NCBI GenBank assembly: GCA_026708035.1
Contig: JAPOVQ010000001.1
Coordinates: 151,970 to 215,969 of the forward strand
Origin: Chloroflexota bacterium
GTDB taxonomy: Bacteria; Chloroflexota; UBA11872
Length of the DNA: 64,000 nucleotides
Direction of reading: 5' to 3'
Shown here one piece after another: positions 1 to 64,000 of this stretch; within the stretch, counting starts at the first letter, position 1; each line of letters opens with the position of its first letter. The notes under the pieces are model-generated. The model was not told where the DNA came from, did no database searches, and was given only the letters and a program-made list of their open reading frames with translations. The position numbers and the translations under genes were made by a program.

Positions 1-424
1 GGCCGGACCCATCCGCGCGGATGGGTCGGCGGTCGGTGCGTCGATCCACTCGACGAGGGGGATGCCGGTGTCGTCGGCGACCTGCTCCGGCACCGACCGT
101 CCGGCTTCCCAGGGGCGTCTGGCGGAGCGCGCTTCGTGAAGCATGACCACGTCCGGCTCGAGGTCGGCAAGCTCCGCGGCAACGAGCGGGCGCCGGCGCT
201 CCCACTCCCAGGAGAAGCCCCAGACGTTCCACATGGCGATGCGCAGTTTGGCCGGCGATCCATCGGCGGAGCGATGCCGCACACTCGGAGCCGTCACCGC
301 AGCCTGCCTGTCAGGTCAGTCCCGGGTACCGCCAAGGCCCTGTGGAGCCGCGGACCCGAGAGGTGCATTCCATCGTGCCCGACGCCGCGCAGCCTGCGTC
401 GCCGCGGAAGGGTGGTGTCGGCGA

Positions 425-1558
425 CTAGGCCACCACGAGCAGGTGCGGAGGCGCCCACATGCGCCAGCCGCTGGACGTGGGATCAAGGCCATATATCTGG
501 CGCGGGGTCATGACCGGCGTATCCGAAGCCCAGGGTGCGCGCGAGTTGTGCTGAAAAATCTTGATGCCGCGCCACTCAATCTGCGGGTAGGCCGTGGGGC
601 TGGTGATGGCGTTGTATTTGTGCACTTTGGCGTTGGGGCTGCCGAAGCCGTCGGCGTCGAAGACCAGCTCGACCTCCGGGTAGATCTCGATGTTTCGCTT
701 GCCGGGAACCATCGACCAGGAGTCGGAGACGTCATCGACGAACTGATGCACGATGAGCACTTTCTTGTGGGAGAGGCCCTCCTCGCGCACGTAGGAGGCC
801 AGGAGGGCCTGGACCTCGTTGATGCTGTAGGCGGAGAGGGATCCAGTCGGCTTGCCCGGCGTGTCCTGGTCCGGCTTGGTCGCGAACTCGGGATCAAGCG
901 CCACGTGCACGTTGGGATAGGCCAAATAGCCGGCGTCGATCATTCGTCGTATGAAGTAGGTGGGCGAGAGGCGGCCAATCTGGCTGTCGAGGATCACGTC
1001 CATGTCGCGATCCGCCGCCGGCTTGATGTAGTCCTCGATCAGGTCCACGCCGGACGCGTCGAGGAAGATCATGCAGCTGTCGTCCGTGCCGCGGCAGTTG
1101 CGAGCCAGCGCGTAGATCAAGTGCGGCGCCACCTTGACGGGCGCCTCGGCGAATTCCGACATGGCGTGAACCCACGGCTCGACGCTGTGTTCCAGCTCAT
1201 CAAACGAGTTGACCGCACCGAGCATCCCGAGCACCGGGGCCACGCCGAAACTGCGGCCGTAGACCGAAAGCAACGAGTGTCTCTGCAGGACCGACAGCGG
1301 TCCGAGCGGCGTGGGCGGCAGCACGTGCGACCACCAATCGCAGATGCCAGGATCGGGCTCGGCAGCCTCGCAAATCAGGTCAGCAATTGACTCTGGAGGT
1401 TGCGGAGGGCTGACCTCGGCAACAGGATGGAGGCTGCCTGCCGCGCCGGAGGGCTCGGCCGGCGCCGATGCAGTGGCCACCCTCCCCAAGAGCGTGCCTG
1501 CCGCGCTTCCCGACAGCAGCCCCAGGCCGTGCCTGAGGAATGAGCGACGGTCGAACAT
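425..1558 (-). CDS. Tat-signal secreted hypothetical protein (paralog A of a tandem pair)
   Basis: 377-aa ORF with the twin-arginine motif RRSFLRHGLGLL at the N-terminus. About 80% identical to the adjacent ORF 1715..2842 (shared blocks CMIFLDASGVDLIEDYIKPAADRDM, KVLIVHQFVDD, VELVFDADGFGSPNAKVHKYNAIT). No family recognised by eye. Confidence 0.6.
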   Translation of the reverse strand: MFDRRSFLRHGLGLLSGSAAGTLLGRVATASAPAEPSGAAGSLHPVAEVSPPQPPESIADLICEAAEPDPGICDWWSHVLPPTPLGPLSVLQRHSLLSVYGRSFGVAPVLGMLGAVNSFDELEHSVEPWVHAMSEFAEAPVKVAPHLIYALARNCRGTDDSCMIFLDASGVDLIEDYIKPAADRDMDVILDSQIGRLSPTYFIRRMIDAGYLAYPNVHVALDPEFATKPDQDTPGKPTGSLSAYSINEVQALLASYVREEGLSHKKVLIVHQFVDDVSDSWSMVPGKRNIEIYPEVELVFDADGFGSPNAKVHKYNAITSPTAYPQIEWRGIKIFQHNSRAPWASDTPVMTPRQIYGLDPTSSGWRMWAPPHLLVVA

Positions 1559-1714
1559 TCCCTAGGTGCAATGATACCACCAGAATGGGGGTTGGACACA
1601 ACATATAGGCGAGGCTAGGGAACTTTCCCCATATCCAGTAGCCGCACGCCGACGGGCCGACGCTACGGCCCTGATGCCCGTGGCCCGCTGCGGAGCTCTT
1701 CCGGCGGCGCCTGG

Positions 1715-2842
1715 CTAGGCCACCACGACTAAATGCGGCGGCGCCCAGATGCGCCACCCGGCCGGCGTTGGGTCGAGGCCGTAGATCTGGCGCGGGGTCA
1801 TCACGGGGGTATCCGAAAAGCGGGGCGCGTACGGGTTGTGCTGAAAGATCTTGATGCCGCGCCACTCGAGCTGCGGGTACGCCGTGGGATCGGTGATGGC
1901 GTTGTATTTGTGCACCTTGGCGTTGGGGCTGCCGAAGCCGTCGGCGTCGAAGACCAACTCGACTTCCGGGTAGATCTCGATGTTCTGCTTGCCAGGAACC
2001 ATCGACCAGGAGTCGGAGAGGTCGTCGACGAACTGATGCACGATGAGCACCTTCTTGTGGGAGAGACCCTCCTCGCGCACGTAGGAGGCCAAGAGGGCCT
2101 GGACCTCGTTGATGCTGTGGGCGGAAAGCGTGCCGATCGGATGGCCCGGCATGTCCTGGTCCGGGGCGGTGGCGAACTCGGGATCGAGTGCCACATGCAC
2201 ATTGGGAAATGCGAGATATCCGGCGTCGATCATTCGCCGAATGAAGTAGGTGGGCGAGAGGCGGCCAAGCTGGGTGTCGAGGATCACGGCCATGTCGCGA
2301 TCGGCCGCCGGCTTGATGTAGTCCTCGATCAGATCCACGCCCGACGCGTCAAGGAAGATCATGCAGGAGTCGTCGGCGCTGTGGCAGGGGCGAGCCAGCC
2401 CATAGATCAGGTGCGGCGCAACCGTGACGGGCGCGTTGGCGAGCTCCGACATGCCGCGAACCCACGGCTCGACGCTCCGCTGAAGCTCATCGAACGAGTT
2501 GAGCGCCCCGAGCATGCCGAGAATCGGGGCCACGCCGAAACTGCGGCCGTAGACCGTGAGCATCGGGGTTGCTTGCAACACCGACTGCGGTTCGGATGGC
2601 GTGGGCGGTCGCTCCAACCACGGTTCGCACTCGGTTGGAGCAAGGTTGGCGACATCGCAGATGATCTCGATGATCGACCGGCGGCCGGTATTTCCGGGCT
2701 CTGCGTCCGGCGTCGAGGCAACGGGTGCGCCGCGGGCTTCGGTCGGACCCGACGCAGCGGCTAGCCCTCCCCAAAGTGCTCCTGCCGCGCCTCCCGACAG
2801 CAGCCCCAGGCCGCGCCTGAGGAACGAACGACGGTCGTGCAT
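1715..2842 (-). CDS. Tat-signal secreted hypothetical protein (paralog B of a tandem pair)
   Basis: 375-aa ORF with N-terminal RRSFLRRGLGLLSGG. Near-identical to 425..1558 over most of its length; the nucleotide similarity is visible (e.g. 560-900 vs 1840-2200). Confidence 0.6.
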   Translation of the reverse strand: MHDRRSFLRRGLGLLSGGAAGALWGGLAAASGPTEARGAPVASTPDAEPGNTGRRSIIEIICDVANLAPTECEPWLERPPTPSEPQSVLQATPMLTVYGRSFGVAPILGMLGALNSFDELQRSVEPWVRGMSELANAPVTVAPHLIYGLARPCHSADDSCMIFLDASGVDLIEDYIKPAADRDMAVILDTQLGRLSPTYFIRRMIDAGYLAFPNVHVALDPEFATAPDQDMPGHPIGTLSAHSINEVQALLASYVREEGLSHKKVLIVHQFVDDLSDSWSMVPGKQNIEIYPEVELVFDADGFGSPNAKVHKYNAITDPTAYPQLEWRGIKIFQHNPYAPRFSDTPVMTPRQIYGLDPTPAGWRIWAPPHLVVVA

Positions 2843-3029
2843 TCCTCAGGCTTCATCGTACCAGATATCGAGTTACGCTCACAACGCAATGGAAGATTCT
2901 GCCCATTTGCCCCATATTTCATAAACGAATACACACGTCAACCAGTATGAACATCACAGGATTCATGACGGCAGGCACCGTGGCGCGGTCGCGCATCGGG
3001 CTGCCGAGATCGCCCGGGCGGACGATTCC

Positions 3030-3512
3030 TCAGGACAGGCCGGGCGTACGGTCGAGGGCGGCGAGGCTGCGGCGCAGGAGAGCCGCGTAGCGAGCACGCT
3101 CGGCGTCGTCCGCGCGCCGGCCGCGCGATTTGGTCGCGCCGTCGCCCAGGTGGCGCGGGATCACGTGCGTGTGCAGGTGCCAAACGTCCTGGCCGCCGGC
3201 CGGCTCGTTGTTTTGGCGCACGGTCACGCCGTCGCAGGGATATCCGGTGCGCATGGCGATGGCGACGCGGCGCGCCACTTGGGCAATGCGGCTCGCCAAG
3301 TCGTCCGGAAGCGCGTAGAGGTTTTCGTAGTGCGCCAGCGGGATCACGAGCGCGTTTCCGCCTTGCGAATTGTGCGGGCTATGGCGTCTCGAGATTTGCA
3401 CCACGACGTGGGCGTCACGCCAGGCGGTGAACTCCGATTCGGCGCCTGCCGCAATGGCGCAGAAGGGGCAGTCGTAGCCGGGCGGGGCGTGTGAGACGGT
3501 CAACCGCGGCAT
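3030..3512 (-). CDS. HIT (histidine triad) family hydrolase
   Basis: 160 aa; histidine-triad motif HLHTHVIPR near the C-terminus and a CPFC zinc-binding-like motif at the N-terminus. Confidence 0.7.
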   Translation of the reverse strand: MPRLTVSHAPPGYDCPFCAIAAGAESEFTAWRDAHVVVQISRRHSPHNSQGGNALVIPLAHYENLYALPDDLASRIAQVARRVAIAMRTGYPCDGVTVRQNNEPAGGQDVWHLHTHVIPRHLGDGATKSRGRRADDAERARYAALLRRSLAALDRTPGLS

Positions 3513-3536
3513 GGGCCGTGGACCATCAGCCAGCGT

Positions 3537-6359
3537 CTAGGCCTGGGCGCTGGTCAGCGAGCGAGATTGGCGGCTGGGTTCTGACTCCAACACCTCGATC
3601 TTGCAGGCGCAGATCTTGTATTCGGGGATCTTGGAAATCGGGTCGAGGGCGTTGATGGTGAGCAAGTTGGCAGCGGCTTCGACGAAATGCCAACCCATGT
3701 AGACGGTGCCCGGCGGGACGCGGCGGGTGATCCAGGCGCGGGCCTCGAGGCTGCCGCGGCGGCTGCTGACGCGCACCAGCCCGCTCTTGGGAATACCGAG
3801 ACGGTCGGCGTCCTCGGGCGACACCTCCACCAGCGGCTCGGGATAGGCGTCGTCGAGCCGGGAGCGGCGGCTGACCGAGCCGGTGTGCCAGTGGTAGAGC
3901 ACCCGACCGGTATTGAAGATGAAGGGATACTCCGCGTCGGGAATCTCCACGTTTTCAGTCCAGTCGATGGGCGTCATGGTGGCCTTGCCGTCGCTGGTGG
4001 GGAAGCGGTCGCCGAATAGCCACAGTGCGCCGGGGTCGGCGTCGTCGAGGCACGGCCAGCGGAGGCCGCCCTCGCGGTCGAGCCGGGCGTGGCTGAGCCC
4101 GGCGTGGCTGGGCGTGAGCCGCGCAATCTCATCAAAGATCTCCGCCGGTGTGCTCAATCCGGGGTCGTAGCCCATCCGCTGGGAGAGGTCTAAGACGATT
4201 TCCCAGTCCTGCCGCGCCTCGCCGGGCGGGTCGAGGATGGGCCGAACCCGTTGCACGCGCCGATCGGTGTTGGTGAAGGTGCCGTCTTTCTCGGCCCAGC
4301 TGGCGGCGGGGAGCACGACGTCGGCGATTTGCGCCGTCTCGGTCATGAAGATGTCCTGCACCGCCAGAAAGTCGATGTGGTTGAAGTGCTCGCGAGCGGC
4401 GTTGAGGTCAGGGTCCGACATGAGCGGGTTCTCACCCATGATGAACATGGCCCGCAGATCTCCGCGCCCCACGGCATCGGCGATTTCCATGGTGGTGAGG
4501 CCCTGGGCCGACGGCAGCGTGACTTCCCAGGCCTTCTCGAACACGCCGCGAACTCCAGGATCCTCGACCGAGCGGTAGTCCGTGAAGTACATCGGAATTG
4601 CGCCCACGTCGCTGGTGCCTTGGACGTTGTTTTGCCCGCGCAGCGGATTGAGTCCCGTTCCGCGCCGGCCGACGTTCCCCGTGGCCAAACAGAGATTGAT
4701 GAGCGTGAGGCAGGCGTCGGTGCCATGCGTCTGCTCGGAAATGCCGACGCCCCAGTAGAACGACGTCTTGCCAGATTCGCCAATGATGTGGGCGGCGCGC
4801 TCGATTTCAGCCGCCGGTATGCCGGTGAGCGCTTCTTGACGCTCGGGCGTCCAGGTGCGCACCGACTCAGCGACGGCATCAAAATCGTTGACCCGCAACG
4901 CTACGAAGTCCTCGTCGACCAGCCCATCGCGGATCACCACATGGAGCAGGGCGTTGTACATGGGCACGTCGGTGCCGGTGCGGAACTGGAGGTGCACGTC
5001 GGCCCAGCGGGTGAGCTCGATGGCACGCGGGTCGGCCACGATCAGCCGTGCCCCGTCACGCACGGCGGCCTTCATCTTGAGGGCCGTGATGGGGTGAGTT
5101 TCGGTGGTGTTCGAGCCAGTGACGAAGATCACGTCGTTCTCGGCGATCTCATCAAGTGAATTGGTGAACGCGCCGGTTCCGAGGGCAATGTCGAGCGCCG
5201 CGACGGACGAGGCGTGGCAGAGCCGAGTGCAGTTGTCGATGTTGTTGGTGTGCAGGGCCGCGCGGGTGAACTTCTGGAGCAGGTAGTTCTCCTCGTTGGT
5301 GCACTTGGAGGAGGCGTAGACCGCCACCGAGCCGGGTCCCTGCGAGTCGCGGTGGTGCGCCAGCCGCTCGGCGGTCAGATCGAGCGCCTCGTCCCAGCTC
5401 GCGCGCCGCCAACGGCCCTCGCCGCGTGCGCCAACCCGAATGAGGGGATGCGTGAGCCGGTCTTCATGCTGCGCGTAGTCCCAGCCGTAGCGGCCCTTGA
5501 CGCAGAGCCAGCCCTGGTTGACCGGGTGATCGTCGGGCGAATCCACGTGGGTGATTGCCCCATCGCGGACGTGGGCGGTGAGGCCACAGCCGACGCCGCA
5601 GAAGGAGCAGGTGGTCTCGACGACGCGATCGTCGGTGAGCCGGCCGCGCCGCTCGGCTTCCCAGTGGGCGCGGCCCTTGAGGGCGCCGCTGGGGCACACC
5701 TGGACGCAGTTGCCGCAGTAGACGCAGGTGGTGTCCATCATGCCGTCGTACTCGGAGGTGCCCACGCGGACCTCGAACCCACGCTCGGCCGGCTCGATGG
5801 CGAAGGTGAACTGCACCTGGTCGCCGCAGACGTCCACACAGCGCCAGCACATGACGCACTTGTTGTAGTCGCGGATGTAGTAGGGGTTGTCGACGTAGAT
5901 CGGAAAGGGCTCGCGCTCGGCGGCGGTGCCGACGGCGAGGCCATATTCGGCGCAGAGGTCCTCCAGCTCCGGCGCTTCGCTGAGGTCGACGCCGCCGAGG
6001 AGCAGTCGCAGGGAACCGCGGCGCGACGCGAGCACGTTGTGGCTGCTCGTGTAGACGACCTGGCCCGGCTCGGCCTTGGCGCGACAGGACGGCAACAGCT
6101 TCGACGCTTGGCGGTCGGGGGCGCCGGGCGGGGGTTCGGCGTGGGAGCCGTCAGGGCTGAGCGACTGTTCCACGACACACAGGCGGCAGTTGGCCGAGGC
6201 CGCCATGTTGGGGTGAAAGCAGAGCGTGGGGACCTCGACGCCGGCCGCGGATGCCGCATCCAGCAGCGTGGCGCCAGCCGGCACCGACACAAGTCGCCCG
6301 TCAATCGTGAGGCTGATGTCTTCGATCGGCACTGCCAATTCCCCGCACCCCTGTAACAA
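3537..6359 (-). CDS. Formate dehydrogenase alpha subunit, NAD-dependent FdsA-type (molybdopterin oxidoreductase with N-terminal 2Fe-2S/NuoG-like domain), Cys-type
   Basis: 940 aa. N-terminal 2Fe-2S ferredoxin-like region (TLCFHPNMAASANCRLCVVE), 4Fe-4S motifs (CVYCGNCVQVCP) and molybdopterin-domain start (TTCSFCGVGCGL). Active-site region NCTRLCHASSVA has Cys where Sec-type FDHs have U, and there is no in-frame stop. Confidence 0.8.
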   Translation of the reverse strand: MLQGCGELAVPIEDISLTIDGRLVSVPAGATLLDAASAAGVEVPTLCFHPNMAASANCRLCVVEQSLSPDGSHAEPPPGAPDRQASKLLPSCRAKAEPGQVVYTSSHNVLASRRGSLRLLLGGVDLSEAPELEDLCAEYGLAVGTAAEREPFPIYVDNPYYIRDYNKCVMCWRCVDVCGDQVQFTFAIEPAERGFEVRVGTSEYDGMMDTTCVYCGNCVQVCPSGALKGRAHWEAERRGRLTDDRVVETTCSFCGVGCGLTAHVRDGAITHVDSPDDHPVNQGWLCVKGRYGWDYAQHEDRLTHPLIRVGARGEGRWRRASWDEALDLTAERLAHHRDSQGPGSVAVYASSKCTNEENYLLQKFTRAALHTNNIDNCTRLCHASSVAALDIALGTGAFTNSLDEIAENDVIFVTGSNTTETHPITALKMKAAVRDGARLIVADPRAIELTRWADVHLQFRTGTDVPMYNALLHVVIRDGLVDEDFVALRVNDFDAVAESVRTWTPERQEALTGIPAAEIERAAHIIGESGKTSFYWGVGISEQTHGTDACLTLINLCLATGNVGRRGTGLNPLRGQNNVQGTSDVGAIPMYFTDYRSVEDPGVRGVFEKAWEVTLPSAQGLTTMEIADAVGRGDLRAMFIMGENPLMSDPDLNAAREHFNHIDFLAVQDIFMTETAQIADVVLPAASWAEKDGTFTNTDRRVQRVRPILDPPGEARQDWEIVLDLSQRMGYDPGLSTPAEIFDEIARLTPSHAGLSHARLDREGGLRWPCLDDADPGALWLFGDRFPTSDGKATMTPIDWTENVEIPDAEYPFIFNTGRVLYHWHTGSVSRRSRLDDAYPEPLVEVSPEDADRLGIPKSGLVRVSSRRGSLEARAWITRRVPPGTVYMGWHFVEAAANLLTINALDPISKIPEYKICACKIEVLESEPSRQSRSLTSAQA

Positions 6360-6384
6360 CAGATTACGCCAGGAAAGGCGACGG

Positions 6385-6636
6385 TCACCGCTTGCGGGAC
6401 GGAGGTCCTTCGGGCGGCTCTCGGAAGAGGAGCCGGAAGACGTATGCCAGCCAGCCGAGGGAAACCAGGATCACCGGCGGTACGAGCACGGCAAGCAGTA
6501 GGCCGGTGTCGACAGCCGCCGCGCCGCCGGCGTCGGGCGCGGCGCCGGTAGGGCCGGCGCAGGTGGCCCCCATCAGCAGGGTGAGCAGGAGCGCGGCGAG
6601 CGCGGCCGAACCCCGCAGCCGGATAAGCCCCGACAT
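6385..6636 (-). CDS. small membrane protein (hypothetical)
   Basis: The internal Met of ORF 6385..6780 gives an 83-aa product MSGLIRLRGSAALAALLLTLLMG… with a signal/TM-like N-terminus and a second hydrophobic stretch. The start codon lies 1 nt after the stop of the upstream gene 6638..7102 and the gene sits immediately upstream of fdhA on the same strand. Confidence 0.3.
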   Translation of the reverse strand: MSGLIRLRGSAALAALLLTLLMGATCAGPTGAAPDAGGAAAVDTGLLLAVLVPPVILVSLGWLAYVFRLLFREPPEGPPSRKR

Positions 6637-6637
6637 G

Positions 6638-7102
6638 CTAGGGGCGTTTTGCGGCCAGGCGTGCCAGCAAGTCGGCGAGGCTCCGCAGCGGCCCACAGTC
6701 GAGCGCCGCGTCGAGCGCCAGCGAGACGATGGACACACCGACGAGCGTCCACCCGAGCGGATGGTTGCCCGCGAACACAAACACCGACCCGGCCAGCGCC
6801 ACGGTACCGGTCAAGGCATCGGCGCGATCGAACGCCGCTCGAGGTTCAGACGCGCGTTGGCGCCGCGCGGGCGCGATGAGCCACCAGTGCAGGGCGCGCG
6901 GCAAGCTCAGGCGCGAATTCACCGATCCCGACAGTTGGACAAGCACGCCGATCAAGATGATCCACGGCCCGACCGCGGTGCTCGCCACGACGATGCCGAG
7001 CGCATACCACGTCGCCAGCACGCCCTGGTGAAAGCGGCGCTCGGCCCGGTCGCCGGTCGAGACGCCGCCAGGCGCGTCGGGCGGCCGTCCTTCGGGCGTC
7101 AA
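6638..7102 (-). CDS. integral membrane protein (hypothetical)
   Basis: 154 aa with 3-4 hydrophobic helices (LATWYALGIVVASTAVGPWIILIGVLVQL…). Same strand and tightly spaced with the following small ORF and fdhA. Confidence 0.45.
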   Translation of the reverse strand: MTPEGRPPDAPGGVSTGDRAERRFHQGVLATWYALGIVVASTAVGPWIILIGVLVQLSGSVNSRLSLPRALHWWLIAPARRQRASEPRAAFDRADALTGTVALAGSVFVFAGNHPLGWTLVGVSIVSLALDAALDCGPLRSLADLLARLAAKRP

Positions 7103-7106
7103 GTCA

Positions 7107-7670
7107 TCATTCGTTCTGCTCGGCCTCGTCCGTTTCCGCCGGCGGCGCGTGCAGCGTCACCGGCTGCGCCATGAAGTCAACGCTCGCCAGCAGCACACGG
7201 CGACCGTCGGGCAGGCGCAGGCGAACCGACCGGGGACCGACCTCTTCCACAAACCCGCGAAAGCCGCGGATCTCGATCTCGGCTCCGACGCCAATCCGCC
7301 GCTTCGCCGAAACAATGACGCCCGAAATCAGATTCCGCGCGATGTCCTGGGTGCCGAAGGCGATGCCGACCGACAGTCCGCCGATGATCGCCAGCAGCAC
7401 GTTGAGGTTGAAGCCGACGGACGTGAGGGCGACGTAGATTCCAACCAGCACCACCAGCCAGGTCGTAAGGCGTACGATCCACGCCGAGGCCCGTTCGTCG
7501 GTGTTCAGCCGCTCGCTCAAGGACCGGCGCAGGAGCCGCCGCAACGGCAGCAGCGCAATGATGGTGATCGCGAGGATGATTACGATCTGGATGACGCCGA
7601 GCGGCGTCAGGATCTTGCCGTCGATTTCCGTGATCGGTGCGTTGAGCACGTCCAAGGTTTGCTGCCACAT
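7107..7670 (-). CDS. mechanosensitive ion channel, MscS family (small)
   Basis: MscS pore-helix/beta-domain signature region …LLAIIGGLSVGIAFGTQDIARNLISGVIV… A start at internal Met MWQQTL (codon 7668..7670) fits the TM topology; the longer ORF to 7871 overlaps the lnt start region. Confidence 0.6.
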   Translation of the reverse strand: MWQQTLDVLNAPITEIDGKILTPLGVIQIVIILAITIIALLPLRRLLRRSLSERLNTDERASAWIVRLTTWLVVLVGIYVALTSVGFNLNVLLAIIGGLSVGIAFGTQDIARNLISGVIVSAKRRIGVGAEIEIRGFRGFVEEVGPRSVRLRLPDGRRVLLASVDFMAQPVTLHAPPAETDEAEQNE

Positions 7671-7718
7671 GTCCACGAGCGACTTCCCCCACGCTCGGCG
7701 TTCCGGTAACCGAGTCGA

Positions 7719-9248
7719 ATGGTAGCCGCTACCGGACGTCGGATAGCGCACGGAGGACCACCGGTGCTGGCGGCTGTGGCGACGGGCGCCCTCGTTGCCG
7801 CGAGCTTTCCGCCGCTCTCGTGGACGGCCCTGGGATTCGTCGCCTGGGTGCCGCTGATGCTGGCGGTGCATGCGCCCGAGCGTTCGAATGCCGCGGCGCG
7901 AATGCTGGCGGGACTCGGCTGCGGCACGCTCTTCGGTCTTCTGGCGCTGAGCATCGATCCGCCGGAGGTGATCACGGGCGCGGCGTGGGTCGGGGTGAGC
8001 GCGGCGGTGGCCGCGGCGTTCGGCCTCGTGGCGGGGTTGCAGGCCCTACCCGTGCTGACGCCGCGCCTGCACACGGCGCTGCGGGGCTGGGGGATCGTGT
8101 GGCTGCCGGCGCTGGTGTGGGCGGGCGTCGAGTACCTGCGGCTGGTGACGACGGCCGGCCACCAGTGGGGCATGACCGCCACCGCGCAGATCGACGTCGC
8201 GCCGCTGCGGGCGTTCCTGCCGCTGGCCGGCATGTGGCCGGTCGCGATCATCGTGATGGCCACCAACGGCGCAATCGTGGCGCTCATTCTGCTCGCCCGG
8301 GGACGATGGACGGGATCGCGGCGGGCGCTGGGCTGGACCGTGGGTGCAGTGGCCGGGGCCTGGGCCCTGGGCGGGATCCTGGCGCTGCTGCCGGCGCCGG
8401 CGCCAACCGGCACGCTGCGGGCGGCCCTGGTGCAACCGGGCGAGCACGTGCCGGACCATCCGCTCACGCGGCCACTGATCATCCGTCGCCAATATGCCGA
8501 GCTCACCGAGGTCATCACGGCGGTGCATGGGCCGCCGACTGTCGCGGCGCAGGGTGCACAACTGGTGGTGTGGCCCGAGGCCTCGGGCTGGGTCGACCCG
8601 CTGACGCCGACCGGGCAGGCGCTGGCGCAGCAGGTGGCCGACGTGGCGGGGCGATCGGACGCGACGATCGTGTGGCCCTATTTCATTCGCATCGACAGCG
8701 AACGCACGCGCAACGAGGCCGTGCTGGTCTTTCCCGATGGCCGGCTCTCGGCACCCACGACCAAGGCACATCCGGTGTGGGTGATCGGCGAGCGCAGCAT
8801 CACCGAAGGGCTGCACCCCGTGTATGCCGTTGACGGCGTGAACGTGGGACTGGCTCTGGGGCCGGATGGCAGCTACACCGACGCGCTGGCGCGATTGGCC
8901 CGCGACGGCGCCCAGGTGGTGGCGGTGCCGACGCACGATTGGGCCGCCTACGCCGGCACGCAGCTGGCGCACCTGCGCGTGCGGGCGGCCGAGCACCGGC
9001 TGGCGATTGTCAAGACCGACTGGCGCTACGGGTCGGCCATCGTTGCACCGGATGGGAGCATCGTCGCCGCAACGCCCCACGCCACCCAGCTGGAGACCAT
9101 GCTGGCCGCCGACGTGGCGGTCACGACGCCGGGCTCTCCCTATAGCGCCAGCGGGGACTGGTTGGGGGTGGTGAGCCTCGTGGTCGCCGTGGGGGCGATT
9201 GCGGCTTCGGTGGTGTCGGGGCGCGTCGGTCGGCGGCGTTCGAGCTAG
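7719..9248 (+). CDS. lnt: apolipoprotein N-acyltransferase
   Basis: 509 aa. N-terminal polytopic membrane domain plus C-terminal carbon-nitrogen hydrolase domain (LVVWPEASGW, conserved Glu/Lys/Cys positions). Confidence 0.7.
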   Translation: MVAATGRRIAHGGPPVLAAVATGALVAASFPPLSWTALGFVAWVPLMLAVHAPERSNAAARMLAGLGCGTLFGLLALSIDPPEVITGAAWVGVSAAVAAAFGLVAGLQALPVLTPRLHTALRGWGIVWLPALVWAGVEYLRLVTTAGHQWGMTATAQIDVAPLRAFLPLAGMWPVAIIVMATNGAIVALILLARGRWTGSRRALGWTVGAVAGAWALGGILALLPAPAPTGTLRAALVQPGEHVPDHPLTRPLIIRRQYAELTEVITAVHGPPTVAAQGAQLVVWPEASGWVDPLTPTGQALAQQVADVAGRSDATIVWPYFIRIDSERTRNEAVLVFPDGRLSAPTTKAHPVWVIGERSITEGLHPVYAVDGVNVGLALGPDGSYTDALARLARDGAQVVAVPTHDWAAYAGTQLAHLRVRAAEHRLAIVKTDWRYGSAIVAPDGSIVAATPHATQLETMLAADVAVTTPGSPYSASGDWLGVVSLVVAVGAIAASVVSGRVGRRRSS

Positions 9249-9982
9249 CGCCGCGCGGGGATGGCGCCGGCGCCGCCGGAGAAGGCGCTGAGCGCGACGG
9301 CCGCCAGGATCACGGTGACCACCACGGGGTGCCAGCCGAGCGACTCGAGCGTGGCGGTGTAGACGGCGGCGGCGTGCAGCAGCCCGGCGCTCATCAGATA
9401 GACGCCCAGGCGATCGGTCAGCCAGCCCTTGGCGAGCAGATAGGCCGTGCCGAGGTGAAGGCCGATCCAGAGCCACTGCTGGACGATCGGATACACCAAG
9501 TCACCGCCCACCGGGAGTTGCTGGATGGCGGGGGAGAGCGCGGCGTTGGCCCCGAACAGGGCGAAGCCGAGCGCGGGGGCCGCGGCGGCAGTGGTCACCG
9601 GGCGCGGCTCGCGCGGGTAGGCCATGGCAAAGAGCACCACCAGCAGCAGGATGAGCTTGACCATCTCCTGGGCGTAGCCGGCGATCAGGGCCTCGACGAC
9701 GCCGGTGAGCGGTCGGGCGTCGGCGATGCGGACCGGGTCGATGTTGTCGGTGATGAGGTCCACCACCGCGACTGTGGGCTCACCGCGCACCCACACCTGG
9801 GCGACGGCGTAGACGGCGGCGCCGGCGACGAACCCAAACCACGCCGCGGGGCGGTCCGGCATGAGCGGCGGCCCGAGCCGGGACCAGAAGAGGCCAAACG
9901 CCAGCACGGCGACCACGGCCACGGGATGGGGCAGAAAGAAATAGGGCGCGAGCACGGCTTGCTGCTCGGTGAGCCACTCCAT
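9245..9982 (-). CDS. polytopic membrane protein, PrsW-like intramembrane protease family (tentative)
   Basis: 245 aa with about 7 TM helices; QEMVK, GLHLG and LLHAAAVY motifs resemble the PrsW EExxK/FxxxH/HxxxD motifs. Confidence 0.4.
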   Translation of the reverse strand: MEWLTEQQAVLAPYFFLPHPVAVVAVLAFGLFWSRLGPPLMPDRPAAWFGFVAGAAVYAVAQVWVRGEPTVAVVDLITDNIDPVRIADARPLTGVVEALIAGYAQEMVKLILLLVVLFAMAYPREPRPVTTAAAAPALGFALFGANAALSPAIQQLPVGGDLVYPIVQQWLWIGLHLGTAYLLAKGWLTDRLGVYLMSAGLLHAAAVYTATLESLGWHPVVVTVILAAVALSAFSGGAGAIPARR

Positions 9983-10113
9983 GGGGCTAGCTAGCGAAGG
10001 CGGGCGAGCGCCGGGTGCTTGGTACCATGGCGGCGATTGGCGGGTGCGGCGGCTGAGGGGTTGTCGTGCCCGCGCGATTGTTTACAACGCAAGCGAACGG
10101 GTGCGCCTTTCGC

Positions 10114-10197
10114 GGGTCGGTGGGTGAGCGGCTAATACCACCGGACTGTAAATCCGGCGCCTTTACGGCTACGTAGGTTCGAATCCTACCCGGCCCA
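10114..10197 (+). tRNA. tRNA-Tyr (anticodon GTA), class II with long variable arm
   Basis: Acceptor GGGTCGG/CCGGCCC; anticodon stem CCGGA/TCCGG with loop CTGTAAA; T-arm GTAGGTTCGAATCCTAC. CCA is not encoded directly. Confidence 0.7.
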
Positions 10198-10246
10198 CCG
10201 CCACCGTGGCGTCGGATACCATGGTGGGCGGCGCGCCCGCAACGCT

Positions 10247-10323
10247 GGTCCCGTGGTGCAGTGGCCTAGCATATCTCCCTGTCAAGGAGAAGATCGCCGG
10301 TTCGAATCCGGTCGGGACCGCCA
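10247..10323 (+). tRNA. tRNA-Asp (anticodon GTC)
   Basis: Acceptor GGTCCCG/CGGGACC; anticodon stem TCTCC/GGAGA with loop CTGTCAA; T-loop GGTTCGAATCC; encoded CCA. Confidence 0.85.
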
Positions 10324-10348
10324 GACACGCCTGTTGCGGGCCTGCCAT

Positions 10349-10421
10349 GGGCCCATAGCTCAGCGGTCAGAGCAGCCGGCTCATAACCGGCCAGTCCCTG
10401 GTTCGAATCCAGGTGGGCCCA
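10349..10421 (+). tRNA. tRNA-Met (anticodon CAT), elongator type
   Basis: Acceptor GGGCCCA/TGGGCCC with a 1:72 pair; D-arm GCTCAGCGGTCAGAGC; anticodon stem GCCGG/CCGGC with loop CTCATAA. Lacks initiator features. Confidence 0.8.
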
Positions 10422-10526
10422 CCGGACTTGACGATAGAGCGAACCGAGCCTGATTCAACGATTGTCCAGAACGTCTGGTGGGGACTCCTCCAGGTTCCTG
10501 CCATCGAGAAACGCGAGCTGAAGAGC

Positions 10527-11468
10527 ATGACGCAGGTTCGGCCGGGGAGACGGCTTCAAATCTTGGGCGTAGTCCTCGCGCTGGCCCTTCCCGCAGTCTT
10601 CATGGCCTGCGGCCCAGATACCGCGACACCGACGGAAGCGCCAGCAGCCTTTGGCGAGGCCACGGTCGATCGGACGGGCTGGCCGGCGAAGGTCCGGCTG
10701 GGTCTGATTCCCACCGAAGCCAACGTCATCGCCGACTGGACCCCGGTGGTGGAACATCTGGAGGCTCGGCTTGAATTGGAGGTGGAAGTATTCGTAGGCG
10801 CCGACTACACCGCCACCATCACGGCCGCCAGGAACGGCGACGTCGACATCGTGCAGCTGGGCCCTACGTCCTACGTCAAGGCCCGCGAACAGGGTGCCGA
10901 TATCGAGCCGGTGGTCAGGTGGATTAACGAGGACAGCGGGATCGCTGGCTATAACAGCCTGCTCATCACCCACAAAAACAGCGGCATCACGACCATCGAA
11001 AACGCGCGGGGCCGTACGTTTGCCTTCAACGATCCCGAGTCCACGTCGGGTTTCCTGGTTCCCACGGTGTTTTTTCTGGAACGGAACATCGACCCCGAGT
11101 CCTATTTCAGCGACGTGTCATTCGCGGGTTCCCACGAAGCTACGGCTCTGGCCGTGGTCAACGGCACCGTTGACCTGGCCTCCAACAACAACGAGACCCT
11201 GCCGCGACTCTTTGAGACAGGCAAACTAAACGAGGACGACCTACGGATCATCTGGACGTCCGCACTGATTCCCACCGACCCCATTTCGGTGCAGAACAGC
11301 CTGCCCGCGAGCTTCCACACTGCGGTCAAAGAAGCCTTCCTGAGTTTCGACGACCCGGCGGCTCTCGGCGTGCTGCGGATTCAAGGCTGGATCCCTACCG
11401 AGGACGGAGACTACGACGTCGTCCGTACGCTCGAGGCCACCAGGGCGCAATTGGCCAGCGTCAACTAG
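10527..11468 (+). CDS. phosphonate/phosphite ABC transporter substrate-binding lipoprotein (PhnD family), orphan SBP
   Basis: Start moved to Met39 of ORF 10413..11468 because the ORF's 5' end overlaps tRNA-Met. Lipoprotein signal LALALPAVFMAC; PhnD-like core (GLIPTEAN…TAARNGDVDIVQLGPTSYV…ASNNNE). No permease or ATPase gene adjacent. Confidence 0.65.
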   Translation: MTQVRPGRRLQILGVVLALALPAVFMACGPDTATPTEAPAAFGEATVDRTGWPAKVRLGLIPTEANVIADWTPVVEHLEARLELEVEVFVGADYTATITAARNGDVDIVQLGPTSYVKAREQGADIEPVVRWINEDSGIAGYNSLLITHKNSGITTIENARGRTFAFNDPESTSGFLVPTVFFLERNIDPESYFSDVSFAGSHEATALAVVNGTVDLASNNNETLPRLFETGKLNEDDLRIIWTSALIPTDPISVQNSLPASFHTAVKEAFLSFDDPAALGVLRIQGWIPTEDGDYDVVRTLEATRAQLASVN

Positions 11469-11572
11469 CAGCCGGGAGAGATGTGACGATACTCGGTCGG
11501 TTCCCCGGTGCCGGTGCGCAGCCAAGTGGACGTTCCAGGTGACCAGTCAGATGACATGTCGATATCGGAGGA

Positions 11573-11791
11573 ATGACAGTGCGAGAGATCGAGGCCGAGA
11601 AGTTCAAGGAGCAGTGGCTGGCGTTGCTGGATGAGATGGACGCCGAGGGACTGATCGTCACCAGGCGCGGCAAGCCGGTGGCGCGCGTGCTTCCCTACGA
11701 GGGCGACGACGCGGATCTGATTGGCAGCCTGCGGCACAAGATCGAGGTGCGGGGCGACTTGATGACGACCGGGAGCTGGCGCAAGTACTGA
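11573..11791 (+). CDS. Phd/YefM-family type II antitoxin-like protein (orphan)
   Basis: 72 aa; the core …GLIVTRRGKPVARVLPYE… matches the Phd/YefM antitoxin fold signature. No toxin ORF downstream. Confidence 0.5.
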   Translation: MTVREIEAEKFKEQWLALLDEMDAEGLIVTRRGKPVARVLPYEGDDADLIGSLRHKIEVRGDLMTTGSWRKY

Positions 11792-11843
11792 GGCGTCGGC
11801 GCGTGTCGCCGAACGGTCTGGCCTGGAATGCAAGGCACCGACT

Positions 11844-11891
11844 CCCATCCGTTCGGCAATCCCTTCGACAAGCTCAGGGCGAACGGATGGG
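11844..11891. other. perfect 12-bp inverted repeat (CCCATCCGTTCG … CGAACGGATGGG) with 24-nt loop
   Basis: Seen directly in the sequence, in the gene-free stretch downstream of the antitoxin-like gene. Confidence 0.6.
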
Positions 11892-12046
11892 ATTAAGTCC
11901 CGGGGCCTGTTTCAGAGCCATCCGAGTTCTTGGCTGCTTATGAGGATTCTGCCAGTGGTTGCGAAACAATCGGCACGATTGGCATCGCGAATAAGCGGTA
12001 GCGTGGGAAGACTCCGACGAACGGACGCTCCGGCGTAGGGCGGAGA

Positions 12047-13504
12047 ATGCAAGTGGGCCGCCAGACAATCCTCGTCACCGGCGCGACGGGGTATATCGGC
12101 GGGCGGTTGGTGCCGCGGCTGGTCGGGTCGGGTCGTCGGGTTCGGGTGCTAGTCCGCAGCCGGTCGCCGGTGGCCGCCCGTGCCTGGCAGTCGCAGGTCG
12201 AGGTGGCGGTGGGCGATGTGCTGGACGCGCAGGCGTTGTCGGAGGCGCTGGCGGGGGTCGACACGGCCTACTACCTGGTTCACAGCATGTCGAGCGGCGC
12301 CGATTTCCACGAGCGGGACATGCAGGCCGCTCGCGCGTTCGGCAGGGCCGCGAAGGCCGCGGGCGTCAACCGGATCATCTACCTGGGGGGTCTGGGAGAT
12401 CCGGCGTCGAAGCTTTCCCGCCATTTGCGATCCCGGCAATCCACGGGCCAGGCGCTGCGAGAGAGTGGCGTGCCGGTCACCGAGTTCCGGGCGGCCGTGA
12501 TCGTCGGCGCGGGCAGCATCTCCTTCGAGATGATTCGCTACCTGGTCGAGCGGCTGCCGGTGATGATCTGCCCGAAGTGGATCTATTCGCACATCCAGCC
12601 CATCGCCGTCGACGATCTCCTGGTGTACCTGGTGTCGGCCCTCGATGCGCCGGAAAGCCAAGGGCAGATCGTCGAGATCGGCGGGAAGGACGTGGTCACC
12701 TACCGGGGCATGATGCTGGGCTATGCCCGGGCGCGGGGGCTCAGACGGCTATTGGTGCCGGTACCGGTGCTGACGCCGCGCCTGTCCGCCTATTGGGTGC
12801 ATTGGATCACCCCGATTCATGCGGGAATCAGCTCGGCGCTGATCGAGGGCCTGCACAACGACGTGGTGGTGACCAACGATTCGGCCCGAGAGCTCTTTCC
12901 AGACGTGGATCCGATGGACTATTCCGGAGCGATTGCCCGCGTGGTCGACGATCTCGACGCGGGGCGGATCGACACGTCGTGGAGCGACGCCCTGGGCGCG
13001 CCGGCGTGGCGCGAGCAACCCGTGGGGCTGGAGTCGCGTCACGGGATGATCATCGAGCGCCGCCGCATGCGGGTGTCGGCGCCGGCGCAAGAGGTGTACC
13101 GGGTGTTCACCGGCATCGGCGGCGGACGCGGCTGGTATTTCGCCACCTGGACCTGGCGGCTGCGTGGAGCGTTGGACCGCATGCTGGGCGGCGTCGGTCT
13201 ACGCCGGGGGCGGCGCCATCCCGACCACCTGCGCATCGGCGACGCGCTGGACTTCTGGCGGGTCGAGGACCTGCAGGCCGATCGCTCGGTTCGCCTGCGC
13301 GCGGAGATGAAGCTCCCGGGCCGAGCCTGGCTCCAGTTCGAGGCGCGTGAAGCCGGGGACGGCACGTCTCACCTGGAGCAAACGGCGGCGTTCATTCCCA
13401 AGGGCCTGCCGGGATTGGCGTACTGGTATGGCTTGTATCCGCTTCATCGCTGGATCTTCGGCGGGCTGATCAGGGCAATCGCCCGCCGCGCCGAGCGGGT
13501 GTGA
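12047..13504 (+). CDS. NAD(P)H-binding (NmrA/SDR-like) protein with C-terminal DUF2867-like domain
   Basis: Rossmann motif ILVTGATGYIGGRLV at the N-terminus; 485 aa two-domain architecture. Confidence 0.65.
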   Translation: MQVGRQTILVTGATGYIGGRLVPRLVGSGRRVRVLVRSRSPVAARAWQSQVEVAVGDVLDAQALSEALAGVDTAYYLVHSMSSGADFHERDMQAARAFGRAAKAAGVNRIIYLGGLGDPASKLSRHLRSRQSTGQALRESGVPVTEFRAAVIVGAGSISFEMIRYLVERLPVMICPKWIYSHIQPIAVDDLLVYLVSALDAPESQGQIVEIGGKDVVTYRGMMLGYARARGLRRLLVPVPVLTPRLSAYWVHWITPIHAGISSALIEGLHNDVVVTNDSARELFPDVDPMDYSGAIARVVDDLDAGRIDTSWSDALGAPAWREQPVGLESRHGMIIERRRMRVSAPAQEVYRVFTGIGGGRGWYFATWTWRLRGALDRMLGGVGLRRGRRHPDHLRIGDALDFWRVEDLQADRSVRLRAEMKLPGRAWLQFEAREAGDGTSHLEQTAAFIPKGLPGLAYWYGLYPLHRWIFGGLIRAIARRAERV

Positions 13505-13639
13505 TCCGCGGGAGTCGATGGGCGCGCGGAGTGCTGGGTGAGTCTCCGGGGTGAATTGGGCGGGTTTGCCGCCTCCAGAGACCTCGGCAAGGTCCGGGAG
13601 GTGCAGGTCTCGGACCCGCCCGACGCCATGCATCCGGCG

Positions 13640-13715
13640 CGCGTCCGGATTCGACCGGACTGGATTCCGGCTTCCGCCGGAATGACGGGCGGATCACGCA
13701 AGGGTCTCACCCCGC
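13640..13715 (+). repeat. dispersed palindromic intergenic repeat, copy 1
   Basis: Core GGATTCGACCGGACTGGATTCCGGCTTCCGCCGGAATGACGG (hairpin ATTCCGGC-TTCC-GCCGGAAT) followed by …GCAAGGGTCTC…; shared with copies at 15680, 23590 and 33685, all in the same orientation. Confidence 0.8.
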
Positions 13716-13949
13716 GGGAATGACGAGTCCGACGCTGCGCGCAGCCCGCTAGATCCATCGTCGGACCCTGGTTCGTCGTATAGTGCGCCCAGACTTGCCG
13801 CGCGACACGGTTGCGGGGAGGTAGTTCTGGCGGCGGCGACCCAGCAGCATCCACGCTACGAGGCGCACGAGAATCCGCCGCTGCTGGCCTCGCTCGGGTA
13901 CACCCTGCAATTCGGTCTGATCGCGTCCGCCGCCCTGCTGGTCACGCCG

Positions 13950-15578
13950 GTGATCGTGGCCAAGGCGTCGGGACAGGACGACGCCTACCTCGGCTGGATG
14001 GTCTTCGCGACGCTGGTGGTGGTCGGACTGGCCACGTTCTTGCAGGTTCGCCGGATCGGGCCCCTCGGCGCCGGCGCCGTGCTGCCGCTGTTCACGGCGG
14101 CTTTCTCCATTCCGTTCTGCATCACGGCGCTGAAGGACGGCGGACCGGCGACGTTGACCTGGCTAATCCTGGCCTCGGCGGCGTTCCAGCTGGTGATTTC
14201 CAGGTGGCTGTTCATCCTGCGCCGAATCGTGACGCCGACGATCAGCGGCACCGTGATGATGATTCTCTCGATCACGCTGGCTTCGGTGGTCTTCGGCCTG
14301 CTGGACGAGGCCGCGGAAGCCGAACCCGTGGCGGCGCCGTTGACCGCGCTGGTCACGCTGGTCGTGGTGGCCGCGCTCACCCTTCGCGGTTCACCAGTCT
14401 GGCGACTGTGGGCGCCGATGATCGGCATCGTGGTCGGCTCGGTGGCTGCCGCGGCCTTCGGCATCTACGACTTCGACCGGGTGACCGAGGCCGGCTGGGT
14501 GGGACTTCCCAGCGAAGGGCCGCAGCTGGGATTCGACTTCGGCATCCCCTTCTGGACGCTGCTGCCGGCGTTCCTGTTCCTGGGCGTGATCATCTCCATC
14601 CAGGTGAACGGCGAATCCATCTCGCTGCAGCGGGTGGCGCGGCGCGAAGACCTGGCCATCAACTTCCGCGAGGTGCAGGGATCCCTGGCCGGCACGGGTG
14701 TGAGCAACGTGCTCGCCGGCGTCGCAGGCTCGGTACCCACCATCGTCAGTCCGGGCATCGTGTCGTTCACGCAGGTCACGGGCGTCGCGTCGCGCCGGGT
14801 GGGCTACCTCATTGGCGGCCTGTTCATCCTGCTGGCGTTCTTCCCCAAGGTTTCGGGGCTGCTGAGCTCGCTGCCGGGACCCGTGATGGCGGGCTACCTG
14901 ATCCTGGTGACGGGCACGCTGTTCGTGGACGGCGCGCGCACGGTGATCCAGACCGAAGAGAACCGGCAACGGCTGACCATCGCGGGCCTCTCGTTTTGGA
15001 TCGGCGCGGCGTTTCAGTTCGGGCTGTTCAGCTTGCCGGACCTCGGCACGGTGTGGGGCACGCTGCTCAAGAGCGGCGTGACGACCGGGGGATTCGCCGT
15101 GGTGGCGATGATCCTGTTCATGGAACTGACGAGCCATCGGCGGATGCGATTCGAGTCGAGGCTCAACATCGAAGTGCTTCCCGAGCTCTCGGCATTCGTT
15201 ACCAAGTTCGCCGACCGCCGCGGCTGGGACACCGCGATGAAAGACCGCTTGAACGCGGTGGCGGAAGAAACGCTGCTGACGCTGGCGCCGATGAAACTCA
15301 GCCTCGACGACGACGACGATGATGACGACGACGGACGTCGCCTGGTCGTGGTGGCTTCGAGCGAGGGCCCGGTGGCGGACCTGGAGTTCATCGGCGGCGG
15401 CAGCGAAGAGAACCTGGAAGACCGCGTGCGCCAACTCCAGCAGCACGACTCGGAAATCGTGGCCGAGAGCGAGCTCTCGCTGCAGCTGCTGCGGCACTAC
15501 GCCACGTCCGTGAACCACCAGCAATTTCACGGCACGGATATCATCACCGTGCGCGTGGATCCGCCCGAGGCGGGCTAG
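13950..15578 (+). CDS. nucleobase:cation symporter-2 (NCS2/xanthine-uracil permease)-like transporter with acidic C-terminal extension; true start probably upstream
   Basis: About 12 TM helices. A conserved N-terminal segment (…ENPPLLASLGYTLQFGLIASAALLVTPV…) is encoded in-frame upstream of the first GTG at 13950 with no ATG/GTG/TTG available (CTG at 13827?). Poly-Asp run DDDDDDDDD near 15304-15330. Confidence 0.55.
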   Translation: MIVAKASGQDDAYLGWMVFATLVVVGLATFLQVRRIGPLGAGAVLPLFTAAFSIPFCITALKDGGPATLTWLILASAAFQLVISRWLFILRRIVTPTISGTVMMILSITLASVVFGLLDEAAEAEPVAAPLTALVTLVVVAALTLRGSPVWRLWAPMIGIVVGSVAAAAFGIYDFDRVTEAGWVGLPSEGPQLGFDFGIPFWTLLPAFLFLGVIISIQVNGESISLQRVARREDLAINFREVQGSLAGTGVSNVLAGVAGSVPTIVSPGIVSFTQVTGVASRRVGYLIGGLFILLAFFPKVSGLLSSLPGPVMAGYLILVTGTLFVDGARTVIQTEENRQRLTIAGLSFWIGAAFQFGLFSLPDLGTVWGTLLKSGVTTGGFAVVAMILFMELTSHRRMRFESRLNIEVLPELSAFVTKFADRRGWDTAMKDRLNAVAEETLLTLAPMKLSLDDDDDDDDDGRRLVVVASSEGPVADLEFIGGGSEENLEDRVRQLQQHDSEIVAESELSLQLLRHYATSVNHQQFHGTDIITVRVDPPEAG

Positions 15579-15679
15579 ACAATCCCAGCCACCCCCGTGC
15601 ACGCCGACGAGCCGCATCGCGGCTCTCGACCAAGGAGATTCTTGCCAAACATGCTCGGACGCTGGGTCTCTATAGCGCT

Positions 15680-15770
15680 TCGTGGGGATTCCGGGTTCGA
15701 CGAGGCCTGGATTCCGGCCTTCGCCGGAATGACGGATGGTTTTGCACGCGTCTCCTAAGGAGACGAGGGG
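15680..15770 (+). repeat. dispersed palindromic intergenic repeat, copy 2 (degenerate/duplicated core plus CGTCTCCTAAGGAGACG palindrome)
   Basis: GGATTCCGGGTTCGACGAGGCCTGGATTCCGGCCTTCGCCGGAATGACGG … GCACGCGTCTCCTAAGGAGACGAGG. Confidence 0.75.
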
Positions 15771-15803
15771 TCCAGCCGCGCTAGCTCCACGGGGCATGAC
15801 GGC

Positions 15804-17672
15804 ATGAGCCTGGATCCGGCCGCATCTCTCTGGCCCGGGGTGATCGCGTCCGTGGCGGTCTGCCTGTGGATTGCGGCCATCGGCGCGCTCTTCGCCTACG
15901 CCGTCTTTCGGGATCGGCCGCGACTGGTCTGGCCGTTCTACGCGCCGTTCGTGGGCGTGGCGGTGGTGCTACTGGTCACCAATCTTGCGGCGTACGTGAT
16001 CCCGGGCGCGCCCTCGGCCTGGTTTGGGCTGATTGCGACGTCAGCGCTGGGGATCGTCGCCGCTCGGCGCAGCGGCGCGCTGCGTCTTCCGCCCGAAGGG
16101 TCCCGGACCGCGCTGCTGGCCATGGCGGCGATGGCCGTCGGCGTATTTGCTCTCGCCTACGCGACTCGAACGCACGAGTACCCATTCGATGGCGAATGGC
16201 ACTACGCGCTGATCTTCCGCTTGGCTCGCGGGGAGTTTCCGCCCGTGACGCCCTACGGAGTCGACGCGGGGATCGGGTATCACTACGGCGCTGACCTGCT
16301 CGCGGCCAGCATCATCAACGTGGCCCGGGTTTTTCCGTGGACGGCTTTCGACGCCCTCGCGGCCTTCCTCGTCGGCGCACTCGTCCTCGCCGTCGCCGGC
16401 TTCGCCTACGACACAGGCGCGCCGCTTCCCCTGGCGCTTGGGATCGGCGTCACCGTGGGGTTGTTTTATGGACGGATATTCGGGTATTTCGATGGCGGCG
16501 TGTTCCTCGGATATCGCACCGGATACCTCGAGGACCTCGCCATCTTCGGGTCGCAGCCGACCCCTAGGCCAGCGTTCTTGTGGATGAAAATGTTGCAACG
16601 GCCACTGGCCGTCGGCTGCGTCGTCCTCGTCGCCGCCGCCTTCACGCGGGCACGGCACGCGCTGCTGCTGGCCGCGGCAGCCGGGGTCTTGGCCCTGGGC
16701 GACACCTCGGTGACGATCTTCGGCTGCGCGGCGCTGGCGCTGGTGGGCGTCATTCGCCTGGTCCGGCTGCGAGGAAGTGAGCGGCTCACGCTGGCCGGGG
16801 CGCTCGTCGCGAGCGCGTTGCTCGTCGTGCTGGCCGGCGGTCCCATTTCCGATGAAATCTTCGACCGCGGCGGCACCGCCGGACTCGTACGCGTGGCATG
16901 GGAGCCGGACGTGGACCATTTCCTGCTCTTCCATCAAAGTGGGTCGGCGCTGGTCAGGCTCGGGGCAATCCCGCTGATCGCGGTCGGCGCCTTCGCGGCC
17001 TACCGGCGACGCAGTTGGGGTCTGGGCGTCCTGACGGCGGCTGGCGCCTTCGGGCTGCTGGAAGCCCAACTGCTGCAGTCGGTTATACCGTGGCAGGACG
17101 ACCGGATTCTCTGGCTTACCCACGCCGTGGCGATGATCGCTGCGCTTTCCGGCGTCGGGGCGCTCATCGGTGCGTTGCGGAGGCCGGTGCACCGGCGCCT
17201 GGCCGTGGTGTTTGGTTGCCCTCCTGGTTCTCGTGCCGACCGGCCTTCCTCGGGCGGCCGCTGGTGTGCAGCTGGCGCTCAAGGACCTCGAAATCGTCGA
17301 CCCGGCGGCCGACGACTCGGGGCATCACTACCGAGACCGGACCTCCTGGGGCTGGGAGATCGAAGCGAGTTGGGAGCTATACACCTGGCTCCGGGACAAT
17401 CTGCCAACCGAGGCGCGCCTCCTTACGCCAAGGCCGCACATCAGCGCATCAGCCGCCGGCGTTGCATCCCCCCTCTCCCACCGCGATCAGCAAATGTTCG
17501 TGGGCACTCACACCACGTGGGTCTACGAAGACGGGCTGCGGTTCCTGCATCGCGACGACCTCTTGGATATGGGCATCACGCACCTCCACCTGACAGACGC
17601 CACGGCCGCCAACCTCGATCCTTCCGCCAAGCGCCTGCTCGACGACCCGAGCCACTTCAGGCTGCTGACTGA
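15804..17672 (+). CDS. large polytopic membrane protein (hypothetical); C-terminal ~150 aa of this ORF probably out of frame, see 17170..18870
   Basis: About 14 hydrophobic helices through ~aa 460, then low-complexity Arg/Pro/Gly-rich junk. Overlaps the next ORF by ~500 nt in another frame. Confidence 0.45.
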   Translation: MSLDPAASLWPGVIASVAVCLWIAAIGALFAYAVFRDRPRLVWPFYAPFVGVAVVLLVTNLAAYVIPGAPSAWFGLIATSALGIVAARRSGALRLPPEGSRTALLAMAAMAVGVFALAYATRTHEYPFDGEWHYALIFRLARGEFPPVTPYGVDAGIGYHYGADLLAASIINVARVFPWTAFDALAAFLVGALVLAVAGFAYDTGAPLPLALGIGVTVGLFYGRIFGYFDGGVFLGYRTGYLEDLAIFGSQPTPRPAFLWMKMLQRPLAVGCVVLVAAAFTRARHALLLAAAAGVLALGDTSVTIFGCAALALVGVIRLVRLRGSERLTLAGALVASALLVVLAGGPISDEIFDRGGTAGLVRVAWEPDVDHFLLFHQSGSALVRLGAIPLIAVGAFAAYRRRSWGLGVLTAAGAFGLLEAQLLQSVIPWQDDRILWLTHAVAMIAALSGVGALIGALRRPVHRRLAVVFGCPPGSRADRPSSGGRWCAAGAQGPRNRRPGGRRLGASLPRPDLLGLGDRSELGAIHLAPGQSANRGAPPYAKAAHQRISRRRCIPPLPPRSANVRGHSHHVGLRRRAAVPASRRPLGYGHHAPPPDRRHGRQPRSFRQAPARRPEPLQAAD

Positions 17673-18870
17673 CGTGACCACGCCCGCAGGCCTGCGAAGC
17701 CGCGTGTATCAGGTCATGCCGGGCGCCGGTACGACCGAGGTCGATTCGGCCAGCTATCGCGCCCTGCGCCAGATTGTGCCGCGCAGCGCTCCCGTGACCA
17801 CGCTGGGATCGCCGCCTCCCTTGCACCAACTCGTCGCCATTAGCGCACTTGCCGATCACGAGATCTTGCAGTCCTCGATCGCGCTCCCGGCGGAGCGCGC
17901 CACGCTCACGCCACAAATTCAGACCATGGCCGACTTGCCGCTGCGCGGGGTGGTCGTACTCGCCGAGCCGCTCGAACCGACTGCGCTGGGCGTGTCACGC
18001 GACGAGGCGCTGTGGGCCGGGCATGGACTGCGGGCCTACGACCTCGCGACGGCGTGGTCGCCGGTCTGGCGCATCGGGTCCGACGGCGCGGGACTGCCGG
18101 GACCGCAGCAAGCCGTCTGCGAGTCGGCAGACGGCGAGGTTGATCTGTACCTGCTCGGCGAGCCTGGGTCGCGGGTGACGGCCGGTTCGGTGGAAACAGT
18201 GCTCACCGGGCTGCCGCAGGTGGTCGCGCTCGCGGTCCCGGATTGCGGCGCGCTAAGCCTGAGCGCCCGCACAAACATTCCGCCGTTTGCGCAGATTCGA
18301 CCGAGTCGCGCGGGCCCAAGCGTGGATCGCCAGGCGCCCAGCGCCGGGCTTGGCTTCGACGGCGGCGTCGACGGCGAGCGCGCGGTGCTCAACTTCTGGT
18401 TCCGCAATCCCGAGGACATTGCCTTCACGACAGGAACCGAGTTTCGCCTCTACGAAGCCAGTCCGCTCGGGGTGGACCTCCAGCCCGACAATCCGAACCC
18501 GCGGACTGCGTCGCTGCGGTGGTGGCCAGGTCCCGTGGCGCTGCGGGCGCCCGAGCAGATCGCCCGAATCGAGTTTGACGCCCGGCGCCTCGAGATCAAC
18601 GGCGATACGGGCGGCGGCGCGGCGACCAGCCTCATGCCCGAGAAAACCTACCTGCTGACGCTGAACGTGGTGGGCACGGACCCGCGCTACGGCCTGGTGG
18701 AGATCCAGCACGTCGTACCCGTGGCGCGCGTGGTGGTGGGTGAGACCGGTGTGGCCTACGAGGTGCTTTCCGGGATCGTCACCATCGAGCACCATGCGCC
18801 GGGCTCAATTTACCAGCGCACGGGCTACGACGGTGGGCTCGGCAGGGACGCAACCCTCAGGCCGCGCTAG
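17170..18870 (+). CDS. large extracytoplasmic domain protein (hypothetical); possibly the frameshifted continuation of the 15804 membrane protein
   Basis: Begins with a TM-like segment (WPWCLVALLVLVPTGLP) encoded by the same nucleotides as the tail of the upstream ORF, followed by a ~540-aa non-repetitive soluble domain. Confidence 0.45.
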   Translation: MRCGGRCTGAWPWCLVALLVLVPTGLPRAAAGVQLALKDLEIVDPAADDSGHHYRDRTSWGWEIEASWELYTWLRDNLPTEARLLTPRPHISASAAGVASPLSHRDQQMFVGTHTTWVYEDGLRFLHRDDLLDMGITHLHLTDATAANLDPSAKRLLDDPSHFRLLTDVTTPAGLRSRVYQVMPGAGTTEVDSASYRALRQIVPRSAPVTTLGSPPPLHQLVAISALADHEILQSSIALPAERATLTPQIQTMADLPLRGVVVLAEPLEPTALGVSRDEALWAGHGLRAYDLATAWSPVWRIGSDGAGLPGPQQAVCESADGEVDLYLLGEPGSRVTAGSVETVLTGLPQVVALAVPDCGALSLSARTNIPPFAQIRPSRAGPSVDRQAPSAGLGFDGGVDGERAVLNFWFRNPEDIAFTTGTEFRLYEASPLGVDLQPDNPNPRTASLRWWPGPVALRAPEQIARIEFDARRLEINGDTGGGAATSLMPEKTYLLTLNVVGTDPRYGLVEIQHVVPVARVVVGETGVAYEVLSGIVTIEHHAPGSIYQRTGYDGGLGRDATLRPR

Positions 18871-19095
18871 GCGGTGGGGGCTCCCGCCGCGGAGTCCCCG
18901 CGTCCTTACACTCTCCTCCTGGGGAAGACGAACGGGACCTCCGTCGCCCTGGATGCGGATGCCCGCGGTCTCCCGCCATCGAACCGCGTTCAGTCTCCCG
19001 GCCCCCGCGATGGTGGACGGACGTCGAGAACATTTCACGCACCGCTGCCGTGGTACCGTTCAAGCCCAGCCCCGGCGCCTTTCGTGCGGGGGCGC

Positions 19096-19167
19096 GGCGG
19101 AGTAGCTCAGAGGTAGAGCAGGGGACTCATAAGCCCTTGGCCGCAGGTTCGATTCCTGCCTCCGCTA
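19096..19167 (+). tRNA. tRNA-Met (anticodon CAT)
   Basis: Acceptor GGCGGAG/CTCCGCT; D-arm GCTCAGAGGTAGAGC; anticodon loop CTCATAA; T-arm GCAGGTTCGATTCCTGC. Confidence 0.75.
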
Positions 19168-19174
19168 CCGGCCG

Positions 19175-19258
19175 GCCGAGGTGGTGAAACTGGCAGACAC
19201 GCAGTCCTCAGGAGGCTGTGAGCAACCGCTCGTGCGGGTTCGAATCCCGCCCTCGGCA
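19175..19258 (+). tRNA. tRNA-Leu (anticodon CAG), class II
   Basis: Acceptor GCCGAGG/CCTCGGC; anticodon stem CAGTC/GGCTG with loop CTCAGGA; long variable arm; T-arm GCGGGTTCGAATCCCGC. Confidence 0.85.
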
Positions 19259-19431
19259 CCGCGATCTGCAATTCGCGCGGCGAGGCTCATCCTCGCAGCC
19301 GCTGCCCTAGCTTTTCCGAGCGATTCCGAGGGTGTGGCCCGCCCGCTTGCACATTGGCATGCGTCAATCCGAGCGTCCCGCCGTCCCCCAACCCACATCG
19401 ACATACGCCGGACCGCCAAGTTGAATTGGCC

Positions 19432-19758
19432 TCATTCAAGACCGACCACTCGATCCTCAAGCAGTCCCAGATCAACATCGAAGTAATAGTCTAGAATATA
19501 TCGGAAGTGATTGACGGGTGTAATGGAAGGATACAGACCCTCATTACCACCGTTCGGCAAGTAAAATGCGGACAAAATATAGTGCTTCACTATTCCTGGT
19601 CTATTGAGGCCATGATCAGCCGTAATGACGATAATTGGATTCTGATCGCTCGATTGTAGAATGCCATCGACCATTCGCAACACCAACGAGTTGATATAGA
19701 TCACTTGCCCAATATATGGCTCAGGAACACTCGGGTCATGATTGCGTCTGAACGCCAC
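19432..19758 (-). CDS. C-terminal continuation of the same sulfatase domain (same frame, beyond the in-frame TAG)
   Basis: Same reading frame as 19792..21690. Contains the sulfatase C-terminal motif IVITADHGLN. The 11 codons between the TAG and this ORF's first GTG read HGNFIEADTST in frame. Confidence 0.55.
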   Translation of the reverse strand: MAFRRNHDPSVPEPYIGQVIYINSLVLRMVDGILQSSDQNPIIVITADHGLNRPGIVKHYILSAFYLPNGGNEGLYPSITPVNHFRYILDYYFDVDLGLLEDRVVGLE

Positions 19759-19791
19759 AGTCGAGGTGTCAGCCTCAATGAAATTGCCGTG

Positions 19792-21690
19792 CTAATCAAA
19801 CGTCGCCGGACCGTGTGGCTTGTTGATGTGTGCAAATACAAATTTTGGACCGTCTACATCAATAGGATTTGTTAGGAACTCAAACATCTCAAGGGTGCGG
19901 AGCGATGACCAAAAGCTATAGGGGGTGGAATCGCCAAGCAAGAATCGGTTGCCAACAATCGGTTTCAGAATTGTAGTATTGATGAGCGAACCGATGAATC
20001 TGATTGAAACCACAGATTGACTTGGCGCTCCCTCTGAAGCCACGAATCCGCCCGAGCGATCAGTGGCGCGTACGCCGGCAGGTGAAAATGTGACGATGAC
20101 GTCGGCGAGCGGCGAATCGCTCGTGTAGCGGAATCCCGATTCAAGATGCACATATGTGTACCCGAGGTTCTTCAGGATCGCGCCAAGCGCATGGCTCTCG
20201 GTGAGACTGACCAAGTCGTTACCACGTTCCGGCAAGAGTCGTTTGATTTCGTCCGCATAGGACATGTTGAGAATTGAAGGTATTGACGGAACGGAGTGCC
20301 GATAGTTGCTGACGGCCTCCGATGCCACGTAGAAACCTCGACGCTCAAGTTCGCGCAGAAAGCCAGTGTTATCGAACTCCCCGAGCCCTGCATCCCGCGT
20401 GTACGAATCGAGGATGAGGTAGTAGATGTCGGGACGGTCTCCGCTCACAGTCGGCAGGCCGGATGGAAGCAAGCGGGCCGCAAGATCTTCCGCCGATTCG
20501 GACTCCGACGCCGACGGCCGTGCAATCGCCGCCGCAATGCCGCCGGCGAGGCTTGCGACCGGGAAGACAAGCAAGACGGCGGCTGTGAGATTCAGCAGTT
20601 GCGTCCCCCGAGCGGCCAACAAACCAGCCCGTATGGCCATCACGACCGCTCCCGCGGCGAGTACAACCGCACCCGCAAAGAGCGCACGTTCGTCCAGGAT
20701 TCCATCGAGCGCGCGCGCGATGTGGCCGTACGCAAAAGCGACGACCGTGACGCCGGCCGTCGCGGCAGCGGGCCGGTGCCAATCCTTGAGAAGCAGTCGC
20801 AGGCTGACGACGCCGCCGGTCACCACCGCCAAGGCAACGGCCAGCGGAAGGACGGCCTCGATTGGGGCGAAGTGCACCGGGTTGCTGGTCAGGAAATGCA
20901 GGATCGGGATCGCCGCGGCCGGCCACGGATACCAGGGCGTCGCCAGCACACGGCCGACCAACGTCGGCGTGTCGCCGGTACCCGAATCGGCGCCCGGTCC
21001 TTCGAGACGCCTCAGCCGCCTCACCGGTCGCTGGATCCCATGCCATGCGGCCATCCCCAGGCGCCGAAACGCCGCCAAGACGCGGGGATGCGAGAGAGTC
21101 ACCAGCACACTCAGTAGGACAGACAGGGCGAGTCGACTCCGCGCGGCTGGTTCACCGACAAGCGCGGCGCGCAGCCCGCTGCCGGTCTCGACATGCGCAA
21201 CGACCAACGGTCCGTCGCTGGAATCCGGGACCCCGTTCACCATCGCGTTCGCAATCCCATGCTGCGAGGCGGCCAGCCGATAGATCACGTAGTACTGCTC
21301 GGGCAACTGCACTTGAAGTTGCAACAGCAGCCGCTGGCCCTCCGGCACGGCATAGCTGGGAAAGGTGAGTGTGCGCGGGACCGGGATATAGCTTGGCGTG
21401 GCCTCGATGAACGTTTGTCGCAGCACTTCGCGGGTGGCGGCATCCACCAGCGAGGCCCGCACGGTCACGTCATCCCCGTCGGGCTCCGCTGACACCCAAA
21501 TCTGAAAGCGCCCCACGATCCCTCTCACGGGACCGAGGTCCTGCTGCACGCCCCATCCCGGCCAAGCGATCAAGACGTCGTCCGCGGGCTCGCCGCTCGA
21601 GACGGTCGTATAAGTCACCTGGGGCACGAGGCTGGCCCAGACCCCAAGCGCCGCCAGCGCAATGGCGAGCCAGAGCGACCTAGTGAGCAC
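19792..21690 (-). CDS. membrane-anchored sulfatase/LtaS-like (alkaline-phosphatase superfamily) protein, N-terminal 632 aa up to an in-frame TAG
   Basis: Signal peptide, ~190-aa extracytoplasmic domain and ~5 TM helices, then a sulfatase domain starting DIYYLILDSYTRD and ending …HINKPHGPATFD at the TAG (19792..19794). Confidence 0.6.
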   Translation of the reverse strand: MLTRSLWLAIALAALGVWASLVPQVTYTTVSSGEPADDVLIAWPGWGVQQDLGPVRGIVGRFQIWVSAEPDGDDVTVRASLVDAATREVLRQTFIEATPSYIPVPRTLTFPSYAVPEGQRLLLQLQVQLPEQYYVIYRLAASQHGIANAMVNGVPDSSDGPLVVAHVETGSGLRAALVGEPAARSRLALSVLLSVLVTLSHPRVLAAFRRLGMAAWHGIQRPVRRLRRLEGPGADSGTGDTPTLVGRVLATPWYPWPAAAIPILHFLTSNPVHFAPIEAVLPLAVALAVVTGGVVSLRLLLKDWHRPAAATAGVTVVAFAYGHIARALDGILDERALFAGAVVLAAGAVVMAIRAGLLAARGTQLLNLTAAVLLVFPVASLAGGIAAAIARPSASESESAEDLAARLLPSGLPTVSGDRPDIYYLILDSYTRDAGLGEFDNTGFLRELERRGFYVASEAVSNYRHSVPSIPSILNMSYADEIKRLLPERGNDLVSLTESHALGAILKNLGYTYVHLESGFRYTSDSPLADVIVTFSPAGVRATDRSGGFVASEGAPSQSVVSIRFIGSLINTTILKPIVGNRFLLGDSTPYSFWSSLRTLEMFEFLTNPIDVDGPKFVFAHINKPHGPATFD

Positions 21691-21858
21691 AGGTCACCCG
21701 CAACCACCGACAGGCGCGGAAGGCTCGACCCAGCGGGGCGGGCGTGACCGGAAACGAACGCGGGGCGCCGGAGATCCCCGTCTTGCGCTGGTCGTGAGTC
21801 TCGTCCACAGTATGTCGGTAGTGTCGGCCACCGAAGCCAAAGATCATAGCGGGGTGCC

Positions 21859-22146
21859 GTGGCTTTGAATGCCCGTCCATCACGACCGCCGATGGCACGT
21901 GCGCCGGTTGGCGCCCTAGCCGCCGTCTTGGTTGCCTTCCAGATCGTGCGGCTCGCCGGTCGCAGCTACATCGATCCCGGCAGCGGCAGCTTCGCGATCC
22001 AGATCATCATTGCGGCCGTGCTCGGCGGGCTCCTATCGGCACGGCTGTGGTTTCGGTACGTGTTTGGACGAATCATCGGGTGGTTTCGACGGTCGATGCC
22101 GGAGGCGAGCCCGCCGGCCGAGGAGGCCAGCCGAGAGGACGGATGA
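21859..22146 (+). CDS. small hydrophobic protein (hypothetical)
   Basis: 95-aa ORF with two hydrophobic segments (GALAAVLVAFQIV…IIIAAVLGGLL). Confidence 0.25.
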   Translation: MALNARPSRPPMARAPVGALAAVLVAFQIVRLAGRSYIDPGSGSFAIQIIIAAVLGGLLSARLWFRYVFGRIIGWFRRSMPEASPPAEEASREDG

Positions 22147-23549
22147 CCGCCGATCCTGACGCGCGCCTGCCGGGGTCGTTCCGCGATCCGGCGGGGTTCA
22201 TGTTCCGGCGCGACGGCGAGTTCCTGCGACAGGTCAACCAGTCCTACGAGTCGACGTTCCGCACCCTGATGGACTCGGGGCTGTATGCCAGCCTCGTCGA
22301 CGACGGTCTGCTCATTCCGCACGAGACCGTCGACCCGAACCTGGCGGCCGAGCCGGGCGCCGTGGCCGTCTTGCGGCCCGAGCAGCTGACGTTCGTCTCC
22401 TATCCGTTTGAGTGGTCGTTCTCGCAGCTGAAGGCCGCGGCGCTCGCCACCTTGCACGTGCAGCGCCGCGCGCTGGACCACGGCCTGTCGCTGAAGGACG
22501 CGAGCGCGCGCAACATCCAATTGCACGCGGGTCGTCCGATGCTCATCGACACCCTGTCGTTCGAGCCTTACGAGCCGGGGTATCCGTGGGTGGGCTATCG
22601 GCAGTTTTGCCAGCACTTCCTGGCTCCGCTGGCGGTCATGGCCTCCACCGACGCACGCTTGAGCGGCCTGCTGCAGAGTCACCTGGACGGCCTGCCGCTC
22701 GACCTGGCCGCGCGGCTGCTGCCCTGGCGCTCGCGGCTGCGAACCGGCCTGTTGATGCATCTCCACCTGCACAGCCGGGCGCAAGCGCGCGCGGCTTCGG
22801 CCAGCCGGAAGCGCGCCGACCTGGCCGGGCGCATGAGCCGACGACGGCTCGACGCCTTGCTGGACAGCCTGGAGTCGACGGTGCGCCGGATTTCGTGGAA
22901 CCCGGACGACACGCCCTGGGCCGGATATGGCGACCAGACGAGCTATTCCGGGCGCGCCCTGGCCGACAAGAAACGCCTGGTGGCCGAATACCTCGCCACC
23001 GTCTCGGTGGAATCGGTGTGGGACATCGGCGGCAACACGGGCGACTTCAGCCGGCTTGCCGCCGCTCGCGGCGTTTCGGTGGTGTCAATCGACAGCGACC
23101 CTGGTGCGGTGGACGTGAACTACCGGCGCATGGCCGCGGCTGGAGAAGCCAATCTCATTCCGATCGTGGCGGACATCACGAATCCCAGCCCCTCGCTTGG
23201 GTGGGACAACCGCGAGATCGCCTCGCTCACGGCGCGGGGACCGGCTGGGCTGGTGATGGCGCTGGCGCTGATTCACCACGTGGCAGTCGGCAACAACACC
23301 GGCTTCGACCGCCTGGCGCGGTTTTTCGCGGCGCTGGGGCCAAAGCTCCTGATCGAGTTCGTCCCGCCCGACGATCCCATGGCGGTTGGCCTGGTGGCGA
23401 TGCGGAACCACGACTTCCCCTGGTACACGCAGCCCGAATTCGAGTCGGCTTTCGGCCGCCACTTCGAGGTCCAGCGGTCGGATGCGATCGAGGACTCGAA
23501 ACGCCGGCTCTATCTGATGACCGCGCGCCGTGAGGGAGATTCTGAATGA
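22143..23549 (+). CDS. class I SAM-dependent methyltransferase with N-terminal domain of unknown function
   Basis: C-terminal Rossmann MTase motifs (VWDIGGNTGDFS … VVSIDSD … IVADITNP). Start taken at MTADPDARLPG. Confidence 0.6.
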   Translation: MTADPDARLPGSFRDPAGFMFRRDGEFLRQVNQSYESTFRTLMDSGLYASLVDDGLLIPHETVDPNLAAEPGAVAVLRPEQLTFVSYPFEWSFSQLKAAALATLHVQRRALDHGLSLKDASARNIQLHAGRPMLIDTLSFEPYEPGYPWVGYRQFCQHFLAPLAVMASTDARLSGLLQSHLDGLPLDLAARLLPWRSRLRTGLLMHLHLHSRAQARAASASRKRADLAGRMSRRRLDALLDSLESTVRRISWNPDDTPWAGYGDQTSYSGRALADKKRLVAEYLATVSVESVWDIGGNTGDFSRLAAARGVSVVSIDSDPGAVDVNYRRMAAAGEANLIPIVADITNPSPSLGWDNREIASLTARGPAGLVMALALIHHVAVGNNTGFDRLARFFAALGPKLLIEFVPPDDPMAVGLVAMRNHDFPWYTQPEFESAFGRHFEVQRSDAIEDSKRRLYLMTARREGDSE

Positions 23550-23589
23550 TTCCTCGCAATGGGCACCCGACGCCAAGCATCTCGCGCGA

Positions 23590-23670
23590 CTCCAGATTCG
23601 ACCGGACTGGATTCCGGCCTCCGCCGGAATGACGGAGGGATTGCGCAAGGGTCTCCTGCGATTGGAAAAG
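23590..23670 (+). repeat. dispersed palindromic intergenic repeat, copy 3
   Basis: CCAGATTCGACCGGACTGGATTCCGGCCTCCGCCGGAATGACGGAGGGATTGCGCAAGGGTCTCC, lying between convergent genes. Confidence 0.8.
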
Positions 23671-23687
23671 GTCTAGTCAGAGCTTTC

Positions 23688-24857
23688 CTAGGCCGGTGGC
23701 GAGAAGAGGTAGCGGTACACGGCCCCTTGCCAGAAGTGGTCCGCCACCTCGCCCAGGCGGGTGAGGTAGATCTCGATATCCAGCGTCTCGCGGTCTTCGA
23801 GGATGTTGAAATTCGAGAGCTGCAGGGCCTCGGGCTCGTTCGGGCCGCGGTCGTCGACGAGACGCAGGCTGTCGCGCCGCACCGCCGGGCCATCCTCGTC
23901 GATCTCGGCGATGTAGAGGGGGTAGCGCGGGCTGTTGCCGTCGGGCGGCTCCTGGGTGATGTTGGCGAGCCAGTAGAGCTTCCCGTTGCGCTCCGAACGG
24001 ATGAAGCGATGGATGCTGGACGGGGAATAGAACCGGGAGCCGTCGTCGTAGCGCAGCTCCTGAAACGGCGAGAAGCCGCGGCCGCCGTCGTCGGAGACGC
24101 TGAACCACTTGCGCCCTGGGGTCGTGGCGGTGTGGCTGGCACGGACGACGGTGAGCAGGCGGCCATCACGCAGCACGGCGACCTCCGGCTCGAGCACCCC
24201 GCGCGAGGAGCGCTCCCACCCGAGGAACTCGATGTTCGAGGCCTGCCATTCGCTCGACTGGGGCTCGCGGCGCATGACGACCAGCCCGCCGCTGGCGTGT
24301 GCGGCCTCTAGCTCAGCAGGGTGCGCCACCAGGGGCAGATAGGCCGTGCCGTCGGGTGCGATGGTGATGGCCTGTCCCGGATAGGCACGGTTGGTCGCGC
24401 AGAAGTCGGCGTCAAACGGATTCTCGGGATCGAATTCCGGCCCTTCCTCATACCGGAGCAGCGTTTCGGGCTCGTCGTCGGCCCAGGCGAAGGCATGGTC
24501 GTTGCACGGGTGCCGGTGGGACCCCCACGCATGGGTATAGGCCGGTAGGCCGGGCCAGATCCGGCGCATACGTATCTGGTAGCGCCGGTTGCGGGCGCGG
24601 TCGACGTAGATGCCGGGCAGATAGGTGACGATGCCGCCGCCTTCGAGATCCTTCACGACGCCGGGAAGCGTTTCGCGCTCGGTCCAGGTGCGGCCGTTGT
24701 CGGGCGAGGTGCGTTCCTCGAACTCGTGGTATTCGTCCGAAGCGCTGCTGGTTTGAAATCGTTCGAGTCGGGTGAGGCCGGCGTCGATATAGCAGACCGA
24801 ATGCCACTGGGCGATGTCCTCGCCGGCGGCAGGCAGATAGCGTTCACGGGGCAGCAT
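23688..24857 (-). CDS. BNR/Asp-box repeat protein (sialidase/glycosyl hydrolase-like beta-propeller)
   Basis: Asp-box SPDNGRTW (S-x-D-x-G-x-T-W) and a second degenerate box SVSDDGGRGF; 389 aa. Confidence 0.55.
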   Translation of the reverse strand: MLPRERYLPAAGEDIAQWHSVCYIDAGLTRLERFQTSSASDEYHEFEERTSPDNGRTWTERETLPGVVKDLEGGGIVTYLPGIYVDRARNRRYQIRMRRIWPGLPAYTHAWGSHRHPCNDHAFAWADDEPETLLRYEEGPEFDPENPFDADFCATNRAYPGQAITIAPDGTAYLPLVAHPAELEAAHASGGLVVMRREPQSSEWQASNIEFLGWERSSRGVLEPEVAVLRDGRLLTVVRASHTATTPGRKWFSVSDDGGRGFSPFQELRYDDGSRFYSPSSIHRFIRSERNGKLYWLANITQEPPDGNSPRYPLYIAEIDEDGPAVRRDSLRLVDDRGPNEPEALQLSNFNILEDRETLDIEIYLTRLGEVADHFWQGAVYRYLFSPPA

Positions 24858-24899
24858 GAGTGAGTTCCGGCGCGTGGATTCGGGGAGCGTAGCGGGCGG

Positions 24900-25346
24900 C
24901 TAGGTCACCTCGCCACCGAGGCGGGCGAGGGCCGCCTTCCAGTAGGCGCGCTTGGCTTCGACGTCGGCGCGGTCCGCGAGCTTTGAGTGCTGCACCACGA
25001 CCTGGCTCTTTGACAAACCCTTGGGATAGAAGGCCACCTCGACGTGGGTGACGCCGTCGACCCAGGTGATGCGAAGCGACTTGTTGGGGCGCGCGGTGCG
25101 GATGTGGGGCTCGTCGTCGCCGAGCCAGCGCCGGCGGGTTTCCTCAACCGTCCAAGCCTCGTAGAGCGTCTCGGCGGCGACCGGCAGCGTCTTGCTCACG
25201 CTCACCTGGTAGCCGCGGGGCGTCTGGTGCTCCTCGCGCAGGCCGCGGATGCGCTCGTAGCCCACGGTGACTTCCTGGCTCCACCAGGGCGGGACGTCGT
25301 GGTGGTCGCGCAGATAGGCGGCGATGGCCGTGTGGCCGATGGCCAT
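24900..25346 (-). CDS. SRPBCC/AHSA1-like small protein (hypothetical)
   Basis: 148 aa; the fold assignment is tentative, from overall pattern only. Confidence 0.35.
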   Translation of the reverse strand: MAIGHTAIAAYLRDHHDVPPWWSQEVTVGYERIRGLREEHQTPRGYQVSVSKTLPVAAETLYEAWTVEETRRRWLGDDEPHIRTARPNKSLRITWVDGVTHVEVAFYPKGLSKSQVVVQHSKLADRADVEAKRAYWKAALARLGGEVT

Positions 25347-25637
25347 GCCGCCGGCGGCGTCCAGGATGGCGCACCATTCGTCCCAGGTCTTGCCGGTCTT
25401 GGCGGCGACGGCGGCGTCGCTGACGGGCGGCTTGGCGATGGCTGTCTTCCTCGTCAGGGATGGTTGGCGGAGATTGACCGTACGGTTGGCCCGCGCTGGC
25501 CGTCAACGGACTCCGCAGGGGATGAATGGGCTTCCGAAGAACGGAATCTGGCCACAGGCACTCCCCCAATCCGTTCCGAGCCTGACCACCCATGCCCGAC
25601 GGATTGTCCGAGTTCCAAACTGAGCCGAGCTCTCGGA

Positions 25638-27521
<1,884 letters not shown>

Positions 27522-27522
27522 G

Positions 27523-27957
27523 CTAAACGCCCGGCAACGGCTTCCGGTTGTCGAAGCCCTCGTCGGTGCCGTGCCAGTAGGCGATGTCCTCTTCGCCGAG
27601 ACGCCAGCAGAGGTAGCAGTCCTCGCCGTCGATCTCCGAAAGGAAGTCGATCAGCCCGGTGGCGGGGTCGCGCAGCAGGATGTCGCGGGCGCGCAGCCAA
27701 GCCACCAGCGGCTGGACGTCCCACAGCCCGGCGATGAGGCGCTGGTGGGCCAGGCTCACGTCCACCGCGCCGGCGTCGGATTCCTGGACGCGCTCGAAGG
27801 CCTGACGGTCGGGGTCGGCTTCCAGCCAGATGCGACGCAGTTTCGCCAGCACGGGCCGCGCCTCGACCAACATCTCGTTGGCCTCGCTCAGCGTGTAGTG
27901 GCGAAGCTCCGGCTCTTCGGGCTCGTCGCCGTGCAGCGCTTCGGGTTCGTCATGCAT
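27523..27957 (-). CDS. conserved hypothetical protein (acidic, ~144 aa)
   Basis: The C-terminal 144 aa of ORF 27523..28605 (from MHDEPEALHG…) looks like real coding sequence; the upstream part of that ORF is Arg/Pro junk overlapping folC. Confidence 0.4.
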   Translation of the reverse strand: MHDEPEALHGDEPEEPELRHYTLSEANEMLVEARPVLAKLRRIWLEADPDRQAFERVQESDAGAVDVSLAHQRLIAGLWDVQPLVAWLRARDILLRDPATGLIDFLSEIDGEDCYLCWRLGEEDIAYWHGTDEGFDNRKPLPGV

Positions 27958-29317
27958 CGTCGGCCGCAGTATGGCGCAGCGGCCACATGGTGCGCTGCCG
28001 CTCGATCTCCTCCGTGGGATACCAGCGCGACCGGATATTGCCCGCCAGGTAGAGCGAGCCCGCCACGAGCACGCGTCCGCCCGGAGGACAGATCTCCAGG
28101 GCGCGATCCAGGGCTCGCAGTGGGTCGGGCTCGGCGGCGACCGCCGGATACCCGGCCTCGCCGCCGGCCTGGGCGGCGACCGCCGCGGACGTGGGCGGTT
28201 TGCCCAAGACCTGGGGCTCAGTGGCGATCCACGTTCGGACCGTGGGCCACAGGGGGCCGAGGACGGCGGCGGGTGACCGGTAGCCCACCGTACCCGCCAC
28301 CAGCACGCCGGCTTCGGGTGAGCATTCGCGCCGCCACAGGGCGGCCAGGGCGCGGGCCTTGTCTGGATTGTGGGCGCCGTCGAGGATGACGGCGGGGCCA
28401 TCGGGGGACGGCATGCGTTCGTAGCGTCCGGGGAGAGCGCCCGCTCGAGCGGCGTCGCGCGCGGCGCCGTCAATTCGAGCGAATCCTCTCGCCGCGAGTG
28501 CATCGAGGGCCGCTTCCGCCAGGTGATCATTCGTCGCGCGGAAGTCGCCGGGGGCCGTCGGTCCGACTTCGATGAGGGGCGCCCCGGCGCGCTGCACCTC
28601 GTCAATCACCACCGTCCGCGCCGCCGGCGGCATCTCGCCGATGACCGTAGGCACCTCCGGTCGTGCGATGCCGGCCTTGTGCCAGGCGATGTCGGACAGC
28701 GACGGCCCCAGGCTCTTCTCGTGGTCCATCCCGACAGTGGTGATCACGTTGAGCAGCGGGTCGCAGACGTTGGTGAGATCGAACCGTCCGCCCGCGCCCA
28801 CCTCGAGAACCAAGACGTCCACCCCGGCGCGGCGGAAGTATTCGAACGTCAGCGCCACCCAGACCATGCCGTAGGTCGGCGGCTGCCGGGGATCGGCGCG
28901 CTCGACGACCGGTCGGATCCACGCCGCCAGATCGGCCAGCTCCCGGGGCCGGGCCAGCCGACCGTCGAGCCAAAACTTCTCCAGCGGCGTCTGCAGATAG
29001 GGGGTGACGTGCAGGCCGGCCACATAGCCGGCGGCCCGCAGTCCCTCCGCGATCTTGACTGCGACCGAGCCCTTGCCCGAGGTTCCCGCCACCAGCACCA
29101 CGGGCAGGTCAGTCTGAGGGTTACCCTGCGCATCGAGGAAGCGACGCATCCGCGCCAGGCGTTCGTGGCCTCGCCGGCGTTGTTGAGAAGGCGCGCGAGG
29201 CTGCGTGGGGCCGGCGGGACCGCGGATGAGGCCGTTGATATAGCCGGCGGCCGCACGGCCGGCTGCCAACTCCTCCGTGTCGACCGGCGCGGTCGGCCCG
29301 GGTCGCGGTTCACTCAT
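27950..29317 (-). CDS. folC: folylpolyglutamate synthase / dihydrofolate synthase
   Basis: Mur-ligase P-loop VVLVAGTSGKGSV and DGAHNP motif. Start taken at MSEPRPG (codon 29315..29317). Confidence 0.75.
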   Translation of the reverse strand: MSEPRPGPTAPVDTEELAAGRAAAGYINGLIRGPAGPTQPRAPSQQRRRGHERLARMRRFLDAQGNPQTDLPVVLVAGTSGKGSVAVKIAEGLRAAGYVAGLHVTPYLQTPLEKFWLDGRLARPRELADLAAWIRPVVERADPRQPPTYGMVWVALTFEYFRRAGVDVLVLEVGAGGRFDLTNVCDPLLNVITTVGMDHEKSLGPSLSDIAWHKAGIARPEVPTVIGEMPPAARTVVIDEVQRAGAPLIEVGPTAPGDFRATNDHLAEAALDALAARGFARIDGAARDAARAGALPGRYERMPSPDGPAVILDGAHNPDKARALAALWRRECSPEAGVLVAGTVGYRSPAAVLGPLWPTVRTWIATEPQVLGKPPTSAAVAAQAGGEAGYPAVAAEPDPLRALDRALEICPPGGRVLVAGSLYLAGNIRSRWYPTEEIERQRTMWPLRHTAADDA

Positions 29318-29728
29318 CGCCTGGTTGCTCCTGCCGCTCGGACATGCGCGCCGCGTCAGCCGGCTATACGTCGCCGGACTGGTCGCTGGCGACACTGATC
29401 CAGAAGCTGATCAGCAGGTGCTCGGCCTGCGCGCGGCGGTCGATGGCGTCACGCAGCACTTCCATGTCGATGCCGTCCGCCGCGACGGCGCCGTCGCGCA
29501 GCAGGTTGCCGACCGCCATCGAGGCTCGATTCCAGCTGGCCGCCAGGCTGCGCAGCTCGCGGGCTTGCCGTTCCGTCAGTGCCATTGGCCCTCCCCACGC
29601 GCCACGCTAGCACCACGCGTTTCGGTCCGGCGGCCACCCGCATCCGTCGCCAGCCGCCACGGGGATCGGTGCTAAACTCACCCGCCAATTTCCAGGTGAA
29701 CGGACGCGCCCGCGCGCGCCCTTGCTGC

Positions 29729-30259
29729 ATGGCCATTCACCACACTGAGCTCGAGACGCCGCCCGGTCGCGAGCCGCTGCCGGAGTCCGAGCGACCCAAG
29801 CTGGAAACGCTGCGGGAACAGCTGCAGCCGCTCAAGGATCTGCCCGGCTCGTCCATCGAGGCGCTCTACGCCGCCCAGGAGCTGTTCTCCTACGTGCCGC
29901 CCGAAGCCATCACCCTGATCGCCGAGGAGCTGAGCATCCCCGAGAGCCAGGTGTTCGGCGTGGTGACCTTCTACACCATGTTCTCGCTGGAGCCGCAGCC
30001 GCCCAACGTGCTGCGGGTGTGCCGCGACCTGAGCTGTCACCTGGCCGGCGCGCCCAGGCTGATCGGCGCGCTGGAGCAGGCGCTGGGCGTGCCGCGCGGG
30101 CACGCCAGCCCCGACGGCCAGTTCATCGTGAAAGTGGTCTCGTGCCTCGGCCTGTGCGACAAGCAGCCGGCCATGCTGGTCAACCTCGATCAGCACGGTC
30201 CGGTGATGCCGGACGACGTGCCGAATCTGCTCGACGACATCCGGAACGGCGCGGGCTGA
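29729..30259 (+). CDS. NuoE/FdsG/HoxE-family 2Fe-2S thioredoxin-like subunit
   Basis: 176 aa with Cys motifs CRDLSCHL…CLGLCDKQP. Its stop overlaps the start of the next gene (ATGA). Confidence 0.75.
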   Translation: MAIHHTELETPPGREPLPESERPKLETLREQLQPLKDLPGSSIEALYAAQELFSYVPPEAITLIAEELSIPESQVFGVVTFYTMFSLEPQPPNVLRVCRDLSCHLAGAPRLIGALEQALGVPRGHASPDGQFIVKVVSCLGLCDKQPAMLVNLDQHGPVMPDDVPNLLDDIRNGAG

Positions 30260-31524
30260 TGGAGCTGGTCGTCACGCGCAACTTTGGGAATCCCGAGCCT
30301 TGGACGCTGGCCAGCTATCGCGAATCCGGGGGCTATGAGGCCCTCGAGCGCGTCCTGAAGGAGATGACTCCAGAGGACGTAACCGAGCTAATCAAAGCGT
30401 CGAACCTCACCGGCCGCGGCGGCGCCTTCTTCCCGACCGGGCTGAAGTGGGAGTTCGTCCGCAAAGACCCTAAGACGCCCCGCTACGTGGTGGTGAATGC
30501 CGACGAGAGCGAGCCGGGCACCTACGTGAACCGCCTGTCCCTCGAGCTGGACCCGCACATGACCATCGAGGGCATGATCATCGCCGCCTACGCCTCCAAC
30601 GCCGAGCGCGGCTATTTCTACATCCGCGGCGAGTACGGCTTGTCGCACGAGCGAGTCAAGGCCGCTCTGCGCGAGGCCTACGAGGCCGGGTATCTGGGCC
30701 AGGGCATCTGCGGCCGGAGCGACTTCAACCTGGAGGTCGAGTTCCGGCGCGGCGCCGGCGCCTACATCGTGGGCGAGGAGACGGCGCTCTTCAATTCCCT
30801 GGAAGGCAAGCGGGGCAACCCGCGGTTCAAGCCGCCGTTCCCCACGAACTTCGGCGTGTGGGGCCTGCCAACCGCGATCAACAACGTGGAGACGCTGGCC
30901 GCCGCCCCCGCCATCGTGATGAAGGGCGCCGAGTGGTTCAAGGACCTCGGCGTCGGCGACGCGGCGGGCACCAAGATGTATTGCCTCTCGGGCAACGTGG
31001 TGAACCCCGTCTGCGTGGAACTGCCCCTGGGCGTCACGGCCCGCGAGGTGATCATGGATCACGGCGGCGGCGTGCCCGAAGGGCGGACTCTCAAGGGATT
31101 CAAGCCCGGCGGAGCATCGTCTGCGCCCCTCACCCCTGCCGAGCTCGACGCGCCGCTCGAACCCAAGTCGATGGCCGACCTGGGCACGATCATGGGCACC
31201 GGCGGCGTCGTGGTGTTCGACGACACCACTTGCATGGTAGACGTGGCCTACCGGGACGCGCTGTTCTTCGAGGACGAGAGCTGCGGCTTTTGCATCCCCT
31301 GCCGCGAGGGCACGCCAAACCTGGTCCAGATCTGCGAGCGCATCTTGCACGGCCAGGGCACGATGGATGACCTCGACCTGCTCGAGGAACTGGGCGCCAG
31401 CATGATGGCGTCGTTCTGCGGGCTGGGGCACTTCGCGCACCAGCCGGTGCGCGGCGCGGTCAGCCGCTTCCGCGACGAGTTCGAAGCCTACATTCAAGGT
31501 CGCCATTCCCCAGCCGGAACCTGA
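30259..31524 (+). CDS. NuoF/FdsB/HoxF-family NAD(H)- and FMN-binding 4Fe-4S subunit
   Basis: GRGGAFFPTGLKW FMN site, NAD-binding region, C-terminal ESCGFCIPCREG 4Fe-4S motif. Confidence 0.8.
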   Translation: MELVVTRNFGNPEPWTLASYRESGGYEALERVLKEMTPEDVTELIKASNLTGRGGAFFPTGLKWEFVRKDPKTPRYVVVNADESEPGTYVNRLSLELDPHMTIEGMIIAAYASNAERGYFYIRGEYGLSHERVKAALREAYEAGYLGQGICGRSDFNLEVEFRRGAGAYIVGEETALFNSLEGKRGNPRFKPPFPTNFGVWGLPTAINNVETLAAAPAIVMKGAEWFKDLGVGDAAGTKMYCLSGNVVNPVCVELPLGVTAREVIMDHGGGVPEGRTLKGFKPGGASSAPLTPAELDAPLEPKSMADLGTIMGTGGVVVFDDTTCMVDVAYRDALFFEDESCGFCIPCREGTPNLVQICERILHGQGTMDDLDLLEELGASMMASFCGLGHFAHQPVRGAVSRFRDEFEAYIQGRHSPAGT

Positions 31525-31560
31525 TTCCACGCGAACGGCAACGGCCGCGCGGGCTGAGCG

Positions 31561-32310
31561 CTACGCGTCCGTCGCGCGGAACGGACACCGGTCACGAAAA
31601 TCGCACCAGTCGCAATGCGGCCCGGGCGTGGCGGTGAAACTGGCGGCCTCGACCCGATCCGCCGTGTTTGCGTAGCGATCCAGCAACGCGTCGCTGTAGT
31701 CGGGGTCCGGCGTGATTGAGATGCCCGCGTTGTCGGCCAGGAAATAGGCGTCGAGACGCTCGACGCGGCGCTCGTGCACCTGCTCCACGCCCAGCGCGTA
31801 GGTGTGCAGCTGGGCGCGCAGGCGGTCCGGCAGCCGCTCGGGACGGCGGCCGCTCTTGTAGTCGATGATGGCCGTGCCTGACGGCGTTTCATCCACCCGA
31901 TCGATCACGCCCTCGATGGAATAGCCGGCATCGGCATCTGGACGAAAGCGGAAGCGCGATTCGAGCAGGACCGGCTGGCCGAGGTTTGCGTGATTGGCCG
32001 ACCAATAGCCGTCGAGCAACGCCTGCCCGTCCCGCCACATTTCCGGAAAGCGGTCGCGGTCCAGCCGCGGGGCCTCGGCCCAGTAGTCCGCGTGCAGACC
32101 GTCGAGAACACTCTTGTCGACTCGTTCACGGGCTTGCAGGCGCTCGAAGAGCCGGTGAAGCACCGCGTGCACGATCGCCCCAACGACGATCCGGGGCACA
32201 AAGGGCACCGGCACGCGCTCAACGTAGCGATAGCGATAGGCCGTGGGGCAGAACTCGAAGAGCGACAGCTTGGTGAAGCTGAGCCGGGTTGCGCGACGTG
32301 CGATCGTCAC
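31561..32310 (-). CDS. Cas4-like PD-(D/E)XK nuclease (RecB-family, DUF83-like) with 4-Cys Fe-S cluster ligands
   Basis: N-terminal Cys (FEFCPTAY), nuclease motifs IDRVD…IIDYKSG and QLHTYAL, C-terminal CDWCDFRDRC. Confidence 0.6.
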   Translation of the reverse strand: MTIARRATRLSFTKLSLFEFCPTAYRYRYVERVPVPFVPRIVVGAIVHAVLHRLFERLQARERVDKSVLDGLHADYWAEAPRLDRDRFPEMWRDGQALLDGYWSANHANLGQPVLLESRFRFRPDADAGYSIEGVIDRVDETPSGTAIIDYKSGRRPERLPDRLRAQLHTYALGVEQVHERRVERLDAYFLADNAGISITPDPDYSDALLDRYANTADRVEAASFTATPGPHCDWCDFRDRCPFRATDA

Positions 32311-32370
32311 GGCCCCTGGACGGGCGGTTCTCGAACCGCCCCTACCAAAACCCCGCCCGGCGCATCGTGG

Positions 32371-32724
32371 CTAGCGGCCCAGAATCCAGCGGACGTCCTC
32401 GCTCAGCATCTCCTCGTTCCACAAGGGGCTGAACGTGAGATCGAGATCCATGCTGCGCACGCCGGGGACGGCCTCCACCACCTGCTTCACCTGCTGCAGG
32501 ATTTGCGGTCCGGCCGGGCATCCGGGCGTCGTCAGGGTCATGGTCACCGACACGTCGTGGGCCTCGGACTCAGCGGGGGCCACGTCGATCTCGTAGATCA
32601 GTCCCAGGTCCACGATGTTGATGCCGATTTCAGGGTCGATCACCTCGCGCAGGGAGTCGCGAATCGTCTCTTCCGCCAGGGGTGCGTCCATCGTCGCCTC
32701 CAGCGCGATGCCTCTCATGCGCAA
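32371..32724 (-). CDS. DUF59 / SufT-MIP18-family Fe-S cluster assembly protein
   Basis: …VIDPEIGINIVDLGLIYEI…TLTTPGCPAG…; 117 aa. Confidence 0.65.
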   Translation of the reverse strand: MRMRGIALEATMDAPLAEETIRDSLREVIDPEIGINIVDLGLIYEIDVAPAESEAHDVSVTMTLTTPGCPAGPQILQQVKQVVEAVPGVRSMDLDLTFSPLWNEEMLSEDVRWILGR

Positions 32725-32763
32725 GCATCGCAGCCCTTGCGCACGCGAACAAGACGCCGCCCG

Positions 32764-33492
32764 CTAGGCGCGCTCGTATCCCGGCAGGATTTCCGTGCCC
32801 GGATATCCGGCCGCGCGTCCCGCGGCGATCTCGGCCGTGTGGTCCCAGATCACGGCGTGCGGCTCCGCCGTCCACGCGCCTCGCGGCGCATCCCAGGTGA
32901 TCTCGGTCCAATGGGCCTGGTTGTAGGCGTTGGCTTCATACATCAATCCCACGCTGCCCGCCCGCAGCACTCGCGTGGGCCCGACCTGCAGGTCCAGCGG
33001 AGCGTGAATGTGGCCGACGACCAGCAGCGCCGGCCGCGGCGTGCCCATCAAGCGGTCGAGCTCCACCGGATCGGTGTCGGCCCAGATGAACTCGTCCAGA
33101 TTGACGCCGTTGGCGTGGCTGATGACCAGCAGCGGCGCGCCATCGATGCCCAGCTCAAGCCGGCGCGGCAGGGCCGCCGCGCGCGCGATGACCGCGTTCG
33201 GCAGCGCCTCGATCGTCCAGTCGAAGACTTCGAGGATGCGATCGCGCCATCGGCCGCCGGCGGGCGCCGGTGGGAACTCGCCGGTCCCGAGATCGCGCTC
33301 GGTGTTGCCGCAGAGGCAATAGGCGCCGATGCGCTGCAACTCCCGCCAAGTCTCCAGCGGTCGCGGCCCCCCCAGAATCTGGTCGCCATTGGACACGATC
33401 AGATCAAAGGGAGCACGGGTGTCGATGTCCCGCAGCACCGCGCGCAGCGCGGTCAGATTGGCATGGACATCGGACACGACGGCAATGTGCAT
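32764..33492 (-). CDS. metallophosphoesterase (calcineurin-like phosphodiesterase)
   Basis: MHIAVVSDVHAN … GDQILGGP … GNTE … VVGHIH metal-ligand motifs. Start at Met26 of the ORF. Confidence 0.7.
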   Translation of the reverse strand: MHIAVVSDVHANLTALRAVLRDIDTRAPFDLIVSNGDQILGGPRPLETWRELQRIGAYCLCGNTERDLGTGEFPPAPAGGRWRDRILEVFDWTIEALPNAVIARAAALPRRLELGIDGAPLLVISHANGVNLDEFIWADTDPVELDRLMGTPRPALLVVGHIHAPLDLQVGPTRVLRAGSVGLMYEANAYNQAHWTEITWDAPRGAWTAEPHAVIWDHTAEIAAGRAAGYPGTEILPGYERA

Positions 33493-33684
33493 GAGGCGCG
33501 TTGAGCGGGGACTTGGGGCGCGCGACAACGCAGCGGCCAGCCTCCCTCGCTGGCGAATGTACCGCACGGCATCGGTGAGCCGGAGCGTGAGCCGTCGCTA
33601 TCGCGTCGGTCCCGCTTACCGACAGGATTGAGCGATTGACGTAGTGGCGGTTCGCGAGCCGTTCCCCCACCATGAATCCAGGCT

Positions 33685-33765
33685 CCCCCAGATTCGACCG
33701 GACTGGATTCCGGCTTCCGCCGGAATGACGGAGGAGTGTCGCCATCGTCTCCTTTCGTGGGGACC
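33685..33765 (+). repeat. dispersed palindromic intergenic repeat, copy 4
   Basis: CCCAGATTCGACCGGACTGGATTCCGGCTTCCGCCGGAATGACGGAGGAGTGTCGCCATCGTCTCC, in a divergent intergenic region. Confidence 0.8.
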
Positions 33766-33966
33766 TCACCATAGTCCGCCCGGGAGGACTCCAGGTGCGC
33801 GGGGCAGCCGGTTGCGTTGCCATTGGCGGGTCTGTCCTGCAGCTTGGCTACGCCCAGGTTGCCCGGCACGAGAGCTTGCGTGATGCTTGCCCGCGTCTAC
33901 TTGTTGGATCGGGCTGCGGGCATCGCGCGGTGCGCCGCGCAAGCGCCTCCGTGGGAGGCATGGCCC

Positions 33967-35781
33967 ATGACCGTCCCTGCCGCCGCGCTCGGACTCCTGC
34001 TGGCATTGGGGCTCATGGCGTTCGCGTGCGACGCGCCCGCCGACTCGGCGGAAACGGCGGACGCGGCGCAGGCGAGAGCCACGGCTCAGCCAGCCACGCC
34101 CGTTGCCACGTCGGACCCGACCGCAGCGCCGAATGCCTTGCCCGCTGCGACACCTGACCCAATCCGGACCGCGCCGGTCTCGCCATCGCCGACCGCAATG
34201 CCGGACGCGACGGCAACGCGGACCGGCGCGCCCACCTCCAACCCTGACCGGGCGGTGCTCGTGGCGCTCTACCACGCGACCGACGGACCGAACTGGGCAA
34301 ACCACGACAACTGGCTGAGTGACGCGCCGTTGGGTGAATGGCACGGGGTCACCACGGACTCCGATGGCCGTGTCACGCGCCTGGCGCTCGATGACAATCA
34401 GTTGGTCGGGGAGATCCCGGCTGAGCTGGGAGGCCTCGCGCGTCTGGAGGCGCTGTGGCTCTCGGGGAACCAACTCAGCGGGGCGATCCCATCGGGATTG
34501 GGCAATCTCTCGCGGCTGCGACGACTGGAGATTCGCTTCAACCGGTTGCGTGGACCGATCCCGCCCACGTTGGGGCAGCTGGACAACCTGGAGCTCTTGG
34601 ATTTTCGTGGGAACCAACTGGACGGGCCGATCCCGCCCGAAGTGGGCCGGCTTTCAGATCTGATAGGGCTGGTCCTCCGGGACAACCAGCTGAGCGGGAC
34701 GATCCCGCCTGGGCTAAGCCAGCTCGCCAAGCTGGAACTCTTGGATCTTCGTGGGAATCTGCTGGACGGGCCGATCCCGCCGGGGCTGGGCCGCCTGGGC
34801 AACCTGCAAGAGCTGGTCCTATTCGGCAACCGGTTGAGCGGGCCAATTCCGCCAGAATTGGGTCAGCTCACCGAGCTGTACGGGCTGGCGCTTGGCTCCA
34901 ATCAACTCAGCGGGCCGATCCCGCCCGAACTGGGCCAGCTTGCGAACCTGGTCGGGCTGAACCTGACGGACAACCGGCTGAGCGGGCCGATCCCGCCCGA
35001 ATTGGGTTGGCTTTCGAATCTGGTCGGACTGGACCTCAGCGACAACCAGCTCGGCGGGCCGATACCTGCCGACCTCGGCCGACTGGCTGATCTGGACGAG
35101 CTGTGGCTGAGCGGCAACCAGCTGCGCGGAGCGATTCCTTCCAGTCTCGGTCGCCTCACCAGGTTGACGATGCTGCGCCTCGCCGGCGGCAACCGGTTCG
35201 CTGGATGCATCCCCGCAGCCTTGGCTGAGCTACCGCGCAGTGACCTCCAAGAGCTCGGCCTGCCGTTCTGCGCAGTTGCGGATCCGGCGTCGGCCGGGGG
35301 ACTGCGGGCCGCTATTGCCGCCGACCGCGCGGCACTGGTCGCGCTCTATCGCGCGACCGATGGCCCGAACTGGGTGCACAGCACCAACTGGCTCAGCGAG
35401 GCGCCCCTCGGCGAGTGGATCGGGGTCATCACGGATGTCAGCGGTCGCGTGACGGCGCTGGCGCTCGCGGAGAATCAACTCAGTGGACCGGTCCCGCGCG
35501 AACTCGGCCGTCTCTCCAGCCTGCGCGTGCTGGTTCTCGCGGGGAACCGGCTGCACGGGCCGATCCCGTCCGACTTCGGCAGCCTCGGCCAGCTGGTGCA
35601 CCTGCGGCTCGACCGCAACCATCTCAGTGGACCGATTCCGCCTGAGCTCGGCCAACTCTCGAATCTGCGGTCGCTCGAGCTCGCGTACAACCAGTTCACG
35701 GGCTGCATCCCCGAGGGGTTGGGAGACCTCGAGGAGAGCGACCTCGAAAGGCTTGGTCTGCCATTCTGTGGGGCGAGTTGA
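33967..35781 (+). CDS. secreted lipoprotein with two modules of plant-type leucine-rich repeats
   Basis: Lipobox LALGLMAFAC. Two modules, each consisting of an LRRNT-like cap (ALVALYxATDGPNW…NWLS.APLGEW.GV…GRVT.L.L), 24-residue LxxLxxLxLxxNQLSGPIPPELG repeats, and a C-cap GCIP…LPFC. Confidence 0.7.
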   Translation: MTVPAAALGLLLALGLMAFACDAPADSAETADAAQARATAQPATPVATSDPTAAPNALPAATPDPIRTAPVSPSPTAMPDATATRTGAPTSNPDRAVLVALYHATDGPNWANHDNWLSDAPLGEWHGVTTDSDGRVTRLALDDNQLVGEIPAELGGLARLEALWLSGNQLSGAIPSGLGNLSRLRRLEIRFNRLRGPIPPTLGQLDNLELLDFRGNQLDGPIPPEVGRLSDLIGLVLRDNQLSGTIPPGLSQLAKLELLDLRGNLLDGPIPPGLGRLGNLQELVLFGNRLSGPIPPELGQLTELYGLALGSNQLSGPIPPELGQLANLVGLNLTDNRLSGPIPPELGWLSNLVGLDLSDNQLGGPIPADLGRLADLDELWLSGNQLRGAIPSSLGRLTRLTMLRLAGGNRFAGCIPAALAELPRSDLQELGLPFCAVADPASAGGLRAAIAADRAALVALYRATDGPNWVHSTNWLSEAPLGEWIGVITDVSGRVTALALAENQLSGPVPRELGRLSSLRVLVLAGNRLHGPIPSDFGSLGQLVHLRLDRNHLSGPIPPELGQLSNLRSLELAYNQFTGCIPEGLGDLEESDLERLGLPFCGAS

Positions 35782-36176
35782 GTATGGATGGGCGGGCCGG
35801 CGTGCGACGGGCTCCGTGGGAGGCCCTGACAATGACCATCCGCGCCGCCGGGCTCGGAGTTGGGTGCACGTCCGCAACCCCGGAAACGTGCACGAGGCGT
35901 GCTGAAGGGGAACGGTTGCGCGTGAGGGCGCAGCGGCCGACCTGACCTCAGTTTCTGGCGGCTGAATCGCTCGGTGCCGGCCAGCCGAGTCGTGGGCGAG
36001 GCCAGATCCGCCGCTTTTGACGGGATTGACGGTGGAACGCGGCCGACGGGTCCGCCAGGCGATACCGCCCGGAGGCTTGGCCTTAGCGGCCAGCGCCCGG
36101 CGCAGAGGTTCCGAACGAACCGAGCAAAATCTATCGGTCGATCAGGTCCTTAGGTACCATGTCTCAAACGAGGTGA

Positions 36177-37355
36177 TTGCAAGCCGCAATAACCGTACCC
36201 ATGACCAATTGTGCCGCCGCGCTCGCGCTCCTTTTGGCAATGGCGCTCATGGCGGCCACGTGCGACGCGCCGGTGGACACGCCCGTGGCGATCCCTACAC
36301 CCGGATCTGCTGCCGCGGACCGGGTGGCTCTAGTCGCGCTCTACCACGCGACCGATGGACCGAATTGGACGGACAATCGAAACTGGCTCACCGATGTGCA
36401 CATCGGTGCCTGGTTCGGCGTCACTACCGTCCGCGGTCGGGTCACGGAACTCCGACTCGATGAGAATCAGTTGACCGGCACTATTCCGTCCACGCTGGGC
36501 CGCCTGACAAATCTGAGAAAGCTATCGCTTACATGGAATCAACTGACTGGGGCGATCCCGCCCGATCTCGGTCACCTCGCTCAACTACAAGAACTAGTCC
36601 TGGGTCACAACCAGTTGACTGGCACTATTCCGTCCACGCTGAGCGGCCTGACAAATCTGAAAACGCTCTGGCTCTCTTGGAATCAACTGACTGGAGCGAT
36701 CCAGCCCGATCTGGCCCACCTCACTCAACTGCAAGACTTGGGCCTCAGCAACAACCAGTTGAGCGGCGCCATTCCGTCCTGGCTGGGCAGCCTCGGCAAT
36801 CTGCACTCGCTGTCTCTCGAAGAAAACCAGCTCAGTGGAGCAATCCCGAGGATATTGGGCGACCTCCACAGGCTGCGGCATCTAAATCTCGCTGCCAACC
36901 ATCTGCAGGGGCCGATACCGCGCGAGCTGGGCCTCCTCGCTTCCCTGGAGGTGCTGGACCTGGCCGATAACCAGTTGCGAGGAGATCTTCCTCCCGAACT
37001 TGGTGGCCTCTCCCGACTAACCTCCTTGACGCTCGCCAGGAACAGGCTGCAGGGGGAAATACCACCTGAACTGGGTCGTCTGACCAACTTGAGAAGATTG
37101 TCGCTCGATGGCAACCAACTTCGTGGGACGATTCCGCCCCAACTGGGTAGTCTCACTCACCTAAGGGAGTTGAGCCTCAGAGACAATCGGCTAGACGGGA
37201 AGGTTCCGTCTGACCTGGGCCACTTAGCAAATCTGCAGCATGTGAATCTCGGTAGTACCAATCGACTCACCGGGTGCCTCCCCGCAAGGCTGCGTAACGC
37301 TCGGTTCAACGACCTCGAAGAGTTGGAGTTGCCGTTCTGCTGGTACACCAGTTGA
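36177..37355 (+). CDS. secreted lipoprotein with plant-type leucine-rich repeats (paralog, single module)
   Basis: Same cap/repeat/C-cap architecture (…ALVALYHATDGPNWTDNRNWLTD…; ends GCLPARL…LELPFCWYTS). GC content is visibly lower than the flanks. Confidence 0.7.
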   Translation: MQAAITVPMTNCAAALALLLAMALMAATCDAPVDTPVAIPTPGSAAADRVALVALYHATDGPNWTDNRNWLTDVHIGAWFGVTTVRGRVTELRLDENQLTGTIPSTLGRLTNLRKLSLTWNQLTGAIPPDLGHLAQLQELVLGHNQLTGTIPSTLSGLTNLKTLWLSWNQLTGAIQPDLAHLTQLQDLGLSNNQLSGAIPSWLGSLGNLHSLSLEENQLSGAIPRILGDLHRLRHLNLAANHLQGPIPRELGLLASLEVLDLADNQLRGDLPPELGGLSRLTSLTLARNRLQGEIPPELGRLTNLRRLSLDGNQLRGTIPPQLGSLTHLRELSLRDNRLDGKVPSDLGHLANLQHVNLGSTNRLTGCLPARLRNARFNDLEELELPFCWYTS

Positions 37356-37487
37356 AGCCTGACCCTGGGACCGGCACGAGTCGGTCCTTGCGCCAGGGCC
37401 CTCAGTGACAATCACTGGCCGGTCGAGTCACACGAAACCTCTTCCGATGCTCAGGCTGGTCGGTCGGCCCGTGCTACTCTGAAGCAT

Positions 37488-37515
37488 CGCGGCGTGATGC
37501 GCCGCGGTTTTGTTG
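37488..37515 (+). terminator. intrinsic terminator/attenuator-like hairpin immediately upstream of rpmI
   Basis: CGCGGCG-TGATG-CGCCGCG followed by GTTTTGTTG, ending 5 nt before the rpmI ATG. Confidence 0.5.
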
Positions 37516-37519
37516 TCCT

Positions 37520-37714
37520 ATGCCAAAACTCAAAACACGAAAAGCCGCCGTTAAGCGGCTGCGCAAGACCGCCAACGGCAAGGTGACCTGCGCCAAGAGC
37601 ACGGCGCAGACCCTGCGGCGCAAGAAGAGCCGCCGCGCTCGGCGCGCCAAGGGTCACGAGCAGCCGATCACCGGCGGTCAGCTCAAGCAGGCCAAGCGCC
37701 TGCTCGCCGGATAG
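37520..37714 (+). CDS. rpmI: 50S ribosomal protein L35
   Basis: MPKLKTRKAAVKRLRKTANGKV…; 64 aa, basic. Confidence 0.9.
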   Translation: MPKLKTRKAAVKRLRKTANGKVTCAKSTAQTLRRKKSRRARRAKGHEQPITGGQLKQAKRLLAG

Positions 37715-37726
37715 GGCGGACCGCCG

Positions 37727-38080
37727 ATGGCACGAGTCAAGCGCAGCGTCGCCAGCCGCAAGCGCCGCCGGCGCGTCCTCAAAGCCGTGCGGGGCCACAA
37801 GGGCGCCCGCAGCCGTCAGTTCAAGGCCGCCCACGAAGACCTGATGCACGCGCGGCAATACGCCTACGCCCACCGGCGCACGCGGCGCCGCGACATGCGG
37901 CGCGGCTGGATCCTGCGCATCAATGCGCGCGCTCGGGCGCTGGGCATGACCTACAGCCAGTTCATGCACGGTTTACGTCGGGCCAACATCGACCTCGACC
38001 GCAAGGTGCTGGCGGACCTGGCGCTCAACGAGCCCGAGGCCTTCGAAGACCTGGTGAAGGCGGCGCAAGCCGCCGCCTAG
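37727..38080 (+). CDS. rplT: 50S ribosomal protein L20
   Basis: MARVKRSVASRKRRRRVLKAVRGHKGARSRQFKAA…; 117 aa. Confidence 0.9.
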   Translation: MARVKRSVASRKRRRRVLKAVRGHKGARSRQFKAAHEDLMHARQYAYAHRRTRRRDMRRGWILRINARARALGMTYSQFMHGLRRANIDLDRKVLADLALNEPEAFEDLVKAAQAAA

Positions 38081-38093
38081 GCGCGGTGGGGCC

Positions 38094-38912
38094 GTGGCTC
38101 CGTCGCCGCTCATCCGCAGTGCTCGCAACCCGGCGGTTGCCCATGTTCGTTTGCTCCAACGCGGCAGCACGCGCCGCCGCGCCGGTCACACGGTCGTCGA
38201 AGGCCCGAAGCTCGTGGCCGAGGCATTGCGCGCCGGCGTGATCGTTTCCGTGCTGTGCACGGCGGAGCCGTCTCCGGCCGCGGCGGCAGTCGCCGACGAG
38301 GCCGCGGCGCAGGGGCTTTCCGTGCGCCGGTGCACCGACGGGATATTCGACGCTGTCGCCGACACCGAGACGCCCCAGGGAGTCCTGGCCGTGATCGCCA
38401 CGCCGGACCCGCCGCCGGTTTCGGGCCCCGCGTTGCTCCTGGTCGTTGACGGAGTGCAAGACCCGGGCAACGTCGGCGCCATGGTCCGCAGCGCCGCCGC
38501 GGCGGGCGCGACGGGCGTAGTCTGCGCCCCGGGCACGGCCGACGCCTACAGCCCCAAGGCCATGCGAGCGGGCGCGGGCGGGCAGTTTCGCGTGCCCATT
38601 CGGAAAGCGGCCGAACCGGCGGACCTCGAGTCGCTCGCCGACGATGTCGACATATATGCGGCCGTCACCGACGCCGATCTGACCTATCACGACATCGACT
38701 TGACTCGCCCCTGCGGACTGATCGTGGGCGCCGAATCGGCCGGTGTTTCGCCTGCGTGGCGCGCCGCGAGCCGCGCGACCGTCCGCGTGCCGATGCACGC
38801 CGAGGTCGAGTCGCTCAACGCGGCCGCCGCGGCCGCCGTTATCCTGTTCGAGGCCGCGCGGCAGCGCGTGGCTGCCTCTACCAACAAAGATCCTGGTGCG
38901 CGAGCGGATTGA
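38094..38912 (+). CDS. TrmH/SpoU-family RNA 2'-O-methyltransferase
   Basis: SPOUT motifs (LLVVDGVQDPGNVGAMVRSAAAAG … IVGAESAGVS … ESLNAAAAAAVILFE). Conserved position between rplT and pheS. Confidence 0.7.
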   Translation: MAPSPLIRSARNPAVAHVRLLQRGSTRRRAGHTVVEGPKLVAEALRAGVIVSVLCTAEPSPAAAAVADEAAAQGLSVRRCTDGIFDAVADTETPQGVLAVIATPDPPPVSGPALLLVVDGVQDPGNVGAMVRSAAAAGATGVVCAPGTADAYSPKAMRAGAGGQFRVPIRKAAEPADLESLADDVDIYAAVTDADLTYHDIDLTRPCGLIVGAESAGVSPAWRAASRATVRVPMHAEVESLNAAAAAAVILFEAARQRVAASTNKDPGARAD

Positions 38913-39918
38913 CGAGCTGCTGGCCGCGGCGCGGGCCGAGCTGGCGCAGGCCGGCTCCGACGCGGCGTTGGAAGCCTGGCGCGTGGCGCACCTGGGACGG
39001 CGCAGCGCGCTCACCGGCATCCTGCGGTCGATCCGCGAGCTGCCCCCCGAGGACCGCCGGGCCGCCGGCCAGGCCGCCAACGCCGCGCGCCAGGCCCTCG
39101 AGGAGGCGTTTGCCGCCCACCAACAGAGCCTGAGCCAGCGCGCCGATGGGTCAGGCCCCGACGTCACCATGCCGGGCTACCCCGTGCGACTCGGCCGGCT
39201 GCATCCGCTGACGCGCACGCTGCGCGAAATTCGCGCGGTGCTCGCGCCATTGGGCTTCCGCGCCGTCAGCGGGCCGGAGGTGGAGTGGGACCGCTACAAC
39301 TTCGAGCTGCTCAACATTCCCGCCGACCATCCGGCCCGCGACATGTGGGACACCTTCCATCTCCAGCAGCAGGCGCGGCCCGGCGATCTGCTGCTGCGAA
39401 CCCACACGTCGCCGGTGCAGGCGCGCGTGATGGAGCAGGTGCGGCCGCCGGTGCGCGTGATCGCGCCGGGCAAGGTCTATCGCTACGAAAACCGCGACGC
39501 CTCGCACGAGTCCGAGTTCATGCAGGTCGAGGGGCTGGCGATCGACGAGCGCATCACGATGGCGGACCTGCGCGGCACGCTGACCCACTTCGTGCGCGCG
39601 ATGTTCGGCCCGGACCGCGAGCTGCGGATTCGCGCCAGCTATTTTCCCTTCACCGAGCCCAGCGCCGAGGCCGAGATGTCCTGCCACGCCTGTGACGGCG
39701 GCGGCTGTTCGGTCTGCGGGGGCAGCGGCTGGATCGAGATTCTGGGCGCGGGGATGGTGCATCCCACGGTGCTGGCGAACGTGGGCTACGACCCCGAGGT
39801 GTATCAAGGCTTCGCCTTTGGCATGGGCGTGGAGCGGATCGCCATGCTGAAATACGGCGTCACCGACATCCGCAGCTTTTACCGCAACGACCTGCGGTTC
39901 CTCAGGCAGTTCCACTAG
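38896..39918 (+). CDS. pheS: phenylalanine--tRNA ligase alpha subunit
   Basis: Class II aaRS motifs (…NFELLNIPADHPARDMWDTFHL… ; …FPFTEPSAE… ; GAGMVHP…GFAFGMGVERIAML). GTG start chosen just upstream of the trmH stop. Confidence 0.85.
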   Translation: MRERIDELLAAARAELAQAGSDAALEAWRVAHLGRRSALTGILRSIRELPPEDRRAAGQAANAARQALEEAFAAHQQSLSQRADGSGPDVTMPGYPVRLGRLHPLTRTLREIRAVLAPLGFRAVSGPEVEWDRYNFELLNIPADHPARDMWDTFHLQQQARPGDLLLRTHTSPVQARVMEQVRPPVRVIAPGKVYRYENRDASHESEFMQVEGLAIDERITMADLRGTLTHFVRAMFGPDRELRIRASYFPFTEPSAEAEMSCHACDGGGCSVCGGSGWIEILGAGMVHPTVLANVGYDPEVYQGFAFGMGVERIAMLKYGVTDIRSFYRNDLRFLRQFH

Positions 39919-39921
39919 CTC

Positions 39922-42444
39922 ATGCGGGTGCCCTACGAGTGGCTGTGCGAGCTGTCGGGCGTCGATGCGCCGGTTGACGAGGCGGCGCGGCGGCTGACGG
40001 ACGCGGGCTTCGAGGTGGCCGAGATTCACCGCGCCGGCGAGCACTGGGACCGGGTGGTGGTGGGCGAAGTCGTGCGCATCGACCCACATCCCAATGCCGA
40101 TCGGCTCAACCTGCCGACGGTGACCACCGGCGCGGACGAGTTCCAAGTCGTGTGTGGCGCGTGGAACTTCGCGTCCGGCGACAGGATCGCCTTCGCACAC
40201 GAGGGCGCGCGGCTGTGGGACGCCTACTCCGACGAGCCGCGGCTCAAGGAGCTAAAGCCGACCAAGATTCGCGGCGTGGTCTCACGCGGCATGTTGTGCT
40301 CGAACCGCGAGTTGGGACTGAGCGACGACCACGAGGGCATCCTGATCCTGGAGCCCGATGCGCCCGTGGGCCGCCCGCTGACCGAGGTCCTCGGCGACGA
40401 GGTGATCGAATTCGAGCTCAAGGCCAACCGCCCGGACGCCCTCTCGGTGCTGGGCATCGCGCGCGAGGCCGCCGCGCTCTTCGGCACCGAGGTCCGCTCG
40501 CCGATCCCCGACGCTCGGGCGAGCGACGGTGAACCGTGGCCGTCGGTGCAGCTGGAGATCGACGACCCGGCGCTCTGCGCCCGTTACTCGGCGGCGTTCG
40601 TGCGCGACGTGGAGGTGGCCGAGTCGCCGGCCTGGCTGCGCAAGCGGCTGGAGCTGGCGGGCATGCGGCCGATCAACACGATCGTGGACGTGACGAACTA
40701 CGTGATGCTGGAAACCGGACAGCCGCTGCACGCGTTCGACTGGGACACCATCCGCGGCGGCCTGATCGGCGTCCGCACGGCCAGGGCCGGCGAGCGGCTG
40801 GTGACGCTGGACGGCCAGGACCGCGAACTAACCGGCGAGACGCTCTGCATCGTGGACGGCGAAGGCCCGGTGGCGCTGGCGGGCGTGATGGGCGGGCTGG
40901 CTACCGAAGTCACCGACGCCACGTCGACGGTGCTGCTGGAATCGGCCACGTTCGACCCCGTGAGCATTCGCCGCACGGCGCACCGGCTGGCGCTGCGCAG
41001 CGAGGCGTCGCGCCGGTTCGAGAAAAACCTCCCCCCTGAACTCACCGAACCCGCGCTGCGACGCTGCGTGCAACTCATCGAGACCATCGGCGCGGGACGC
41101 GGGGAGTTCCTGTCGGGCGACGCCTACCCGGCACCGAGTCAACCCGAGCCGGTTTCGCTCGAGTTCGACCGCATCGAGCGCCTCATGGGCCTGGCCTACG
41201 AATGCACCGAGGTGCGGCGCGCGCTCCAGGCGCTGGCCTTCACGGTGACCGAGACCGACGACCTGTTGCACGTGCAGCCGCCGTTCTGGCGCCGCGACGT
41301 GACCACGCCCGCCGACGTGGTGGAAGAGGTCGCGCGGCTGCTGGGCTATGACCGCATCCCGAATACGCTGCCCACCGGCGGCGTGACCGACACGGTGCCG
41401 GGCGAGCTTGACCCCCGCGACGACGAGCTGCGGGACGTGATGGTCGGCCTTGGATTCACCGAGTGCGTGACCTATGCGCTCACGAGCGAGGCCCGCCTGG
41501 CGCGGCTTGTGTCGCCCGACCTGCTGGACGCCGATCCGGAAACGCCGCTGGGCGATCCGGAGACCTGGGAAATGGTTCAGCGTTCCGCGATGAATGACGC
41601 CGGGCGCGCGCTTGCCGACCGCCTGTTGCCGCTGCACCGAGCGCCGCTGGCGATCCGTAATCCGCTGTCGTCCGATGAGTCGACACTGCGGCTCACCGGC
41701 CTGGCGACGATGCTGGAGACCCTGCGCGCCAACCGCCGCCACACCGACCGCGACCTGCTGCTCTTCGAGTGCCAGCCGACATTCCTGCCGCGCCAGGACG
41801 ACCTGCCGGATGAGCCGCTGCTGCTGACGGCGGTGATTGGTGAGCGCGTCAGTGCCGGGCGCTGGGACGAGACCGCGACCGTCGAGCTTCCGTTCGTCCG
41901 CGGCGTCGTCGACGAAGTGCTGGCGCGGTCTGGCGTCGACCAGCCCACGGTCAGCCACGAGGAGGTCGAGCACCCGACGTTCGCGGCCGGGCAGGCGGTG
42001 GGAGTGACACAAGCCGGTCGAACGCTGGCCGCCTATGGCGCCATCGAGCCGGAGGTGGCCGCGGCCTACGACCTGGACGAACGCGCCTGGGCGCTGCTGG
42101 TGGACGTGGGCGCGCTGCGGGCAGCCTCGGCCGGCCCGCCGTCGTTCACGCCCTGGTCGGAGTATCCGGCTGCGCTGCGTGACCTGGCGGTCGTCGTCGA
42201 CGAGGGCGTGGCCCAAGCCGAGGTGCTGGAAACCATCCGGCGCGCCGGGCGGCCGCTGCTGGCCTCGGTGCGCATGTTTGACGAGTACCGCGGCGAACAG
42301 ATCGCGGCCGGCAAGCGCAGCCTGGCATACGCGCTGAGCTATGCGGCGCCGGACCGGACGCTCACCGATAAGGAGGCCGACAAGGCGCACAACCGCGTCG
42401 TCCGGGCGCTCCAGCACCGGCTGGGAGCGGAGTTGCGGGGCTAG
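39922..42444 (+). CDS. pheT: phenylalanine--tRNA ligase beta subunit
   Basis: 840 aa; N-terminal tRNA-binding domain, B3/B4 and B5 domains, C-terminal anticodon-binding domain; immediately follows pheS. Confidence 0.9.
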   Translation: MRVPYEWLCELSGVDAPVDEAARRLTDAGFEVAEIHRAGEHWDRVVVGEVVRIDPHPNADRLNLPTVTTGADEFQVVCGAWNFASGDRIAFAHEGARLWDAYSDEPRLKELKPTKIRGVVSRGMLCSNRELGLSDDHEGILILEPDAPVGRPLTEVLGDEVIEFELKANRPDALSVLGIAREAAALFGTEVRSPIPDARASDGEPWPSVQLEIDDPALCARYSAAFVRDVEVAESPAWLRKRLELAGMRPINTIVDVTNYVMLETGQPLHAFDWDTIRGGLIGVRTARAGERLVTLDGQDRELTGETLCIVDGEGPVALAGVMGGLATEVTDATSTVLLESATFDPVSIRRTAHRLALRSEASRRFEKNLPPELTEPALRRCVQLIETIGAGRGEFLSGDAYPAPSQPEPVSLEFDRIERLMGLAYECTEVRRALQALAFTVTETDDLLHVQPPFWRRDVTTPADVVEEVARLLGYDRIPNTLPTGGVTDTVPGELDPRDDELRDVMVGLGFTECVTYALTSEARLARLVSPDLLDADPETPLGDPETWEMVQRSAMNDAGRALADRLLPLHRAPLAIRNPLSSDESTLRLTGLATMLETLRANRRHTDRDLLLFECQPTFLPRQDDLPDEPLLLTAVIGERVSAGRWDETATVELPFVRGVVDEVLARSGVDQPTVSHEEVEHPTFAAGQAVGVTQAGRTLAAYGAIEPEVAAAYDLDERAWALLVDVGALRAASAGPPSFTPWSEYPAALRDLAVVVDEGVAQAEVLETIRRAGRPLLASVRMFDEYRGEQIAAGKRSLAYALSYAAPDRTLTDKEADKAHNRVVRALQHRLGAELRG

Positions 42445-42468
42445 ACAGCCCGTAACGCCGCTCGCGGC

Positions 42469-44436
42469 TTAGAGCGGGTAGCCCTGCACCCACACGTTCG
42501 TGAAGGTGACGCTGCCGCCCTCGCCCCAGTTCTTGCATTCCAGGCTGACGAGCGCCTCCGCGCCATAGGGCAGGTCTTCGGCCGCCGCTACGGTCACGCC
42601 ATTGATCGCAAGGCCGGCCCAGCCGTCGCGATAAGTGAAGCGAACGGCAAAGGGCCGTCCGTAGTCGATATCAGGAATCTGGCCCCATGGCCACTCTTGA
42701 ATGATGTCATACCTGCCGTTGGAGAACCGGCCCCACGTCAAACCAAAACTCTCGGTTCCGGAAGTGTCTGGTCGACCATGTATGCCGATGCCGATTCGGT
42801 CGTGGTTCTCCCAGCCCTCGTAGGCGCTGCGTAGATTGATGTCAACAATCGGGACTTGCCGTCCTGGGTTTTGATGCAGCACGACCGTTGCCTGCAACAT
42901 GAGCTCACGACCAAAGGCAGAGGCAGGTGTCAATTCGGTTTCGTAGCTGTCTTGACAGTCAATGTGGGCGCGACTGAACAGCAGAATGGGCCGAGGGGGT
43001 GGAAGGGACGTCGCGCCGCCGCTGCTGATGGTCTCAAGCCACGAATCGATTAAGGGCCGCGCGCGCTCGCTTGGAATCAGGAAGTTCGTGTTTTGAAGGT
43101 CGCTCAGGGATCCGACCGTGATGCCGACCACGTGCCCATCCAGCGTCGCGACCGGCCCGCCGCTGTTGCCGGGATTGAGCGCGGCGTCGGTCTGGAGATA
43201 TTTCCCGCCTGGAACGCTGATGCGGTTCGAAAGCAAGCCGGTGGTGACCGTTGGACTGGCGGCGCACGGCGAGTCTTTACCCGTGAGCGTCGCGCCGTGG
43301 CCCATGGCCACGAGCTGTGAACCAAGCGGCAGATCTGCCGAATTGCCCCAGGTAACCGGTACCGAGTGGGTCAATCCGTCGATGACCAGCAACGCCAGGT
43401 CGATGTCCGCATTGGCGGCAACCACCGAGGCCGTAGCCTGGTGCCCGGTGACCGTCGTGGCGGTGATCGTTTGGGCGCCCTCAACGACATGCCAGCTCGT
43501 GACGGCGTAGCCGTCGTCGGTAACGAAGAAGCCGGAGCCGCACTGCTTCAGGTCGGTCTCGATGCGTAGCAACGACGGCTGGAGGCGCTGCACCGTGCTC
43601 GCCACGTCGCCGGTCGCCGTGACGGCAGCGAGCGACCCACCCTGGTGGAGACGCGCCTGATCGCCGACGCTGAACGGGGGCTTCGAGGTGAAGGCCGGGA
43701 ATTGCTCCCAGGAGTTGCCGGGGTATTTGCGGTTGCGCAGGGTGTCGCCCAGCAAACGGAGCTTGACCGGCGAAGTCTCGGACTCCGGGTGATATTCCAG
43801 GACGGCGGCCTGGAAATACTGCCGAATGCGGCTGTCCACGGCCCGACCGGGGTCGTGCAGCACGGCCTGGTGGTGGTTGTCACGCCGTGCGTCGGACTTG
43901 GGATAGCCGAAGGAGTCCACGCCGCCAAGCCGGTGGAAGAAGTCCGCAAAACCAATTGAGACTCCCTCCACCGAAATGTTCGCCACCTTGTGGCCCCAGG
44001 GACCGAGGACTTCCCCCGGATGCGGGTTGGTGAAGTCCGGCTCAACGCCCTGGTCGATGGACCCGCCGAGGCCGCCGCCCAGATGGTCCCAGGCCAGGCG
44101 GCGCTGGAACGTGTGCCGACCGCCCTGCGGCGGCGGCTGCCAGTCGACGACGCCGCGCTGGTAGTACTGCGTCAGCGTGCCTCGGGTCTCCTCGAAGATC
44201 TCCGACGTGGGGAAGCCCCAGCGCTCGACGCCGCCGGTCCGGTCGAAGTTGGCCAGGAAATTGGCCTCGAAGGATGCGCCGTTGGTGAATGTGCCCGAGA
44301 GATTCAGGATGTTGTGCTGCAGCTCGGCGTAGTAGCGCACCGCCGTGACCTGCGCCGTGGCCGTGACGCCGAAGCCGAGCTCACGCGCGGCTGCGGGAGC
44401 CGCAGCGACCGCCGCGAGCAATAGAGCGACGGCCAC
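42469..44436 (-). CDS. secreted multidomain trypsin-like (S1/HtrA-like) serine peptidase with N-terminal LGFP-like repeats and a C-terminal domain of unknown function
   Basis: Signal peptide; repeats RWGFPTSE/SFGYPKSD; protease catalytic residues (TSWHVV, DIDLALL, GNSGGPV); ~190-aa C-terminal beta-rich domain (…FTYRDGWAGLAINGVTV…). Confidence 0.6.
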   Translation of the reverse strand: MAVALLLAAVAAAPAAARELGFGVTATAQVTAVRYYAELQHNILNLSGTFTNGASFEANFLANFDRTGGVERWGFPTSEIFEETRGTLTQYYQRGVVDWQPPPQGGRHTFQRRLAWDHLGGGLGGSIDQGVEPDFTNPHPGEVLGPWGHKVANISVEGVSIGFADFFHRLGGVDSFGYPKSDARRDNHHQAVLHDPGRAVDSRIRQYFQAAVLEYHPESETSPVKLRLLGDTLRNRKYPGNSWEQFPAFTSKPPFSVGDQARLHQGGSLAAVTATGDVASTVQRLQPSLLRIETDLKQCGSGFFVTDDGYAVTSWHVVEGAQTITATTVTGHQATASVVAANADIDLALLVIDGLTHSVPVTWGNSADLPLGSQLVAMGHGATLTGKDSPCAASPTVTTGLLSNRISVPGGKYLQTDAALNPGNSGGPVATLDGHVVGITVGSLSDLQNTNFLIPSERARPLIDSWLETISSGGATSLPPPRPILLFSRAHIDCQDSYETELTPASAFGRELMLQATVVLHQNPGRQVPIVDINLRSAYEGWENHDRIGIGIHGRPDTSGTESFGLTWGRFSNGRYDIIQEWPWGQIPDIDYGRPFAVRFTYRDGWAGLAINGVTVAAAEDLPYGAEALVSLECKNWGEGGSVTFTNVWVQGYPL

Positions 44437-44685
44437 AGTGATGAGACGAGTGGGGCGCAGCGGAAACGTCGCTATCTGGGAAGGGAGGGCCGATCGGCAG
44501 AGTCGGGCCGCCTAGCGTACATGCGGCAACGGCTCGATCACTAGGGTAACGACGCGGTCCGATGCCCGTCGCTTGAGCAACGCGGCTTCAGGTCGCTCCT
44601 ATCGGCTCGGGCCGGCGTGGCTTCGACTCGGAAAAGGAACCGAATCACCGCCGCGCGCGCGGCGAATCGGGTTGTGCGTCCGGCG

Positions 44686-45033
44686 CTACAGGTCCTCGAA
44701 CGCGACGTTGGCGGCGTGGACCTCGTCGGCGCAGGCGCGGTCGATGGGGACCGGCGTGGGCAGGTTGTTCTTGGCGATGTAGCCCTTGTCGGCCAGCCAA
44801 GCCTCGACCTCTTCGCCGCTGACGTCGGCCAGCATGCGGCCGTCCACCACCACGCACGGCGACAGCGGCTGCCCGCTCTTGATCACCATCTCGTGGTAGT
44901 TCGTCGGGCTGTTGATGATGTCCTTGTCCTCGTAGCCGAGGTCGTATTTGTCGAGGACGGCGCGGACGCCGGCGCTCCAGCCGCAGACGGGCTTGAGGTA
45001 CGCCACGATCTCAGGCGTTGACTGCGTTGCCAT
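44686..45033 (-). CDS. glutaredoxin-like (thioredoxin-fold, CxxS) protein
   Basis: IVAYLKPVCGWSAGVRAVLD…; start at MATQSTPE (codon 45031..45033). Confidence 0.55.
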   Translation of the reverse strand: MATQSTPEIVAYLKPVCGWSAGVRAVLDKYDLGYEDKDIINSPTNYHEMVIKSGQPLSPCVVVDGRMLADVSGEEVEAWLADKGYIAKNNLPTPVPIDRACADEVHAANVAFEDL

Positions 45034-45240
45034 GGTTTGTCTCCAGGAAAGTCCCGGCGGTGCGGGAAGGTCGTCTCCCAATTGTGTCAAATCGGGGCCG
45101 CAGTCGGTAATGGCGGGGAGTCCGGTCTTGGTTCGACCGGCTCACCACGAACGGCGGGCGGCCCTGCCGGCCCAAGCACCCGGCACCCGAGCCACTGCCG
45201 CCGTCGGTCATACTGGCGCGAACGAAAGGGGAGCATCGAC

Positions 45241-45699
45241 ATGGCAAGACTCAACCTCGGCGATGCGTTTCCAGCGCTGGAGGGTGTGCTGGGCGACGGC
45301 ACGCCGTTCCGAATCCCCAATGATCTGGGGGACCGGCGCACGGCGTTGCTGTTCTACCGCGGCCACTGGTGATCGCACTGTCGCCGGCAGTTGGCCGGCT
45401 ACAACTGGCTGCTCGACACCCTTGACGCGATCGGCGTCGACGTGGTGGGACTCTCCGTCGATCCGCGCGAGGACATCGCGGCGCTGACGGAGCGCCTGGG
45501 GCTCGAGTTCCCACTGGTGGGCGAGTTGGCCTATCCGGACGCCCCCGACGCGGTGGGCGCCTACCGTTTTGAGCGCCGCCGGGCCTTCCAGGCCACGGCC
45601 TTCGTGCTGGACGCCGATCGCCGCGTCGAGGCGGCCGTCTACTCGGCCACCAACGCCGGCCGCCTCACGCCCGAAGAGCTGATGCGCACCTACGGCTGA
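45241..45699 (+). CDS. peroxiredoxin/redoxin (AhpC-TSA)-family protein with in-frame TGA at the peroxidatic-Cys position; candidate selenoprotein (UxxC), or a Cys-to-stop pseudogene
   Basis: A single reading frame joins ORF 45241..45372 to ORF 45391..45699 (both are ≡1 mod 3). Reads …TALLFYRGHW-[TGA 45370..45372]-SHCRRQLAGY…VVGLSVDP…FPLVGEL…AFVLDADRRVE…, a canonical redoxin alignment with U replacing C in WCPxC. Hairpin GCCGGC-AGUUG-GCCGGC begins 11 nt after the UGA. Confidence 0.5.
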
Positions 45700-45706
45700 C
45701 CCCGCG

Positions 45707-46729
45707 TCAGCCCGCGAGGTGCGGGTTCACCGAGCCCCAATCGGCGACGGCCGGGATCAGGCCCATGCCAATCGTCTCGTCGCGCAGGTGCTGGAGGTGC
45801 GCGTAGGCGGCGTCGAGCTCCGCGCGCTCGTCCGCGTCGCCTTCGGGCAGGCGCCAGGCGACCCCGCCCGGACCGAGCGTCGTGGGCATGGCCATCATCA
45901 CGTTTGTGTACGGCTCGCCGGTCACGAAGGCCCCGCAGGGCCACTCGAACGGCTCGCCGCCGCAGGCCGCGCGCACCATCATCGCGGTGAGGTGCGCCGG
46001 CGACTGGAACGACGAGCGCCCCCGCAACTTGATGACGCGCGCGCCGCCGCCGAGCACGTGCTCGCGGATCTCCTGCCATCCCTCGGCGTCCAGCCCCACG
46101 CCATTGGCCGCAGCGCCGCCGTTGACAATGTCGTTGAGCGGCACGCCGTCGATCTGGATCGCGCCCTTGTAGAGCGCCATCTCCTGGCCGTGGCCGCCGT
46201 AGGTGCGGCAGCCGTCCACACGGTGCTGCGCCACGCCGAAATGTTGCGCCAGACGCGTCTGCAGACGGGTGCTGTCAAGGGCCGCCAGCGTGGTCACGCG
46301 CTGCGGCGGCAGGCCCGAGTGCACCAGCGTCACCAGCCCGGTGATGTCCGCCGGGTTGAACACGATGACCACCAGCTTGGCCTCCGGCGCATGCTGGCTG
46401 ATGTCCTTCCCGAGCTGCGCGGCGATCTCGGCGTTGCCGCGCAGCAGGTCCTCGCGCGTCATGCCCTCGCGGCGCGGCGCGCCGCCGGAGCTGAGTACGA
46501 AGGCCGCGCCGTCCAGCGCCTCGCCCGCGTCCGTCGTCCAGGTCACGTCGGCGCCGGGAAAGGCGCAGTGGTAGATCTCCTCCGCCGCGCCCTCCAGGCC
46601 GGGCCCGAATGGGTCGTACATGGCGACGGTGTTGGCCGTGCCGGTGGACAGCAGCGCCTGGACCAGGTTCGAGCCCACGGCGCCCGCCGCGCCCATCACG
46701 GCGACCTTGTCGGTGGTCAGGTAGCTCAT
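45707..46729 (-). CDS. malate/lactate dehydrogenase-family NAD-dependent oxidoreductase (MDH-like)
   Basis: Rossmann KVAVMGAAGAVGSNL, IVFNPADI, substrate motif LDSTRLQTRLA; ~340 aa. Confidence 0.65.
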   Translation of the reverse strand: MSYLTTDKVAVMGAAGAVGSNLVQALLSTGTANTVAMYDPFGPGLEGAAEEIYHCAFPGADVTWTTDAGEALDGAAFVLSSGGAPRREGMTREDLLRGNAEIAAQLGKDISQHAPEAKLVVIVFNPADITGLVTLVHSGLPPQRVTTLAALDSTRLQTRLAQHFGVAQHRVDGCRTYGGHGQEMALYKGAIQIDGVPLNDIVNGGAAANGVGLDAEGWQEIREHVLGGGARVIKLRGRSSFQSPAHLTAMMVRAACGGEPFEWPCGAFVTGEPYTNVMMAMPTTLGPGGVAWRLPEGDADERAELDAAYAHLQHLRDETIGMGLIPAVADWGSVNPHLAG

Positions 46730-46746
46730 GTCGCCCCCGGCGGCCA

Positions 46747-47502
46747 CTAGGCCCGCACCGCGGCGAGTTGCTCAGCCAGAGCGGCCTGCAAGATGCGGTA
46801 GTCGCTCGAGTAGTCGATCATCGTGAATCCCTGCGCGATGAGCTGTTGCGCCCGTTCCACGTTCGGCGCCGGCAGTCCGGCGGGCTTGCCGGCGGCCTGC
46901 GCCCCGGCCAGGATCCTGGCAATGGCGTCCGCGTGGTCGGCGTTCGTGAACATGTCGGCGCTGGTGAGCCCCATGGAGAGCGCCAGGTCGGACGGCCCGA
47001 TATAGGCCACGTCCATGCCGTCGACTTCCATGATCGCCTGAGTGTTGGCCACGCCCTCCAGGTCCTCGATCTGGGGGCAGATGATCAGGTTGTCGTTGGC
47101 CTGCGCGGTCCAGGCGCGGTCGATGGTGGCGCGCGAGGTGCCGGACGAGCGATGCCCGCGGGGCGGATAGCGCACGGCTTCGGCAATGGCCTCGGCCTGC
47201 TCGACCGTGCTCACGTGCGGGACGACCAGCCCAATGGCGCCGGCGTCCAGGATCTGCCCGAAGCAGGCCGGATCGTTGGTCCAGGGACGCACGAGAGGCA
47301 CGCAATCCTGCGACTCGATGGCCCGTAGCCCTTCCGTGATCATCCCCAGGTCCCAGGGCGCATGCTCGGCGTCGATCACCAGCCACTCACAGCCGCCCAC
47401 CGCCATCACCTCGGCAGCCAGGGGCGACGCCAGGTTCAGCCAGGAGCCAATGGACACTTCGCCTCGGCGCAGCGTGGCCAAGACCGGATTCGGAAACCTC
47501 AC
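46747..47502 (-). CDS. HpcH/HpaI-family 2-keto-3-deoxy-acid aldolase
   Basis: …GSWLNLASPLAAEVMAVGGCEWLVIDAEHAPWD… and …IEDLEGVANTQAIMEVDGMDVAYIGPSDLA…. Confidence 0.7.
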   Translation of the reverse strand: MRFPNPVLATLRRGEVSIGSWLNLASPLAAEVMAVGGCEWLVIDAEHAPWDLGMITEGLRAIESQDCVPLVRPWTNDPACFGQILDAGAIGLVVPHVSTVEQAEAIAEAVRYPPRGHRSSGTSRATIDRAWTAQANDNLIICPQIEDLEGVANTQAIMEVDGMDVAYIGPSDLALSMGLTSADMFTNADHADAIARILAGAQAAGKPAGLPAPNVERAQQLIAQGFTMIDYSSDYRILQAALAEQLAAVRA

Positions 47503-47648
47503 GAACGTCCTCCGTTCAGCACGGACTCACTGACCCAATTGTGACGCACCCGATGCCAGAACGGGCACTCCGACTGACGACTTCTTGACAAGCCTACGGG
47601 GATGGTCAGACAGTCAGGGTAATTCCCCCAGTTGCTTCGGCGGCTGGG

Positions 47649-47683
47649 CAGAGGCCACCCGAGGGTGGCCTCTGCTTTTTCTT
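47649..47683 (+). terminator. terminator-like hairpin plus T-run abutting the NYN gene start
   Basis: CAGAGGCCACCC-GAG-GGTGGCCTCTG followed by CTTTTTCTT. No upstream + strand gene for it to terminate. Confidence 0.45.
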
Positions 47684-47687
47684 GCCA

Positions 47688-48326
47688 ATGCGCACAAATG
47701 TATACGTCGACGGCTTCAACCTGTACTACGGTGCCCTTCGAGGCACGCCTTACAAGTGGTTGGACCTAGAAGAGCTTTGCCGTCGACTCTTAGGATCCCG
47801 ACTCACACTGAGCCGCATTCGCTACTTCACGGCGGACGTGAGGCCCGTTCCGACTGATCGTCAGAAGCATGTGCGTCAGCAGATTTGCCAGCGCGCGCTC
47901 CGAACCATTTCATGCTTGGACATTCACAAGGGCCGCTTCGCACGTGGCTCCCGATGGATGAATCTCGCTGAGCCGGTACCTGGCCTGCCCGACAAGGTTC
48001 GTGTGCAATGCACGGAAGAGAAGGGGTCTGACGTGAATCTGGCGACGTACCTAGTGTTCGATGCTGCGGTCAGAGACTTTCAAGCAGCGGTCGTCGTCTC
48101 CAACGACACCGATCTGGTGGAGCCAATCAAGCTGGTACGACAGGAGTTCAATCGCCCGGTCATGGTTGTCAATCCGCAGCGGAGCCGTAGTGACCGTATG
48201 CGAAAAGCAGCCACGTCGTACGAGCTGCTAGACCAAGAGCTGCTAGCGCAATGCCAATTCCCGCGACACTTGATAGACGTGAGTGGGTCATTCGAAAAGC
48301 CCGCCGCCTGGGAGGAAGCTCGCTAA
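47688..48326 (+). CDS. NYN-domain (LabA-like/PIN-like) putative ribonuclease
   Basis: NVYVDGFNLYYG … KGSDVNLATYLVFDA … VVVSNDTDLVEPI, the conserved acidic residues of NYN/PIN nucleases. Local GC ~55% against ~68% in the flanks. Confidence 0.6.
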   Translation: MRTNVYVDGFNLYYGALRGTPYKWLDLEELCRRLLGSRLTLSRIRYFTADVRPVPTDRQKHVRQQICQRALRTISCLDIHKGRFARGSRWMNLAEPVPGLPDKVRVQCTEEKGSDVNLATYLVFDAAVRDFQAAVVVSNDTDLVEPIKLVRQEFNRPVMVVNPQRSRSDRMRKAATSYELLDQELLAQCQFPRHLIDVSGSFEKPAAWEEAR

Positions 48327-48469
48327 CACTCGGCGGATCTGGCCGTTCGTTCTGGCGTAAGGCGGTCGGCCACGTTCGCCGCCTCGCGACAGCCGGGCAT
48401 CGCGTCTTCCTCCAGAAGAAGACGTGATTGGCCGCTTCTACGATTCGGCCTGCCCTACGCAGCGAGGCC

Positions 48470-48937
48470 TCAGCCCGATAGACACGCCATCACGGGGTCG
48501 TAGTCGGGCAGCTCGGCCACCTCTGGCGCGGTTTCGATGTGCGCGACCTTGCCATCGCCGTCGACGACCACGATCACGCGGTTGGCGATGTTCATGTCCT
48601 CGATCAGCACGCCGTAGGCGCTCGCGGTGGCCCCGAGGGGATTGAAGTCGCTCAGCACCGGATAGCTCACGCCCGACTGCTCGGCCCAGGCCTTCAACGT
48701 CCAGGTGTTGTCGGTCGAGATCGCGACCGTCACCGTGCCCTCGAGTCCACCCAGCTTTTCCGCGATGATCGGCAACTGGTCGCTGCACACCGGCGAGAAC
48801 GCGGCCGGCACGAAATTGATCACCACCGTCGATCCGCGATGGTCGCTCAGCTTGAAGGGCTCGGCGTCCCTGGGGGCCGTCGGAAGCTCGAAGTCCGGGG
48901 CCTCGTCGCCCACTTTCAACGTTGCCGTCTCAGACAT
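48470..48937 (-). CDS. peroxiredoxin (AhpC/TSA family, Cys-type)
   Basis: VGDEAPDFELP … VVINFVPAAFSPVCSDQL …; start at MSETATLK (codon 48935..48937). Confidence 0.75.
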   Translation of the reverse strand: MSETATLKVGDEAPDFELPTAPRDAEPFKLSDHRGSTVVINFVPAAFSPVCSDQLPIIAEKLGGLEGTVTVAISTDNTWTLKAWAEQSGVSYPVLSDFNPLGATASAYGVLIEDMNIANRVIVVVDGDGKVAHIETAPEVAELPDYDPVMACLSG

Positions 48938-49006
48938 GACACATCTCCCGCGGAAGTAGCTGCCGCGATCGTACGGGTCGCCGACCCCGCCCACAAAACG
49001 GGCCGG

Positions 49007-50863
49007 CTAGCGATAGGCCGACGCCTGCATGCCGAACCAGGTGGCGTAGGTTCCGCCGCGGGCCAGCAGCTCCTCGTGGGTGCCGTGCTCGGACAGCCGC
49101 CCGTCCTCGATGACGTAGATGCGGTCGGCCATCCGCACGGTGGAGAACCGGTGCGAGATCAGCACCGCCATGTGGTCCGAGGTCAGCTCCCGGAAGCGCT
49201 GGAAGACCTCATATTCGGTGCGCGCGTCGAGCGACGCGGTGGGCTCGTCGAGGATGAGCAGCTGGGCGTCGCGCATGTAGCCTCGGGCCAGCGCGATCTT
49301 CTGCCACTCGCCGCCGGAGAGCTCGGTGCCGTCGCCCCACCAGCGCCCCAGCGTGGTGTCGTAGGTTTCGGGCAGTCCCTCGATAGTCTCGGCCGCACCG
49401 CTGCGTCGCGCCGCCGATTCCACCAGGGATCGCACGTCCTTGAGCGGCAGGTTGCCGTAGCCGATGTTGTCGTTGGCGGTGGCGTGAAATTGCACGAAGT
49501 CCTGGAACGTCACGCCGATCTGGCTGCGCACGCTGGCGACGTCGTACTCGCGCAGGTCCACGCCGTCCAGCGTCACGCGTCCGCGCGAGGGATCGTAGAG
49601 GCGGGTGAGCAGCTTGACGATGGTGGTCTTGCCCGCGCCGTTGGCCCCGACCAGCGCGATGGTCTCGCCGCGGCCGATGGTGAGGTCGATGCCGCGCAGC
49701 ACCGGCTCCCGCACGCCGGGATAGCTGAAGTGCACGTCGTGGAAGGCCATGCCCTTCCGGATGGGTCGCGGCACCGGTCGTTGCCCCGGATCGGGGCGAA
49801 TCGTCGGCTCGAAGGCCAAGAAGTCGAACAGGTTGGTCAGAAACAGATTGGCCTCATACATCGAGTTCACGCCGGCGAAGATCCGTCGCAGCCGCTCCTG
49901 GGTCTGCACCAGCGCCTGGTGATAGAGCGTGAGATCGCCCAGCGTCAGCCGCCCGGCGATGGTGGCCAGCGCCACGAAGATGTACAGCCCGGACGCCGTG
50001 CCCGCCGACACAATGCCGAGAGCGAAAGTGATGCTCTCGCGCGAGAGCGTGAGCTTGCGATTCTCGCGGTAGAACCGGGCAAAGGTGCGGCGGTACTGCG
50101 CCAGCAGATGGCCGCCCAGATCGAAGAGCCGCACCTCCTTGACCGTTTCGTCCGAGGTCATCACGTAGCCCAGATACCAGAGCCGGCGGGCGTCGGGCGC
50201 GCGCCGCCAGTTCATCCGGTAGCGCGCGCGGGCGAACCACATGTCGGCGCCCAGATAGGGGATGGACGTGACCGCCACCACCAGCAGAATCCACCAGGCC
50301 AGCGCCGCCAGCAGCGCCGCCACCGAGACAAGCTGGATGAAGCTGCCGGCCAGCGAAAAGACGTTGGTGACGAGCCCGGTCGGGCGCATGTTGGCCTCGC
50401 GGCGGGCGCGCTCCAGCATGTCGTAGAACGTCGAGTCTTCGAAATAGGCCAAATCCAGTGTCTCGGCCTTTTCCAGGATCATGATGTTGATCCGGTTCGA
50501 GAAGCGGTCGCCCAGCATCGCCTGCAGCGCGTTGCCCCCGTGATCGAGCGCCGTGCCGACCAGCGCCAGGGCCAGCTGCAGCACTACCAGCATCACCACG
50601 CGGTTGACCGAGTCGCCGGCGCCGCCGACGGCGATGGCCTCGACGACCGCGTCGATGACCAGCTTCGTGAGCCATATGGTCGCTGCGGGAATGAGGGCGC
50701 GAACCGCCGTGACGGCGGCTACCCCGGCGGTGAGGCCGGGACTGGTTTGCCACACCATGGCCATCACGCGCGGCGTGTAGGCAAACGTGGCGCCCAGGGC
50801 GCGCGCGAATTCGCGCGGACTGAAGGAAGCCCGCCCCGACGACCGCCCGTGCGCGAAATCCAT
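49007..50863 (-). CDS. ABC transporter, fused permease/ATP-binding protein (exporter type)
   Basis: 6-TM N-terminal domain; Walker A GANGAGKTT, signature LSGGEWQKIALARG, Walker B LILDEPTASLD. Confidence 0.8.
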   Translation of the reverse strand: MDFAHGRSSGRASFSPREFARALGATFAYTPRVMAMVWQTSPGLTAGVAAVTAVRALIPAATIWLTKLVIDAVVEAIAVGGAGDSVNRVVMLVVLQLALALVGTALDHGGNALQAMLGDRFSNRINIMILEKAETLDLAYFEDSTFYDMLERARREANMRPTGLVTNVFSLAGSFIQLVSVAALLAALAWWILLVVAVTSIPYLGADMWFARARYRMNWRRAPDARRLWYLGYVMTSDETVKEVRLFDLGGHLLAQYRRTFARFYRENRKLTLSRESITFALGIVSAGTASGLYIFVALATIAGRLTLGDLTLYHQALVQTQERLRRIFAGVNSMYEANLFLTNLFDFLAFEPTIRPDPGQRPVPRPIRKGMAFHDVHFSYPGVREPVLRGIDLTIGRGETIALVGANGAGKTTIVKLLTRLYDPSRGRVTLDGVDLREYDVASVRSQIGVTFQDFVQFHATANDNIGYGNLPLKDVRSLVESAARRSGAAETIEGLPETYDTTLGRWWGDGTELSGGEWQKIALARGYMRDAQLLILDEPTASLDARTEYEVFQRFRELTSDHMAVLISHRFSTVRMADRIYVIEDGRLSEHGTHEELLARGGTYATWFGMQASAYR

Positions 50864-51065
50864 GAGGGCGATGAGATCCGAGACTCGACCTAGACTAGAG
50901 GCTAGCAGCGCAACTGCGCCGACGAATCGAGCGGAGACGTGCCATCGACCTCAGCAGGCGGGTTTGGCGGGAGTCCACGCCTCGTGCGAACCCGGAGTGG
51001 TCGGCGTGGGTGACTGAGTTCGCCCCAGTCGCCCGATAGTCGAAAGGTTTCGGACAATCCGCTCC

Positions 51066-52277
51066 GTGGCACGTGCGAGCTCCGGGAACGACCAGTCCGA
51101 AGGCGTCACGCGCTACGCCACCTGGGCCGCGCGCATGGTTGTGCTGGCGGCGTTCTTCGATCTCTTCATGCAGTTCCCGATCATGGCGCCGCATGCCCGG
51201 GACCTCGGCGCGTCGGCCACGTTGGTCGGGGTGATCGTCGCGGCCTACTCGGTCACCAACCTCTTCGGCAACTTGGCCGCCGGGTTCGTCCTCGACCGAT
51301 GGGGGCGCCGGCTGCCAGTGCTTCTCGGCTTGGGAATCACGGCGCTGGCCGTCCTTAGCTACGCGGTGGTCCGCTCGCCCGAGCAGCTTCTGGCCGCGCG
51401 AGCGATCCACGGCCTTGGGGCGGCCGCGCTCACGCCGGGGGCCTTCGCCATCCTGGGAGACCGCGCCGTGACCGAGCGGCGAGCGCGGGCGATGGCGCTT
51501 GCCGGCGCCCTGATCGCGATCCCGGCCATGATCGGACCGCCGGCCGCCGGGCTGCTTCGCGACGCGTGGAGCGCCAATGCCGTGTTCGTGGCCGACGCCG
51601 CCTTCGTGATGGCCACGCTCATCATCTTTGCGACCACCTCGCGCGGGGCATGGCGCCCGGCGGATTCACGCACCGTCGCAAGCAGCGCCGAGTCACTGCC
51701 CGCCCTGTGGCGCAGCCGCCTGTTGTGGTCGGCCTATGCCGCCCAGTTCGCCATCACTGTCGGCGTCGGCGTCCTGGTGACGCACCTGCCCCTCGTGCTG
51801 GAAGACCAGGGCGAGACCGCCGCGCGGTCCGGCGTCAGCTTCGCGATCTACGCGCTGGTGTCGATGCTGGTGATGGCCAGTCCCATCGGGGGCGCGAGCG
51901 ACCGCATCGGACGATTCATTCCGTTGATCGTTGGACTCGTTGGCGTTGCAGCCGGACTGGCCGTGGTGGGAACGTCCACCGGCTACACCGGGATCGCCAT
52001 CGGAATGGCAGTCTTCGGCCTCGGGTACGGGCTCGTATTTCCGGCGGCGGCGGCATTGGTTACGGAAGCCACGGGCGCCAGGAGCCGCGGGAGGGTGTTC
52101 GGGGTCTTCTATGCGGTGTATTCGCTGGGCGTGGCCGCCGGTGCGGCCGGCAGCGGGCGACTGGCCGGGCAATTCGACGACATGGTCGGTCTGCCGTTCT
52201 TCGCGGCGGCCGTGGTCGTCCTGGCTGCGCTGCCCATCGTCGCGACGCTCAGGTATGCGACGCAATCGCGGGGGTGA
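51066..52277 (+). CDS. MFS transporter
   Basis: 12 predicted TM helices and an MFS motif-A-like loop (GFVLDRWGRRLP). Confidence 0.7.
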   Translation: MARASSGNDQSEGVTRYATWAARMVVLAAFFDLFMQFPIMAPHARDLGASATLVGVIVAAYSVTNLFGNLAAGFVLDRWGRRLPVLLGLGITALAVLSYAVVRSPEQLLAARAIHGLGAAALTPGAFAILGDRAVTERRARAMALAGALIAIPAMIGPPAAGLLRDAWSANAVFVADAAFVMATLIIFATTSRGAWRPADSRTVASSAESLPALWRSRLLWSAYAAQFAITVGVGVLVTHLPLVLEDQGETAARSGVSFAIYALVSMLVMASPIGGASDRIGRFIPLIVGLVGVAAGLAVVGTSTGYTGIAIGMAVFGLGYGLVFPAAAALVTEATGARSRGRVFGVFYAVYSLGVAAGAAGSGRLAGQFDDMVGLPFFAAAVVVLAALPIVATLRYATQSRG

Positions 52278-52343
52278 CCGGGTAGTCAGCCCATACCGGG
52301 GTCGAGGAGGACGACTGCACGCACGCTCGACGCCGACCCGAGA

Positions 52344-53216
52344 CTAGACATACCAGGGCAGCATCGGCTCGACGGCTAGCACCAGGAACACCAGCGCGAG
52401 GTAGACCAGCGAGAACTTGTAGGCGTTCAACGCCTGCTTGGAGCCGGCGCCGTTGCGCAGGGGCCAGGAGGCGCGCAGCCAGTAGGCGCCGAGCAACGTC
52501 GCCGCAAGGGCAAACGCCAGCCCGCCGTAGCCGGCGGCCAGCGGCAGCCATGCCAGGGCCGTGAGCAGCAGGATGTACAGCATGATCTGCACGGCGGTAT
52601 CGCGTGGGCTGGCGACGGCTCCCAGCATCGGAATCCTGGCCGCGCTGTAGTCATCGCGCAGCACCAGCGACAGCGTCCAAAAGTGCGGCGGGGTCCAAAA
52701 GAACACAAAGGCGAACATGTAGAGGCCGACAGCGTCGATGTGGCCTAAGACGGCGGCCGCGCCAATCAGCGGCGGGAACGCGCCGGCGGCGCCGCCGATC
52801 ACGATGTTGTTCCACGAACGGCGCTTCAGCAGGACGGTGTAGACGAGCACATAAACCGCGGCCGCCGCGAGCGTGAGCAGCGCGGCGAGGAGGTTGGTGG
52901 TGACTGCGAGGGCGACGACGGCGATCGCCACCAGCACGAGCCCGGCGATGACCGCCGCTGCCGGGCGGACCCGACGCGACGCCACCGCACGTTCGCGGGT
53001 GCGACGCATCTTGGCGTCGATGTCGGGCTCCAGACCCTGGTTGATGAGATTGGCCCCGGCGGCGGCCACGGCGCCGGCGAGCACCACGGCCAGCAACACC
53101 GCGGGCTCGGGGCTGCCGGCGGCGGCCCTCCAGACCCCGGCGGCAGCCGTGAAGACGAGCAGCAGAACGATTCGGGGCTTGGTCAGCGTGAAGAGGTGGC
53201 GAGCCAGCGCGGCCAT
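52344..53216 (-). CDS. ctaB: protoheme IX farnesyltransferase (heme O synthase)
   Basis: UbiA-family motifs (…NLINQGLEPDIDAKMRRTRERAVASRRV…; …NNIVIGGAAGAFPPLIG…FFWTPPHFW…). 290 aa from MAALARHL. The start overlaps the ctaA stop by 1 nt. Confidence 0.8.
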   Translation of the reverse strand: MAALARHLFTLTKPRIVLLLVFTAAAGVWRAAAGSPEPAVLLAVVLAGAVAAAGANLINQGLEPDIDAKMRRTRERAVASRRVRPAAAVIAGLVLVAIAVVALAVTTNLLAALLTLAAAAVYVLVYTVLLKRRSWNNIVIGGAAGAFPPLIGAAAVLGHIDAVGLYMFAFVFFWTPPHFWTLSLVLRDDYSAARIPMLGAVASPRDTAVQIMLYILLLTALAWLPLAAGYGGLAFALAATLLGAYWLRASWPLRNGAGSKQALNAYKFSLVYLALVFLVLAVEPMLPWYV

Positions 53217-54103
53217 CAGCGCCGCCGCGGCTGCAGCGCCAGGCCGAAATGGATCACCACCACCCACCAGAGCAGGGTGGCGAGCGCCAGATGCAGCACG
53301 CGCAGCTCGGGATAGAGGCCGATGGCGATGGACGTGACGCCGACGGCGAACTGCGCGGCTGATACGAGGCCTGCGGCCAGGCTCAAGTTGAAGGCAAGAC
53401 CGATTCCCGCGCGCCGCCAAACCTGCCAGGCGGTGAAGAAGAACGTCAGCAGAAGCGCCGAGGCCGCGGCCCGATGCAGCATGTGCAGGGTCAGGTTCTC
53501 CGCACCCACGCTTCCGTCGCAAAGCGGCAGCGTGGGGCAGCCGGCGCTGGAGTTGGTGCCCACGATGGAGCCGCCGACCAGCACTACGAACGCGGTCGCC
53601 ACCAGCAGCGCCCGCGTGCGACGAATCCCGGGCAGCGCCGCGCGGGTCCAACCCAGCGCATGCAGCGCACCAATGGTCAGCAGGGCCAGCGTGAGCAGGG
53701 AAAAGGTGAGATGGGCCAGGCGAACCATGCCGTGAAGCTCGGTGAGCACGGTGGCGCCGCCGAGCCCGGCTTGGGCGACGATGGCCGCCAGCGCCCACAG
53801 GAGCAGGCGGTTGGTTAATGGCTCAAGCGTCCGAGCGCGGAATGCGTACCAGGCGGCTACCGCGGTGGCGAGCATGGTGACGCCGGCGTAGACGCGGTGA
53901 CCGAACTCGATGGCGGTGTCGCCCTCGAGCTCAGGGACGATTACGCCTTCGCACAGCGGCCAGTCGGGACAGCCCAGGCCGGCCCCGGACACGCGCACCC
54001 AGGCGCCGTAGGCGATGAGGCCGATGGTGAGCACCGACGCGGCGAAGGCCCATTGACCGGCGCGGCGCACATGAATGGCGAGCGGAATCTCCGAGGCGTT
54101 CAA
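53216..54103 (-). CDS. ctaA: heme A synthase (COX15/CtaA family)
   Basis: GAWVRVSGAGLGCPDWPLCEG and a second CPTLPLCDG motif; 8 TM helices. The 5' end is uncertain (TTG 54103 or GTG 54070); the ORF track's extension to 54382 is probably an overprint. Confidence 0.65.
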   Translation of the reverse strand: MNASEIPLAIHVRRAGQWAFAASVLTIGLIAYGAWVRVSGAGLGCPDWPLCEGVIVPELEGDTAIEFGHRVYAGVTMLATAVAAWYAFRARTLEPLTNRLLLWALAAIVAQAGLGGATVLTELHGMVRLAHLTFSLLTLALLTIGALHALGWTRAALPGIRRTRALLVATAFVVLVGGSIVGTNSSAGCPTLPLCDGSVGAENLTLHMLHRAAASALLLTFFFTAWQVWRRAGIGLAFNLSLAAGLVSAAQFAVGVTSIAIGLYPELRVLHLALATLLWWVVVIHFGLALQPRRR

Positions 54104-54447
54104 GGGGCGCTGCGCTTCTACCGGGCCTGCGATGACACCAGGACCAGCACCGCGAGCAGCAATGCCGGAAGCAGCGTCCACGAGATCTCGGCGGGCCGGC
54201 CGCCGACGACGCTGCGGGCCGCCGTGGACCGCACGCGCATGCGCAGCGCGGTGACGACAACGGCGGCCTGGACGACCGCCAGGATTCCGACGACGAGCCA
54301 AAAGCCAAGGGTGTGCATCAGGGCAAGCGTAGCGAGCCGGCGCCGGTCGTGGCGGCCGACAACCGCAAGGGCCGGGGCGCACGGTACAAGCGGGAGCGCC
54401 GCAGGTCGAGGATCGGGTGGCAGCCGTTCACCGCGAGGGCGCGCCTA

Positions 54448-55971
54448 CTACTTGACGAGGCGGGTTTCTGGGTAGAACGCGGCCCATGCGAACCAGAAAT
54501 GATTGGCGTGGACGACCGGCGGCAGTTGAATGCCTTCCAAGGCTCCTGCCACCGCCTCGCCGGCGATCGACCAGGTTGAACCGGTTTCGCGGTCGGTGAA
54601 GGCTCCGTCCCCAGGCTCAAAGGTCAGCGTGCGGCCGGCGACCTCGCGCCCAAACGCCACCCCTGACCCCACGGCCTTCGCATCGGCGATGGCGCGAGCG
54701 TCCAGCGCGCTGGCCGTTTCCGGCGACCAGAACACGACAACCGGCAGGCCGCCCACCACGTCGTTGACCACGCCGACGCTTTGCAGGTGGGTAAAGGCGT
54801 AGGCCACAGCCTCGCCGCCGATTTCAATGGCCACGACGCGCTCCCCCGACCGCAGCCGGTCGTCCAACTCCCCGCGAAACAGAAACGGGCTGCCGCGGGC
54901 CGCGTCGTAGCCGGGATAGGGATTGCGACCGTAGTCGCGGCGGAAGCCCGTGTCGCGCCCCAGGACCATTCCATTGGGAAAGGACGCCTTGAACTCCCCG
55001 TATCCGATGAGCTGCGAGGGCAGCGGGTCGAGAAAGTACCCGGCCAGGTCGCCCACGATGCCCTCGCCGGTGAGCTGCTGCCACCAGGTCTCCGTCAGGT
55101 CGTCCCACATGATCAGGTCGCTGTTGCGCAGGTTGCCCGACACGCCGAAGCGCATGGTGGCCCCGAGCACCTCGCGGTCGAACACCAACGCTGAGTTGCA
55201 CAGCGGGCAGAAGGTCACGGCGACGGGTCGGCCCCCGACCACGTCGTTCGCGATCTCGTGCCAGGTCAGGATCTGGAGCGGATAGGCGCGAGTTTCGCCG
55301 TTGGCGCCGAAGACCACCACCGGCTCGCGGTCGTCGAGCCAGGCGTCCGCCTCGGGCGCGGCGACGAACGTGGGCGCGTCGATGGGCGGGATGCCGTCGC
55401 GCGGTACGCCGCCGGAGAGAATCTCCCCGTAGGACACCACGCTGAGATCGAAGTTCGTCTGCCATCCGCCCGACCGCCAGATCTCGATCTGTCCCCGGTG
55501 GTGCGACTCGGGCGCGATCAGGCGCGGCTCGCGCCGAGCGACGACGCTTCCCGGAAGGGTTATGGCCCCGTCGGCCAGCACGACATCGGCGGCCTGTATC
55601 GGCGTCGCCGTGGGGGATGGCGCCGGGGTGGCTGGCGGGGTCGTCGGCGCGGCGGTGGGCGCCGGAGTCGTCGGTGCGACAGTGGCCCGTGGAAGCATGT
55701 CGACCCGGGTGGCGGTCGGCGGAGTCGGGGAGGCCGTCGGCGGTGTTGGGGCTTGGGTTGCCGCAGCGGCAGTTGCAGGCGCCGAGGTCGGCGCGGCCGG
55801 GCTTGGGGATGGGGTGGACCCGTCCTCGGCGGTCAACGCCGACTCGCCGCAGGCGGTCAGCAGCGCCGAAGCGCCGCCCACGGCGATAACCGTGGCACCG
55901 CGCAGCAACTGGCGGCGGCTGAGGCTGGCTGTTCTTGTCATACCGCGCTCGTGGATCGTGGTGGAGACCAT
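54448..55971 (-). CDS. DUF3179-family secreted (Tat/lipoprotein) protein with Pro/Thr-rich linker
   Basis: RRQLLRGATVIAVGGASALLTAC signal; DGIPPIDAPTF … RPVAVTFCPLCNSALVFDR core. Confidence 0.6.
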   Translation of the reverse strand: MVSTTIHERGMTRTASLSRRQLLRGATVIAVGGASALLTACGESALTAEDGSTPSPSPAAPTSAPATAAAATQAPTPPTASPTPPTATRVDMLPRATVAPTTPAPTAAPTTPPATPAPSPTATPIQAADVVLADGAITLPGSVVARREPRLIAPESHHRGQIEIWRSGGWQTNFDLSVVSYGEILSGGVPRDGIPPIDAPTFVAAPEADAWLDDREPVVVFGANGETRAYPLQILTWHEIANDVVGGRPVAVTFCPLCNSALVFDREVLGATMRFGVSGNLRNSDLIMWDDLTETWWQQLTGEGIVGDLAGYFLDPLPSQLIGYGEFKASFPNGMVLGRDTGFRRDYGRNPYPGYDAARGSPFLFRGELDDRLRSGERVVAIEIGGEAVAYAFTHLQSVGVVNDVVGGLPVVVFWSPETASALDARAIADAKAVGSGVAFGREVAGRTLTFEPGDGAFTDRETGSTWSIAGEAVAGALEGIQLPPVVHANHFWFAWAAFYPETRLVK

Positions 55972-56233
55972 CCCGTTCTACCGACCCTACGTCTGCGGTG
56001 GCGTTACGGTTGGGAAGAACTCAGACACAAATCCGGTAGCACAGTCACCAGGATCCATCGCGCTGCGGCTAAACGCACCTTGTCACCTACGTGACTCCCA
56101 GCCCCAACTGACACTCGCGGAACCTCGACTTTGCTGAGCGCTTTCCTTCCTGTGCCGACTGGGACTTGTGACGATTTGCTGCGGAGCTGCGATACCCTCG
56201 GCTACCCAACCGCCCAGCCTAGTTGCGCTGCAT

Positions 56234-57139
56234 TCATTTCGCCCGATCCTTCTCATATCGGTCGACAATCTCGCGGTGCACGACCGCCACAAGCTTGGCT
56301 GGTGCATCCATCACGTCTTTAGGTGACAGCCAATCTCGCGATATCCTCTCAACGGTATTCTCGATCCTTACGCAAGCAAAGGGCAATGTGACGGTCGGAT
56401 CCATTCGCTCGTATTTTAGATAAATCTGGTGGTCGATTGTCCTCGGAAATGCCTGGTAGAAGTCTTGGTATAGCGAGATGCGTTCATCGGTTTTCTGTTT
56501 AACGACAAAGGCTGCGAAATCTGCCGCGCTCTGTTCCAGTGGTCGGAAATGCACCACTATTTCAGGGAAGCCAGGAACTCTCCATTCCTCAGTCTTGTTT
56601 GCTCGACCAATCCGACCCTCTCGAATCAAATTTTCCCGTATACGAACACCTCTTCTGAGCAATCTCTCCTGCAATCCTGTGAGAGTGAAGCGGAATCCCT
56701 TCTCTCTGTTACAGGACGAGCAAAGTAAAGCAAGATTGTGGAAATCGCTCGTGCCCCCATCGTCCGTCGGGCGTATATGATCGATCTCAAGCAACTCAGG
56801 ACGCTCAAGGAGATCAATGCTACACCCTTGGCAATAGGGTCCAAACTTGGCAATTAGCTCCGGGTGGTGTCGGCGCAAGCCGCGAAGATTCAGGGGCGGA
56901 TACTTAGCCAGGACCTTTTGCGGGTGCAGAGGTGGCAGCTGGCCCTGTCGGGCAATTTGGTCGCTATACATGACTTCGACATTAGGGGGCCAAGTCACAG
57001 ATTCTCGAATGAGAGCAAGGGTTTTCTGGGTCGAGGCAAGGATCCTTCGGTTTTCTTCGAGGGTGGGAGCAATGGCTCGATGAGCAGCCTCAACAGAGGC
57101 TGCGATTGCACGGAATTCGTGTGGATCAAGCAGATTCAC
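56234..57139 (-). CDS. HNH endonuclease-domain protein (301 aa) on a low-GC islet
   Basis: HNH motif CQGCSIDLLERPELLEIDHIRPTDDGGTSDFHNLALLCSSCNREKG; flanking N- and C-terminal regions of unknown function. Local GC ~48%. Confidence 0.7.
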   Translation of the reverse strand: MNLLDPHEFRAIAASVEAAHRAIAPTLEENRRILASTQKTLALIRESVTWPPNVEVMYSDQIARQGQLPPLHPQKVLAKYPPLNLRGLRRHHPELIAKFGPYCQGCSIDLLERPELLEIDHIRPTDDGGTSDFHNLALLCSSCNREKGFRFTLTGLQERLLRRGVRIRENLIREGRIGRANKTEEWRVPGFPEIVVHFRPLEQSAADFAAFVVKQKTDERISLYQDFYQAFPRTIDHQIYLKYERMDPTVTLPFACVRIENTVERISRDWLSPKDVMDAPAKLVAVVHREIVDRYEKDRAK

Positions 57140-57185
57140 TGCGAGTCTGGTGCGTGAGACATCGGGACAGTGAGATTCTAGCCGA

Positions 57186-57542
57186 TTAGCGCTTGCCAGA
57201 CTTCCCGGCCTTGCAGCAAGTCGGTCTTCTGCGCTTGTGGATGAGCGTAGTGCGACTAGTTCCGGGGACGGTTGGTGATGTGCTTGCAGAAGTCGCGAAA
57301 AACGGCGCGGACGGCACCAGCTCGACCCCCCGCGCGGCGCCGACGGACCGCAGCGGCGTCTCGATGGCGAGGTCCAGCGTCATCATGCGGCGCGGGCACG
57401 TGGCGCATGCGCCGGTGAGTTTCAGACGTACGTAGCCGTCCGGCGTGGCGCCCAGGTAGCGCAGCCCGCCGCCGTCGACGGCCATCTGCCTGGCGGCATG
57501 CTCCAGGACTTGCGCCACCGCCGGCGCCGCGCCGATCACCAC
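57186..57542 (-). CDS. NifU/Nfu-type Fe-S cluster scaffold protein (small)
   Basis: …VLEHAARQMAVDGGGLRYLGATPDGYVRLKLTGACATCPRRMMTLDLAIETPL… matches the Nfu C-terminal domain. Only the 3' third of ORF 57186..58232 is real. GTG start at 57540..57542 or 57537..57539, overlapping the ggt stop. Confidence 0.55.
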   Translation of the reverse strand: MVIGAAPAVAQVLEHAARQMAVDGGGLRYLGATPDGYVRLKLTGACATCPRRMMTLDLAIETPLRSVGAARGVELVPSAPFFATSASTSPTVPGTSRTTLIHKRRRPTCCKAGKSGKR

Positions 57543-59224
57543 GCCCGCGCCTCCGCCGAGTGAAACGTATCCACGCCGCCCCGCAGTGAGCCGTCCGGCC
57601 CGGCCAGGATCGTCACCGGGCTGGCGAACGCCGACTGTTCCGGATACGGCGGCACTTGCACGTCCCAGCCGCGCGCCCGCAGGTCCTCGTGCACCGCGTC
57701 GCCCAGGCGGGCGTCGGCCGTGACCCAAGGCGTGCTGGCGTCGATGCGCGGCGCGTCGATGGCCTCCTGCGCGCCCATTGCGTGGTCGACGACGTGGGAA
57801 ATGATCTGCGAGACGCAGTTGGTGATGCGGCGTCCGCCGGACGCGCCCACCGCGAGCAGCGGTTGTCCATCCCGCGTAACGATGGCGGGCGTCATATTGC
57901 TGAGGCCGAACGAGCGGGGCCGCAGGGAGTTTGGGCGTCCCGGCCGCGGGTCGAACCACCACATGCCGTCGTTCCAGCAGATGCCGGTGCCGCGCGGCAC
58001 GATCTCCGCGCCCCAGGCCCCGCCCAGCGTGTTGGTCAGCGACACGAACGTGCCGTCGCCGTCCGCCGTACACAAGTGCGTGGTGGAGGAGTCGCCCTTC
58101 AGGCGCTCGATCTCGCGGTCGGCCGCCATGTAGGCCCAGGGATCGCCGGCACCGGCGGACGCGGGCGCATGCCGCAGATCGATCGACTTGGCCTGCGCCG
58201 CTGCGTGCTCTTTGCCGACCAGATCCGCCCACGGCGCGTCGACGAAGTCCGGATCGCCCATGTGAATGAAGCGATCGACCTGCGCCAGTCGCAATGCCCA
58301 GATGTAGGCGTGCAGACGGTCCGCATCGACCTGGTTCCCGGCTCCGTCGTACGCCTGCTCGAACACGTTGAGCGTGCCGGCAGTCGTCGGCCCCGCGCAG
58401 CCTGGGCCGGGCGTGACGACGGTGGCATCGCGATAGGACGTTTCGAGCGGCTCCATCGCCCAGGCGCGGTACTGGGCCAGGTCATCGCGGCGCAGCGCGC
58501 CGCCGTTGGCCACGCAGTCGTCCGCGATGGCCTTGGCCAGGTCGCCACGGTAGAAGACGTCCGGTCCGTCGCGCGCTATGGCGTCCAGGCTGTCGGCCAG
58601 GTCGGGCTGCACCAGCAGCGGCTGCTCGCCCACGTCGGCTCGGGGCGGTCCGCCGTCGGCGTAGTAGACGCGCCCCAACTCCGCGCGGCGCTGCCCGGCG
58701 GCAGCGTGGCGGCCCATTTGCAGCAAATCGAACCACGTCAGCCGCGACCCGCGGCGCGCCAGCTCGACCGCCGGCACCACCAACTCCCGCCACGGCAGGC
58801 GGCCATGTCGCTGGTGCAGCAGCGCCAGTCCCGCGACGGCGCCCGGAATCGACATCGACGACCAGCCGATCAAGTTCGCGTCATCGACCACTCCCGGCCA
58901 CAGGAAGGCGCCGAGGGCCCCCCGGCCGTCCAGCGGATACCGATCGGGCGTGGCCAGGGCGGGCGACTGCATGGGAAAGGCCACCACGTCGGCACCGGCC
59001 GGTCCGGCCACCACGCAATACCCACCGCCGCCGATGCCGCTCGACCACGGCTCGGCCACGCCGACGGCGAAGGCCGCGGCCACCGCCGCGTCAACAGCAT
59101 TTCCACCGGCCTGCAACGTGTCCAAGCCAATCGCGCTGGCCTCCGGATGCTTGGTGGCGACCAGACCGCGCGACCCTTCGACCTCCGACTTTTGCATCGA
59201 GACCTGCGTGCGCGTTGGATTCAT
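57536..59224 (-). CDS. ggt: gamma-glutamyltransferase
   Basis: GGT N-terminal signature …ATKHPEASAIGLDTLQAGGNAVDAAVAAAFAVGVAEPWSSGIGGGGY… and the autocatalytic Thr region; 562 aa. Confidence 0.8.
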   Translation of the reverse strand: MNPTRTQVSMQKSEVEGSRGLVATKHPEASAIGLDTLQAGGNAVDAAVAAAFAVGVAEPWSSGIGGGGYCVVAGPAGADVVAFPMQSPALATPDRYPLDGRGALGAFLWPGVVDDANLIGWSSMSIPGAVAGLALLHQRHGRLPWRELVVPAVELARRGSRLTWFDLLQMGRHAAAGQRRAELGRVYYADGGPPRADVGEQPLLVQPDLADSLDAIARDGPDVFYRGDLAKAIADDCVANGGALRRDDLAQYRAWAMEPLETSYRDATVVTPGPGCAGPTTAGTLNVFEQAYDGAGNQVDADRLHAYIWALRLAQVDRFIHMGDPDFVDAPWADLVGKEHAAAQAKSIDLRHAPASAGAGDPWAYMAADREIERLKGDSSTTHLCTADGDGTFVSLTNTLGGAWGAEIVPRGTGICWNDGMWWFDPRPGRPNSLRPRSFGLSNMTPAIVTRDGQPLLAVGASGGRRITNCVSQIISHVVDHAMGAQEAIDAPRIDASTPWVTADARLGDAVHEDLRARGWDVQVPPYPEQSAFASPVTILAGPDGSLRGGVDTFHSAEARAW

Positions 59225-60180
59225 CAGGCCACCACCGATTCCGAGAACAGCGCGCTCACCGATTCGCCGGTATGGATACGCCGGATGGCCTCGGCCAGCA
59301 GGGGAGCAACGGGCAGCACGCGAATCTTGCCCTGGGGCCGGCCCGGCTCCAGCGGAATGCTGTCGGTCACCACCATCTCCTCGAGCGGCGACGCCTCCAC
59401 GATGTCGTAGGCCTCGTCGGTGAACACCGGGTGCACGCAGGCAGCGTAAACGGCCCGCGGCTCTTGCTTCACGATTTCACGCAAGCCCTCACGTATGGAC
59501 TGCCCGGTGACTACCTCGTCTTCCACGTAGAGCACCGTGCGTCCGCGCACGTCGCCGACCAGCCCGCGAATCATGACCTCGGCCGTGAGCGGATCGCGAA
59601 ACTTGTCCAGCACGGCCAGCGGCGCTCGCAGCCGCCGCGCGCACTCGCTGGCCGTCTTGATGCGGCCGGTGTCGCCCACGACCACCAGATCGTCGAATCC
59701 CAGGTCTTCGAAGTATTGGGTGAGCAGCGGCATGCCGCTCAAGTGGTCGCTGGGGATGCTGAAGAATCCCCCGATTTGCTCGGCGTGCAGGTCCAGCGTG
59801 AGCACGCGGTTGGCGCCGGCGGTGGCCAGCAGGTCGGCGACCAGGCGCGCCGTGATTGCCACCCGCGGCTGGTCCTTCTTGTCGGACCGCATGTAGGGGA
59901 AGTACGGCACGACGGCCGTCACCCGCGCGGCCGAGGCGCGGCGCAGGGCGTCGATCGTGATGAACAGCTCCATCACGGACTGGTTGACCGGCGGGCGCGA
60001 GGTTTGGACCACGAATACATCGGCTTCGCGCACGTTTTCCAGCACGCGGACAAACGTGTTGTCGTTGCCGTACTCGAAGGTCTCCATGGCGCCGGGTTCG
60101 CAGCCCACCTCGCGGCAGATTCCCTCGGTCAGCGCGGGATGCCCGCGGCAGCCGAAGACCATCAGCCCGTTGTCGTGCAT
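59224..60180 (-). CDS. prs: ribose-phosphate pyrophosphokinase
   Basis: …DLHAEQIGGFF… and PRPP-binding loop …VLYVEDEVVTGQSI…; start at MHDNGLMVFG. Confidence 0.8.
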   Translation of the reverse strand: MHDNGLMVFGCRGHPALTEGICREVGCEPGAMETFEYGNDNTFVRVLENVREADVFVVQTSRPPVNQSVMELFITIDALRRASAARVTAVVPYFPYMRSDKKDQPRVAITARLVADLLATAGANRVLTLDLHAEQIGGFFSIPSDHLSGMPLLTQYFEDLGFDDLVVVGDTGRIKTASECARRLRAPLAVLDKFRDPLTAEVMIRGLVGDVRGRTVLYVEDEVVTGQSIREGLREIVKQEPRAVYAACVHPVFTDEAYDIVEASPLEEMVVTDSIPLEPGRPQGKIRVLPVAPLLAEAIRRIHTGESVSALFSESVVA

Positions 60181-60210
60181 GCTCAAGCGCCTTCCGTGGA
60201 GAGCCACCGG

Positions 60211-60645
60211 TCAGCGGATCGGGTCGTAGCAGACGGTGACCGGGACGGGACTCTGGCGCAGCACGTGCGTCGCGGTGAATCCCAGGTCGCACTCGTGCTG
60301 TCCCAGGAAGCGATGCGTGCCGACCACGATCGAGGCCGCGTCGTGGCGCAGTGCGGCCGCGATGATGGCCGTGGAAGCCGCGCGCGCCTGGCACACCTCG
60401 GTTTCCACCTTCACGCGGCGATCACCCACGTGCTTCTGCGCGGTTGCCAAGATGGCCTCAGCCCGCACCAGCGCCTGTTCATCCGACGTTTCCAGCGGTT
60501 GCTGATGACCGACCTCGATTACATGGAGCAGCAGCAGCGAGCGCCGGTGCCGTCGCGCCAGCAGCGCGGCCGTGCTGGTGACGATTTCGTCCATGTGCCC
60601 ACCGTTGACGGCCGCCGCAACCGGTCCCTGGCCGTCTTCGTCCAC
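60211..60645 (-). CDS. universal stress protein (UspA family)
   Basis: …LLLLHVIEV… and C-terminal ATP-binding motif …IVVGTHRFLGQ…VLRQSPVPVTV. Confidence 0.6.
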   Translation of the reverse strand: MDEDGQGPVAAAVNGGHMDEIVTSTAALLARRHRRSLLLLHVIEVGHQQPLETSDEQALVRAEAILATAQKHVGDRRVKVETEVCQARAASTAIIAAALRHDAASIVVGTHRFLGQHECDLGFTATHVLRQSPVPVTVCYDPIR

Positions 60646-60660
60646 GCTGGCCGGCGCCGC

Positions 60661-61686
60661 CTACCCGGCGGCCGCCGCCACCGCCTCGTCCTCGACGGCC
60701 GGGCCCAGGATCGCCGTCCGCACCGCCTGGTCGACTCGTTCCGCCAAGTCCGCGTTTTCGCGCAGGAAGGTCTTGGCGTTTTCGCGTCCCATGCCGAGCC
60801 GCGTGCCGTCGTAGGAGTAGTGGGCGCCGCTCTTGGTGAGGATTCCCTGCTCGACGCCGAGGTCCAGCAGGTCGCCTTCGCGGGAGATGCCGGTGCCGTA
60901 CATCATGTCGAACTCCGCCGTGCGGAACGGCGGCGCGACCTTGTTCTTGACCACGCGCACCCGTGTGCGAGCGCCCACGCTCTCGGTGCCAACTTTGATC
61001 TGTCCAATGCGCCGGATATCGAGCCGCACCGAAGAGTAGAACTTCAAGGCGCGCCCGCCGGGCGTGGTCTCCGGATTGCCGAACATTACGCCGATCTTCT
61101 CGCGCAGTTGGTTGATAAAGATGACGATGGCGCGCGAGCGATTGATGTTGGCCGTGAGTTTGCGCATGGCCTGCGACATGAGCCGAGCCTGCAATCCCAC
61201 CTGCATGTCGCCCATGTCGCCCTCGATTTCGGCACGCGGCACCAGGGCCGCCACCGAGTCCACCACGATGATGTCCACGGCGTTGCTGCGCACAAAAACA
61301 TCGGTAATCTCCAGCGCCTCCTCGCCGGTGTTCGGCTGCGAGACGATGAGATCGGCGATGTTGACGCCGAGTTTCTCGGCATAGGCCGGGTCCAGCGCGT
61401 GCTCCACGTCCGTGAACACCGCCGTCCCGCCCGCCCGCTGCGCTTCGGCCACCGCGTGCAGCGCCAGGGTGGTCTTGCCGGAGCTCTCCGGGCCGAAGAC
61501 TTCGACCACGCGGCCCCGCGGGAGCCCGCCCACGCCCAGGGCAAGATCGATGCTCAATGAGCCGGTGGAGACGACCGGAATGGGGTCGCGGGCCTGGTCG
61601 TCCATGCGCATGACCGCGCCGGCGCCGAACTTGCGCTCAATCTGCGCAATGGCGGAATCGATGGCGCCCGAGCGCTCGTCAGACAT
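60661..61686 (-). CDS. recA: recombinase RecA
   Basis: …[15 protein letters not shown]…[13 protein letters not shown]…[21 protein letters not shown]…; start at MSDERSG (codon 61684..61686). Confidence 0.9.
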
Positions 61687-62029
61687 GGGTTTTCCTCCCG
61701 GAGCACGAGGCGCTCGCCGCGCCGCGTCATGGTAACCGAGGGGCCGCGCCGAGGCATCCGCCGCAACCGGCCTGGGTTCCCCCTCATCCTGTCCTTCTCC
61801 CACCAGGGGAGAAGGGAATCCACGCCGCCCGTACCCGCTTCAGTCCGGTCCGATCCTTTGTCGTTCGCTGGGGTCCGGCCCCCTCTCCCTCGATGGGAGA
61901 GGGTTGGGGTGAGGGTGACACTCCGGAATGCCTGTCGGCGGAATTCGAGTGACCCACAACCCTCTCCGGTTGCCGTCCCCGTGGCGGCGGGCTAGCTTGC
62001 AGCACGGCTCCGAATCCGAGGCCCTTGCG

Positions 62030-63076
62030 ATGCTTCCGACGACGATGACCGCCGCCGTGCTCCACGGCCCCGGCGACTTGCGTATCGAAACCCGTCCCGT
62101 CCCCAACGTCGAGCCCACGGACGTGGCGGTGGACGTGGCGTTTTGCGGCATCTGCGGCACCGACCTGCACTACTGGGACGGCTGGACCTTCGACGCCTGG
62201 CTCCCCAACTACGACCAGCCCTGGGTGCCGGGCCACGAGTTCACGGGCACGGTGGTGGCGGTCGGCGGCGAGGTGCCGGACCTATCGGTCGGCGACCGCG
62301 TGGTGGTCGAGCCGCGCACGCCCTGTCAGACCTGTGCGCCCTGCCGCAAGGGCATCACGAATTTCTGCACCAGCATGCGCGGCATGCGCGGCAGCGGGGC
62401 CTGGGCCGAGTACACCGTGGTGGACTATCGCAACGTCGTGCGATTCCCGAAACACCTGGACCCGCAACTCGTCAGCCTCACGGAGCCGCTAGGCTGCGTG
62501 CTGCGCGGGTTCGACCGCATCGACATCACCGCCGGGGATTTCGTGTTCGTGGCCGGGGCCGGACCGATCGGCCTGCTGGCCATGCAGATGGCCAAGCACA
62601 GTGGCGCCGCGCGAGTGCTGGTGAGCGAGCCGCACCCCTCGCGCCGGGACCTGGTGGCGGAGCTAGGCGCGGACGCCATCCTGGACCCGACCACCGACGA
62701 TGTACCCGCGGCGGTGCGCGACGCCACGCGCGGACTTGGGGCCGACATCTGCATCGAGGCCGCCGGCGTGAATCCGGCGTTCCAGGCCTGCATCGACAGC
62801 GTGCGCGACAGCGGCACGATCCTGGTGCTGAGCCTGGCCAACCCGGAGGCGACGTTCGACCTCAAGCCCTACGACCTGTTCTCGCACGAGCTGCGGATCG
62901 TGGGCAGCAACACACGGCTCAACACGTTCCAGCGCGCACTGGACCTCGTGCCGCTGCTGGACCTTGAGCCCATCGTGACCGAGGTGCTGCCCCTCACGGA
63001 GGCCGTCAACGGCGTGCGCCGCGCCAAGGCCGGCGAGGGCGGGAAGATCGTGCTGGACTGTCGCGGCGGGAACTGA
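62030..63076 (+). CDS. zinc-dependent alcohol dehydrogenase family (threonine/sorbitol dehydrogenase-like)
   Basis: Catalytic Zn motif CGICGTDLH, structural Zn Cys cluster (CQTCAPCRKGITNFC), Rossmann VFVAGAGPIGL. Confidence 0.75.
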   Translation: MLPTTMTAAVLHGPGDLRIETRPVPNVEPTDVAVDVAFCGICGTDLHYWDGWTFDAWLPNYDQPWVPGHEFTGTVVAVGGEVPDLSVGDRVVVEPRTPCQTCAPCRKGITNFCTSMRGMRGSGAWAEYTVVDYRNVVRFPKHLDPQLVSLTEPLGCVLRGFDRIDITAGDFVFVAGAGPIGLLAMQMAKHSGAARVLVSEPHPSRRDLVAELGADAILDPTTDDVPAAVRDATRGLGADICIEAAGVNPAFQACIDSVRDSGTILVLSLANPEATFDLKPYDLFSHELRIVGSNTRLNTFQRALDLVPLLDLEPIVTEVLPLTEAVNGVRRAKAGEGGKIVLDCRGGN

Positions 63077-63081
63077 CCCGA

Positions 63082-63441
63082 TCAGCCCGGATAGTCGATA
63101 GCGATCACCACGCCGGCGACGATTTCCTCGACCTGGTCGGCGTCCAGCGCGCCGATCCGCTCAATAAACCGCTCAGTTGACACGCTGCGCACCTGCAAGA
63201 AGTCGGCGGCGGACTCCGCATCCAGGCCATTCCGGTCATCTACCGGAATTCGGAGCTTGTTGATTCGGTCGGCGAACTCCGGTCGCCAGGTTGTCAGCGG
63301 AACGATGATCCGAAGAAGGGCTACGTCGAATGCCGGCGAACTCACCACCACGACCGGACGGTCGCGCTGCAACTCGGCTCCTACGGCACGAGGCAGGCGA
63401 ACCAGCCACACTTCGCCGCGTGAGGGTGAGTCATTCGCCAC
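63082..63441 (-). CDS. MazF/PemK-family type II toxin (mRNA interferase)
   Basis: 119 aa; GEVWLVRLP…RDRPVVVVSSPAFDVALLRIIVPLTT…, typical of the PemK/MazF fold. Confidence 0.65.
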   Translation of the reverse strand: MANDSPSRGEVWLVRLPRAVGAELQRDRPVVVVSSPAFDVALLRIIVPLTTWRPEFADRINKLRIPVDDRNGLDAESAADFLQVRSVSTERFIERIGALDADQVEEIVAGVVIAIDYPG

Positions 63442-63455
63442 GGCTCGCTCGGCGG

Positions 63456-63725
63456 CTAGTGAATCGGGTCAGACAGCGTCGCGTCCCACGCGTCAGTCAC
63501 ATCAGGTTCGATCGCGATCCGCGCCCGGCGCAGCACACGATGGCGCTCCTCGGGTGGACGACGCGCTAGGTCGCGAAGGGACCCCTGAAACGTGCTCGGC
63601 TGTTCGCCGTCTTGACCGGCGTCCGAGTCGCTAACGTCCGCCGCCGTCTGCACCATTCCTACTGCCTCGCTGGTGAATTTCGATTGCCAAGCTCGGATTG
63701 ACGAATCTCCGACGGCTTCGCCCAC
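63456..63725 (-). CDS. putative cognate antitoxin (unclassified)
   Basis: Small acidic ORF 14 nt upstream of the mazF-like gene on the same strand. No recognisable RHH/MazE motif and the start is uncertain. Confidence 0.3.
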   Translation of the reverse strand: MGEAVGDSSIRAWQSKFTSEAVGMVQTAADVSDSDAGQDGEQPSTFQGSLRDLARRPPEERHRVLRRARIAIEPDVTDAWDATLSDPIH

Positions 63726-63812
63726 TTGTCAACCTATGCGAATCGATGTCCGGTGATGATCAGCCGACGCCTACAATGCTCGGCGGCGGAAGACGGCCGG
63801 AAGAGGCCCACA

Positions 63813-64000
63813 CATGTCATTTGAAGACCGCCTGACCGAACTCGGCATCGAGCTGCCGGACGCGCCGCGGCCGATGGCTAGCTATGTGCCGGCGGTGCGG
63901 AGCGGATCACAGCTTTGGATAGCGGGGCAGCCGCCGGGTCCGGATTGGGGCGGCGGTCAGATTGGGCGGGAGTACACGATCGAGCAGGGCGCCGCCGCGG
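63813..64000 (+). CDS. RidA/YjgF-family protein (5' fragment, runs off the window)
   Basis: MSFEDRLTELGIELPDAPRPMASYVPAVRSGSQLWIAGQ…. Confidence 0.55.

What the first reader, a model, noticed from the sequence alone, without database searches (positions are those of the whole stretch)
19096..21690. Mosaic membrane-anchored sulfatase gene next to tRNA-Met/tRNA-Leu: low-GC catalytic half plus in-frame amber stop
The 5' part of the gene (signal peptide, ~190-aa periplasmic domain and 5-TM region, 20400..21690) has genome-typical high GC. From the start of the alkaline-phosphatase/sulfatase domain (DIYYLILDSY…) down to ~19430, GC drops to roughly 45%, and the island ends about 170 nt from tRNA-Leu(CAG). 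The catalytic domain is split by a single in-frame TAG (19792..19794): …HINKPHGPATFD-*-HGNFIEADTST…ITADHGLN continues in the same frame. This suggests a horizontally acquired domain replaced next to a tRNA integration hotspot, now a nonsense-interrupted gene or a sequencing error.
Basis: seen in the sequence. Interest (0 to 1): 0.6.

Follow-up and report, generated by a model that had tools for sequence, protein, structure and literature searches.

The report
Nonsense-broken membrane enzyme gene, family-wide AT-rich half
A Chloroflexi gene for a membrane-anchored EptA/LtaS-like enzyme has been cut short by one real amber stop codon; its low-GC catalytic half and its tRNA neighbours are old, inherited traits of the whole gene family, not signs of a recent foreign insertion.

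Summary
A minus-strand gene (21690..19432) is interrupted by an in-frame TAG at 19794..19792. Its last ~1 kb is the lowest-GC kilobase of the window (0.517 against 0.672, z = -4.4). tRNA-Met and tRNA-Leu(CAG) lie 171 nt beyond its stop codon.

- **The stop is real.** The TAG sits in 100%-identical DNA in assemblies of at least two separately deposited read sets. TAG is also this organism's commonest terminator.
- **It is lineage-specific.** The syntenic orthologue in the closest species has CGG (Arg) at that codon and is intact. So are 57 of 58 family copies in reference genomes.
- **The catalytic half was not recently acquired.** The same GC step is present in that orthologue and across the close clade of old paralogues. 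Four-fold-site GC steps from 0.70 to 0.57 exactly at the domain boundary.
- **There is no phylogeny break.** Both halves have the same nearest relatives. Synonymous divergence of the low-GC half matches the neighbouring genes.
- **There is no island signature.** No att repeat was found, and the low GC stops at the stop codon.
- **The tRNA neighbour is ancestral.** 21 of 47 close copies have a convergent tRNA-Leu(CAG) next to them.

The protein is not a formylglycine sulfatase. It has a Ser/Thr nucleophile and an EptA/MCR-1/PbgA-like predicted fold. Why the GC step persists is unexplained.

The parts
19432..21690 (-). Whole disrupted gene: 752 codons plus terminal TGA, with one internal TAG. 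It encodes a member of a Chloroflexota-specific family of membrane-anchored alkaline-phosphatase-superfamily enzymes.
   Evidence: The orthologue in L007 (5001-7253) is intact and 86% identical.
19795..21690 (-). The 632-codon ORF actually terminated by the TAG. It is annotated in NCBI as hypothetical protein MCY4112453.1 (OXG33_00755).
19792..19794 (-). In-frame amber codon (codon 633). The column is R in 29, Q in 10 and K in 8 of the 47 other family copies. L007 has CGG here.
19435..19791 (-). 119 codons cut off by the TAG, still in frame. They include the invariant Asp692 and His693 (ITADHG, 19617..19612), so the truncated product lacks part of the predicted metal site.
   Evidence: dN/dS against L007 is 0.09 over these codons.
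19432..20430 (-). Low-GC coding stretch, the alkaline-phosphatase-fold catalytic domain from D421 (DIYYLILDSY) to the stop codon. The nucleophile position Ser466 is at 20295..20293.
20431..21690 (-). Genome-typical GC part. It encodes the signal anchor, a ~180-residue N-terminal extracytoplasmic domain, a multi-helix membrane module (about residues 180-400) and a linker.
   Evidence: Helices were predicted in the homologue model. The N-terminal domain is conserved in the family.
19261..19431 (.). GC-typical (about 0.67) spacer between the gene's stop codon and tRNA-Leu. The low-GC tract does not reach the tRNA.
19175..19260 (+). tRNA-Leu(CAG), convergent with the gene. This is the conserved neighbour of the family.
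19096..19169 (+). tRNA-Met(CAT), the second-to-last member of the Tyr-Asp-Met-Met-Leu tRNA operon.
10114..10423 (+). tRNA-Tyr, tRNA-Asp and tRNA-Met. This is the other half of the same operon, separated from Met-Leu by 8.7 kb in this lineage.

Best explanation
The gene is a vertically inherited member of a multi-copy, Chloroflexota-specific family.

**What the protein is (inferred).** It has an N-terminal extracytoplasmic domain, a multi-helix membrane module, and a C-terminal alkaline-phosphatase-fold domain with a Ser/Thr nucleophile. The architecture is that of EptA/MCR-1/LtaS/PbgA. It is most likely a phospho-group transferase or hydrolase acting on a cell-envelope lipid or glycopolymer, not a sulfatase.

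**What happened to it.** In this lineage codon 633 became TAG. The ancestral residue was Arg, Gln or Lys, and two base changes separate TAG from the sister species' CGG. TAG is the organism's main terminator, so translation should stop there (inferred). The product would be a 632-residue protein lacking the last 119 residues, including the invariant Asp-His pair. The catalytic domain is therefore predicted to be inactive, making this a young pseudogene or truncated allele (inferred).

**Why it is young.** The cut-off codons show no relaxation of constraint relative to the sister species.

**The GC step and the tRNAs.** The low GC of the catalytic half is not a trace of recent transfer. It is a step at the domain boundary, visible at four-fold degenerate sites, and shared by the orthologue and by paralogues about 50% identical. 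Some local cause must maintain it; that cause is unknown. Adjacency to tRNA-Leu(CAG)/tRNA-Met is ancestral synteny. The family sits at the 3' end of a Tyr-Asp-Met-Met-Leu tRNA operon, and in relatives it has been duplicated together with parts of that operon.
For: **The TAG is real and fixed in sampled assemblies.**
- Five contigs carry the identical 632-residue product. L003, L004 and L005 are 100% identical to the window over 3.8-6 kb.
- No intact allele appears among homologues of the N-half. The product's cluster has one member.

**TAG is a normal stop.**
- 18 of 30 coding-like ORFs end in TAG.
- In-frame continuations after TAG are ordinary next genes with their own ATG.

**The stop is lineage-specific.**
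- L007 is syntenic at 81-87% nucleotide identity over 11 kb. It has CGG at the site and an intact 750-residue ORF.
- 57 of 58 non-redundant full-length copies are intact.
- The column is R/Q/K in all 47 other copies.

**The mutation is young.** dN/dS after the TAG is 0.09, against 0.15 before it.

**The GC step is family-wide.**
- GC3 averages 0.69 in the N part and 0.59 in the C part over 58 copies, with drops up to 0.26.
- GC4 steps from 0.70 to 0.57 at residues 400-440 and is flat afterwards, with no strand skew.
- L007's GC profile mirrors the window's.

**No mosaic origin.**
- The window's nearest relatives are the same for both halves, and N/C identities correlate with r = 0.77.
- Pairs that look discordant are explained by a fast-evolving membrane/loop region.
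- dS of the C-half (0.49) lies inside the neighbour range of 0.33-0.81.

**No island signature.** No att-like repeat was found, and the tRNA-proximal spacer is GC-typical.

**Synteny.** 21 of 47 close copies have a convergent tRNA-Leu(CAG) 67-523 nt after the stop.

**Fold and motifs.**
- The AlphaFold model of homologue P0142 has mean pLDDT 79, and above 90 over most of the C domain.
- Its best matches are EptA 5fgn, MCR-1 9nww, EptC 6a82 and PbgA 6xlp, with type I sulfatases also listed.
- The nucleophile column is T in 28 and S in 20 copies. The Arg of C-x-P-x-R is absent in 48 of 48. D428, H621 and D692 are invariant.
Against: - No reads were available, so a minority intact allele or a systematic consensus error cannot be formally excluded.
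- Whether the truncated protein is made, is stable, or keeps a function through its N-terminal modules is untested.
- The cause of the persistent GC step is unknown. Polarised substitution counts were too few to show compositional equilibrium.
- The N-half has lower dS (0.22) than all seven neighbouring genes. This is unexplained and could reflect a later exchange of the N-half between lineages, although the nucleotide identity profile shows no sharp block.
- The biochemical role is inferred from fold and motifs at 11-15% identity to solved structures. No sequence-level match to PDB was found.
Confidence: 0.8

Rival explanations
1. The catalytic domain was recently acquired horizontally and swapped into a resident gene at a tRNA-Leu integration site. 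The low GC is un-ameliorated foreign DNA.
For: The composition break is real and strong. The gene abuts tRNA genes. In relatives the tRNA operon is clearly a site of duplication and rearrangement for this family.
Against: - The same GC step is present in the syntenic orthologue of the nearest species and across the close clade, including tRNA-free loci.
- There is no phylogenetic discordance between the halves for this gene.
- dS of the C-half is typical of neighbouring genes.
- The low-GC tract ends at the stop codon, 171 nt short of the tRNA.
- No att repeat was found, and no integrase-like ORF is adjacent.
Confidence: 0.04
2. The TAG is a sequencing or assembly error, and the organism makes the full 752-residue enzyme.
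For: There is a single substitution-type interruption with a perfectly preserved downstream frame and strong purifying-selection signal after it (dN/dS 0.09). Many truncated homologues on 3-6x long-read contigs do look error-ridden.
Against: Sequence is identical, including the TAG, in independently built assemblies of two differently deposited read sets plus the ENA and NCBI MAG contigs. A base-substitution error is unlikely to recur in every consensus.
Confidence: 0.06
3. The TAG is decoded (pyrrolysine, suppressor tRNA or programmed read-through), so the gene is functional.
For: The downstream frame is intact and conserved. TAG is followed by C, and no other lesion is present.
Against: TAG terminates 18 of 30 confidently coding ORFs in the window, and those junctions are normal gene ends. 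Homologues have ordinary R/Q/K at the site. No tRNA with a CUA anticodon was found in the window. Only 1 of 58 other copies has an internal stop, and that one is a TGA elsewhere in the gene.
Confidence: 0.02
4. The truncation is tolerated or even useful. The N-terminal ecto-domain and membrane module keep a function on their own, as the membrane domain of PbgA/YejM does, so this is a remodelled allele rather than a dead gene.
For: The N-half is well conserved against L007 (dN/dS 0.33, dS 0.22). The full-length predicted fold resembles PbgA, among others. That PbgA's periplasmic domain is dispensable is taken from my own knowledge of the E. coli literature; it was not checked here.
Against: No evidence that any intact family member works without its catalytic domain. 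57 of 58 reference copies keep it. The truncation point lies inside the folded domain, which usually destabilises a protein.
Confidence: 0.1

Closest known systems
EptA / MCR-1 / EptC phosphoethanolamine transferases (PDB 5fgn, 9nww, 6a82)
   Same: N-terminal multi-helix membrane module followed by an extracytoplasmic alkaline-phosphatase-fold domain. These are the best full-length Foldseek matches. The nucleophile column is Thr/Ser, and the Asp, His and Asp-His columns are conserved.
   Different: Only 11-15% identity. No Pfam or NCBIfam match to EptA families and no PDB match by sequence or profile. There is an extra ~180-residue N-terminal ecto-domain. The host phylum is different and the substrate is unknown.
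LtaS / PbgA (YejM) membrane-anchored AlkP-superfamily proteins (PDB 6xlp, 6v8q)
   Same: Same domain order. PbgA is among the top full-length structural matches.
   Different: PbgA is regarded as non-catalytic, whereas this family keeps nucleophile and metal-ligand columns. No sequence-level relationship was detected.
Formylglycine (type I) sulfatases, Pfam PF00884
   Same: Same fold. There is a weak Pfam hit (23.7 bits), and many homologues carry a precomputed PF00884 hit. The motif is in register: [T/S]-x-x-S-x(4)-L-N.
   Different: The Arg of C/S-x-P-x-R is absent in 48 of 48 copies, and Pro is present in only 2 of 48. The window protein scores below Pfam's cut-off. The membrane-anchored architecture is also untypical of sulfatases.
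tRNA-targeting genomic islands
   Same: Low-GC DNA beside tRNA genes.
   Different: No integrase and no att repeat. The low-GC tract is confined to part of one ORF and is separated from the tRNA. It is conserved in orthologues and paralogues.
Low-GC surface-polysaccharide and envelope-modification loci in otherwise GC-rich genomes (O-antigen or capsule clusters; own knowledge, not tested here)
   Same: An envelope-directed enzyme gene with persistently lower GC than its genome.
   Different: Here the low GC covers only one domain of one gene, with a step at the domain boundary. It is kept in paralogues that diverged long ago.

Membership tests
Formylglycine-dependent sulfatase (PF00884 / type I) | Score above Pfam's gathering threshold | tested here: inconclusive
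   The window protein scores 23.7 bits against a cut-off of 25. Many homologues carry precomputed PF00884 hits.
Formylglycine-dependent sulfatase (PF00884 / type I) | C/S-x-P-x-R signature for formylglycine generation | tested here: not met
   The window has S466-V-P-S-I. The Arg column is L/I/T/M in 48 of 48 copies, and the nucleophile column is T in 28 and S in 20.
Alkaline-phosphatase superfamily | AlkP alpha/beta fold with conserved metal-ligand residues | tested here: met
   The model of homologue P0142 (C domain pLDDT mostly above 90) has 159 PDB matches with E <= 0.001. All 50 listed are AlkP-superfamily members. D428, H621 and D692 are invariant.
EptA/MCR/LtaS/PbgA-type membrane-anchored AlkP enzymes | N-terminal multi-helix membrane module followed by an extracytoplasmic catalytic domain | tested here: met
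   Seven to eight helices are predicted before the catalytic domain. There are full-length Foldseek alignments to 5fgn, 9nww_B and 6xlp_A.
EptA/MCR/LtaS/PbgA-type membrane-anchored AlkP enzymes | Thr (or Ser) nucleophile | tested here: met
   The column is T in 28 and S in 20 copies; the window has Ser466. Assignment is by motif register, not by structural superposition.
EptA/MCR/LtaS/PbgA-type membrane-anchored AlkP enzymes | Sequence-level membership (family HMMs or PDB homologues) | tested here: not met
   No Pfam family other than the weak Sulfatase hit, no NCBIfam hit, and no PDB hit by phmmer or profile.
EptA/MCR/LtaS/PbgA-type membrane-anchored AlkP enzymes | Demonstrated transferase activity and substrate | not testable with these tools
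   Needs biochemistry.
tRNA-targeting integrative island | Direct repeat of the tRNA 3' end at the distal boundary | tested here: not met
   The only repeats touching the tRNAs in 18800-22300 are short imperfect matches of 12-17 nt (D5, D14). None copies a tRNA 3' end or bounds the low-GC tract.
tRNA-targeting integrative island | Integrase or recombinase gene inside the island | tested here: not met
   The low-GC tract lies wholly inside one ORF. The neighbouring ORFs are a hypothetical protein, a small membrane protein and a methyltransferase-like protein.
tRNA-targeting integrative island | Sporadic presence among close relatives | tested here: not met
   The orthologue in L007 has an identical GC profile. 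The step is shared across the close clade.
Amber-codon recoding | TAG rare or absent as a terminator, with in-frame TAG in many genes | tested here: not met
   TAG ends 18 of 30 coding-like ORFs, and the junctions are ordinary gene ends.

The most novel reading that the evidence does not exclude
The GC step at the domain boundary is actively maintained. Candidate causes are selection on the catalytic-domain coding sequence, or a separate, less GC-biased recombination regime for it. In addition, the family spreads and diversifies as integrase-free cassettes bracketed by duplicated pieces of the Tyr-Asp-Met-Met-Leu tRNA operon. Those 209-300-nt direct repeats are 93-99% identical. Highly conserved tRNA genes would then serve as portable homology arms for duplication, loss and perhaps inter-species exchange of an envelope-modifying enzyme. 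The window's TAG allele would be one step in the turnover of such cassettes.
Probability: 0.15. Interest if true: 0.55.

Novelty: new member of a known kind. Interest (0 to 1): 0.27.

Why it matters
For annotation, three corrections follow:
- The gene should be marked as disrupted, not as a 632-residue hypothetical protein.
- It should not be called a sulfatase.
- The low-GC tract should not be flagged as a genomic island.

More generally, this is a clean example of how a strong intragenic composition break next to tRNA genes can mimic horizontal transfer while being an old, inherited property of a gene family.

Two side observations would be worth a specialist's look. One is a synonymous-site GC step held at a domain boundary across saturated paralogues. 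The other is co-duplication of the gene with parts of a tRNA operon. Neither is surprising enough to change current views.

Tried and rejected
- **att site.** A repeat search over 18800-22300 found only short chance-level matches.
- **Domain swap.** N- and C-half identity matrices over 48 copies showed the same nearest relatives for both halves. Pairs with C much higher than N (for example L010/L014, 0.61 against 0.81) looked like recombinants. Sliding identity showed instead that both ecto-domains are conserved and only the membrane/loop region (residues 180-400) is fast.
- **Recent recombination block between the window and L007.** Nucleotide identity is uniform at 0.84-0.95 across the gene and flanks.
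- **tRNA read-through or transcription-driven mutation as the cause of low GC.** The family profile is a step, not a gradient towards the tRNA. There is no A/T or G/C asymmetry at four-fold sites. Copies without a nearby tRNA also show the drop.
- **Recurrent disruption as a family trait.** This was suggested by the many truncated homologues. It was rejected because 57 of 58 copies in species-representative genomes are intact, and the truncated ones come largely from 3-6x contigs with frameshifts.
- **TAG recoding.** Rejected by stop-codon usage.
- **Polarised S->W and W->S counts with outgroups.** Too few informative sites.
- **Alternative alleles in JGI metagenomes.** An exact pattern with NNN at the codon gave no match.
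- **PDB sequence and profile searches.** Nothing found.
- **Provenance.** A literature search for the run and sample accessions returned nothing. A search for the bin names returned four papers, none informative about provenance.
- **Promoter-like hits inside the low-GC tract.** These are what AT-rich DNA gives and were not pursued.
Full report
**What is in the sequence**

On the minus strand an ORF starts at GTG 21690 and ends at TAG 19794..19792 after 632 codons. The same frame then runs a further 119 codons to TGA 19434..19432. The two parts together make a 752-residue protein with no frameshift.

GC is 0.64-0.72 over the 5' 1.3 kb. It falls to 0.52-0.58 over 20000-20400 and to 0.44-0.48 over 19400-20000. 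The window 19501-20500 is the lowest-GC kilobase of the 64-kb window (0.517; mean 0.672, sd 0.036, z = -4.4).

The drop is also seen at synonymous positions. GC3 is about 0.80 for codons 1-400 and 0.46-0.50 for codons 575-750. Four-fold-site GC falls from 0.77-0.93 to 0.43-0.71.

tRNA-Met(CAT) at 19096-19169 and tRNA-Leu(CAG) at 19175-19260 lie on the plus strand, convergent with the gene.

**Is the TAG real?**

The exact 632-residue product is NCBI MCY4112453.1, 'MAG: hypothetical protein OXG33_00755 [Chloroflexi bacterium]'. Five contigs carry it. They include an ENA scaffold of 336 kb and Logan assemblies of two differently deposited runs, SRR10996905 and ERR5005005. All three loci I could read are 100% identical to the window over 3.8-6 kb, TAG included.

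No intact allele appears among the homologues of the N-half; the next best is 68% identical. A consensus substitution error repeated in independent assemblies is unlikely. Without reads I cannot exclude a minority allele.

**Is TAG a stop here?**

I took 30 stop-to-stop ORFs of at least 150 codons with a clear coding signature. Of these, 18 end in TAG, 11 in TGA and 1 in TAA. Where a coding-like frame continues after a TAG, it is simply the next gene with its own ATG. One example is '...RQFH* L MRVPYEWL...'. TAG is therefore the main terminator, and recoding is not supported.

**What did the codon replace?**

A scan of species-representative genomes returned 78 loci, nearly all labelled Chloroflexota. 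The nearest is L007 (CBDAOU010000001.1). It is syntenic with the window at 81-87% nucleotide identity over 11 kb. Its orthologue is intact and 86% identical, and it reads CGG (Arg) where the window has TAG.

In 48 aligned close-family copies the column is R in 29, Q in 10 and K in 8. The window is the only stop.

Of 58 non-redundant full-length copies, 57 have no internal stop. The single exception is a TGA in the linker of a copy in OZ253587.1. The many short homologues seen in the protein search come largely from 3-6x long-read contigs with frameshifts, so I do not read them as biology.

Against L007, dN/dS is 0.15 for the catalytic domain before the TAG and 0.09 after it. The nonsense change is therefore recent relative to the species split.

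**Is the low-GC half foreign?**

Six results say no.

1. L007 has the same GC profile position by position. Nucleotide identity to the window is uniform at 0.84-0.95 across the gene and its flanks, with no block structure.
2. dS between the window and L007 is 0.49 for the low-GC half. That is inside the range of seven neighbouring genes (0.33-0.81). The half has therefore co-diverged with the genome.
3. The step is a property of the family.
   - In 58 copies mean GC3 is 0.69 in the N part and 0.59 in the C part, with drops up to 0.26.
   - It is present in copies with no tRNA within 5 kb.
   - It is absent only in a distant clade at 34-38% identity.
4. Averaged over 48 copies, four-fold-site GC is 0.66-0.76 up to residue 400. 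It steps to 0.55-0.58 from residue 440 and stays flat, with no A/T or G/C asymmetry.
5. There is no phylogeny break.
   - Pairwise identities of the two halves correlate (r = 0.77).
   - The window's best relatives are the same for both halves (L007, L009, L041).
   - Pairs that looked discordant are explained by a fast-evolving membrane/loop segment between two conserved ecto-domains.
6. There are no island signatures.
   - The low-GC tract ends at the stop codon.
   - It is followed by a 171-nt GC-typical spacer before tRNA-Leu.
   - No repeat of a tRNA 3' end is found.

Tandem paralogues are only 45-60% identical, so synonymous sites are saturated. A composition inherited from an ancient donor should have decayed by now. 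Something local must keep the step in place. I could not identify it. Polarised substitution counts were too few to test equilibrium.

**The tRNA neighbourhood**

In 21 of 47 close copies a convergent tRNA-Leu(CAG) lies 67-523 nt after the stop codon. It is usually the last gene of a Tyr-Asp-Met-Met-Leu operon. Adjacency is therefore ancestral synteny, not evidence of integration.

The operon is nevertheless a rearrangement site. In L028, L011, L008 and L033, family genes are bracketed by 209-300-nt direct repeats. These repeats are 93-99% identical and consist of duplicated Leu-Met(-Met) sets, spaced 2.8-3.6 kb apart.

In the window and in L007 the operon is split. Tyr-Asp-Met sits at 10114-10423 and Met-Leu at 19096-19260, with 8.7 kb of ordinary genes between them.

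**What the protein is**

- Pfam gives only a sub-threshold Sulfatase hit.
- NCBIfam and PDB sequence or profile searches give nothing.
- An AlphaFold model of the intact homologue P0142, built with 69 aligned sequences, has mean pLDDT 79. The catalytic domain is mostly above 90.
- Its best PDB matches are full-length EptA (5fgn), MCR-1 (9nww), EptC and PbgA (6xlp), followed by type I sulfatases, at 11-15% identity.
- In register with the sulfatase signature, the family has [T/S]-x-x-S-x(4)-L-N. The nucleophile column is T in 28 and S in 20 copies, and the Arg needed for formylglycine formation is never present.
- D428, H621, P625 and D692 are invariant.

I infer an EptA/LtaS-like phospho-group transferase or hydrolase acting on the envelope. 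It has an extra N-terminal ecto-domain. It is not a sulfatase.

The TAG removes D692-H693 and about a third of the fold, so the catalytic domain should be dead. Whether the N-terminal modules retain a role is open.

**Verdict**

This is a young nonsense allele, or pseudogene, of an uncharacterised Chloroflexota family. The 'nonsense-interrupted' reading is right. 'Sequencing error' is unlikely. 'Recently acquired domain at a tRNA integration site' is not supported.

Two things remain of modest interest: the unexplained, long-lived GC step at a domain boundary, and the co-duplication of the gene with pieces of a tRNA operon.

Noticed in passing
window 10114-10423 and 19096-19260: The Tyr-Asp-Met-Met-Leu tRNA operon is contiguous in most relatives. 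Here it is split between the two tRNA-Met genes by 8.7 kb of GC-typical genes: a PhnD-like binding protein, an SDR-like protein, a permease and membrane proteins. The sister species L007 shares the split.
   Followed up: partly
L028 4543-4842 / 7388-7687; L011 1256-1515 / 4688-4947; L008 9121-9378 / 12409-12666; L033 4145, 7335, 10897: In relatives, single family genes are bracketed by 209-300-nt direct repeats made of duplicated tRNA-Leu/Met(/Met) sets. The pairs in L028, L011 and L008 are 93-99% identical; in L033 the three copies are 79-100% identical. The genes between them are only about 50-60% identical to each other.
   Followed up: partly
whole window: TAG is the commonest stop codon (18 TAG, 11 TGA, 1 TAA among 30 coding-like ORFs). 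This is unusual for a 67% GC genome, where TGA normally dominates.
   Followed up: partly
window 56234-57139 (-): This is the second low-GC islet of the window (GC 0.48-0.56, z = -4.1). It holds a 301-residue ORF with an HNH nuclease motif and a weak NCBIfam match to the HNH region of IscB (37 bits, cut-off 175).
   Followed up: partly
L006 5800-5900: On a 3x-coverage contig, the third tandem family copy ends at ...FAHILKP and is fused directly to the 3' end of tRNA-Leu(CAG) at a GGT microhomology. About 560 nt present in the window are missing. This is either a real deletion or an assembly artefact.
   Followed up: partly
L001 7165-7167 (= L008 copy at 10055-12217): This is the only other family copy with an internal stop: a single in-frame TGA in the linker between the membrane module and the catalytic domain. 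The gene is called as two ORFs of 388 and 342 residues.
   Followed up: yes
window 20431-21690 vs L007: Synonymous divergence of the GC-rich N-half (dS 0.22) is lower than in all seven neighbouring genes (0.33-0.81), while the low-GC half is typical (0.49). This is unexplained, and no sharp identity block is visible.
   Followed up: partly
window 15804-17672 (+) and 17170-18870 (+): Two long ORFs overlap out of frame by about 500 nt. The tail of the first looks non-protein-like, so this may be a frameshift or a mis-set boundary in a large membrane protein gene.
   Followed up: no

What the first reader, a model, noticed from the sequence alone, without database searches (positions are those of the whole stretch)
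33967..37355. Tandem paralogous lipoproteins built from plant-type LRRs with LRRNT-like and Cys-containing C-caps
Both genes encode lipobox-anchored proteins whose repeats follow the 24-residue plant-specific LRR consensus (LxxLxxLxLxxNxLSGxIPxxLGxLxx). Each module opens with ALVALYxATDGPNW…NWLS…PLGEW.GVT.D..GRVT.L.L, which resembles the plant LRRNT_2 cap, and closes with GCIP….LxxLxLPFC. The first gene contains two complete modules (internal duplication); the second has one. The second gene is noticeably AT-richer than its surroundings, suggesting lateral origin. Such proteins are candidates for host or phage-receptor interaction.
Basis: seen in the sequence. Interest (0 to 1): 0.6.

Follow-up and report, generated by a model that had tools for sequence, protein, structure and literature searches.

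The report
Tandem plant-type LRR surface proteins
Two neighbouring genes of a probably sponge-associated Chloroflexota bacterium encode exported, probably lipid-anchored proteins built from plant-type leucine-rich repeats; this is an ordinary member of a very large bacterial family already known to be enriched in sponge symbionts.

Summary
Gene 1 (33967-35781, 604 aa) and gene 2 (36201-37355, 384 aa) are capped arrays of exactly 24-residue repeats matching the plant-specific LRR consensus. All LRR Pfam models pass. The best sequence and fold matches in the PDB are all plant receptor-kinase ectodomains, and AlphaFold models are confident (pLDDT 94 and 88).

The cap claims hold only partly. The N-caps fail Pfam LRRNT_2 and lack its cysteine pair, but are 53% identical to caps of relatives that pass it. 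The C-cap (GCIP-x-LPFC, cysteines 21 apart) is a conserved bacterial feature, unlike the plant C-cap. Lipoprotein status is likely but unproven, and gene 2 has Thr at position -1.

The window matches an ENA metagenome scaffold exactly. Its relatives are Chloroflexota MAGs whose names fit sponge datasets, where LRR "eukaryotic-like proteins" are a known enriched class. The N-cap alone matches 27,658 protein clusters, so the module is commonplace.

The added point is the locus. Gene 1 is conserved across related genomes (80% aa, dN/dS 0.34). The downstream slot varies from no gene to a 5.5-kb stretch holding one LRR gene plus mobile-element genes. It keeps a conserved signal-peptide 5' end, and gene 2's body is a GC3 outlier (0.68 vs 0.82-0.95). 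Function, possibly host binding, is inferred only.

The parts
33967..35781 (+). Gene 1: 604-aa two-module LRR protein (CDS including stop)
   Evidence: ORF; GGGAGG 8 nt upstream of the ATG; same 604-aa gene call on the identical ENA scaffold; Pfam LRR_1 E=6e-53; AF2 pLDDT 87.8
33967..34029 (+). Gene 1 signal peptide ending in Cys21 (MTVPAAALGLLLALGLMAFAC|DAPAD), a likely lipobox
   Evidence: PROSITE-like lipobox pattern met but no K/R; orthologues MTIR...LMAAAC pass fully; Cys21 is the only Cys outside the two C-cap pairs
34030..34248 (+). Pro/Thr/Ala-rich disordered tether (aa 22-94)
   Evidence: pLDDT 35-50 over residues 1-90; fastest-evolving part after the signal peptide, dN/dS 0.57
34249..34371 (+). 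N-cap A (aa 95-135), a Cys-less LRRNT_2-related cap
   Evidence: Motif; helix 93-104 then beta strands; 53% identity to the LRRNT_2-positive cap of P0088; no direct PF08263 hit
34372..35163 (+). LRR array A: 11 canonical 24-residue plant-type LRRs (aa 136-399)
   Evidence: Exact 24-residue spacing; per-repeat pattern of two strands plus a short helix; 144-bp and 72-bp tandem periodicity at 70-75% match
35164..35274 (+). C-cap A (aa 400-436): modified 12th LRR plus half-repeat, Cys414 and Cys435
   Evidence: GCIPAALAELPRSDLQELGLPFC; Cys pair at +21 spacing is conserved across the family
35326..35448 (+). N-cap B (aa 454-494)
   Evidence: Motif; 73% identical to N-cap A; predicted helix 440-463 runs from the linker into the cap
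35449..35778 (+). LRR array B (3 canonical LRRs) plus C-cap B with Cys580 and Cys601 (aa 495-604)
   Evidence: pLDDT about 97
35796..35860 (+). About 60-bp remnant copy of the gene 1 5' end (Shine-Dalgarno-like motif, ATG, about 10 codons 'MTIRAAGLG'), just after the gene 1 stop
   Evidence: DNA alignment with the 5' ends of gene 1, gene 2 and orthologues; read as a scar of tandem duplication or deletion (inference)
36201..37355 (+). Gene 2: 384-aa one-module LRR protein (CDS including stop; alternative TTG start at 36177)
   Evidence: ORF; 384-aa gene call; Pfam LRR_1 E=7e-45; AF2 pLDDT 94.1, pTM 0.87
36201..36263 (+). Gene 2 signal peptide ending in Cys21 (MTNCAAALALLLAMALMAATC|DAPVD), a non-canonical lipobox with Thr at -1
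   Evidence: the DNA is 80-97% identical to the 5' end of the second gene in L005
36318..36440 (+). Gene 2 N-cap (aa 40-80)
   Evidence: Motif; helix 37-50 then strands 74-77 and 80-85; its C-terminal half aligns in register with the FLS2 N-cap
36441..37232 (+). Gene 2 LRR array: 11 canonical 24-residue LRRs (aa 81-344)
   Evidence: includes a 144-bp (two-LRR) tandem duplication at 36468-36793 with 81% matches
37233..37352 (+). Gene 2 C-cap (aa 345-384), Cys359 and Cys380 (GCLPARLRNARFNDLEELELPFC)
36283..37461 (.). Lineage-specific variable segment (gene 2 body plus 106 bp) with no nucleotide match in related genomes
   Evidence: blastn against L001-L006; identity profile breaks at about 36290; GC3 0.65 in the body

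Best explanation
These are two tandem genes for exported, cell-surface leucine-rich-repeat binding proteins of a Chloroflexota bacterium that most likely lives in a marine sponge.

Each protein has four parts. First, a signal peptide ending in an invariant cysteine, probably lipid-modified so that the protein is tethered to the membrane. Second, a disordered Pro/Thr/Ala-rich spacer. Third and fourth, one module (gene 2) or two modules (gene 1) made of a helical N-cap, a curved solenoid of 24-residue plant-type LRRs, and a C-cap probably stapled by a disulfide.

The solenoids would act as protein- or peptide-binding surfaces held away from the cell. They belong to the 'eukaryotic-like protein' repertoire thought to mediate symbiont-host recognition or adhesion.

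The locus is a turnover site. Gene 1 is kept in all close relatives. The downstream slot keeps its promoter-proximal signal-peptide end, but its LRR body is replaced, expanded or lost between genomes.

Shown here: gene structure, repeat class, fold, family size, locus variability and composition. Inferred: lipidation, the disulfides, surface exposure, the sponge habitat of this particular sample, and any host ligand.
For: - Repeat class and fold: exact 24-residue spacing and PS-type consensus. LRR Pfam models pass. AF2 pLDDT is 94.1 and 87.8, with two strands and a short helix per repeat. The top 50 Foldseek PDB hits are all plant LRR receptor ectodomains, with TM up to 0.82 and 31-40% identity. 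The top 40 phmmer PDB hits are all plant, led by GSO1 at 6e-147.
- Export and anchoring: n-h-c signal peptides ending in Cys21 followed by DAP.D are conserved in gene 1, gene 2 and every relative. Orthologues pass a PROSITE-like lipobox rule, and 21 of 119 family homologues carry lipoboxes. Cys21 is the only unpaired Cys in the mature proteins. The tether is disordered.
- C-cap disulfide: 213 of 278 GC[LIVF]P motifs in 270 family proteins have the next Cys at +20 to +22, and 130 of 141 L.LPxC ends have the upstream Cys, at a background Cys frequency of 1%.
- Habitat and class: the window is 100% identical to an ENA scaffold. Relatives are Chloroflexota MAGs named COS3_bin_17 and RHO3_bin_74, with more distant ones in Ca. 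Palauibacter and Gemmatimonadaceae. These names fit the sponge dataset of PMC8163846, which reports LRR proteins enriched in sponge MAGs. PMC6306507 reports LRR genes in sponge Chloroflexi.
- Locus turnover: relatives hold no second gene, a 966-aa ORF, or, in L001/L005, a 656-669-aa LRR gene followed by two small ORFs, an IS1-like transposase and DNA methyltransferase genes, with a third LRR gene (919 aa) upstream of the gene 1 orthologue. Homology breaks just after the signal peptide. A remnant 5' end lies at 35796-35860. Tandem 144-bp duplications are present.
Against: - No experiment or expression data were available.
- The window's two signal peptides lack the Arg found in orthologues, and gene 2 has Thr at -1, which standard lipobox rules reject. 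Lgt and LspA were not looked for in the genome.
- An Ala-x-Ala-type signal peptidase I site overlaps the lipobox in gene 1, so a soluble secreted protein is possible.
- Among four gene 1 orthologues, the concave-face variable positions evolve more slowly (dN/dS 0.29) than the convex and loop positions (0.45). The classic binding face therefore shows no arms-race signature.
- The sponge origin of this sample rests on MAG and sample names, not on metadata I could read (searches found nothing).
Confidence: 0.6

Rival explanations
1. The proteins are envelope or extracellular binding modules with a purely bacterial role, such as cell-cell adhesion in aggregates, binding of peptides or polymers from dissolved organic matter, or scaffolding of envelope enzymes. 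They would have no specific role toward a host.
For: The cap-plus-LRR module is extremely widespread: 27,658 cluster representatives at E<=1e-3, with up to 20 modules per protein. It occurs in many metagenomes that are not obviously host-associated. Gene 1 evolves under moderate purifying selection with no concave-face diversification. Neighbouring genes are housekeeping (rpmI, rplT, pheST, nuoEF).
Against: The closest relatives found are all in MAGs named like sponge-derived bins. LRR proteins are statistically enriched in sponge-associated over seawater MAGs in the literature. Presence/absence turnover of the second gene is typical of niche-interaction genes.
Confidence: 0.25
2. Gene 2, or the whole family, is a recent horizontal acquisition from a plant or another eukaryote, which would explain the plant-type repeats and the low GC.
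For: The best PDB matches by sequence and fold are exclusively plant receptor kinases at 31-40% identity. The gene 2 body has GC3 0.65-0.68 against 0.82-0.95 for neighbours, and has no nucleotide match in sister genomes.
Against: Gene 2 carries a bacterial signal peptide whose DNA is 80-97% identical to that of relatives' second genes. Its N-cap lacks the plant Cys pair and its C-cap is the bacterial GCxP-x-LPFC type. Its identity to gene 1 and to thousands of bacterial homologues (47-54%) exceeds its identity to plant proteins. Second-slot genes in relatives are also lower in GC (0.63-0.65), so the shift is a property of the slot. No donor above 48% identity was found in JGI metagenomes.
Confidence: 0.05
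3. The proteins are phage-related: a receptor exploited by phages, or a defence or decoy component.
For: Surface-exposed variable proteins are common phage receptors. There is weak similarity to PHROG_6688, a phage protein family of unknown function. An IS1-like transposase and DNA methyltransferase genes lie next to the LRR genes in L001/L005.
Against: The PHROG match covers only the LRR region. There are no PADLOC hits and no relatives in 2.9 million viral contigs. No phage genes flank the window's locus.
Confidence: 0.05

Closest known systems
Plant-specific (PS) class LRR ectodomains of plant receptor kinases and PGIP (for example GSO1, FLS2, ERL1/2, MIK2, HSL1)
   Same: The 24-residue repeat and consensus LxxLxLxxNxL(t/s)GxIPxxLGxLxx are the same. 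Each repeat has two strands and a short helix. These are the best sequence hits (E down to 6e-147) and the best fold hits (TM up to 0.82, RMSD 1.4-1.9 A over about 330 columns).
   Different: There is no transmembrane helix or kinase. The protein has a bacterial signal peptide with an invariant Cys instead. The N-cap lacks the conserved Cys pair and fails PF08263. The C-cap Cys spacing is 21 residues, which from my own knowledge differs from the short plant 'C-x6-7-C' motif. Modules are concatenated (cap-LRR-cap, cap-LRR-cap), which plant ectodomains do not do.
Eukaryotic-like (LRR) proteins of sponge symbionts (Robbins 2021 PMC8163846; Bayer 2018 PMC6306507; PMC11706023)
   Same: The proteins carry the Pfam LRR domains (PF00560, PF12799, PF13855) that these studies use to define the LRR class. 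The host phylum is the same: Chloroflexi/Chloroflexota MAGs named like sponge bins.
   Different: Those studies count domains and do not describe the capped-module anatomy, the lipoprotein-type signal peptide or the variable locus. No LRR ELP function has been shown experimentally; the phagocytosis evidence they cite is for ankyrin proteins.
Bacteroides eggerthii LRR protein, PDB 4eco (structural-genomics 'uncharacterized protein'), and Pfam LRR_10 (PF18805)
   Same: This is the only solved bacterial protein whose N-terminal region aligns with the whole cap profile, positions 2-44. Twelve of 58 family caps weakly touch LRR_10.
   Different: The matches are not significant: E=0.23 for 4eco, and 13-18 bits against a 30-bit cut-off for LRR_10. 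The 4eco cap has extra insertions.
Xanthomonas type III effectors XopAC/AvrAC, XopAE and XopL; Listeria internalins; Leptospira LIC LRR proteins
   Same: These are bacterial LRR proteins used in host interaction. They share sub-threshold LRR-region similarity (NCBIfam 58-124 bits; LIC11098 at E=3e-52).
   Different: All NCBIfam scores are far below the family cut-offs of 450-1600 bits. Those proteins have other repeat classes, other effector domains, and different secretion routes (type III or sortase). There is no evidence of a type III signal here.

Membership tests
Plant-specific (PS) class of LRRs (Kobe & Kajava / Matsushima classification) | Repeat length 23-25 residues, typically 24 | tested here: met
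   All canonical repeats are spaced exactly 24 residues apart in both genes.
Plant-specific (PS) class of LRRs (Kobe & Kajava / Matsushima classification) | Consensus LxxLxLxxNxL(t/s)GxIPxxLGxLxx | tested here: met
   Per-position table: L1, L4, L6, N9, L11, G13, I15, P16, L19, G20 and L22 are near-invariant, with S/T/other at position 12. Consensus quoted from PMC2946307.
Plant-specific (PS) class of LRRs (Kobe & Kajava / Matsushima classification) | Variable segment forms a short (3-10) helix with an extra beta element; overall fold like PGIP or plant receptor ectodomains | tested here: met
   DSSP on the AF2 models gives 'EEE----EEEE---HHHHH' per repeat. The top 50 Foldseek PDB hits are all plant LRR ectodomains. 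This is prediction, not experiment.
Pfam LRRNT_2 (PF08263) N-terminal cap | Score at or above the gathering threshold (20.7 bits) against the PF08263 model | tested here: not met
   None of the three window caps hit at E<=10 and neither whole protein hits at E<=1. Only 6 of 58 family caps hit.
Pfam LRRNT_2 (PF08263) N-terminal cap | Conserved cysteine pair flanking W.GV.C | tested here: not met
   The window has '..PLGEWHGVTTD..' where the LRRNT_2-positive homologue P0088 has '..PCENEWYGVTCN..'. There is no Cys in any window N-cap.
Pfam LRRNT_2 (PF08263) N-terminal cap | Homology to bona fide LRRNT_2 caps (helix, then a W-rich loop, then a strand leading into the first LRR) | tested here: inconclusive
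   Transitive link: 53% identity, E 9e-17, to the P0088 cap, which scores 63 bits on PF08263. Directly, the cap profile hits plant N-caps in register but only at E 0.45-0.75. A helix plus strands is predicted.
Bacterial lipoprotein (Lgt/LspA substrate) | Signal peptide with a positively charged n-region and a hydrophobic h-region | tested here: inconclusive
   The h-region is present. The window's gene 1 and gene 2 have no Lys/Arg before it, while orthologues have MTIR/MTHR.
Bacterial lipoprotein (Lgt/LspA substrate) | Lipobox [LVI..][ASTVI..][GAS]-C with Cys at +1 | tested here: inconclusive
   Gene 1 'MAFAC' fits a PROSITE PS51257-like pattern. Gene 2 'MAATC' fails at -1 (Thr). Cys +1 is invariant in all relatives. 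No dedicated predictor was available.
Bacterial lipoprotein (Lgt/LspA substrate) | Genome encodes Lgt and LspA; the protein is acylated | not tested
   The window's other ORFs were not searched for lgt or lspA and the rest of the genome was not available. Acylation needs experiment.
Sponge-symbiont eukaryotic-like protein (LRR class) | Contains Pfam LRR domains PF00560, PF12799 or PF13855 (the operational definition in PMC11706023) | tested here: met
   All three pass their cut-offs in both proteins. Definition quoted.
Sponge-symbiont eukaryotic-like protein (LRR class) | Encoded by a sponge-associated microbe | tested here: inconclusive
   The window matches ENA scaffold SHAF22-1_SAMEA7723695 exactly. 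Relatives are MAGs COS3_bin_17 and RHO3_bin_74, and one ENA label reads ROBB21. These fit the sponge species of PMC8163846. Accession searches in papers found nothing.
Xanthomonas XopAC/XopAE/XopL effectors and Listeria internalins (NCBIfam) | Score at or above the NCBIfam curated cut-off | tested here: not met
   The best score is 124 bits against a 600-bit cut-off (XopAE). All others are also far below, and the similarity is confined to the LRR region.

The most novel reading that the evidence does not exclude
The slot downstream of gene 1 could be a cassette-exchange site. It has a fixed promoter-proximal signal-peptide and lipobox 5' end, behind which whole capped-LRR bodies are swapped, duplicated or deleted by recombination among paralogues. 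That would give this symbiont lineage strain-level variation of one surface ligand-binding protein, a slow genomic analogue of antigenic or adhesin variation tuned to different sponge hosts.

The evidence does not exclude this. Homology breaks exactly after the signal peptide. Slot content differs in every relative. A remnant 5' end lies between the genes. The slot genes share a lower GC.
Probability: 0.15. Interest if true: 0.55.

Novelty: new member of a known kind. Interest (0 to 1): 0.25.

Why it matters
On its own it matters little. It adds two well-resolved examples to a huge bacterial family of plant-type LRR proteins, in a setting (probable sponge symbionts) where such 'eukaryotic-like' proteins are already catalogued.

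Three points have some use:
- The repeating unit of the family is a discrete capped module: a Cys-less LRRNT_2-like N-cap, PS-type LRRs, and a C-cap with a conserved Cys pair 21 residues apart. Current Pfam models cover this module poorly, although the cap alone marks more than 27,000 protein clusters.
- In this lineage the proteins look lipid-anchored rather than injected. That bears on how LRR ELPs could meet host factors.
- The locus shows conserved-versus-variable partitioning, which could guide the choice of candidates for host-binding experiments.

Tried and rejected
- Direct Pfam test of the three caps against LRRNT_2 at E<=10: no hit, only weak LRR_10.
- Cap-only profile against PDB sequences: the right regions of plant receptors and 4eco came up, but at non-significant E-values of 0.23-0.75.
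- Test for diversifying selection on the concave face of gene 1, using Nei-Gojobori on four orthologues split by repeat position: negative. Concave x positions give 0.29, other x positions 0.45, scaffold 0.08.
- Search for a donor or close relative of the gene 2 body: the best hit in JGI metagenome contigs is 48% identity, and viral contigs give nothing. The big protein search was saturated by LRR words, so even the self-hit was absent from the top 120.
- Phage or defence link: no PADLOC hits, and the PHROG similarity is limited to the LRRs.
- Rfam on 33300-38200, including the conserved stem-loop before rpmI: no family at E<=1.
- Sigma-70 promoter scan: nothing above the shuffle expectation.
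- Literature look-up of sample, run and MAG accessions: no paper found.
- The AFDB50 fold library was unavailable.
- Model coordinates are not exposed, so Cys-Cys distances could not be measured.
- TTG 36177 was rejected as the gene 2 start. The GAGGTGA motif abuts it with no spacer, and both the public gene call and the orthologue alignment favour ATG 36201.

Full report
**1. What is there**

- Gene 1 runs from ATG 33967, which has GGGAGG 8 nt upstream, to the stop at 35781 (604 aa).
- Gene 2 ends at 37355. The mechanical ORF starts at TTG 36177. The public gene call on the identical scaffold starts at ATG 36201 (384 aa). The alignment of 5' ends with orthologues also puts the conserved 'CCCATGACC' start there.

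Splitting the proteins on the LxxLxLxxN motif gives repeats spaced exactly 24 residues apart.

- Gene 1 has 11 canonical repeats plus a modified 12th that forms the C-cap. A second module follows with 3 canonical repeats plus a C-cap.
- Gene 2 has 11 canonical repeats plus a C-cap.
- Scaffold positions L1, L4, L6, N9, L11, G13, I15, P16, L19, G20 and L22 are almost invariant. This is the plant-specific class consensus LxxLxLxxNxL(t/s)GxIPxxLGxLxx as published (PMC2946307).
- No other ORF in the 64-kb window has the cap or repeat motif.

**2. Is it an LRR solenoid of the plant type?**

Yes, on every test available.

- Pfam LRR_1, LRR_4, LRR_8 and LRR_14 all pass their curated cut-offs (E = 6e-53 to 1e-24).
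- Against all PDB sequences, the 40 best hits to gene 2 are plant receptor kinases or receptor-like proteins: GSO1 at 6e-147, then FLS2, ERL2, MIK2, HSL1, PEPR1 and others. The first non-plant protein, Leptospira LIC11098, comes at 3e-52, followed by SHOC2.
- AlphaFold2 gives pLDDT 94.1 and pTM 0.87 for gene 2.
- For gene 1 it gives pLDDT 87.8. Residues 1-90 are disordered and both modules score about 97-98.
- Each repeat is predicted as two short strands plus a five-residue helix.
- The 50 best Foldseek matches in the PDB are all plant LRR ectodomains, with TM up to 0.82, RMSD 1.4-1.9 A over about 330 columns, and 31-40% identity.

**3. The caps**

*N-cap.* The three caps, (A/P)DRxxLVALYxATDGPNW..NWL..W.GV...GRV, do not reach Pfam LRRNT_2 even at E<=10. 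They only brush LRR_10 at 15-18 bits against a 30-bit cut-off.

- A 44-column profile of 58 caps from the family (alignment A1) finds only N-cap regions in the PDB. These are the Bacteroides protein 4eco over the full cap length, and TMK1/3, BRL3 and PEPR1 over the W.GV.C half. All are at E = 0.23-0.75, which is not significant.
- Six of the 58 family caps do hit LRRNT_2, the best at 1.4e-8. These are the ones that carry the plant-like Cys pair.
- Homologue P0088 scores 63 bits on LRRNT_2 at residues 23-63. The window's cap aligns to that stretch at 53% identity, E 9e-17, with the two cysteines replaced by Leu and Thr.
- In the FLS2 alignment the cap's C-terminal half is in register with the plant cap.

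So the N-cap is best described as a Cys-less relative of LRRNT_2. Homology is supported through intermediates, but family membership by the model's own threshold is not met.

*C-cap.* The sequences are GCIPAALAELPRSDLQELGLPFC, GCIPEGLGDLEESDLERLGLPFC and GCLPARLRNARFNDLEELELPFC.

- In 270 family proteins, 213 of 278 GC[LIVF]P motifs have the next Cys 20-22 residues on (173 at exactly 21).
- 130 of 141 L.LPxC ends have the upstream Cys. The overall Cys frequency is 1%.
- This co-occurrence at fixed spacing, close to one solenoid turn, argues for a disulfide between the last two coils.
- After a C-cap, the protein either ends (39 cases) or starts a new N-cap within 60 residues (86 of 173 cases). 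Cap-LRR-cap is therefore a discrete unit.
- This C-cap is not the plant type. Plant caps have a short Cys-Cys spacing, which I state from my own knowledge.

**4. Export and anchoring**

Both proteins begin with a hydrophobic signal peptide ending in Cys21 followed by DAP.D. The same holds for every relative in this lineage (MTIR...LMAAAC|DAPAD, MTHR...LMAATC|DAPVD).

- Cys21 is the only cysteine in the mature proteins outside the C-cap pairs.
- Under a PROSITE PS51257-like rule the orthologues pass. Gene 1 passes the pattern but has no Lys/Arg. Gene 2 and the other 'LMAATC' genes fail only because of Thr at -1.
- 21 of 119 family homologues have clear lipoboxes.
- The segment after the Cys is Pro/Thr/Ala-rich, disordered and fast-evolving (dN/dS 0.57), like a tether.

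Lipid anchoring is therefore likely. It remains unproven, and is non-canonical for gene 2.

**5. Where it comes from, and how common it is**

Window 27727-48080 is 100% identical to ENA scaffold SHAF22-1_SAMEA7723695_METAG-scaffold_6.

- Genomes with the same L20 protein share about 91% nucleotide identity in the flanks. They are Chloroflexota MAGs: COS3_bin_17, RHO3_bin_74, jk18xAbins.3 and a 3.19-Mb contig.
- More distant relatives of gene 1 sit in Ca. Palauibacter and Gemmatimonadaceae COS4_bin_9.
- The names fit the sponge species Coscinoderma matthewsi and Rhopaloeides odorabile of Robbins et al. 2021. That study reports LRR proteins enriched in sponge-associated MAGs (PMC8163846).
- Bayer et al. 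2018 found LRR genes in sponge Caldilineae and SAR202 (PMC6306507).
- PMC11706023 defines the LRR class of eukaryotic-like domains by the same Pfam families that hit here.
- The sponge origin of the window's own sample is an inference. I could not find its metadata.

The N-cap profile alone matches 27,658 of 1.84 billion cluster representatives at E<=1e-3, and 11,145 at <=1e-10. Some proteins carry up to 20 caps. The module and its concatenation are commonplace.

**6. The locus**

The interval between the metallophosphoesterase gene and rpmI differs in every related genome.

| Locus | Content of the interval |
|---|---|
| Window | gene 1 + gene 2 |
| L003/L007 | gene 1 orthologue only |
| L004/L006 | gene 1 orthologue + a 966-aa ORF |
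| L001/L005/L010 | three LRR genes, then two small ORFs, an IS1-like transposase and N6/N4 methyltransferase genes |
| L011 | a second open frame of 1408 aa with 39 LRRs and 4 N-caps |

- Gene 1 is the conserved member. It is 79-81% identical in amino acids to its orthologues. Its dN/dS is 0.33-0.35, against 0.08-0.17 for pheS and pheT, at similar dS.
- Within its repeats, scaffold positions have dN/dS 0.08, concave-face x positions 0.29, and convex or loop x positions 0.45. There is no sign of diversifying selection on the classic binding face.
- Gene 2's 5' end, covering the upstream region and signal peptide up to about 36290, is 80-97% identical to the second gene of L005. Beyond that point identity falls to 50-65%, and blastn finds nothing until 37461.
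- The gene 2 body has GC3 0.65, and the gene overall 0.68. Neighbours have 0.82-0.95 and gene 1 has 0.80.
- Second-slot genes of relatives are also lower in GC (0.63-0.65 against 0.68). The shift therefore belongs to the slot rather than proving a foreign donor. No relative closer than 48% identity was found.
- A remnant of about 60 bp of a gene 1-type 5' end lies right after the gene 1 stop (35796-35860).
- 144-bp (two-LRR) tandem duplications are visible, at 81% match in gene 2 and 70% in gene 1.
- Together these indicate duplication, deletion and recombination among tandem paralogues.
- The exact gene 2 protein occurs in 8 contigs; the four places shown, from four samples, all have the same context.

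**7. Function**

The best-supported reading is a pair of surface-tethered binding solenoids belonging to the symbiont's eukaryotic-like protein repertoire.

- Host binding is the leading hypothesis from the context and the literature. No LRR ELP has been functionally tested in the papers read; the phagocytosis evidence there is for ankyrin proteins.
- A purely bacterial or environmental binding role is a serious rival, given how widespread the module is.
- Plant-to-bacterium transfer of gene 2 is unlikely. It has a bacterial signal peptide and bacterial-type caps, and it is more similar to bacterial paralogues than to plant proteins.
- A phage-related role has no support.

**8. Verdict**

This is a new member of a known kind: a bacterial plant-type LRR protein, an ELP of a probable sponge symbiont. 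Two features lift it slightly above routine: the cleanly defined capped module that Pfam covers poorly, and the conserved-5'-end, variable-body slot next to a conserved paralogue. Interest is low to moderate (0.25).

Noticed in passing
window 35796-35860: A copy of about 60 bp of the gene 1 5' end lies just after the gene 1 stop. It holds a GGGAGG motif, an ATG and about 10 codons reading 'MTIRAAGLG', and opens only a 36-codon frame. It looks like a scar of a lost or recombined tandem LRR gene.
   Followed up: partly
window 42469-44436 (- strand): A 655-aa protein with a trypsin-like protease domain (Pfam Trypsin/Trypsin_2 in the public gene table) sits between pheT and the glutaredoxin gene. 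The whole segment 42450-44659 has no match in L001, L003, L004, L005 or L006. Its GC3 (0.80) is lower than that of its neighbours. It is a second lineage-specific insertion of a probably secreted protein.
   Followed up: partly
window 37486-37508: A 10-bp GC-rich stem-loop followed by TTTGTTGT lies immediately before the rpmI start at 37520, within the block conserved with relatives from 37462 on. It could be the gene 2 terminator or an rpmI-rplT leader. No Rfam family matches it, and no infC lies upstream of rpmI here.
   Followed up: partly
L003 2638-7565; L004/L006 1-3918: In related genomes the FeS_assembly_P gene (106 aa) and an adjacent gene of about 245 aa with no Pfam hit are duplicated upstream of the metallophosphoesterase gene. 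The window has a single copy at 32371-32691. The upstream flank of the LRR locus is therefore also structurally unstable.
   Followed up: no
L001/L005 6380-9608: In COS3_bin_17-type genomes the LRR gene cluster is followed by two small ORFs (110 and 104 aa), an IS1-like transposase (faint Pfam hit) and, in L005, two N6/N4 DNA methyltransferase genes. These are mobile or restriction-modification-like elements inserted in the same slot that holds gene 2 in the window.
   Followed up: no
window 33967-33978 and 36201-36212: Both window genes have lost the n-region arginine that their closest relatives keep: MTVP against MTIR, and MTNC against MTHR. Whether this weakens export in this lineage is unknown.
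   Followed up: no
P0121 (2901 aa) and others: Some metagenomic proteins carry up to 20 copies of the same N-cap, making giant concatenations of capped LRR modules of 2,000-4,900 aa. Their sources and functions were not examined.
   Followed up: no

What the first reader, a model, noticed from the sequence alone, without database searches (positions are those of the whole stretch)
45241..45699. Redoxin/peroxiredoxin-family gene with in-frame TGA at the peroxidatic Cys: candidate selenoprotein
Two adjacent + strand ORFs (45241..45372 and 45391..45699) are in the same frame, separated only by TGA at 45370..45372. Read through, the product is a colinear AhpC/TSA-redoxin domain with the TGA exactly where the first Cys of the F-Y-R-G-H-W-C-P-x-C box sits (…LLFYRGHW-U-SHC…). 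Downstream residues retain the family pattern (VVGLSVDP, FPLVGEL, AFVLDADRRVE). A GC hairpin (GCCGGC-AGUUG-GCCGGC, 45383..45399) starts 11 nt after the UGA, the position and loop type (G-U in the apical loop) expected of a bacterial SECIS. A Cys-type Prx (48470..48937) and a Grx-like gene (44686..45033) are nearby. The alternative is a TGC-to-TGA pseudogene.
Basis: partly seen in the sequence, partly recalled or inferred. Interest (0 to 1): 0.8.

Follow-up and report, generated by a model that had tools for sequence, protein, structure and literature searches.

The report
Selenocysteine redoxin gene, split by annotators
This is very probably a real gene for a small selenium-containing redox protein of an already known family (peroxiredoxin-like, U-x-x-C active site), which gene-finding programs cut in two at its UGA selenocysteine codon; it is a sound call but an ordinary one.

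Summary
Window 45241..45699 (+) is one 152-codon AhpC/TSA-fold reading frame interrupted only by TGA at 45370..45372, followed by the hairpin GCCGGC-AGUUG-GCCGGC (45383..45399). It is not a pseudogene. The same TGA is present in 74 of 88 homologous loci from Chloroflexota, Gemmatimonadota, Proteobacteria, Nitrospinota and others, and 11 loci have TGC/TGT there. Both halves are under purifying selection (dN/dS 0.02-0.45). The hairpin is kept by compensatory changes in 39 distinct TGA sequences (96.6% paired, 5 of 6 pairs covary, 0/500 shuffles reach this) and is absent from the Cys forms. TGA also ends 15 of 38 window ORFs, including this gene, so recoding is local rather than a code change.

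One correction is needed. Sec44 aligns with the Thr of the peroxiredoxin P-x-x-x-T-x-x-C motif. Cys47 sits at the peroxidatic position, and the Prx Pro and Arg are absent. The gene therefore belongs to the known, functionally uncharacterised 'Prx-like thiol:disulfide oxidoreductase' selenoprotein family (pfam00578, UxxC), not to Sec-peroxiredoxin. selA, selB, selD and tRNA-Sec were not found in the window or fetched loci, and the rest of the genome could not be searched.

Verdict: a genuine selenoprotein gene and a new member of a known kind.

The parts
45228..45233 (+). Shine-Dalgarno-like GGGGAG, 7 nt upstream of the ATG at 45241
   Evidence: Read directly from the sequence. No comparable motif precedes the TTG at 45391, the start that gene callers use for the '102-aa' fragment.
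45241..45699 (+). Complete selenoprotein CDS: 152 codons plus stop (TGA 45697-45699). It encodes a Prx-like (AhpC/TSA fold) thiol:disulfide oxidoreductase with a U44-S-H-C47 active site.
   Evidence: Translation. Pfam PF00578 matches residues 7-130 across the TGA. Colinear read-through orthologues are 55-97% identical. dN/dS is 0.06-0.41 for codons 1-43 and 0.02-0.45 for codons 45-152.
45370..45372 (+). In-frame UGA, predicted selenocysteine codon (Sec44)
   Evidence: TGA is at the homologous codon in 74 of 88 sources. It is TGC/TGT in 11 sources and TAA in one lineage of 3. Full-length Cys homologues read FYRGHW-C-PYC.
45370..45381 (+). Redox motif U-S-H-C (thioredoxin-like UxxC). Cys47 (45379-45381) is at the Prx peroxidatic position.
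   Evidence: phmmer alignments to 5epf and 5xbs pair U44 with Thr and C47 with Cys of Prx TxxC. C47 is invariant in the orthologues, and CAC/CAT and TGT/TGC vary synonymously.
45379..45403 (+). Bacterial SECIS-like stem-loop. Upper stem 45383-45388 pairs with 45394-45399, the apical loop AGUUG is at 45389-45393, and a 3-bp lower stem (45379-81 with 45401-03) is seen in this clade only.
   Evidence: MFE is -15.1 kcal/mol. In 39 distinct TGA-form sequences 96.6% of cells are paired, 5 of 6 pairs show double changes, and 0 of 500 shuffles reach the observed values; slid controls give 13-54% paired. Cys forms form only 2-4 of the 6 pairs. The loop is AGUUG in 31 of 39, and the rare Leu codon TTG is retained.
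45391..45699 (+). Spurious '102-aa ORF', the fragment that public gene calls report instead of the full gene
   Evidence: All 12 database homologues are 92-135-aa C-terminal fragments covering at most 67% of the read-through protein. Called genes on contigs are always a 43-aa ORF plus a 96-102-aa ORF.
44686..45033 (-). Divergently transcribed glutaredoxin-like gene (C-G-W-S motif). This is context and a possible redox partner by inference.
   Evidence: PF00462, E 2.1e-08. It lies next to the U-redoxin, 239-467 nt from the aligned TGA codon, in all 42 Chloroflexota orthologue loci of at least 55% identity and in none of the other loci.
48470..48937 (-). Cys-type peroxiredoxin (Tpx/AhpC-TSA), context only
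   Evidence: PF00578 E 3.4e-28 and PF08534 E 1.1e-25. It is present 2.3-5.2 kb downstream in most orthologue loci.

Best explanation
Window 45241..45699 is one intact gene for a 152-residue selenoprotein of the 'Prx-like thiol:disulfide oxidoreductase' family. It has a peroxiredoxin/AhpC-TSA fold and a thioredoxin-like U-x-x-C active site.

During translation the UGA at 45370 is read as selenocysteine. The mRNA hairpin that starts 10 nt after it (GCCGGC-AGUUG-GCCGGC, a bacterial SECIS) recruits SelB carrying Sec-tRNASec. The same codon without such a hairpin ends this gene at 45697.

The product most likely works as a thiol/selenol-disulfide oxidoreductase. Sec44 lies just before the first helix of the Trx-fold core and is the attacking nucleophile. 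It forms a selenenylsulfide with Cys47, which is then re-reduced by a thiol partner. That partner may be the conserved, divergently transcribed Grx-like protein.

Shown here:
- one conserved reading frame across the TGA;
- a Sec/Cys pair at the active site;
- a covarying SECIS-like hairpin;
- the Prx fold of the Cys homologue.

Inferred, not shown:
- actual Sec insertion;
- the presence of selA/selB/selC/selD in this genome;
- the selenenylsulfide cycle, the substrate and the reductant.
For: 1. One frame: Pfam AhpC-TSA spans the TGA. Read-through products of orthologues are colinear and ungapped, and LLFYRGHW-U-SHCRRQL is invariant within the Chloroflexota clade.
2. Conserved TGA with Cys homologues: TGA in 74 of 88 sources from at least 6 phylum-level groups, TGC/TGT in 11 (for example Ktedonobacter). 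Full-length Cys forms of 160-170 aa carry FYRGxWCPYC.
3. Translation continues past the TGA. dN/dS is 0.02-0.45 downstream and 0.06-0.41 upstream. The 18 nt between the TGA and the supposed restart codon encode the conserved S-H-C-R-R-Q with synonymous variation. There is a Shine-Dalgarno motif before the ATG at 45241 and none before 45391.
4. SECIS: 6-bp stem and 5-nt G/U-containing loop at a fixed distance from the UGA. In 39 distinct sequences 96.6% of cells are paired, 34 cells show double changes (for example pair 15-29: GC 16, CG 15, UA 7), and 0 of 500 shuffles reach the observed values. The hairpin is missing in Cys forms although the peptide there is similar.
5. No code reassignment: TGA terminates 15 of 38 window ORFs, including this one.
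6. Fold: the AlphaFold model of Cys homologue P0017 has pLDDT 92.4, with the CxxC at the N-terminus of helix 50-61. The best PDB matches are Bcp/PrxQ and Prx6-type peroxiredoxins (TM about 0.8), and ResA also matches.
7. The family is already catalogued as a selenoprotein family defined by pfam00578 plus UxxC (PMC1088965; PMC2398784; PMC9312934; PMC13188914). Chloroflexota/Dehalococcoidia include very selenoprotein-rich genomes (PMC13326102).
Against: - No selA, selB, selD or tRNA-Sec was found in the 64-kb window, in about 10 kb beyond its left end, or in loci L001-L087. The remaining roughly 3 Mb of the genome could not be searched.
- No other selenoprotein gene is present in the window, and the FdhA-like gene there is Cys-type.
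- The hairpin is short. On this single sequence its stability is only marginally better than shuffles (z -1.9; z -0.63 for 61 nt).
- No Rfam family matches it.
- No experimental data exist for this family. The literature lists it as predicted with unknown function.
Confidence: 0.9

Rival explanations
1. Pseudogene: a Cys-type redoxin gene inactivated by a TGC-to-TGA mutation. Only a 43-residue stub is made, or nothing.
For: A TGA in the middle of a domain is what a nonsense mutation looks like in a single sequence. No Sec machinery was seen in the sequence available. One related lineage (L041-L043) has TAA at this codon, showing that nonsense changes can occur here.
Against: The TGA is at exactly this codon in 74 of 88 homologous sources, down to 34% identity and across phyla. 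There are no frameshifts or further stops. dN/dS downstream of the TGA is 0.02-0.45. The downstream hairpin is maintained by compensatory substitutions.
Confidence: 0.02
2. The UGA is passed without selenocysteine. Either a near-cognate tRNA inserts Cys or Trp (leaky stop), or the gene is expressed as two polypeptides (43 aa plus about 102 aa, restarting at TTG 45391) that assemble.
For: Sec insertion itself is not demonstrated and the machinery was not located. Gene callers do find a start codon (TTG 45391) 18 nt after the stop.
Against: The restart codon lies in the hairpin loop, has no Shine-Dalgarno motif, and is not the called start in all orthologues (96-aa calls in L006/L007). The codons between the TGA and the TTG encode invariant S-H-C with synonymous variation, so they are translated. 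A split would remove Cys47 from both pieces. A covarying stem-loop at fixed distance that occurs only in TGA forms is the signature of SelB-dependent recoding, not of leakiness.
Confidence: 0.05
3. One reading: a true peroxiredoxin in which Sec replaces the peroxidatic Cys, like PrxU with its TxxU motif, and reduces peroxides by the standard Prx mechanism.
For: There is AhpC-TSA/Redoxin domain membership. The closest folds are Bcp/PrxQ and Prx6 peroxiredoxins. JGI annotates Cys homologues as 'peroxiredoxin'. A Cys-type Prx and a Grx-like gene lie nearby.
Against: Alignments to solved Prx structures place U44 on the conserved Thr and C47 on the peroxidatic Cys. The Prx Pro is R40 and the Prx Arg position is A118. 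NCBIfam PrxU (NF040737) gives no hit to the window protein at E up to 0.01, and no peroxiredoxin equivalog comes near its cut-off (best 23.8 bits against a cut-off of 140). The literature separates this UxxC family from Sec-Prx (TxxU) (PMC1088965). Peroxidase activity through a Sec44 selenenic acid resolved by Cys47 remains chemically possible, but it would not be the Prx mechanism.
Confidence: 0.1

Closest known systems
Prx-like thiol:disulfide oxidoreductase selenoproteins ('Prx-like 1': pfam00578, UxxC/UxxU), reported from Geobacter, Syntrophus and Desulfotalea and from the Sargasso Sea and GOS metagenomes (PMC1088965, PMC2398784, PMC1794560, PMC9312934)
   Same: AhpC/TSA domain. Thioredoxin-like UxxC in place of Prx TxxC. 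Numerous CxxC Cys homologues. A SECIS hairpin with a small G-containing apical loop immediately downstream of the UGA. A predicted redox function that has not been characterised.
   Different: This sequence and its Chloroflexota clade are only distantly related at sequence level to anything carrying a curated model (no NCBIfam family above cut-off). I could not compare it directly with the reference protein WP_010940744.1. The clade has its own conserved Grx-like/U-redoxin/Ldh-like/HpcH-aldolase gene order.
Sec-containing peroxiredoxin PrxU (TxxU; NCBIfam NF040737) and canonical Prx/BCP/PrxQ
   Same: Same fold (Foldseek TM about 0.8 to 3hjp and 5epf) and the same Pfam family. A Cys is retained at the peroxidatic position.
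   Different: Sec is three residues upstream, at the Thr position. The catalytic Pro, Thr and Arg are replaced (R40, U44, A118). There is no hit to NF040737.
CxxC thiol-disulfide oxidoreductases of the TlpA/ResA/CcmG type
   Same: Trx-fold core with W-C-x-x-C at the N-terminus of a helix. There are weak sequence and fold matches (ResA 4nmu E 0.0016; 4nmu and 2h1g).
   Different: There is no signal peptide or membrane anchor in the window protein. It is closer in fold to Prx. NCBIfam ResA gives 19.3 bits against a cut-off of 170.
SelL-related redox proteins (NCBIfam NF040769) / eukaryotic SelL (UxxU, Prx-like)
   Same: A Prx-like fold with a redox motif in which Sec occupies the CxxC positions.
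   Different: The score is 17.9 bits against a cut-off of 120, and Cys homologues score 20-35 bits. It is not a member.
E. coli fdhF-type bacterial SECIS
   Same: A stem-loop within the coding region beginning about 10-11 nt after the UGA, with a small apical loop containing G-U. The minimal-element spacing of 11 nt is recalled from memory (Liu et al. 1998). The general features are cited from PMC1088965.
   Different: The stem is shorter (6 bp plus an optional 3 bp), there is no bulged U, and the loop sequence AGUUG differs. No Rfam model matches.

Membership tests
Prx-like thiol:disulfide oxidoreductase selenoprotein family (pfam00578, UxxC) | AhpC/TSA (PF00578) domain | tested here: met
   PF00578 E 1.5e-14, 54.5 bits against a cut-off of 26, residues 7-130. 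The Cys-homologue model has a Prx fold.
Prx-like thiol:disulfide oxidoreductase selenoprotein family (pfam00578, UxxC) | [quoted passage not shown] | tested here: met
   The motif is W-U-S-H-C. U aligns to Thr and C47 to Cys of Prx TxxC.
Prx-like thiol:disulfide oxidoreductase selenoprotein family (pfam00578, UxxC) | Cys-containing homologues with Cys aligned to Sec, and conserved flanks on both sides | tested here: met
   11 sources have TGC/TGT at the codon. 160-170-aa proteins carry FYRGHWCPYC.
Prx-like thiol:disulfide oxidoreductase selenoprotein family (pfam00578, UxxC) | Bacterial SECIS: a stable stem-loop just downstream of the UGA with a small apical loop containing G | tested here: met
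   -15.1 kcal/mol. Covariation in 39 sequences, with 0 of 500 shuffles reaching the observed values. Absent in Cys forms.
Prx-like thiol:disulfide oxidoreductase selenoprotein family (pfam00578, UxxC) | Host genome has the Sec-decoding trait (selA, selB, selC, selD) | not testable with these tools
   None was found in the window, in loci L001-L087, or in the 10-kb left flank.
Prx-like thiol:disulfide oxidoreductase selenoprotein family (pfam00578, UxxC) | Selenium actually incorporated at the UGA | not testable with these tools
   This needs 75Se labelling or mass spectrometry.
Canonical peroxiredoxin / Sec-peroxiredoxin PrxU | Catalytic P-x-x-x-T-x-x-C(U) motif with the reactive Cys/Sec at the last position | tested here: not met
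   The motif here is R40-G-H-W-U44-S-H-C47. Pro is replaced by Arg and Thr by Sec, and the Sec is not at the peroxidatic position.
Canonical peroxiredoxin / Sec-peroxiredoxin PrxU | Conserved active-site Arg (R-x-x-F-x-I/V-D region) | tested here: not met
   The Arg of 5epf (KRTTFVID) and of 5xbs (VRGVFIVD) aligns with A118 in FQATAFVLD. The family consensus is YLQxTGFVL.
Canonical peroxiredoxin / Sec-peroxiredoxin PrxU | Score above the NCBIfam equivalog cut-offs for Prx families | tested here: not met
   The best is PRK09437 at 23.8 bits against a cut-off of 140. There is no PrxU hit.
SelL-related redox protein (NF040769) | Score at or above the curated cut-off of 120 bits | tested here: not met
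   17.9 bits.
Pseudogene (nonsense-inactivated Cys redoxin) | Orthologues carry TGC and this copy shows relaxed constraint or other lesions | tested here: not met
   All 42 syntenic Chloroflexota orthologue loci carry TGA. dN/dS is well below 1 on both sides of the TGA. There are no other stops or frameshifts.

The most novel reading that the evidence does not exclude
In this Chloroflexota clade, which is probably sponge-associated, the U-redoxin and the divergently transcribed monothiol (C-G-W-S) glutaredoxin-like gene may form a dedicated two-component selenenylsulfide/thiol relay. The pair is adjacent in all 42 orthologue loci. Its substrate would be neither a peroxide nor a general protein disulfide and might be tied to the co-conserved Ldh-like/HpcH-aldolase genes. 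That would be a new selenium-dependent pathway rather than a generic antioxidant. A second unexcluded reading lies outside the window: the TAA at the Sec codon in L041-L043 could be decoded as Sec by a UAA-reading tRNA-Sec.
Probability: 0.15. Interest if true: 0.45.

Novelty: new member of a known kind. Interest (0 to 1): 0.3.

Why it matters
Mainly this is an annotation correction. Every public gene call found for this gene and its orthologues (12 of 12 database proteins, and every contig inspected) reports a 43-aa ORF and a roughly 100-aa ORF instead of one 152-aa selenoprotein. The protein and its active site are therefore invisible to protein-based analyses of these Chloroflexota MAGs.

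It also implies that this lineage uses selenocysteine. It supplies a clean, covariation-supported SECIS consensus (NNNNNC-AGUUG-GNNNNN starting 10 nt after the UGA) shared across phyla, which could be used to find further members.

It does not change what is known about selenoproteins. The family has been catalogued since 2004-2005 and remains functionally uncharacterised.

Tried and rejected
- Read-through protein in restricted tools. I used the exact post-TGA fragment 45373..45696 instead. It still recovered both truncated Sec forms and full-length Cys forms.
- Sec machinery. ARAGORN on the window and loci L001-L087 found no tRNA-Sec. tblastn with E. coli SelA/SelB/SelD against the window and loci L001-L087 gave only a weak GTPase hit for SelB in L083. 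Extending the window by 10 kb on the left found nothing relevant. The right-end look-up found no record. I ran no further search on SelD. A distant query would return only the 120 best hits from unrelated taxa and could not be tied to this genome.
- Rfam. There is no SECIS or other family at the site.
- Single-sequence folding of 61 nt is not significant (z -0.63), so I did not rely on it.
- A 93-nt 'tRNA-Glu(CUC)' called by ARAGORN 1.3 kb downstream of the orthologue in L015 looked like a possible tRNA-Sec-like gene. It lies inside the HpcH-aldolase coding sequence and Rfam finds no tRNA there, so it is a false positive.
- Other in-frame TGAs in the window (13502+, 60213-, 57561+, 13371-, 13041-) are ordinary gene ends or wrong-frame artefacts.
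- Genetic-code reassignment of UGA was rejected, because TGA ends 15 of 38 ORFs.
- BSepDB supplements were not available for checking these MAGs.

Full report
**Observation**

Window 45241..45699 (+) translates to MARLNLGDAFPALEGVLGDGTPFRIPNDLGDRRTALLFYRGHW*SHCRRQLAGYNWLL...EELMRTYG*. There is one internal stop, TGA at 45370..45372.

With Cys substituted for the stop, Pfam AhpC-TSA (PF00578) matches residues 7-130 of 152, on both sides of the stop (E 1.5e-14).

A Shine-Dalgarno-like GGGGAG lies 7 nt before the ATG at 45241. Nothing comparable precedes the TTG at 45391.

GC3 in this frame is 0.82 upstream and 0.90 downstream of the TGA. A scan of all TGAs in the window found no other credible in-frame case.

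The hairpin GCCGGC-AGUUG-GCCGGC is at 45383..45399. With a 3-bp lower stem it folds at -15.1 kcal/mol, z -1.9. A longer 61-nt stretch is not better than shuffles.

**Is it a pseudogene?**

No. A search of 5.8 billion proteins returned only 12 relatives. All are 92-135-aa C-terminal fragments, which means other gene callers were stopped at the same place.

Contigs carrying them always show a 43-aa ORF followed 18-36 nt later by a 96-102-aa ORF, in the same gene order: Grx-like, the redoxin, an Ldh-like dehydrogenase, then an HpcH/HpaI aldolase.

Read through, these are colinear 152-residue proteins with LLFYRGHW-TGA-SHCRRQL invariant.

A scan of one genome per GTDB species gave 80 further loci. 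The codon aligned to the window's TGA breaks down as follows across the 88 sources:

| Codon | Sources | Where |
|---|---|---|
| TGA | 74 | Chloroflexota including SAR202/Dehalococcoidia, Gemmatimonadota, Alpha- and Gammaproteobacteria, Nitrospinota, a Tectimicrobiota bin |
| TGC/TGT | 11 | Ktedonobacter and others |
| TAA | 3 | one lineage (L041-L043) |

An exhaustive HMMER search with the post-TGA fragment likewise found two groups. One is about 100-aa truncated forms. The other is 160-170-aa full-length proteins with FYRGHWCPYC or FYRGSWCPYC.

Nei-Gojobori comparisons of the window gene with 15 orthologues give dN/dS of 0.06-0.41 for codons 1-43 and 0.02-0.45 for codons 45-152. Both parts are therefore translated in this frame.

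The six codons between the TGA and the supposed restart encode conserved S-H-C-R-R-Q, with synonymous CAC/CAT and TGT/TGC variation.

TGA also terminates 15 of 38 window ORFs, including this gene itself. The recoding is therefore local, not a reassigned genetic code.

**SECIS**

In 39 distinct TGA-form sequences aligned without gaps from the TGA (alignment A2), columns 14-19 pair with columns 25-30 in 96.6% of cells.

- Five of six pairs show changes on both sides. For example, pair 15-29 is GC in 16, CG in 15 and UA in 7 sequences.
- None of 500 column shuffles reaches the observed values.
- Sliding the 3' arm by 1-3 nt drops pairing to 13-54%.
- The loop is AGUUG in 31 of 39, so the rare Leu codon TTG is retained there.
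- The Cys forms form only 2-4 of the 6 pairs and use AATTG, AACTG, ACCTG and similar, although they encode a similar C-R-x-Q-L peptide.

A stem-loop at a fixed short distance after the UGA, with a small G-containing apical loop, kept by compensatory change and present only when the codon is UGA, matches the published description of bacterial SECIS elements (PMC1088965). No Rfam model matches it.

**What kind of protein**

phmmer alignments to solved peroxiredoxins (5epf, 5xbs) give the following correspondence with the Prx F-Y-P-x-x-x-T-x-x-C motif and active-site Arg:

| Prx catalytic position | Window protein |
|---|---|
| Pro | Arg40 |
| Thr | Sec44 |
| Peroxidatic Cys | Cys47 |
| Active-site Arg (KRTTFVID / VRGVFIVD) | Ala118 in FQATAFVLD |

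So the Sec is not at the peroxidatic position, as the finding's title says. It is at the first position of a thioredoxin-like CxxC.

An AlphaFold model of the closest full-length Cys homologue (P0017) has pLDDT 92.4. It places the CxxC at the N-terminus of helix 50-61. It matches Bcp/PrxQ and Prx6-type peroxiredoxins best (TM about 0.8), and ResA-type oxidoreductases also match.

No NCBIfam model reaches its cut-off for the window protein or for six Cys homologues. SelL-related gives 17.9-34.6 bits against a cut-off of 120, and the Prx equivalogs are far below theirs.

The literature describes exactly this combination as a separate selenoprotein family:

- 'Prx-like 1, pfam00578, UxxC', with 225 sequences in GOS (PMC2398784).

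**Mechanism (inferred)**

SelB carrying Sec-tRNASec binds the 45383-45399 hairpin and decodes UGA 45370 as Sec. The product cycles between a selenol/thiol and a Sec44-Cys47 selenenylsulfide, with Sec as the exposed nucleophile, as in other UxxC thioredoxin-fold selenoproteins.

The reductant and the substrate are unknown. The Grx-like gene (CGWS motif) is adjacent and divergent in all 42 Chloroflexota orthologue loci of at least 55% identity, and in none of the more distant loci. A partnership is therefore plausible but specific to this clade.

**What could not be shown**

No tRNA-Sec, selA, selB or selD is present in the window, in loci L001-L087, or in 10 kb beyond the window's left end.

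The window corresponds to about 151,968-215,967 of ENA ERZ23500143 SHAF22-1_SAMEA7723695 scaffold_6, which is 336,637 bp long. The rest of that genome was out of reach.

Published surveys show that Chloroflexota/Dehalococcoidia include some of the most selenoprotein-rich bacterial genomes (PMC13326102). The trait is therefore unsurprising in the phylum, but this is context, not proof for this genome.

**Verdict**

This is a genuine, mis-annotated selenoprotein gene and a new member of a known family. Interest is modest.

Noticed in passing
L041, L042, L043 position 10130-10132 (OZ244593.1, OZ253578.1, CAXXFA010000002.1): These Chloroflexota genomes have TAA, not TGA or TGC, at the Sec codon of an otherwise intact homologue (46% identical to the window protein). 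The three loci are about 99% identical to each other, so this is one event. Their nearest relatives (L093-L096, P0014 group) have TGA with the same 4-bp stem. It is either a very recent nonsense mutation or UAA read as Sec.
   Followed up: partly
window 45241-45372 and 45391-45699; loci L001-L007, L090-L096: Every public gene call found for this gene family's Sec forms is split into a 43-aa ORF and a 96-102-aa ORF. All 12 hits in the 5.8-billion-protein collection are C-terminal fragments, most without a Pfam assignment.
   Followed up: yes
window 3537-6359 (-): A 940-aa formate-dehydrogenase-alpha-like protein (Fer2_4, Fer4, Molybdop_Fe4S4, Molybdopterin and Molydop_binding by the precomputed Pfam list) has Cys (CTRLCHASS) at the position where Sec-type FdhA has U. 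The most common bacterial selenoprotein is therefore Cys-type here.
   Followed up: partly
window 36177-37355 (+): A 392-aa protein made almost entirely of leucine-rich repeats (LRR_8 E 5e-35). Such eukaryote-like repeat proteins are typical of host-associated bacteria. Many related MAG names (COS, RHO, jk18x, SB0662 bins) look like sponge metagenome bins, but that is an inference from the names only.
   Followed up: no
window 47503-48469 (NYN-domain gene 47682-48326 +): The interval between the HpcH aldolase and the Cys-type Prx varies among orthologue loci: the Prx lies 2.3-5.2 kb from the Sec codon. In the window this interval holds a NYN-domain (PF01936) gene, which suggests a variable insertion spot.
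   Followed up: no
L015 11790-11882: ARAGORN calls a 93-nt 'tRNA-Glu (CUC)' here. It lies inside the HpcH-aldolase coding sequence and Rfam finds no tRNA, so it is a false positive.
   Followed up: yes
L009 and L025 (both MAG jk18x1bzbins.9, JAJDUU01): The same MAG carries two versions of the whole Grx/U-redoxin/Ldh/HpcH block, 97% and 64% identical to the window protein. It is probably a mixed bin rather than a case of paralogues.
   Followed up: no
window 45391-45393 and the homologous codon in all TGA-form loci: In a genome with about 90% GC3, the Leu codon in the hairpin loop is TTG in nearly all Sec forms (TTA in a few). Cys forms use CTG, CTC or TTG. This is a clear case of RNA structure overriding codon bias.
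   Followed up: yes
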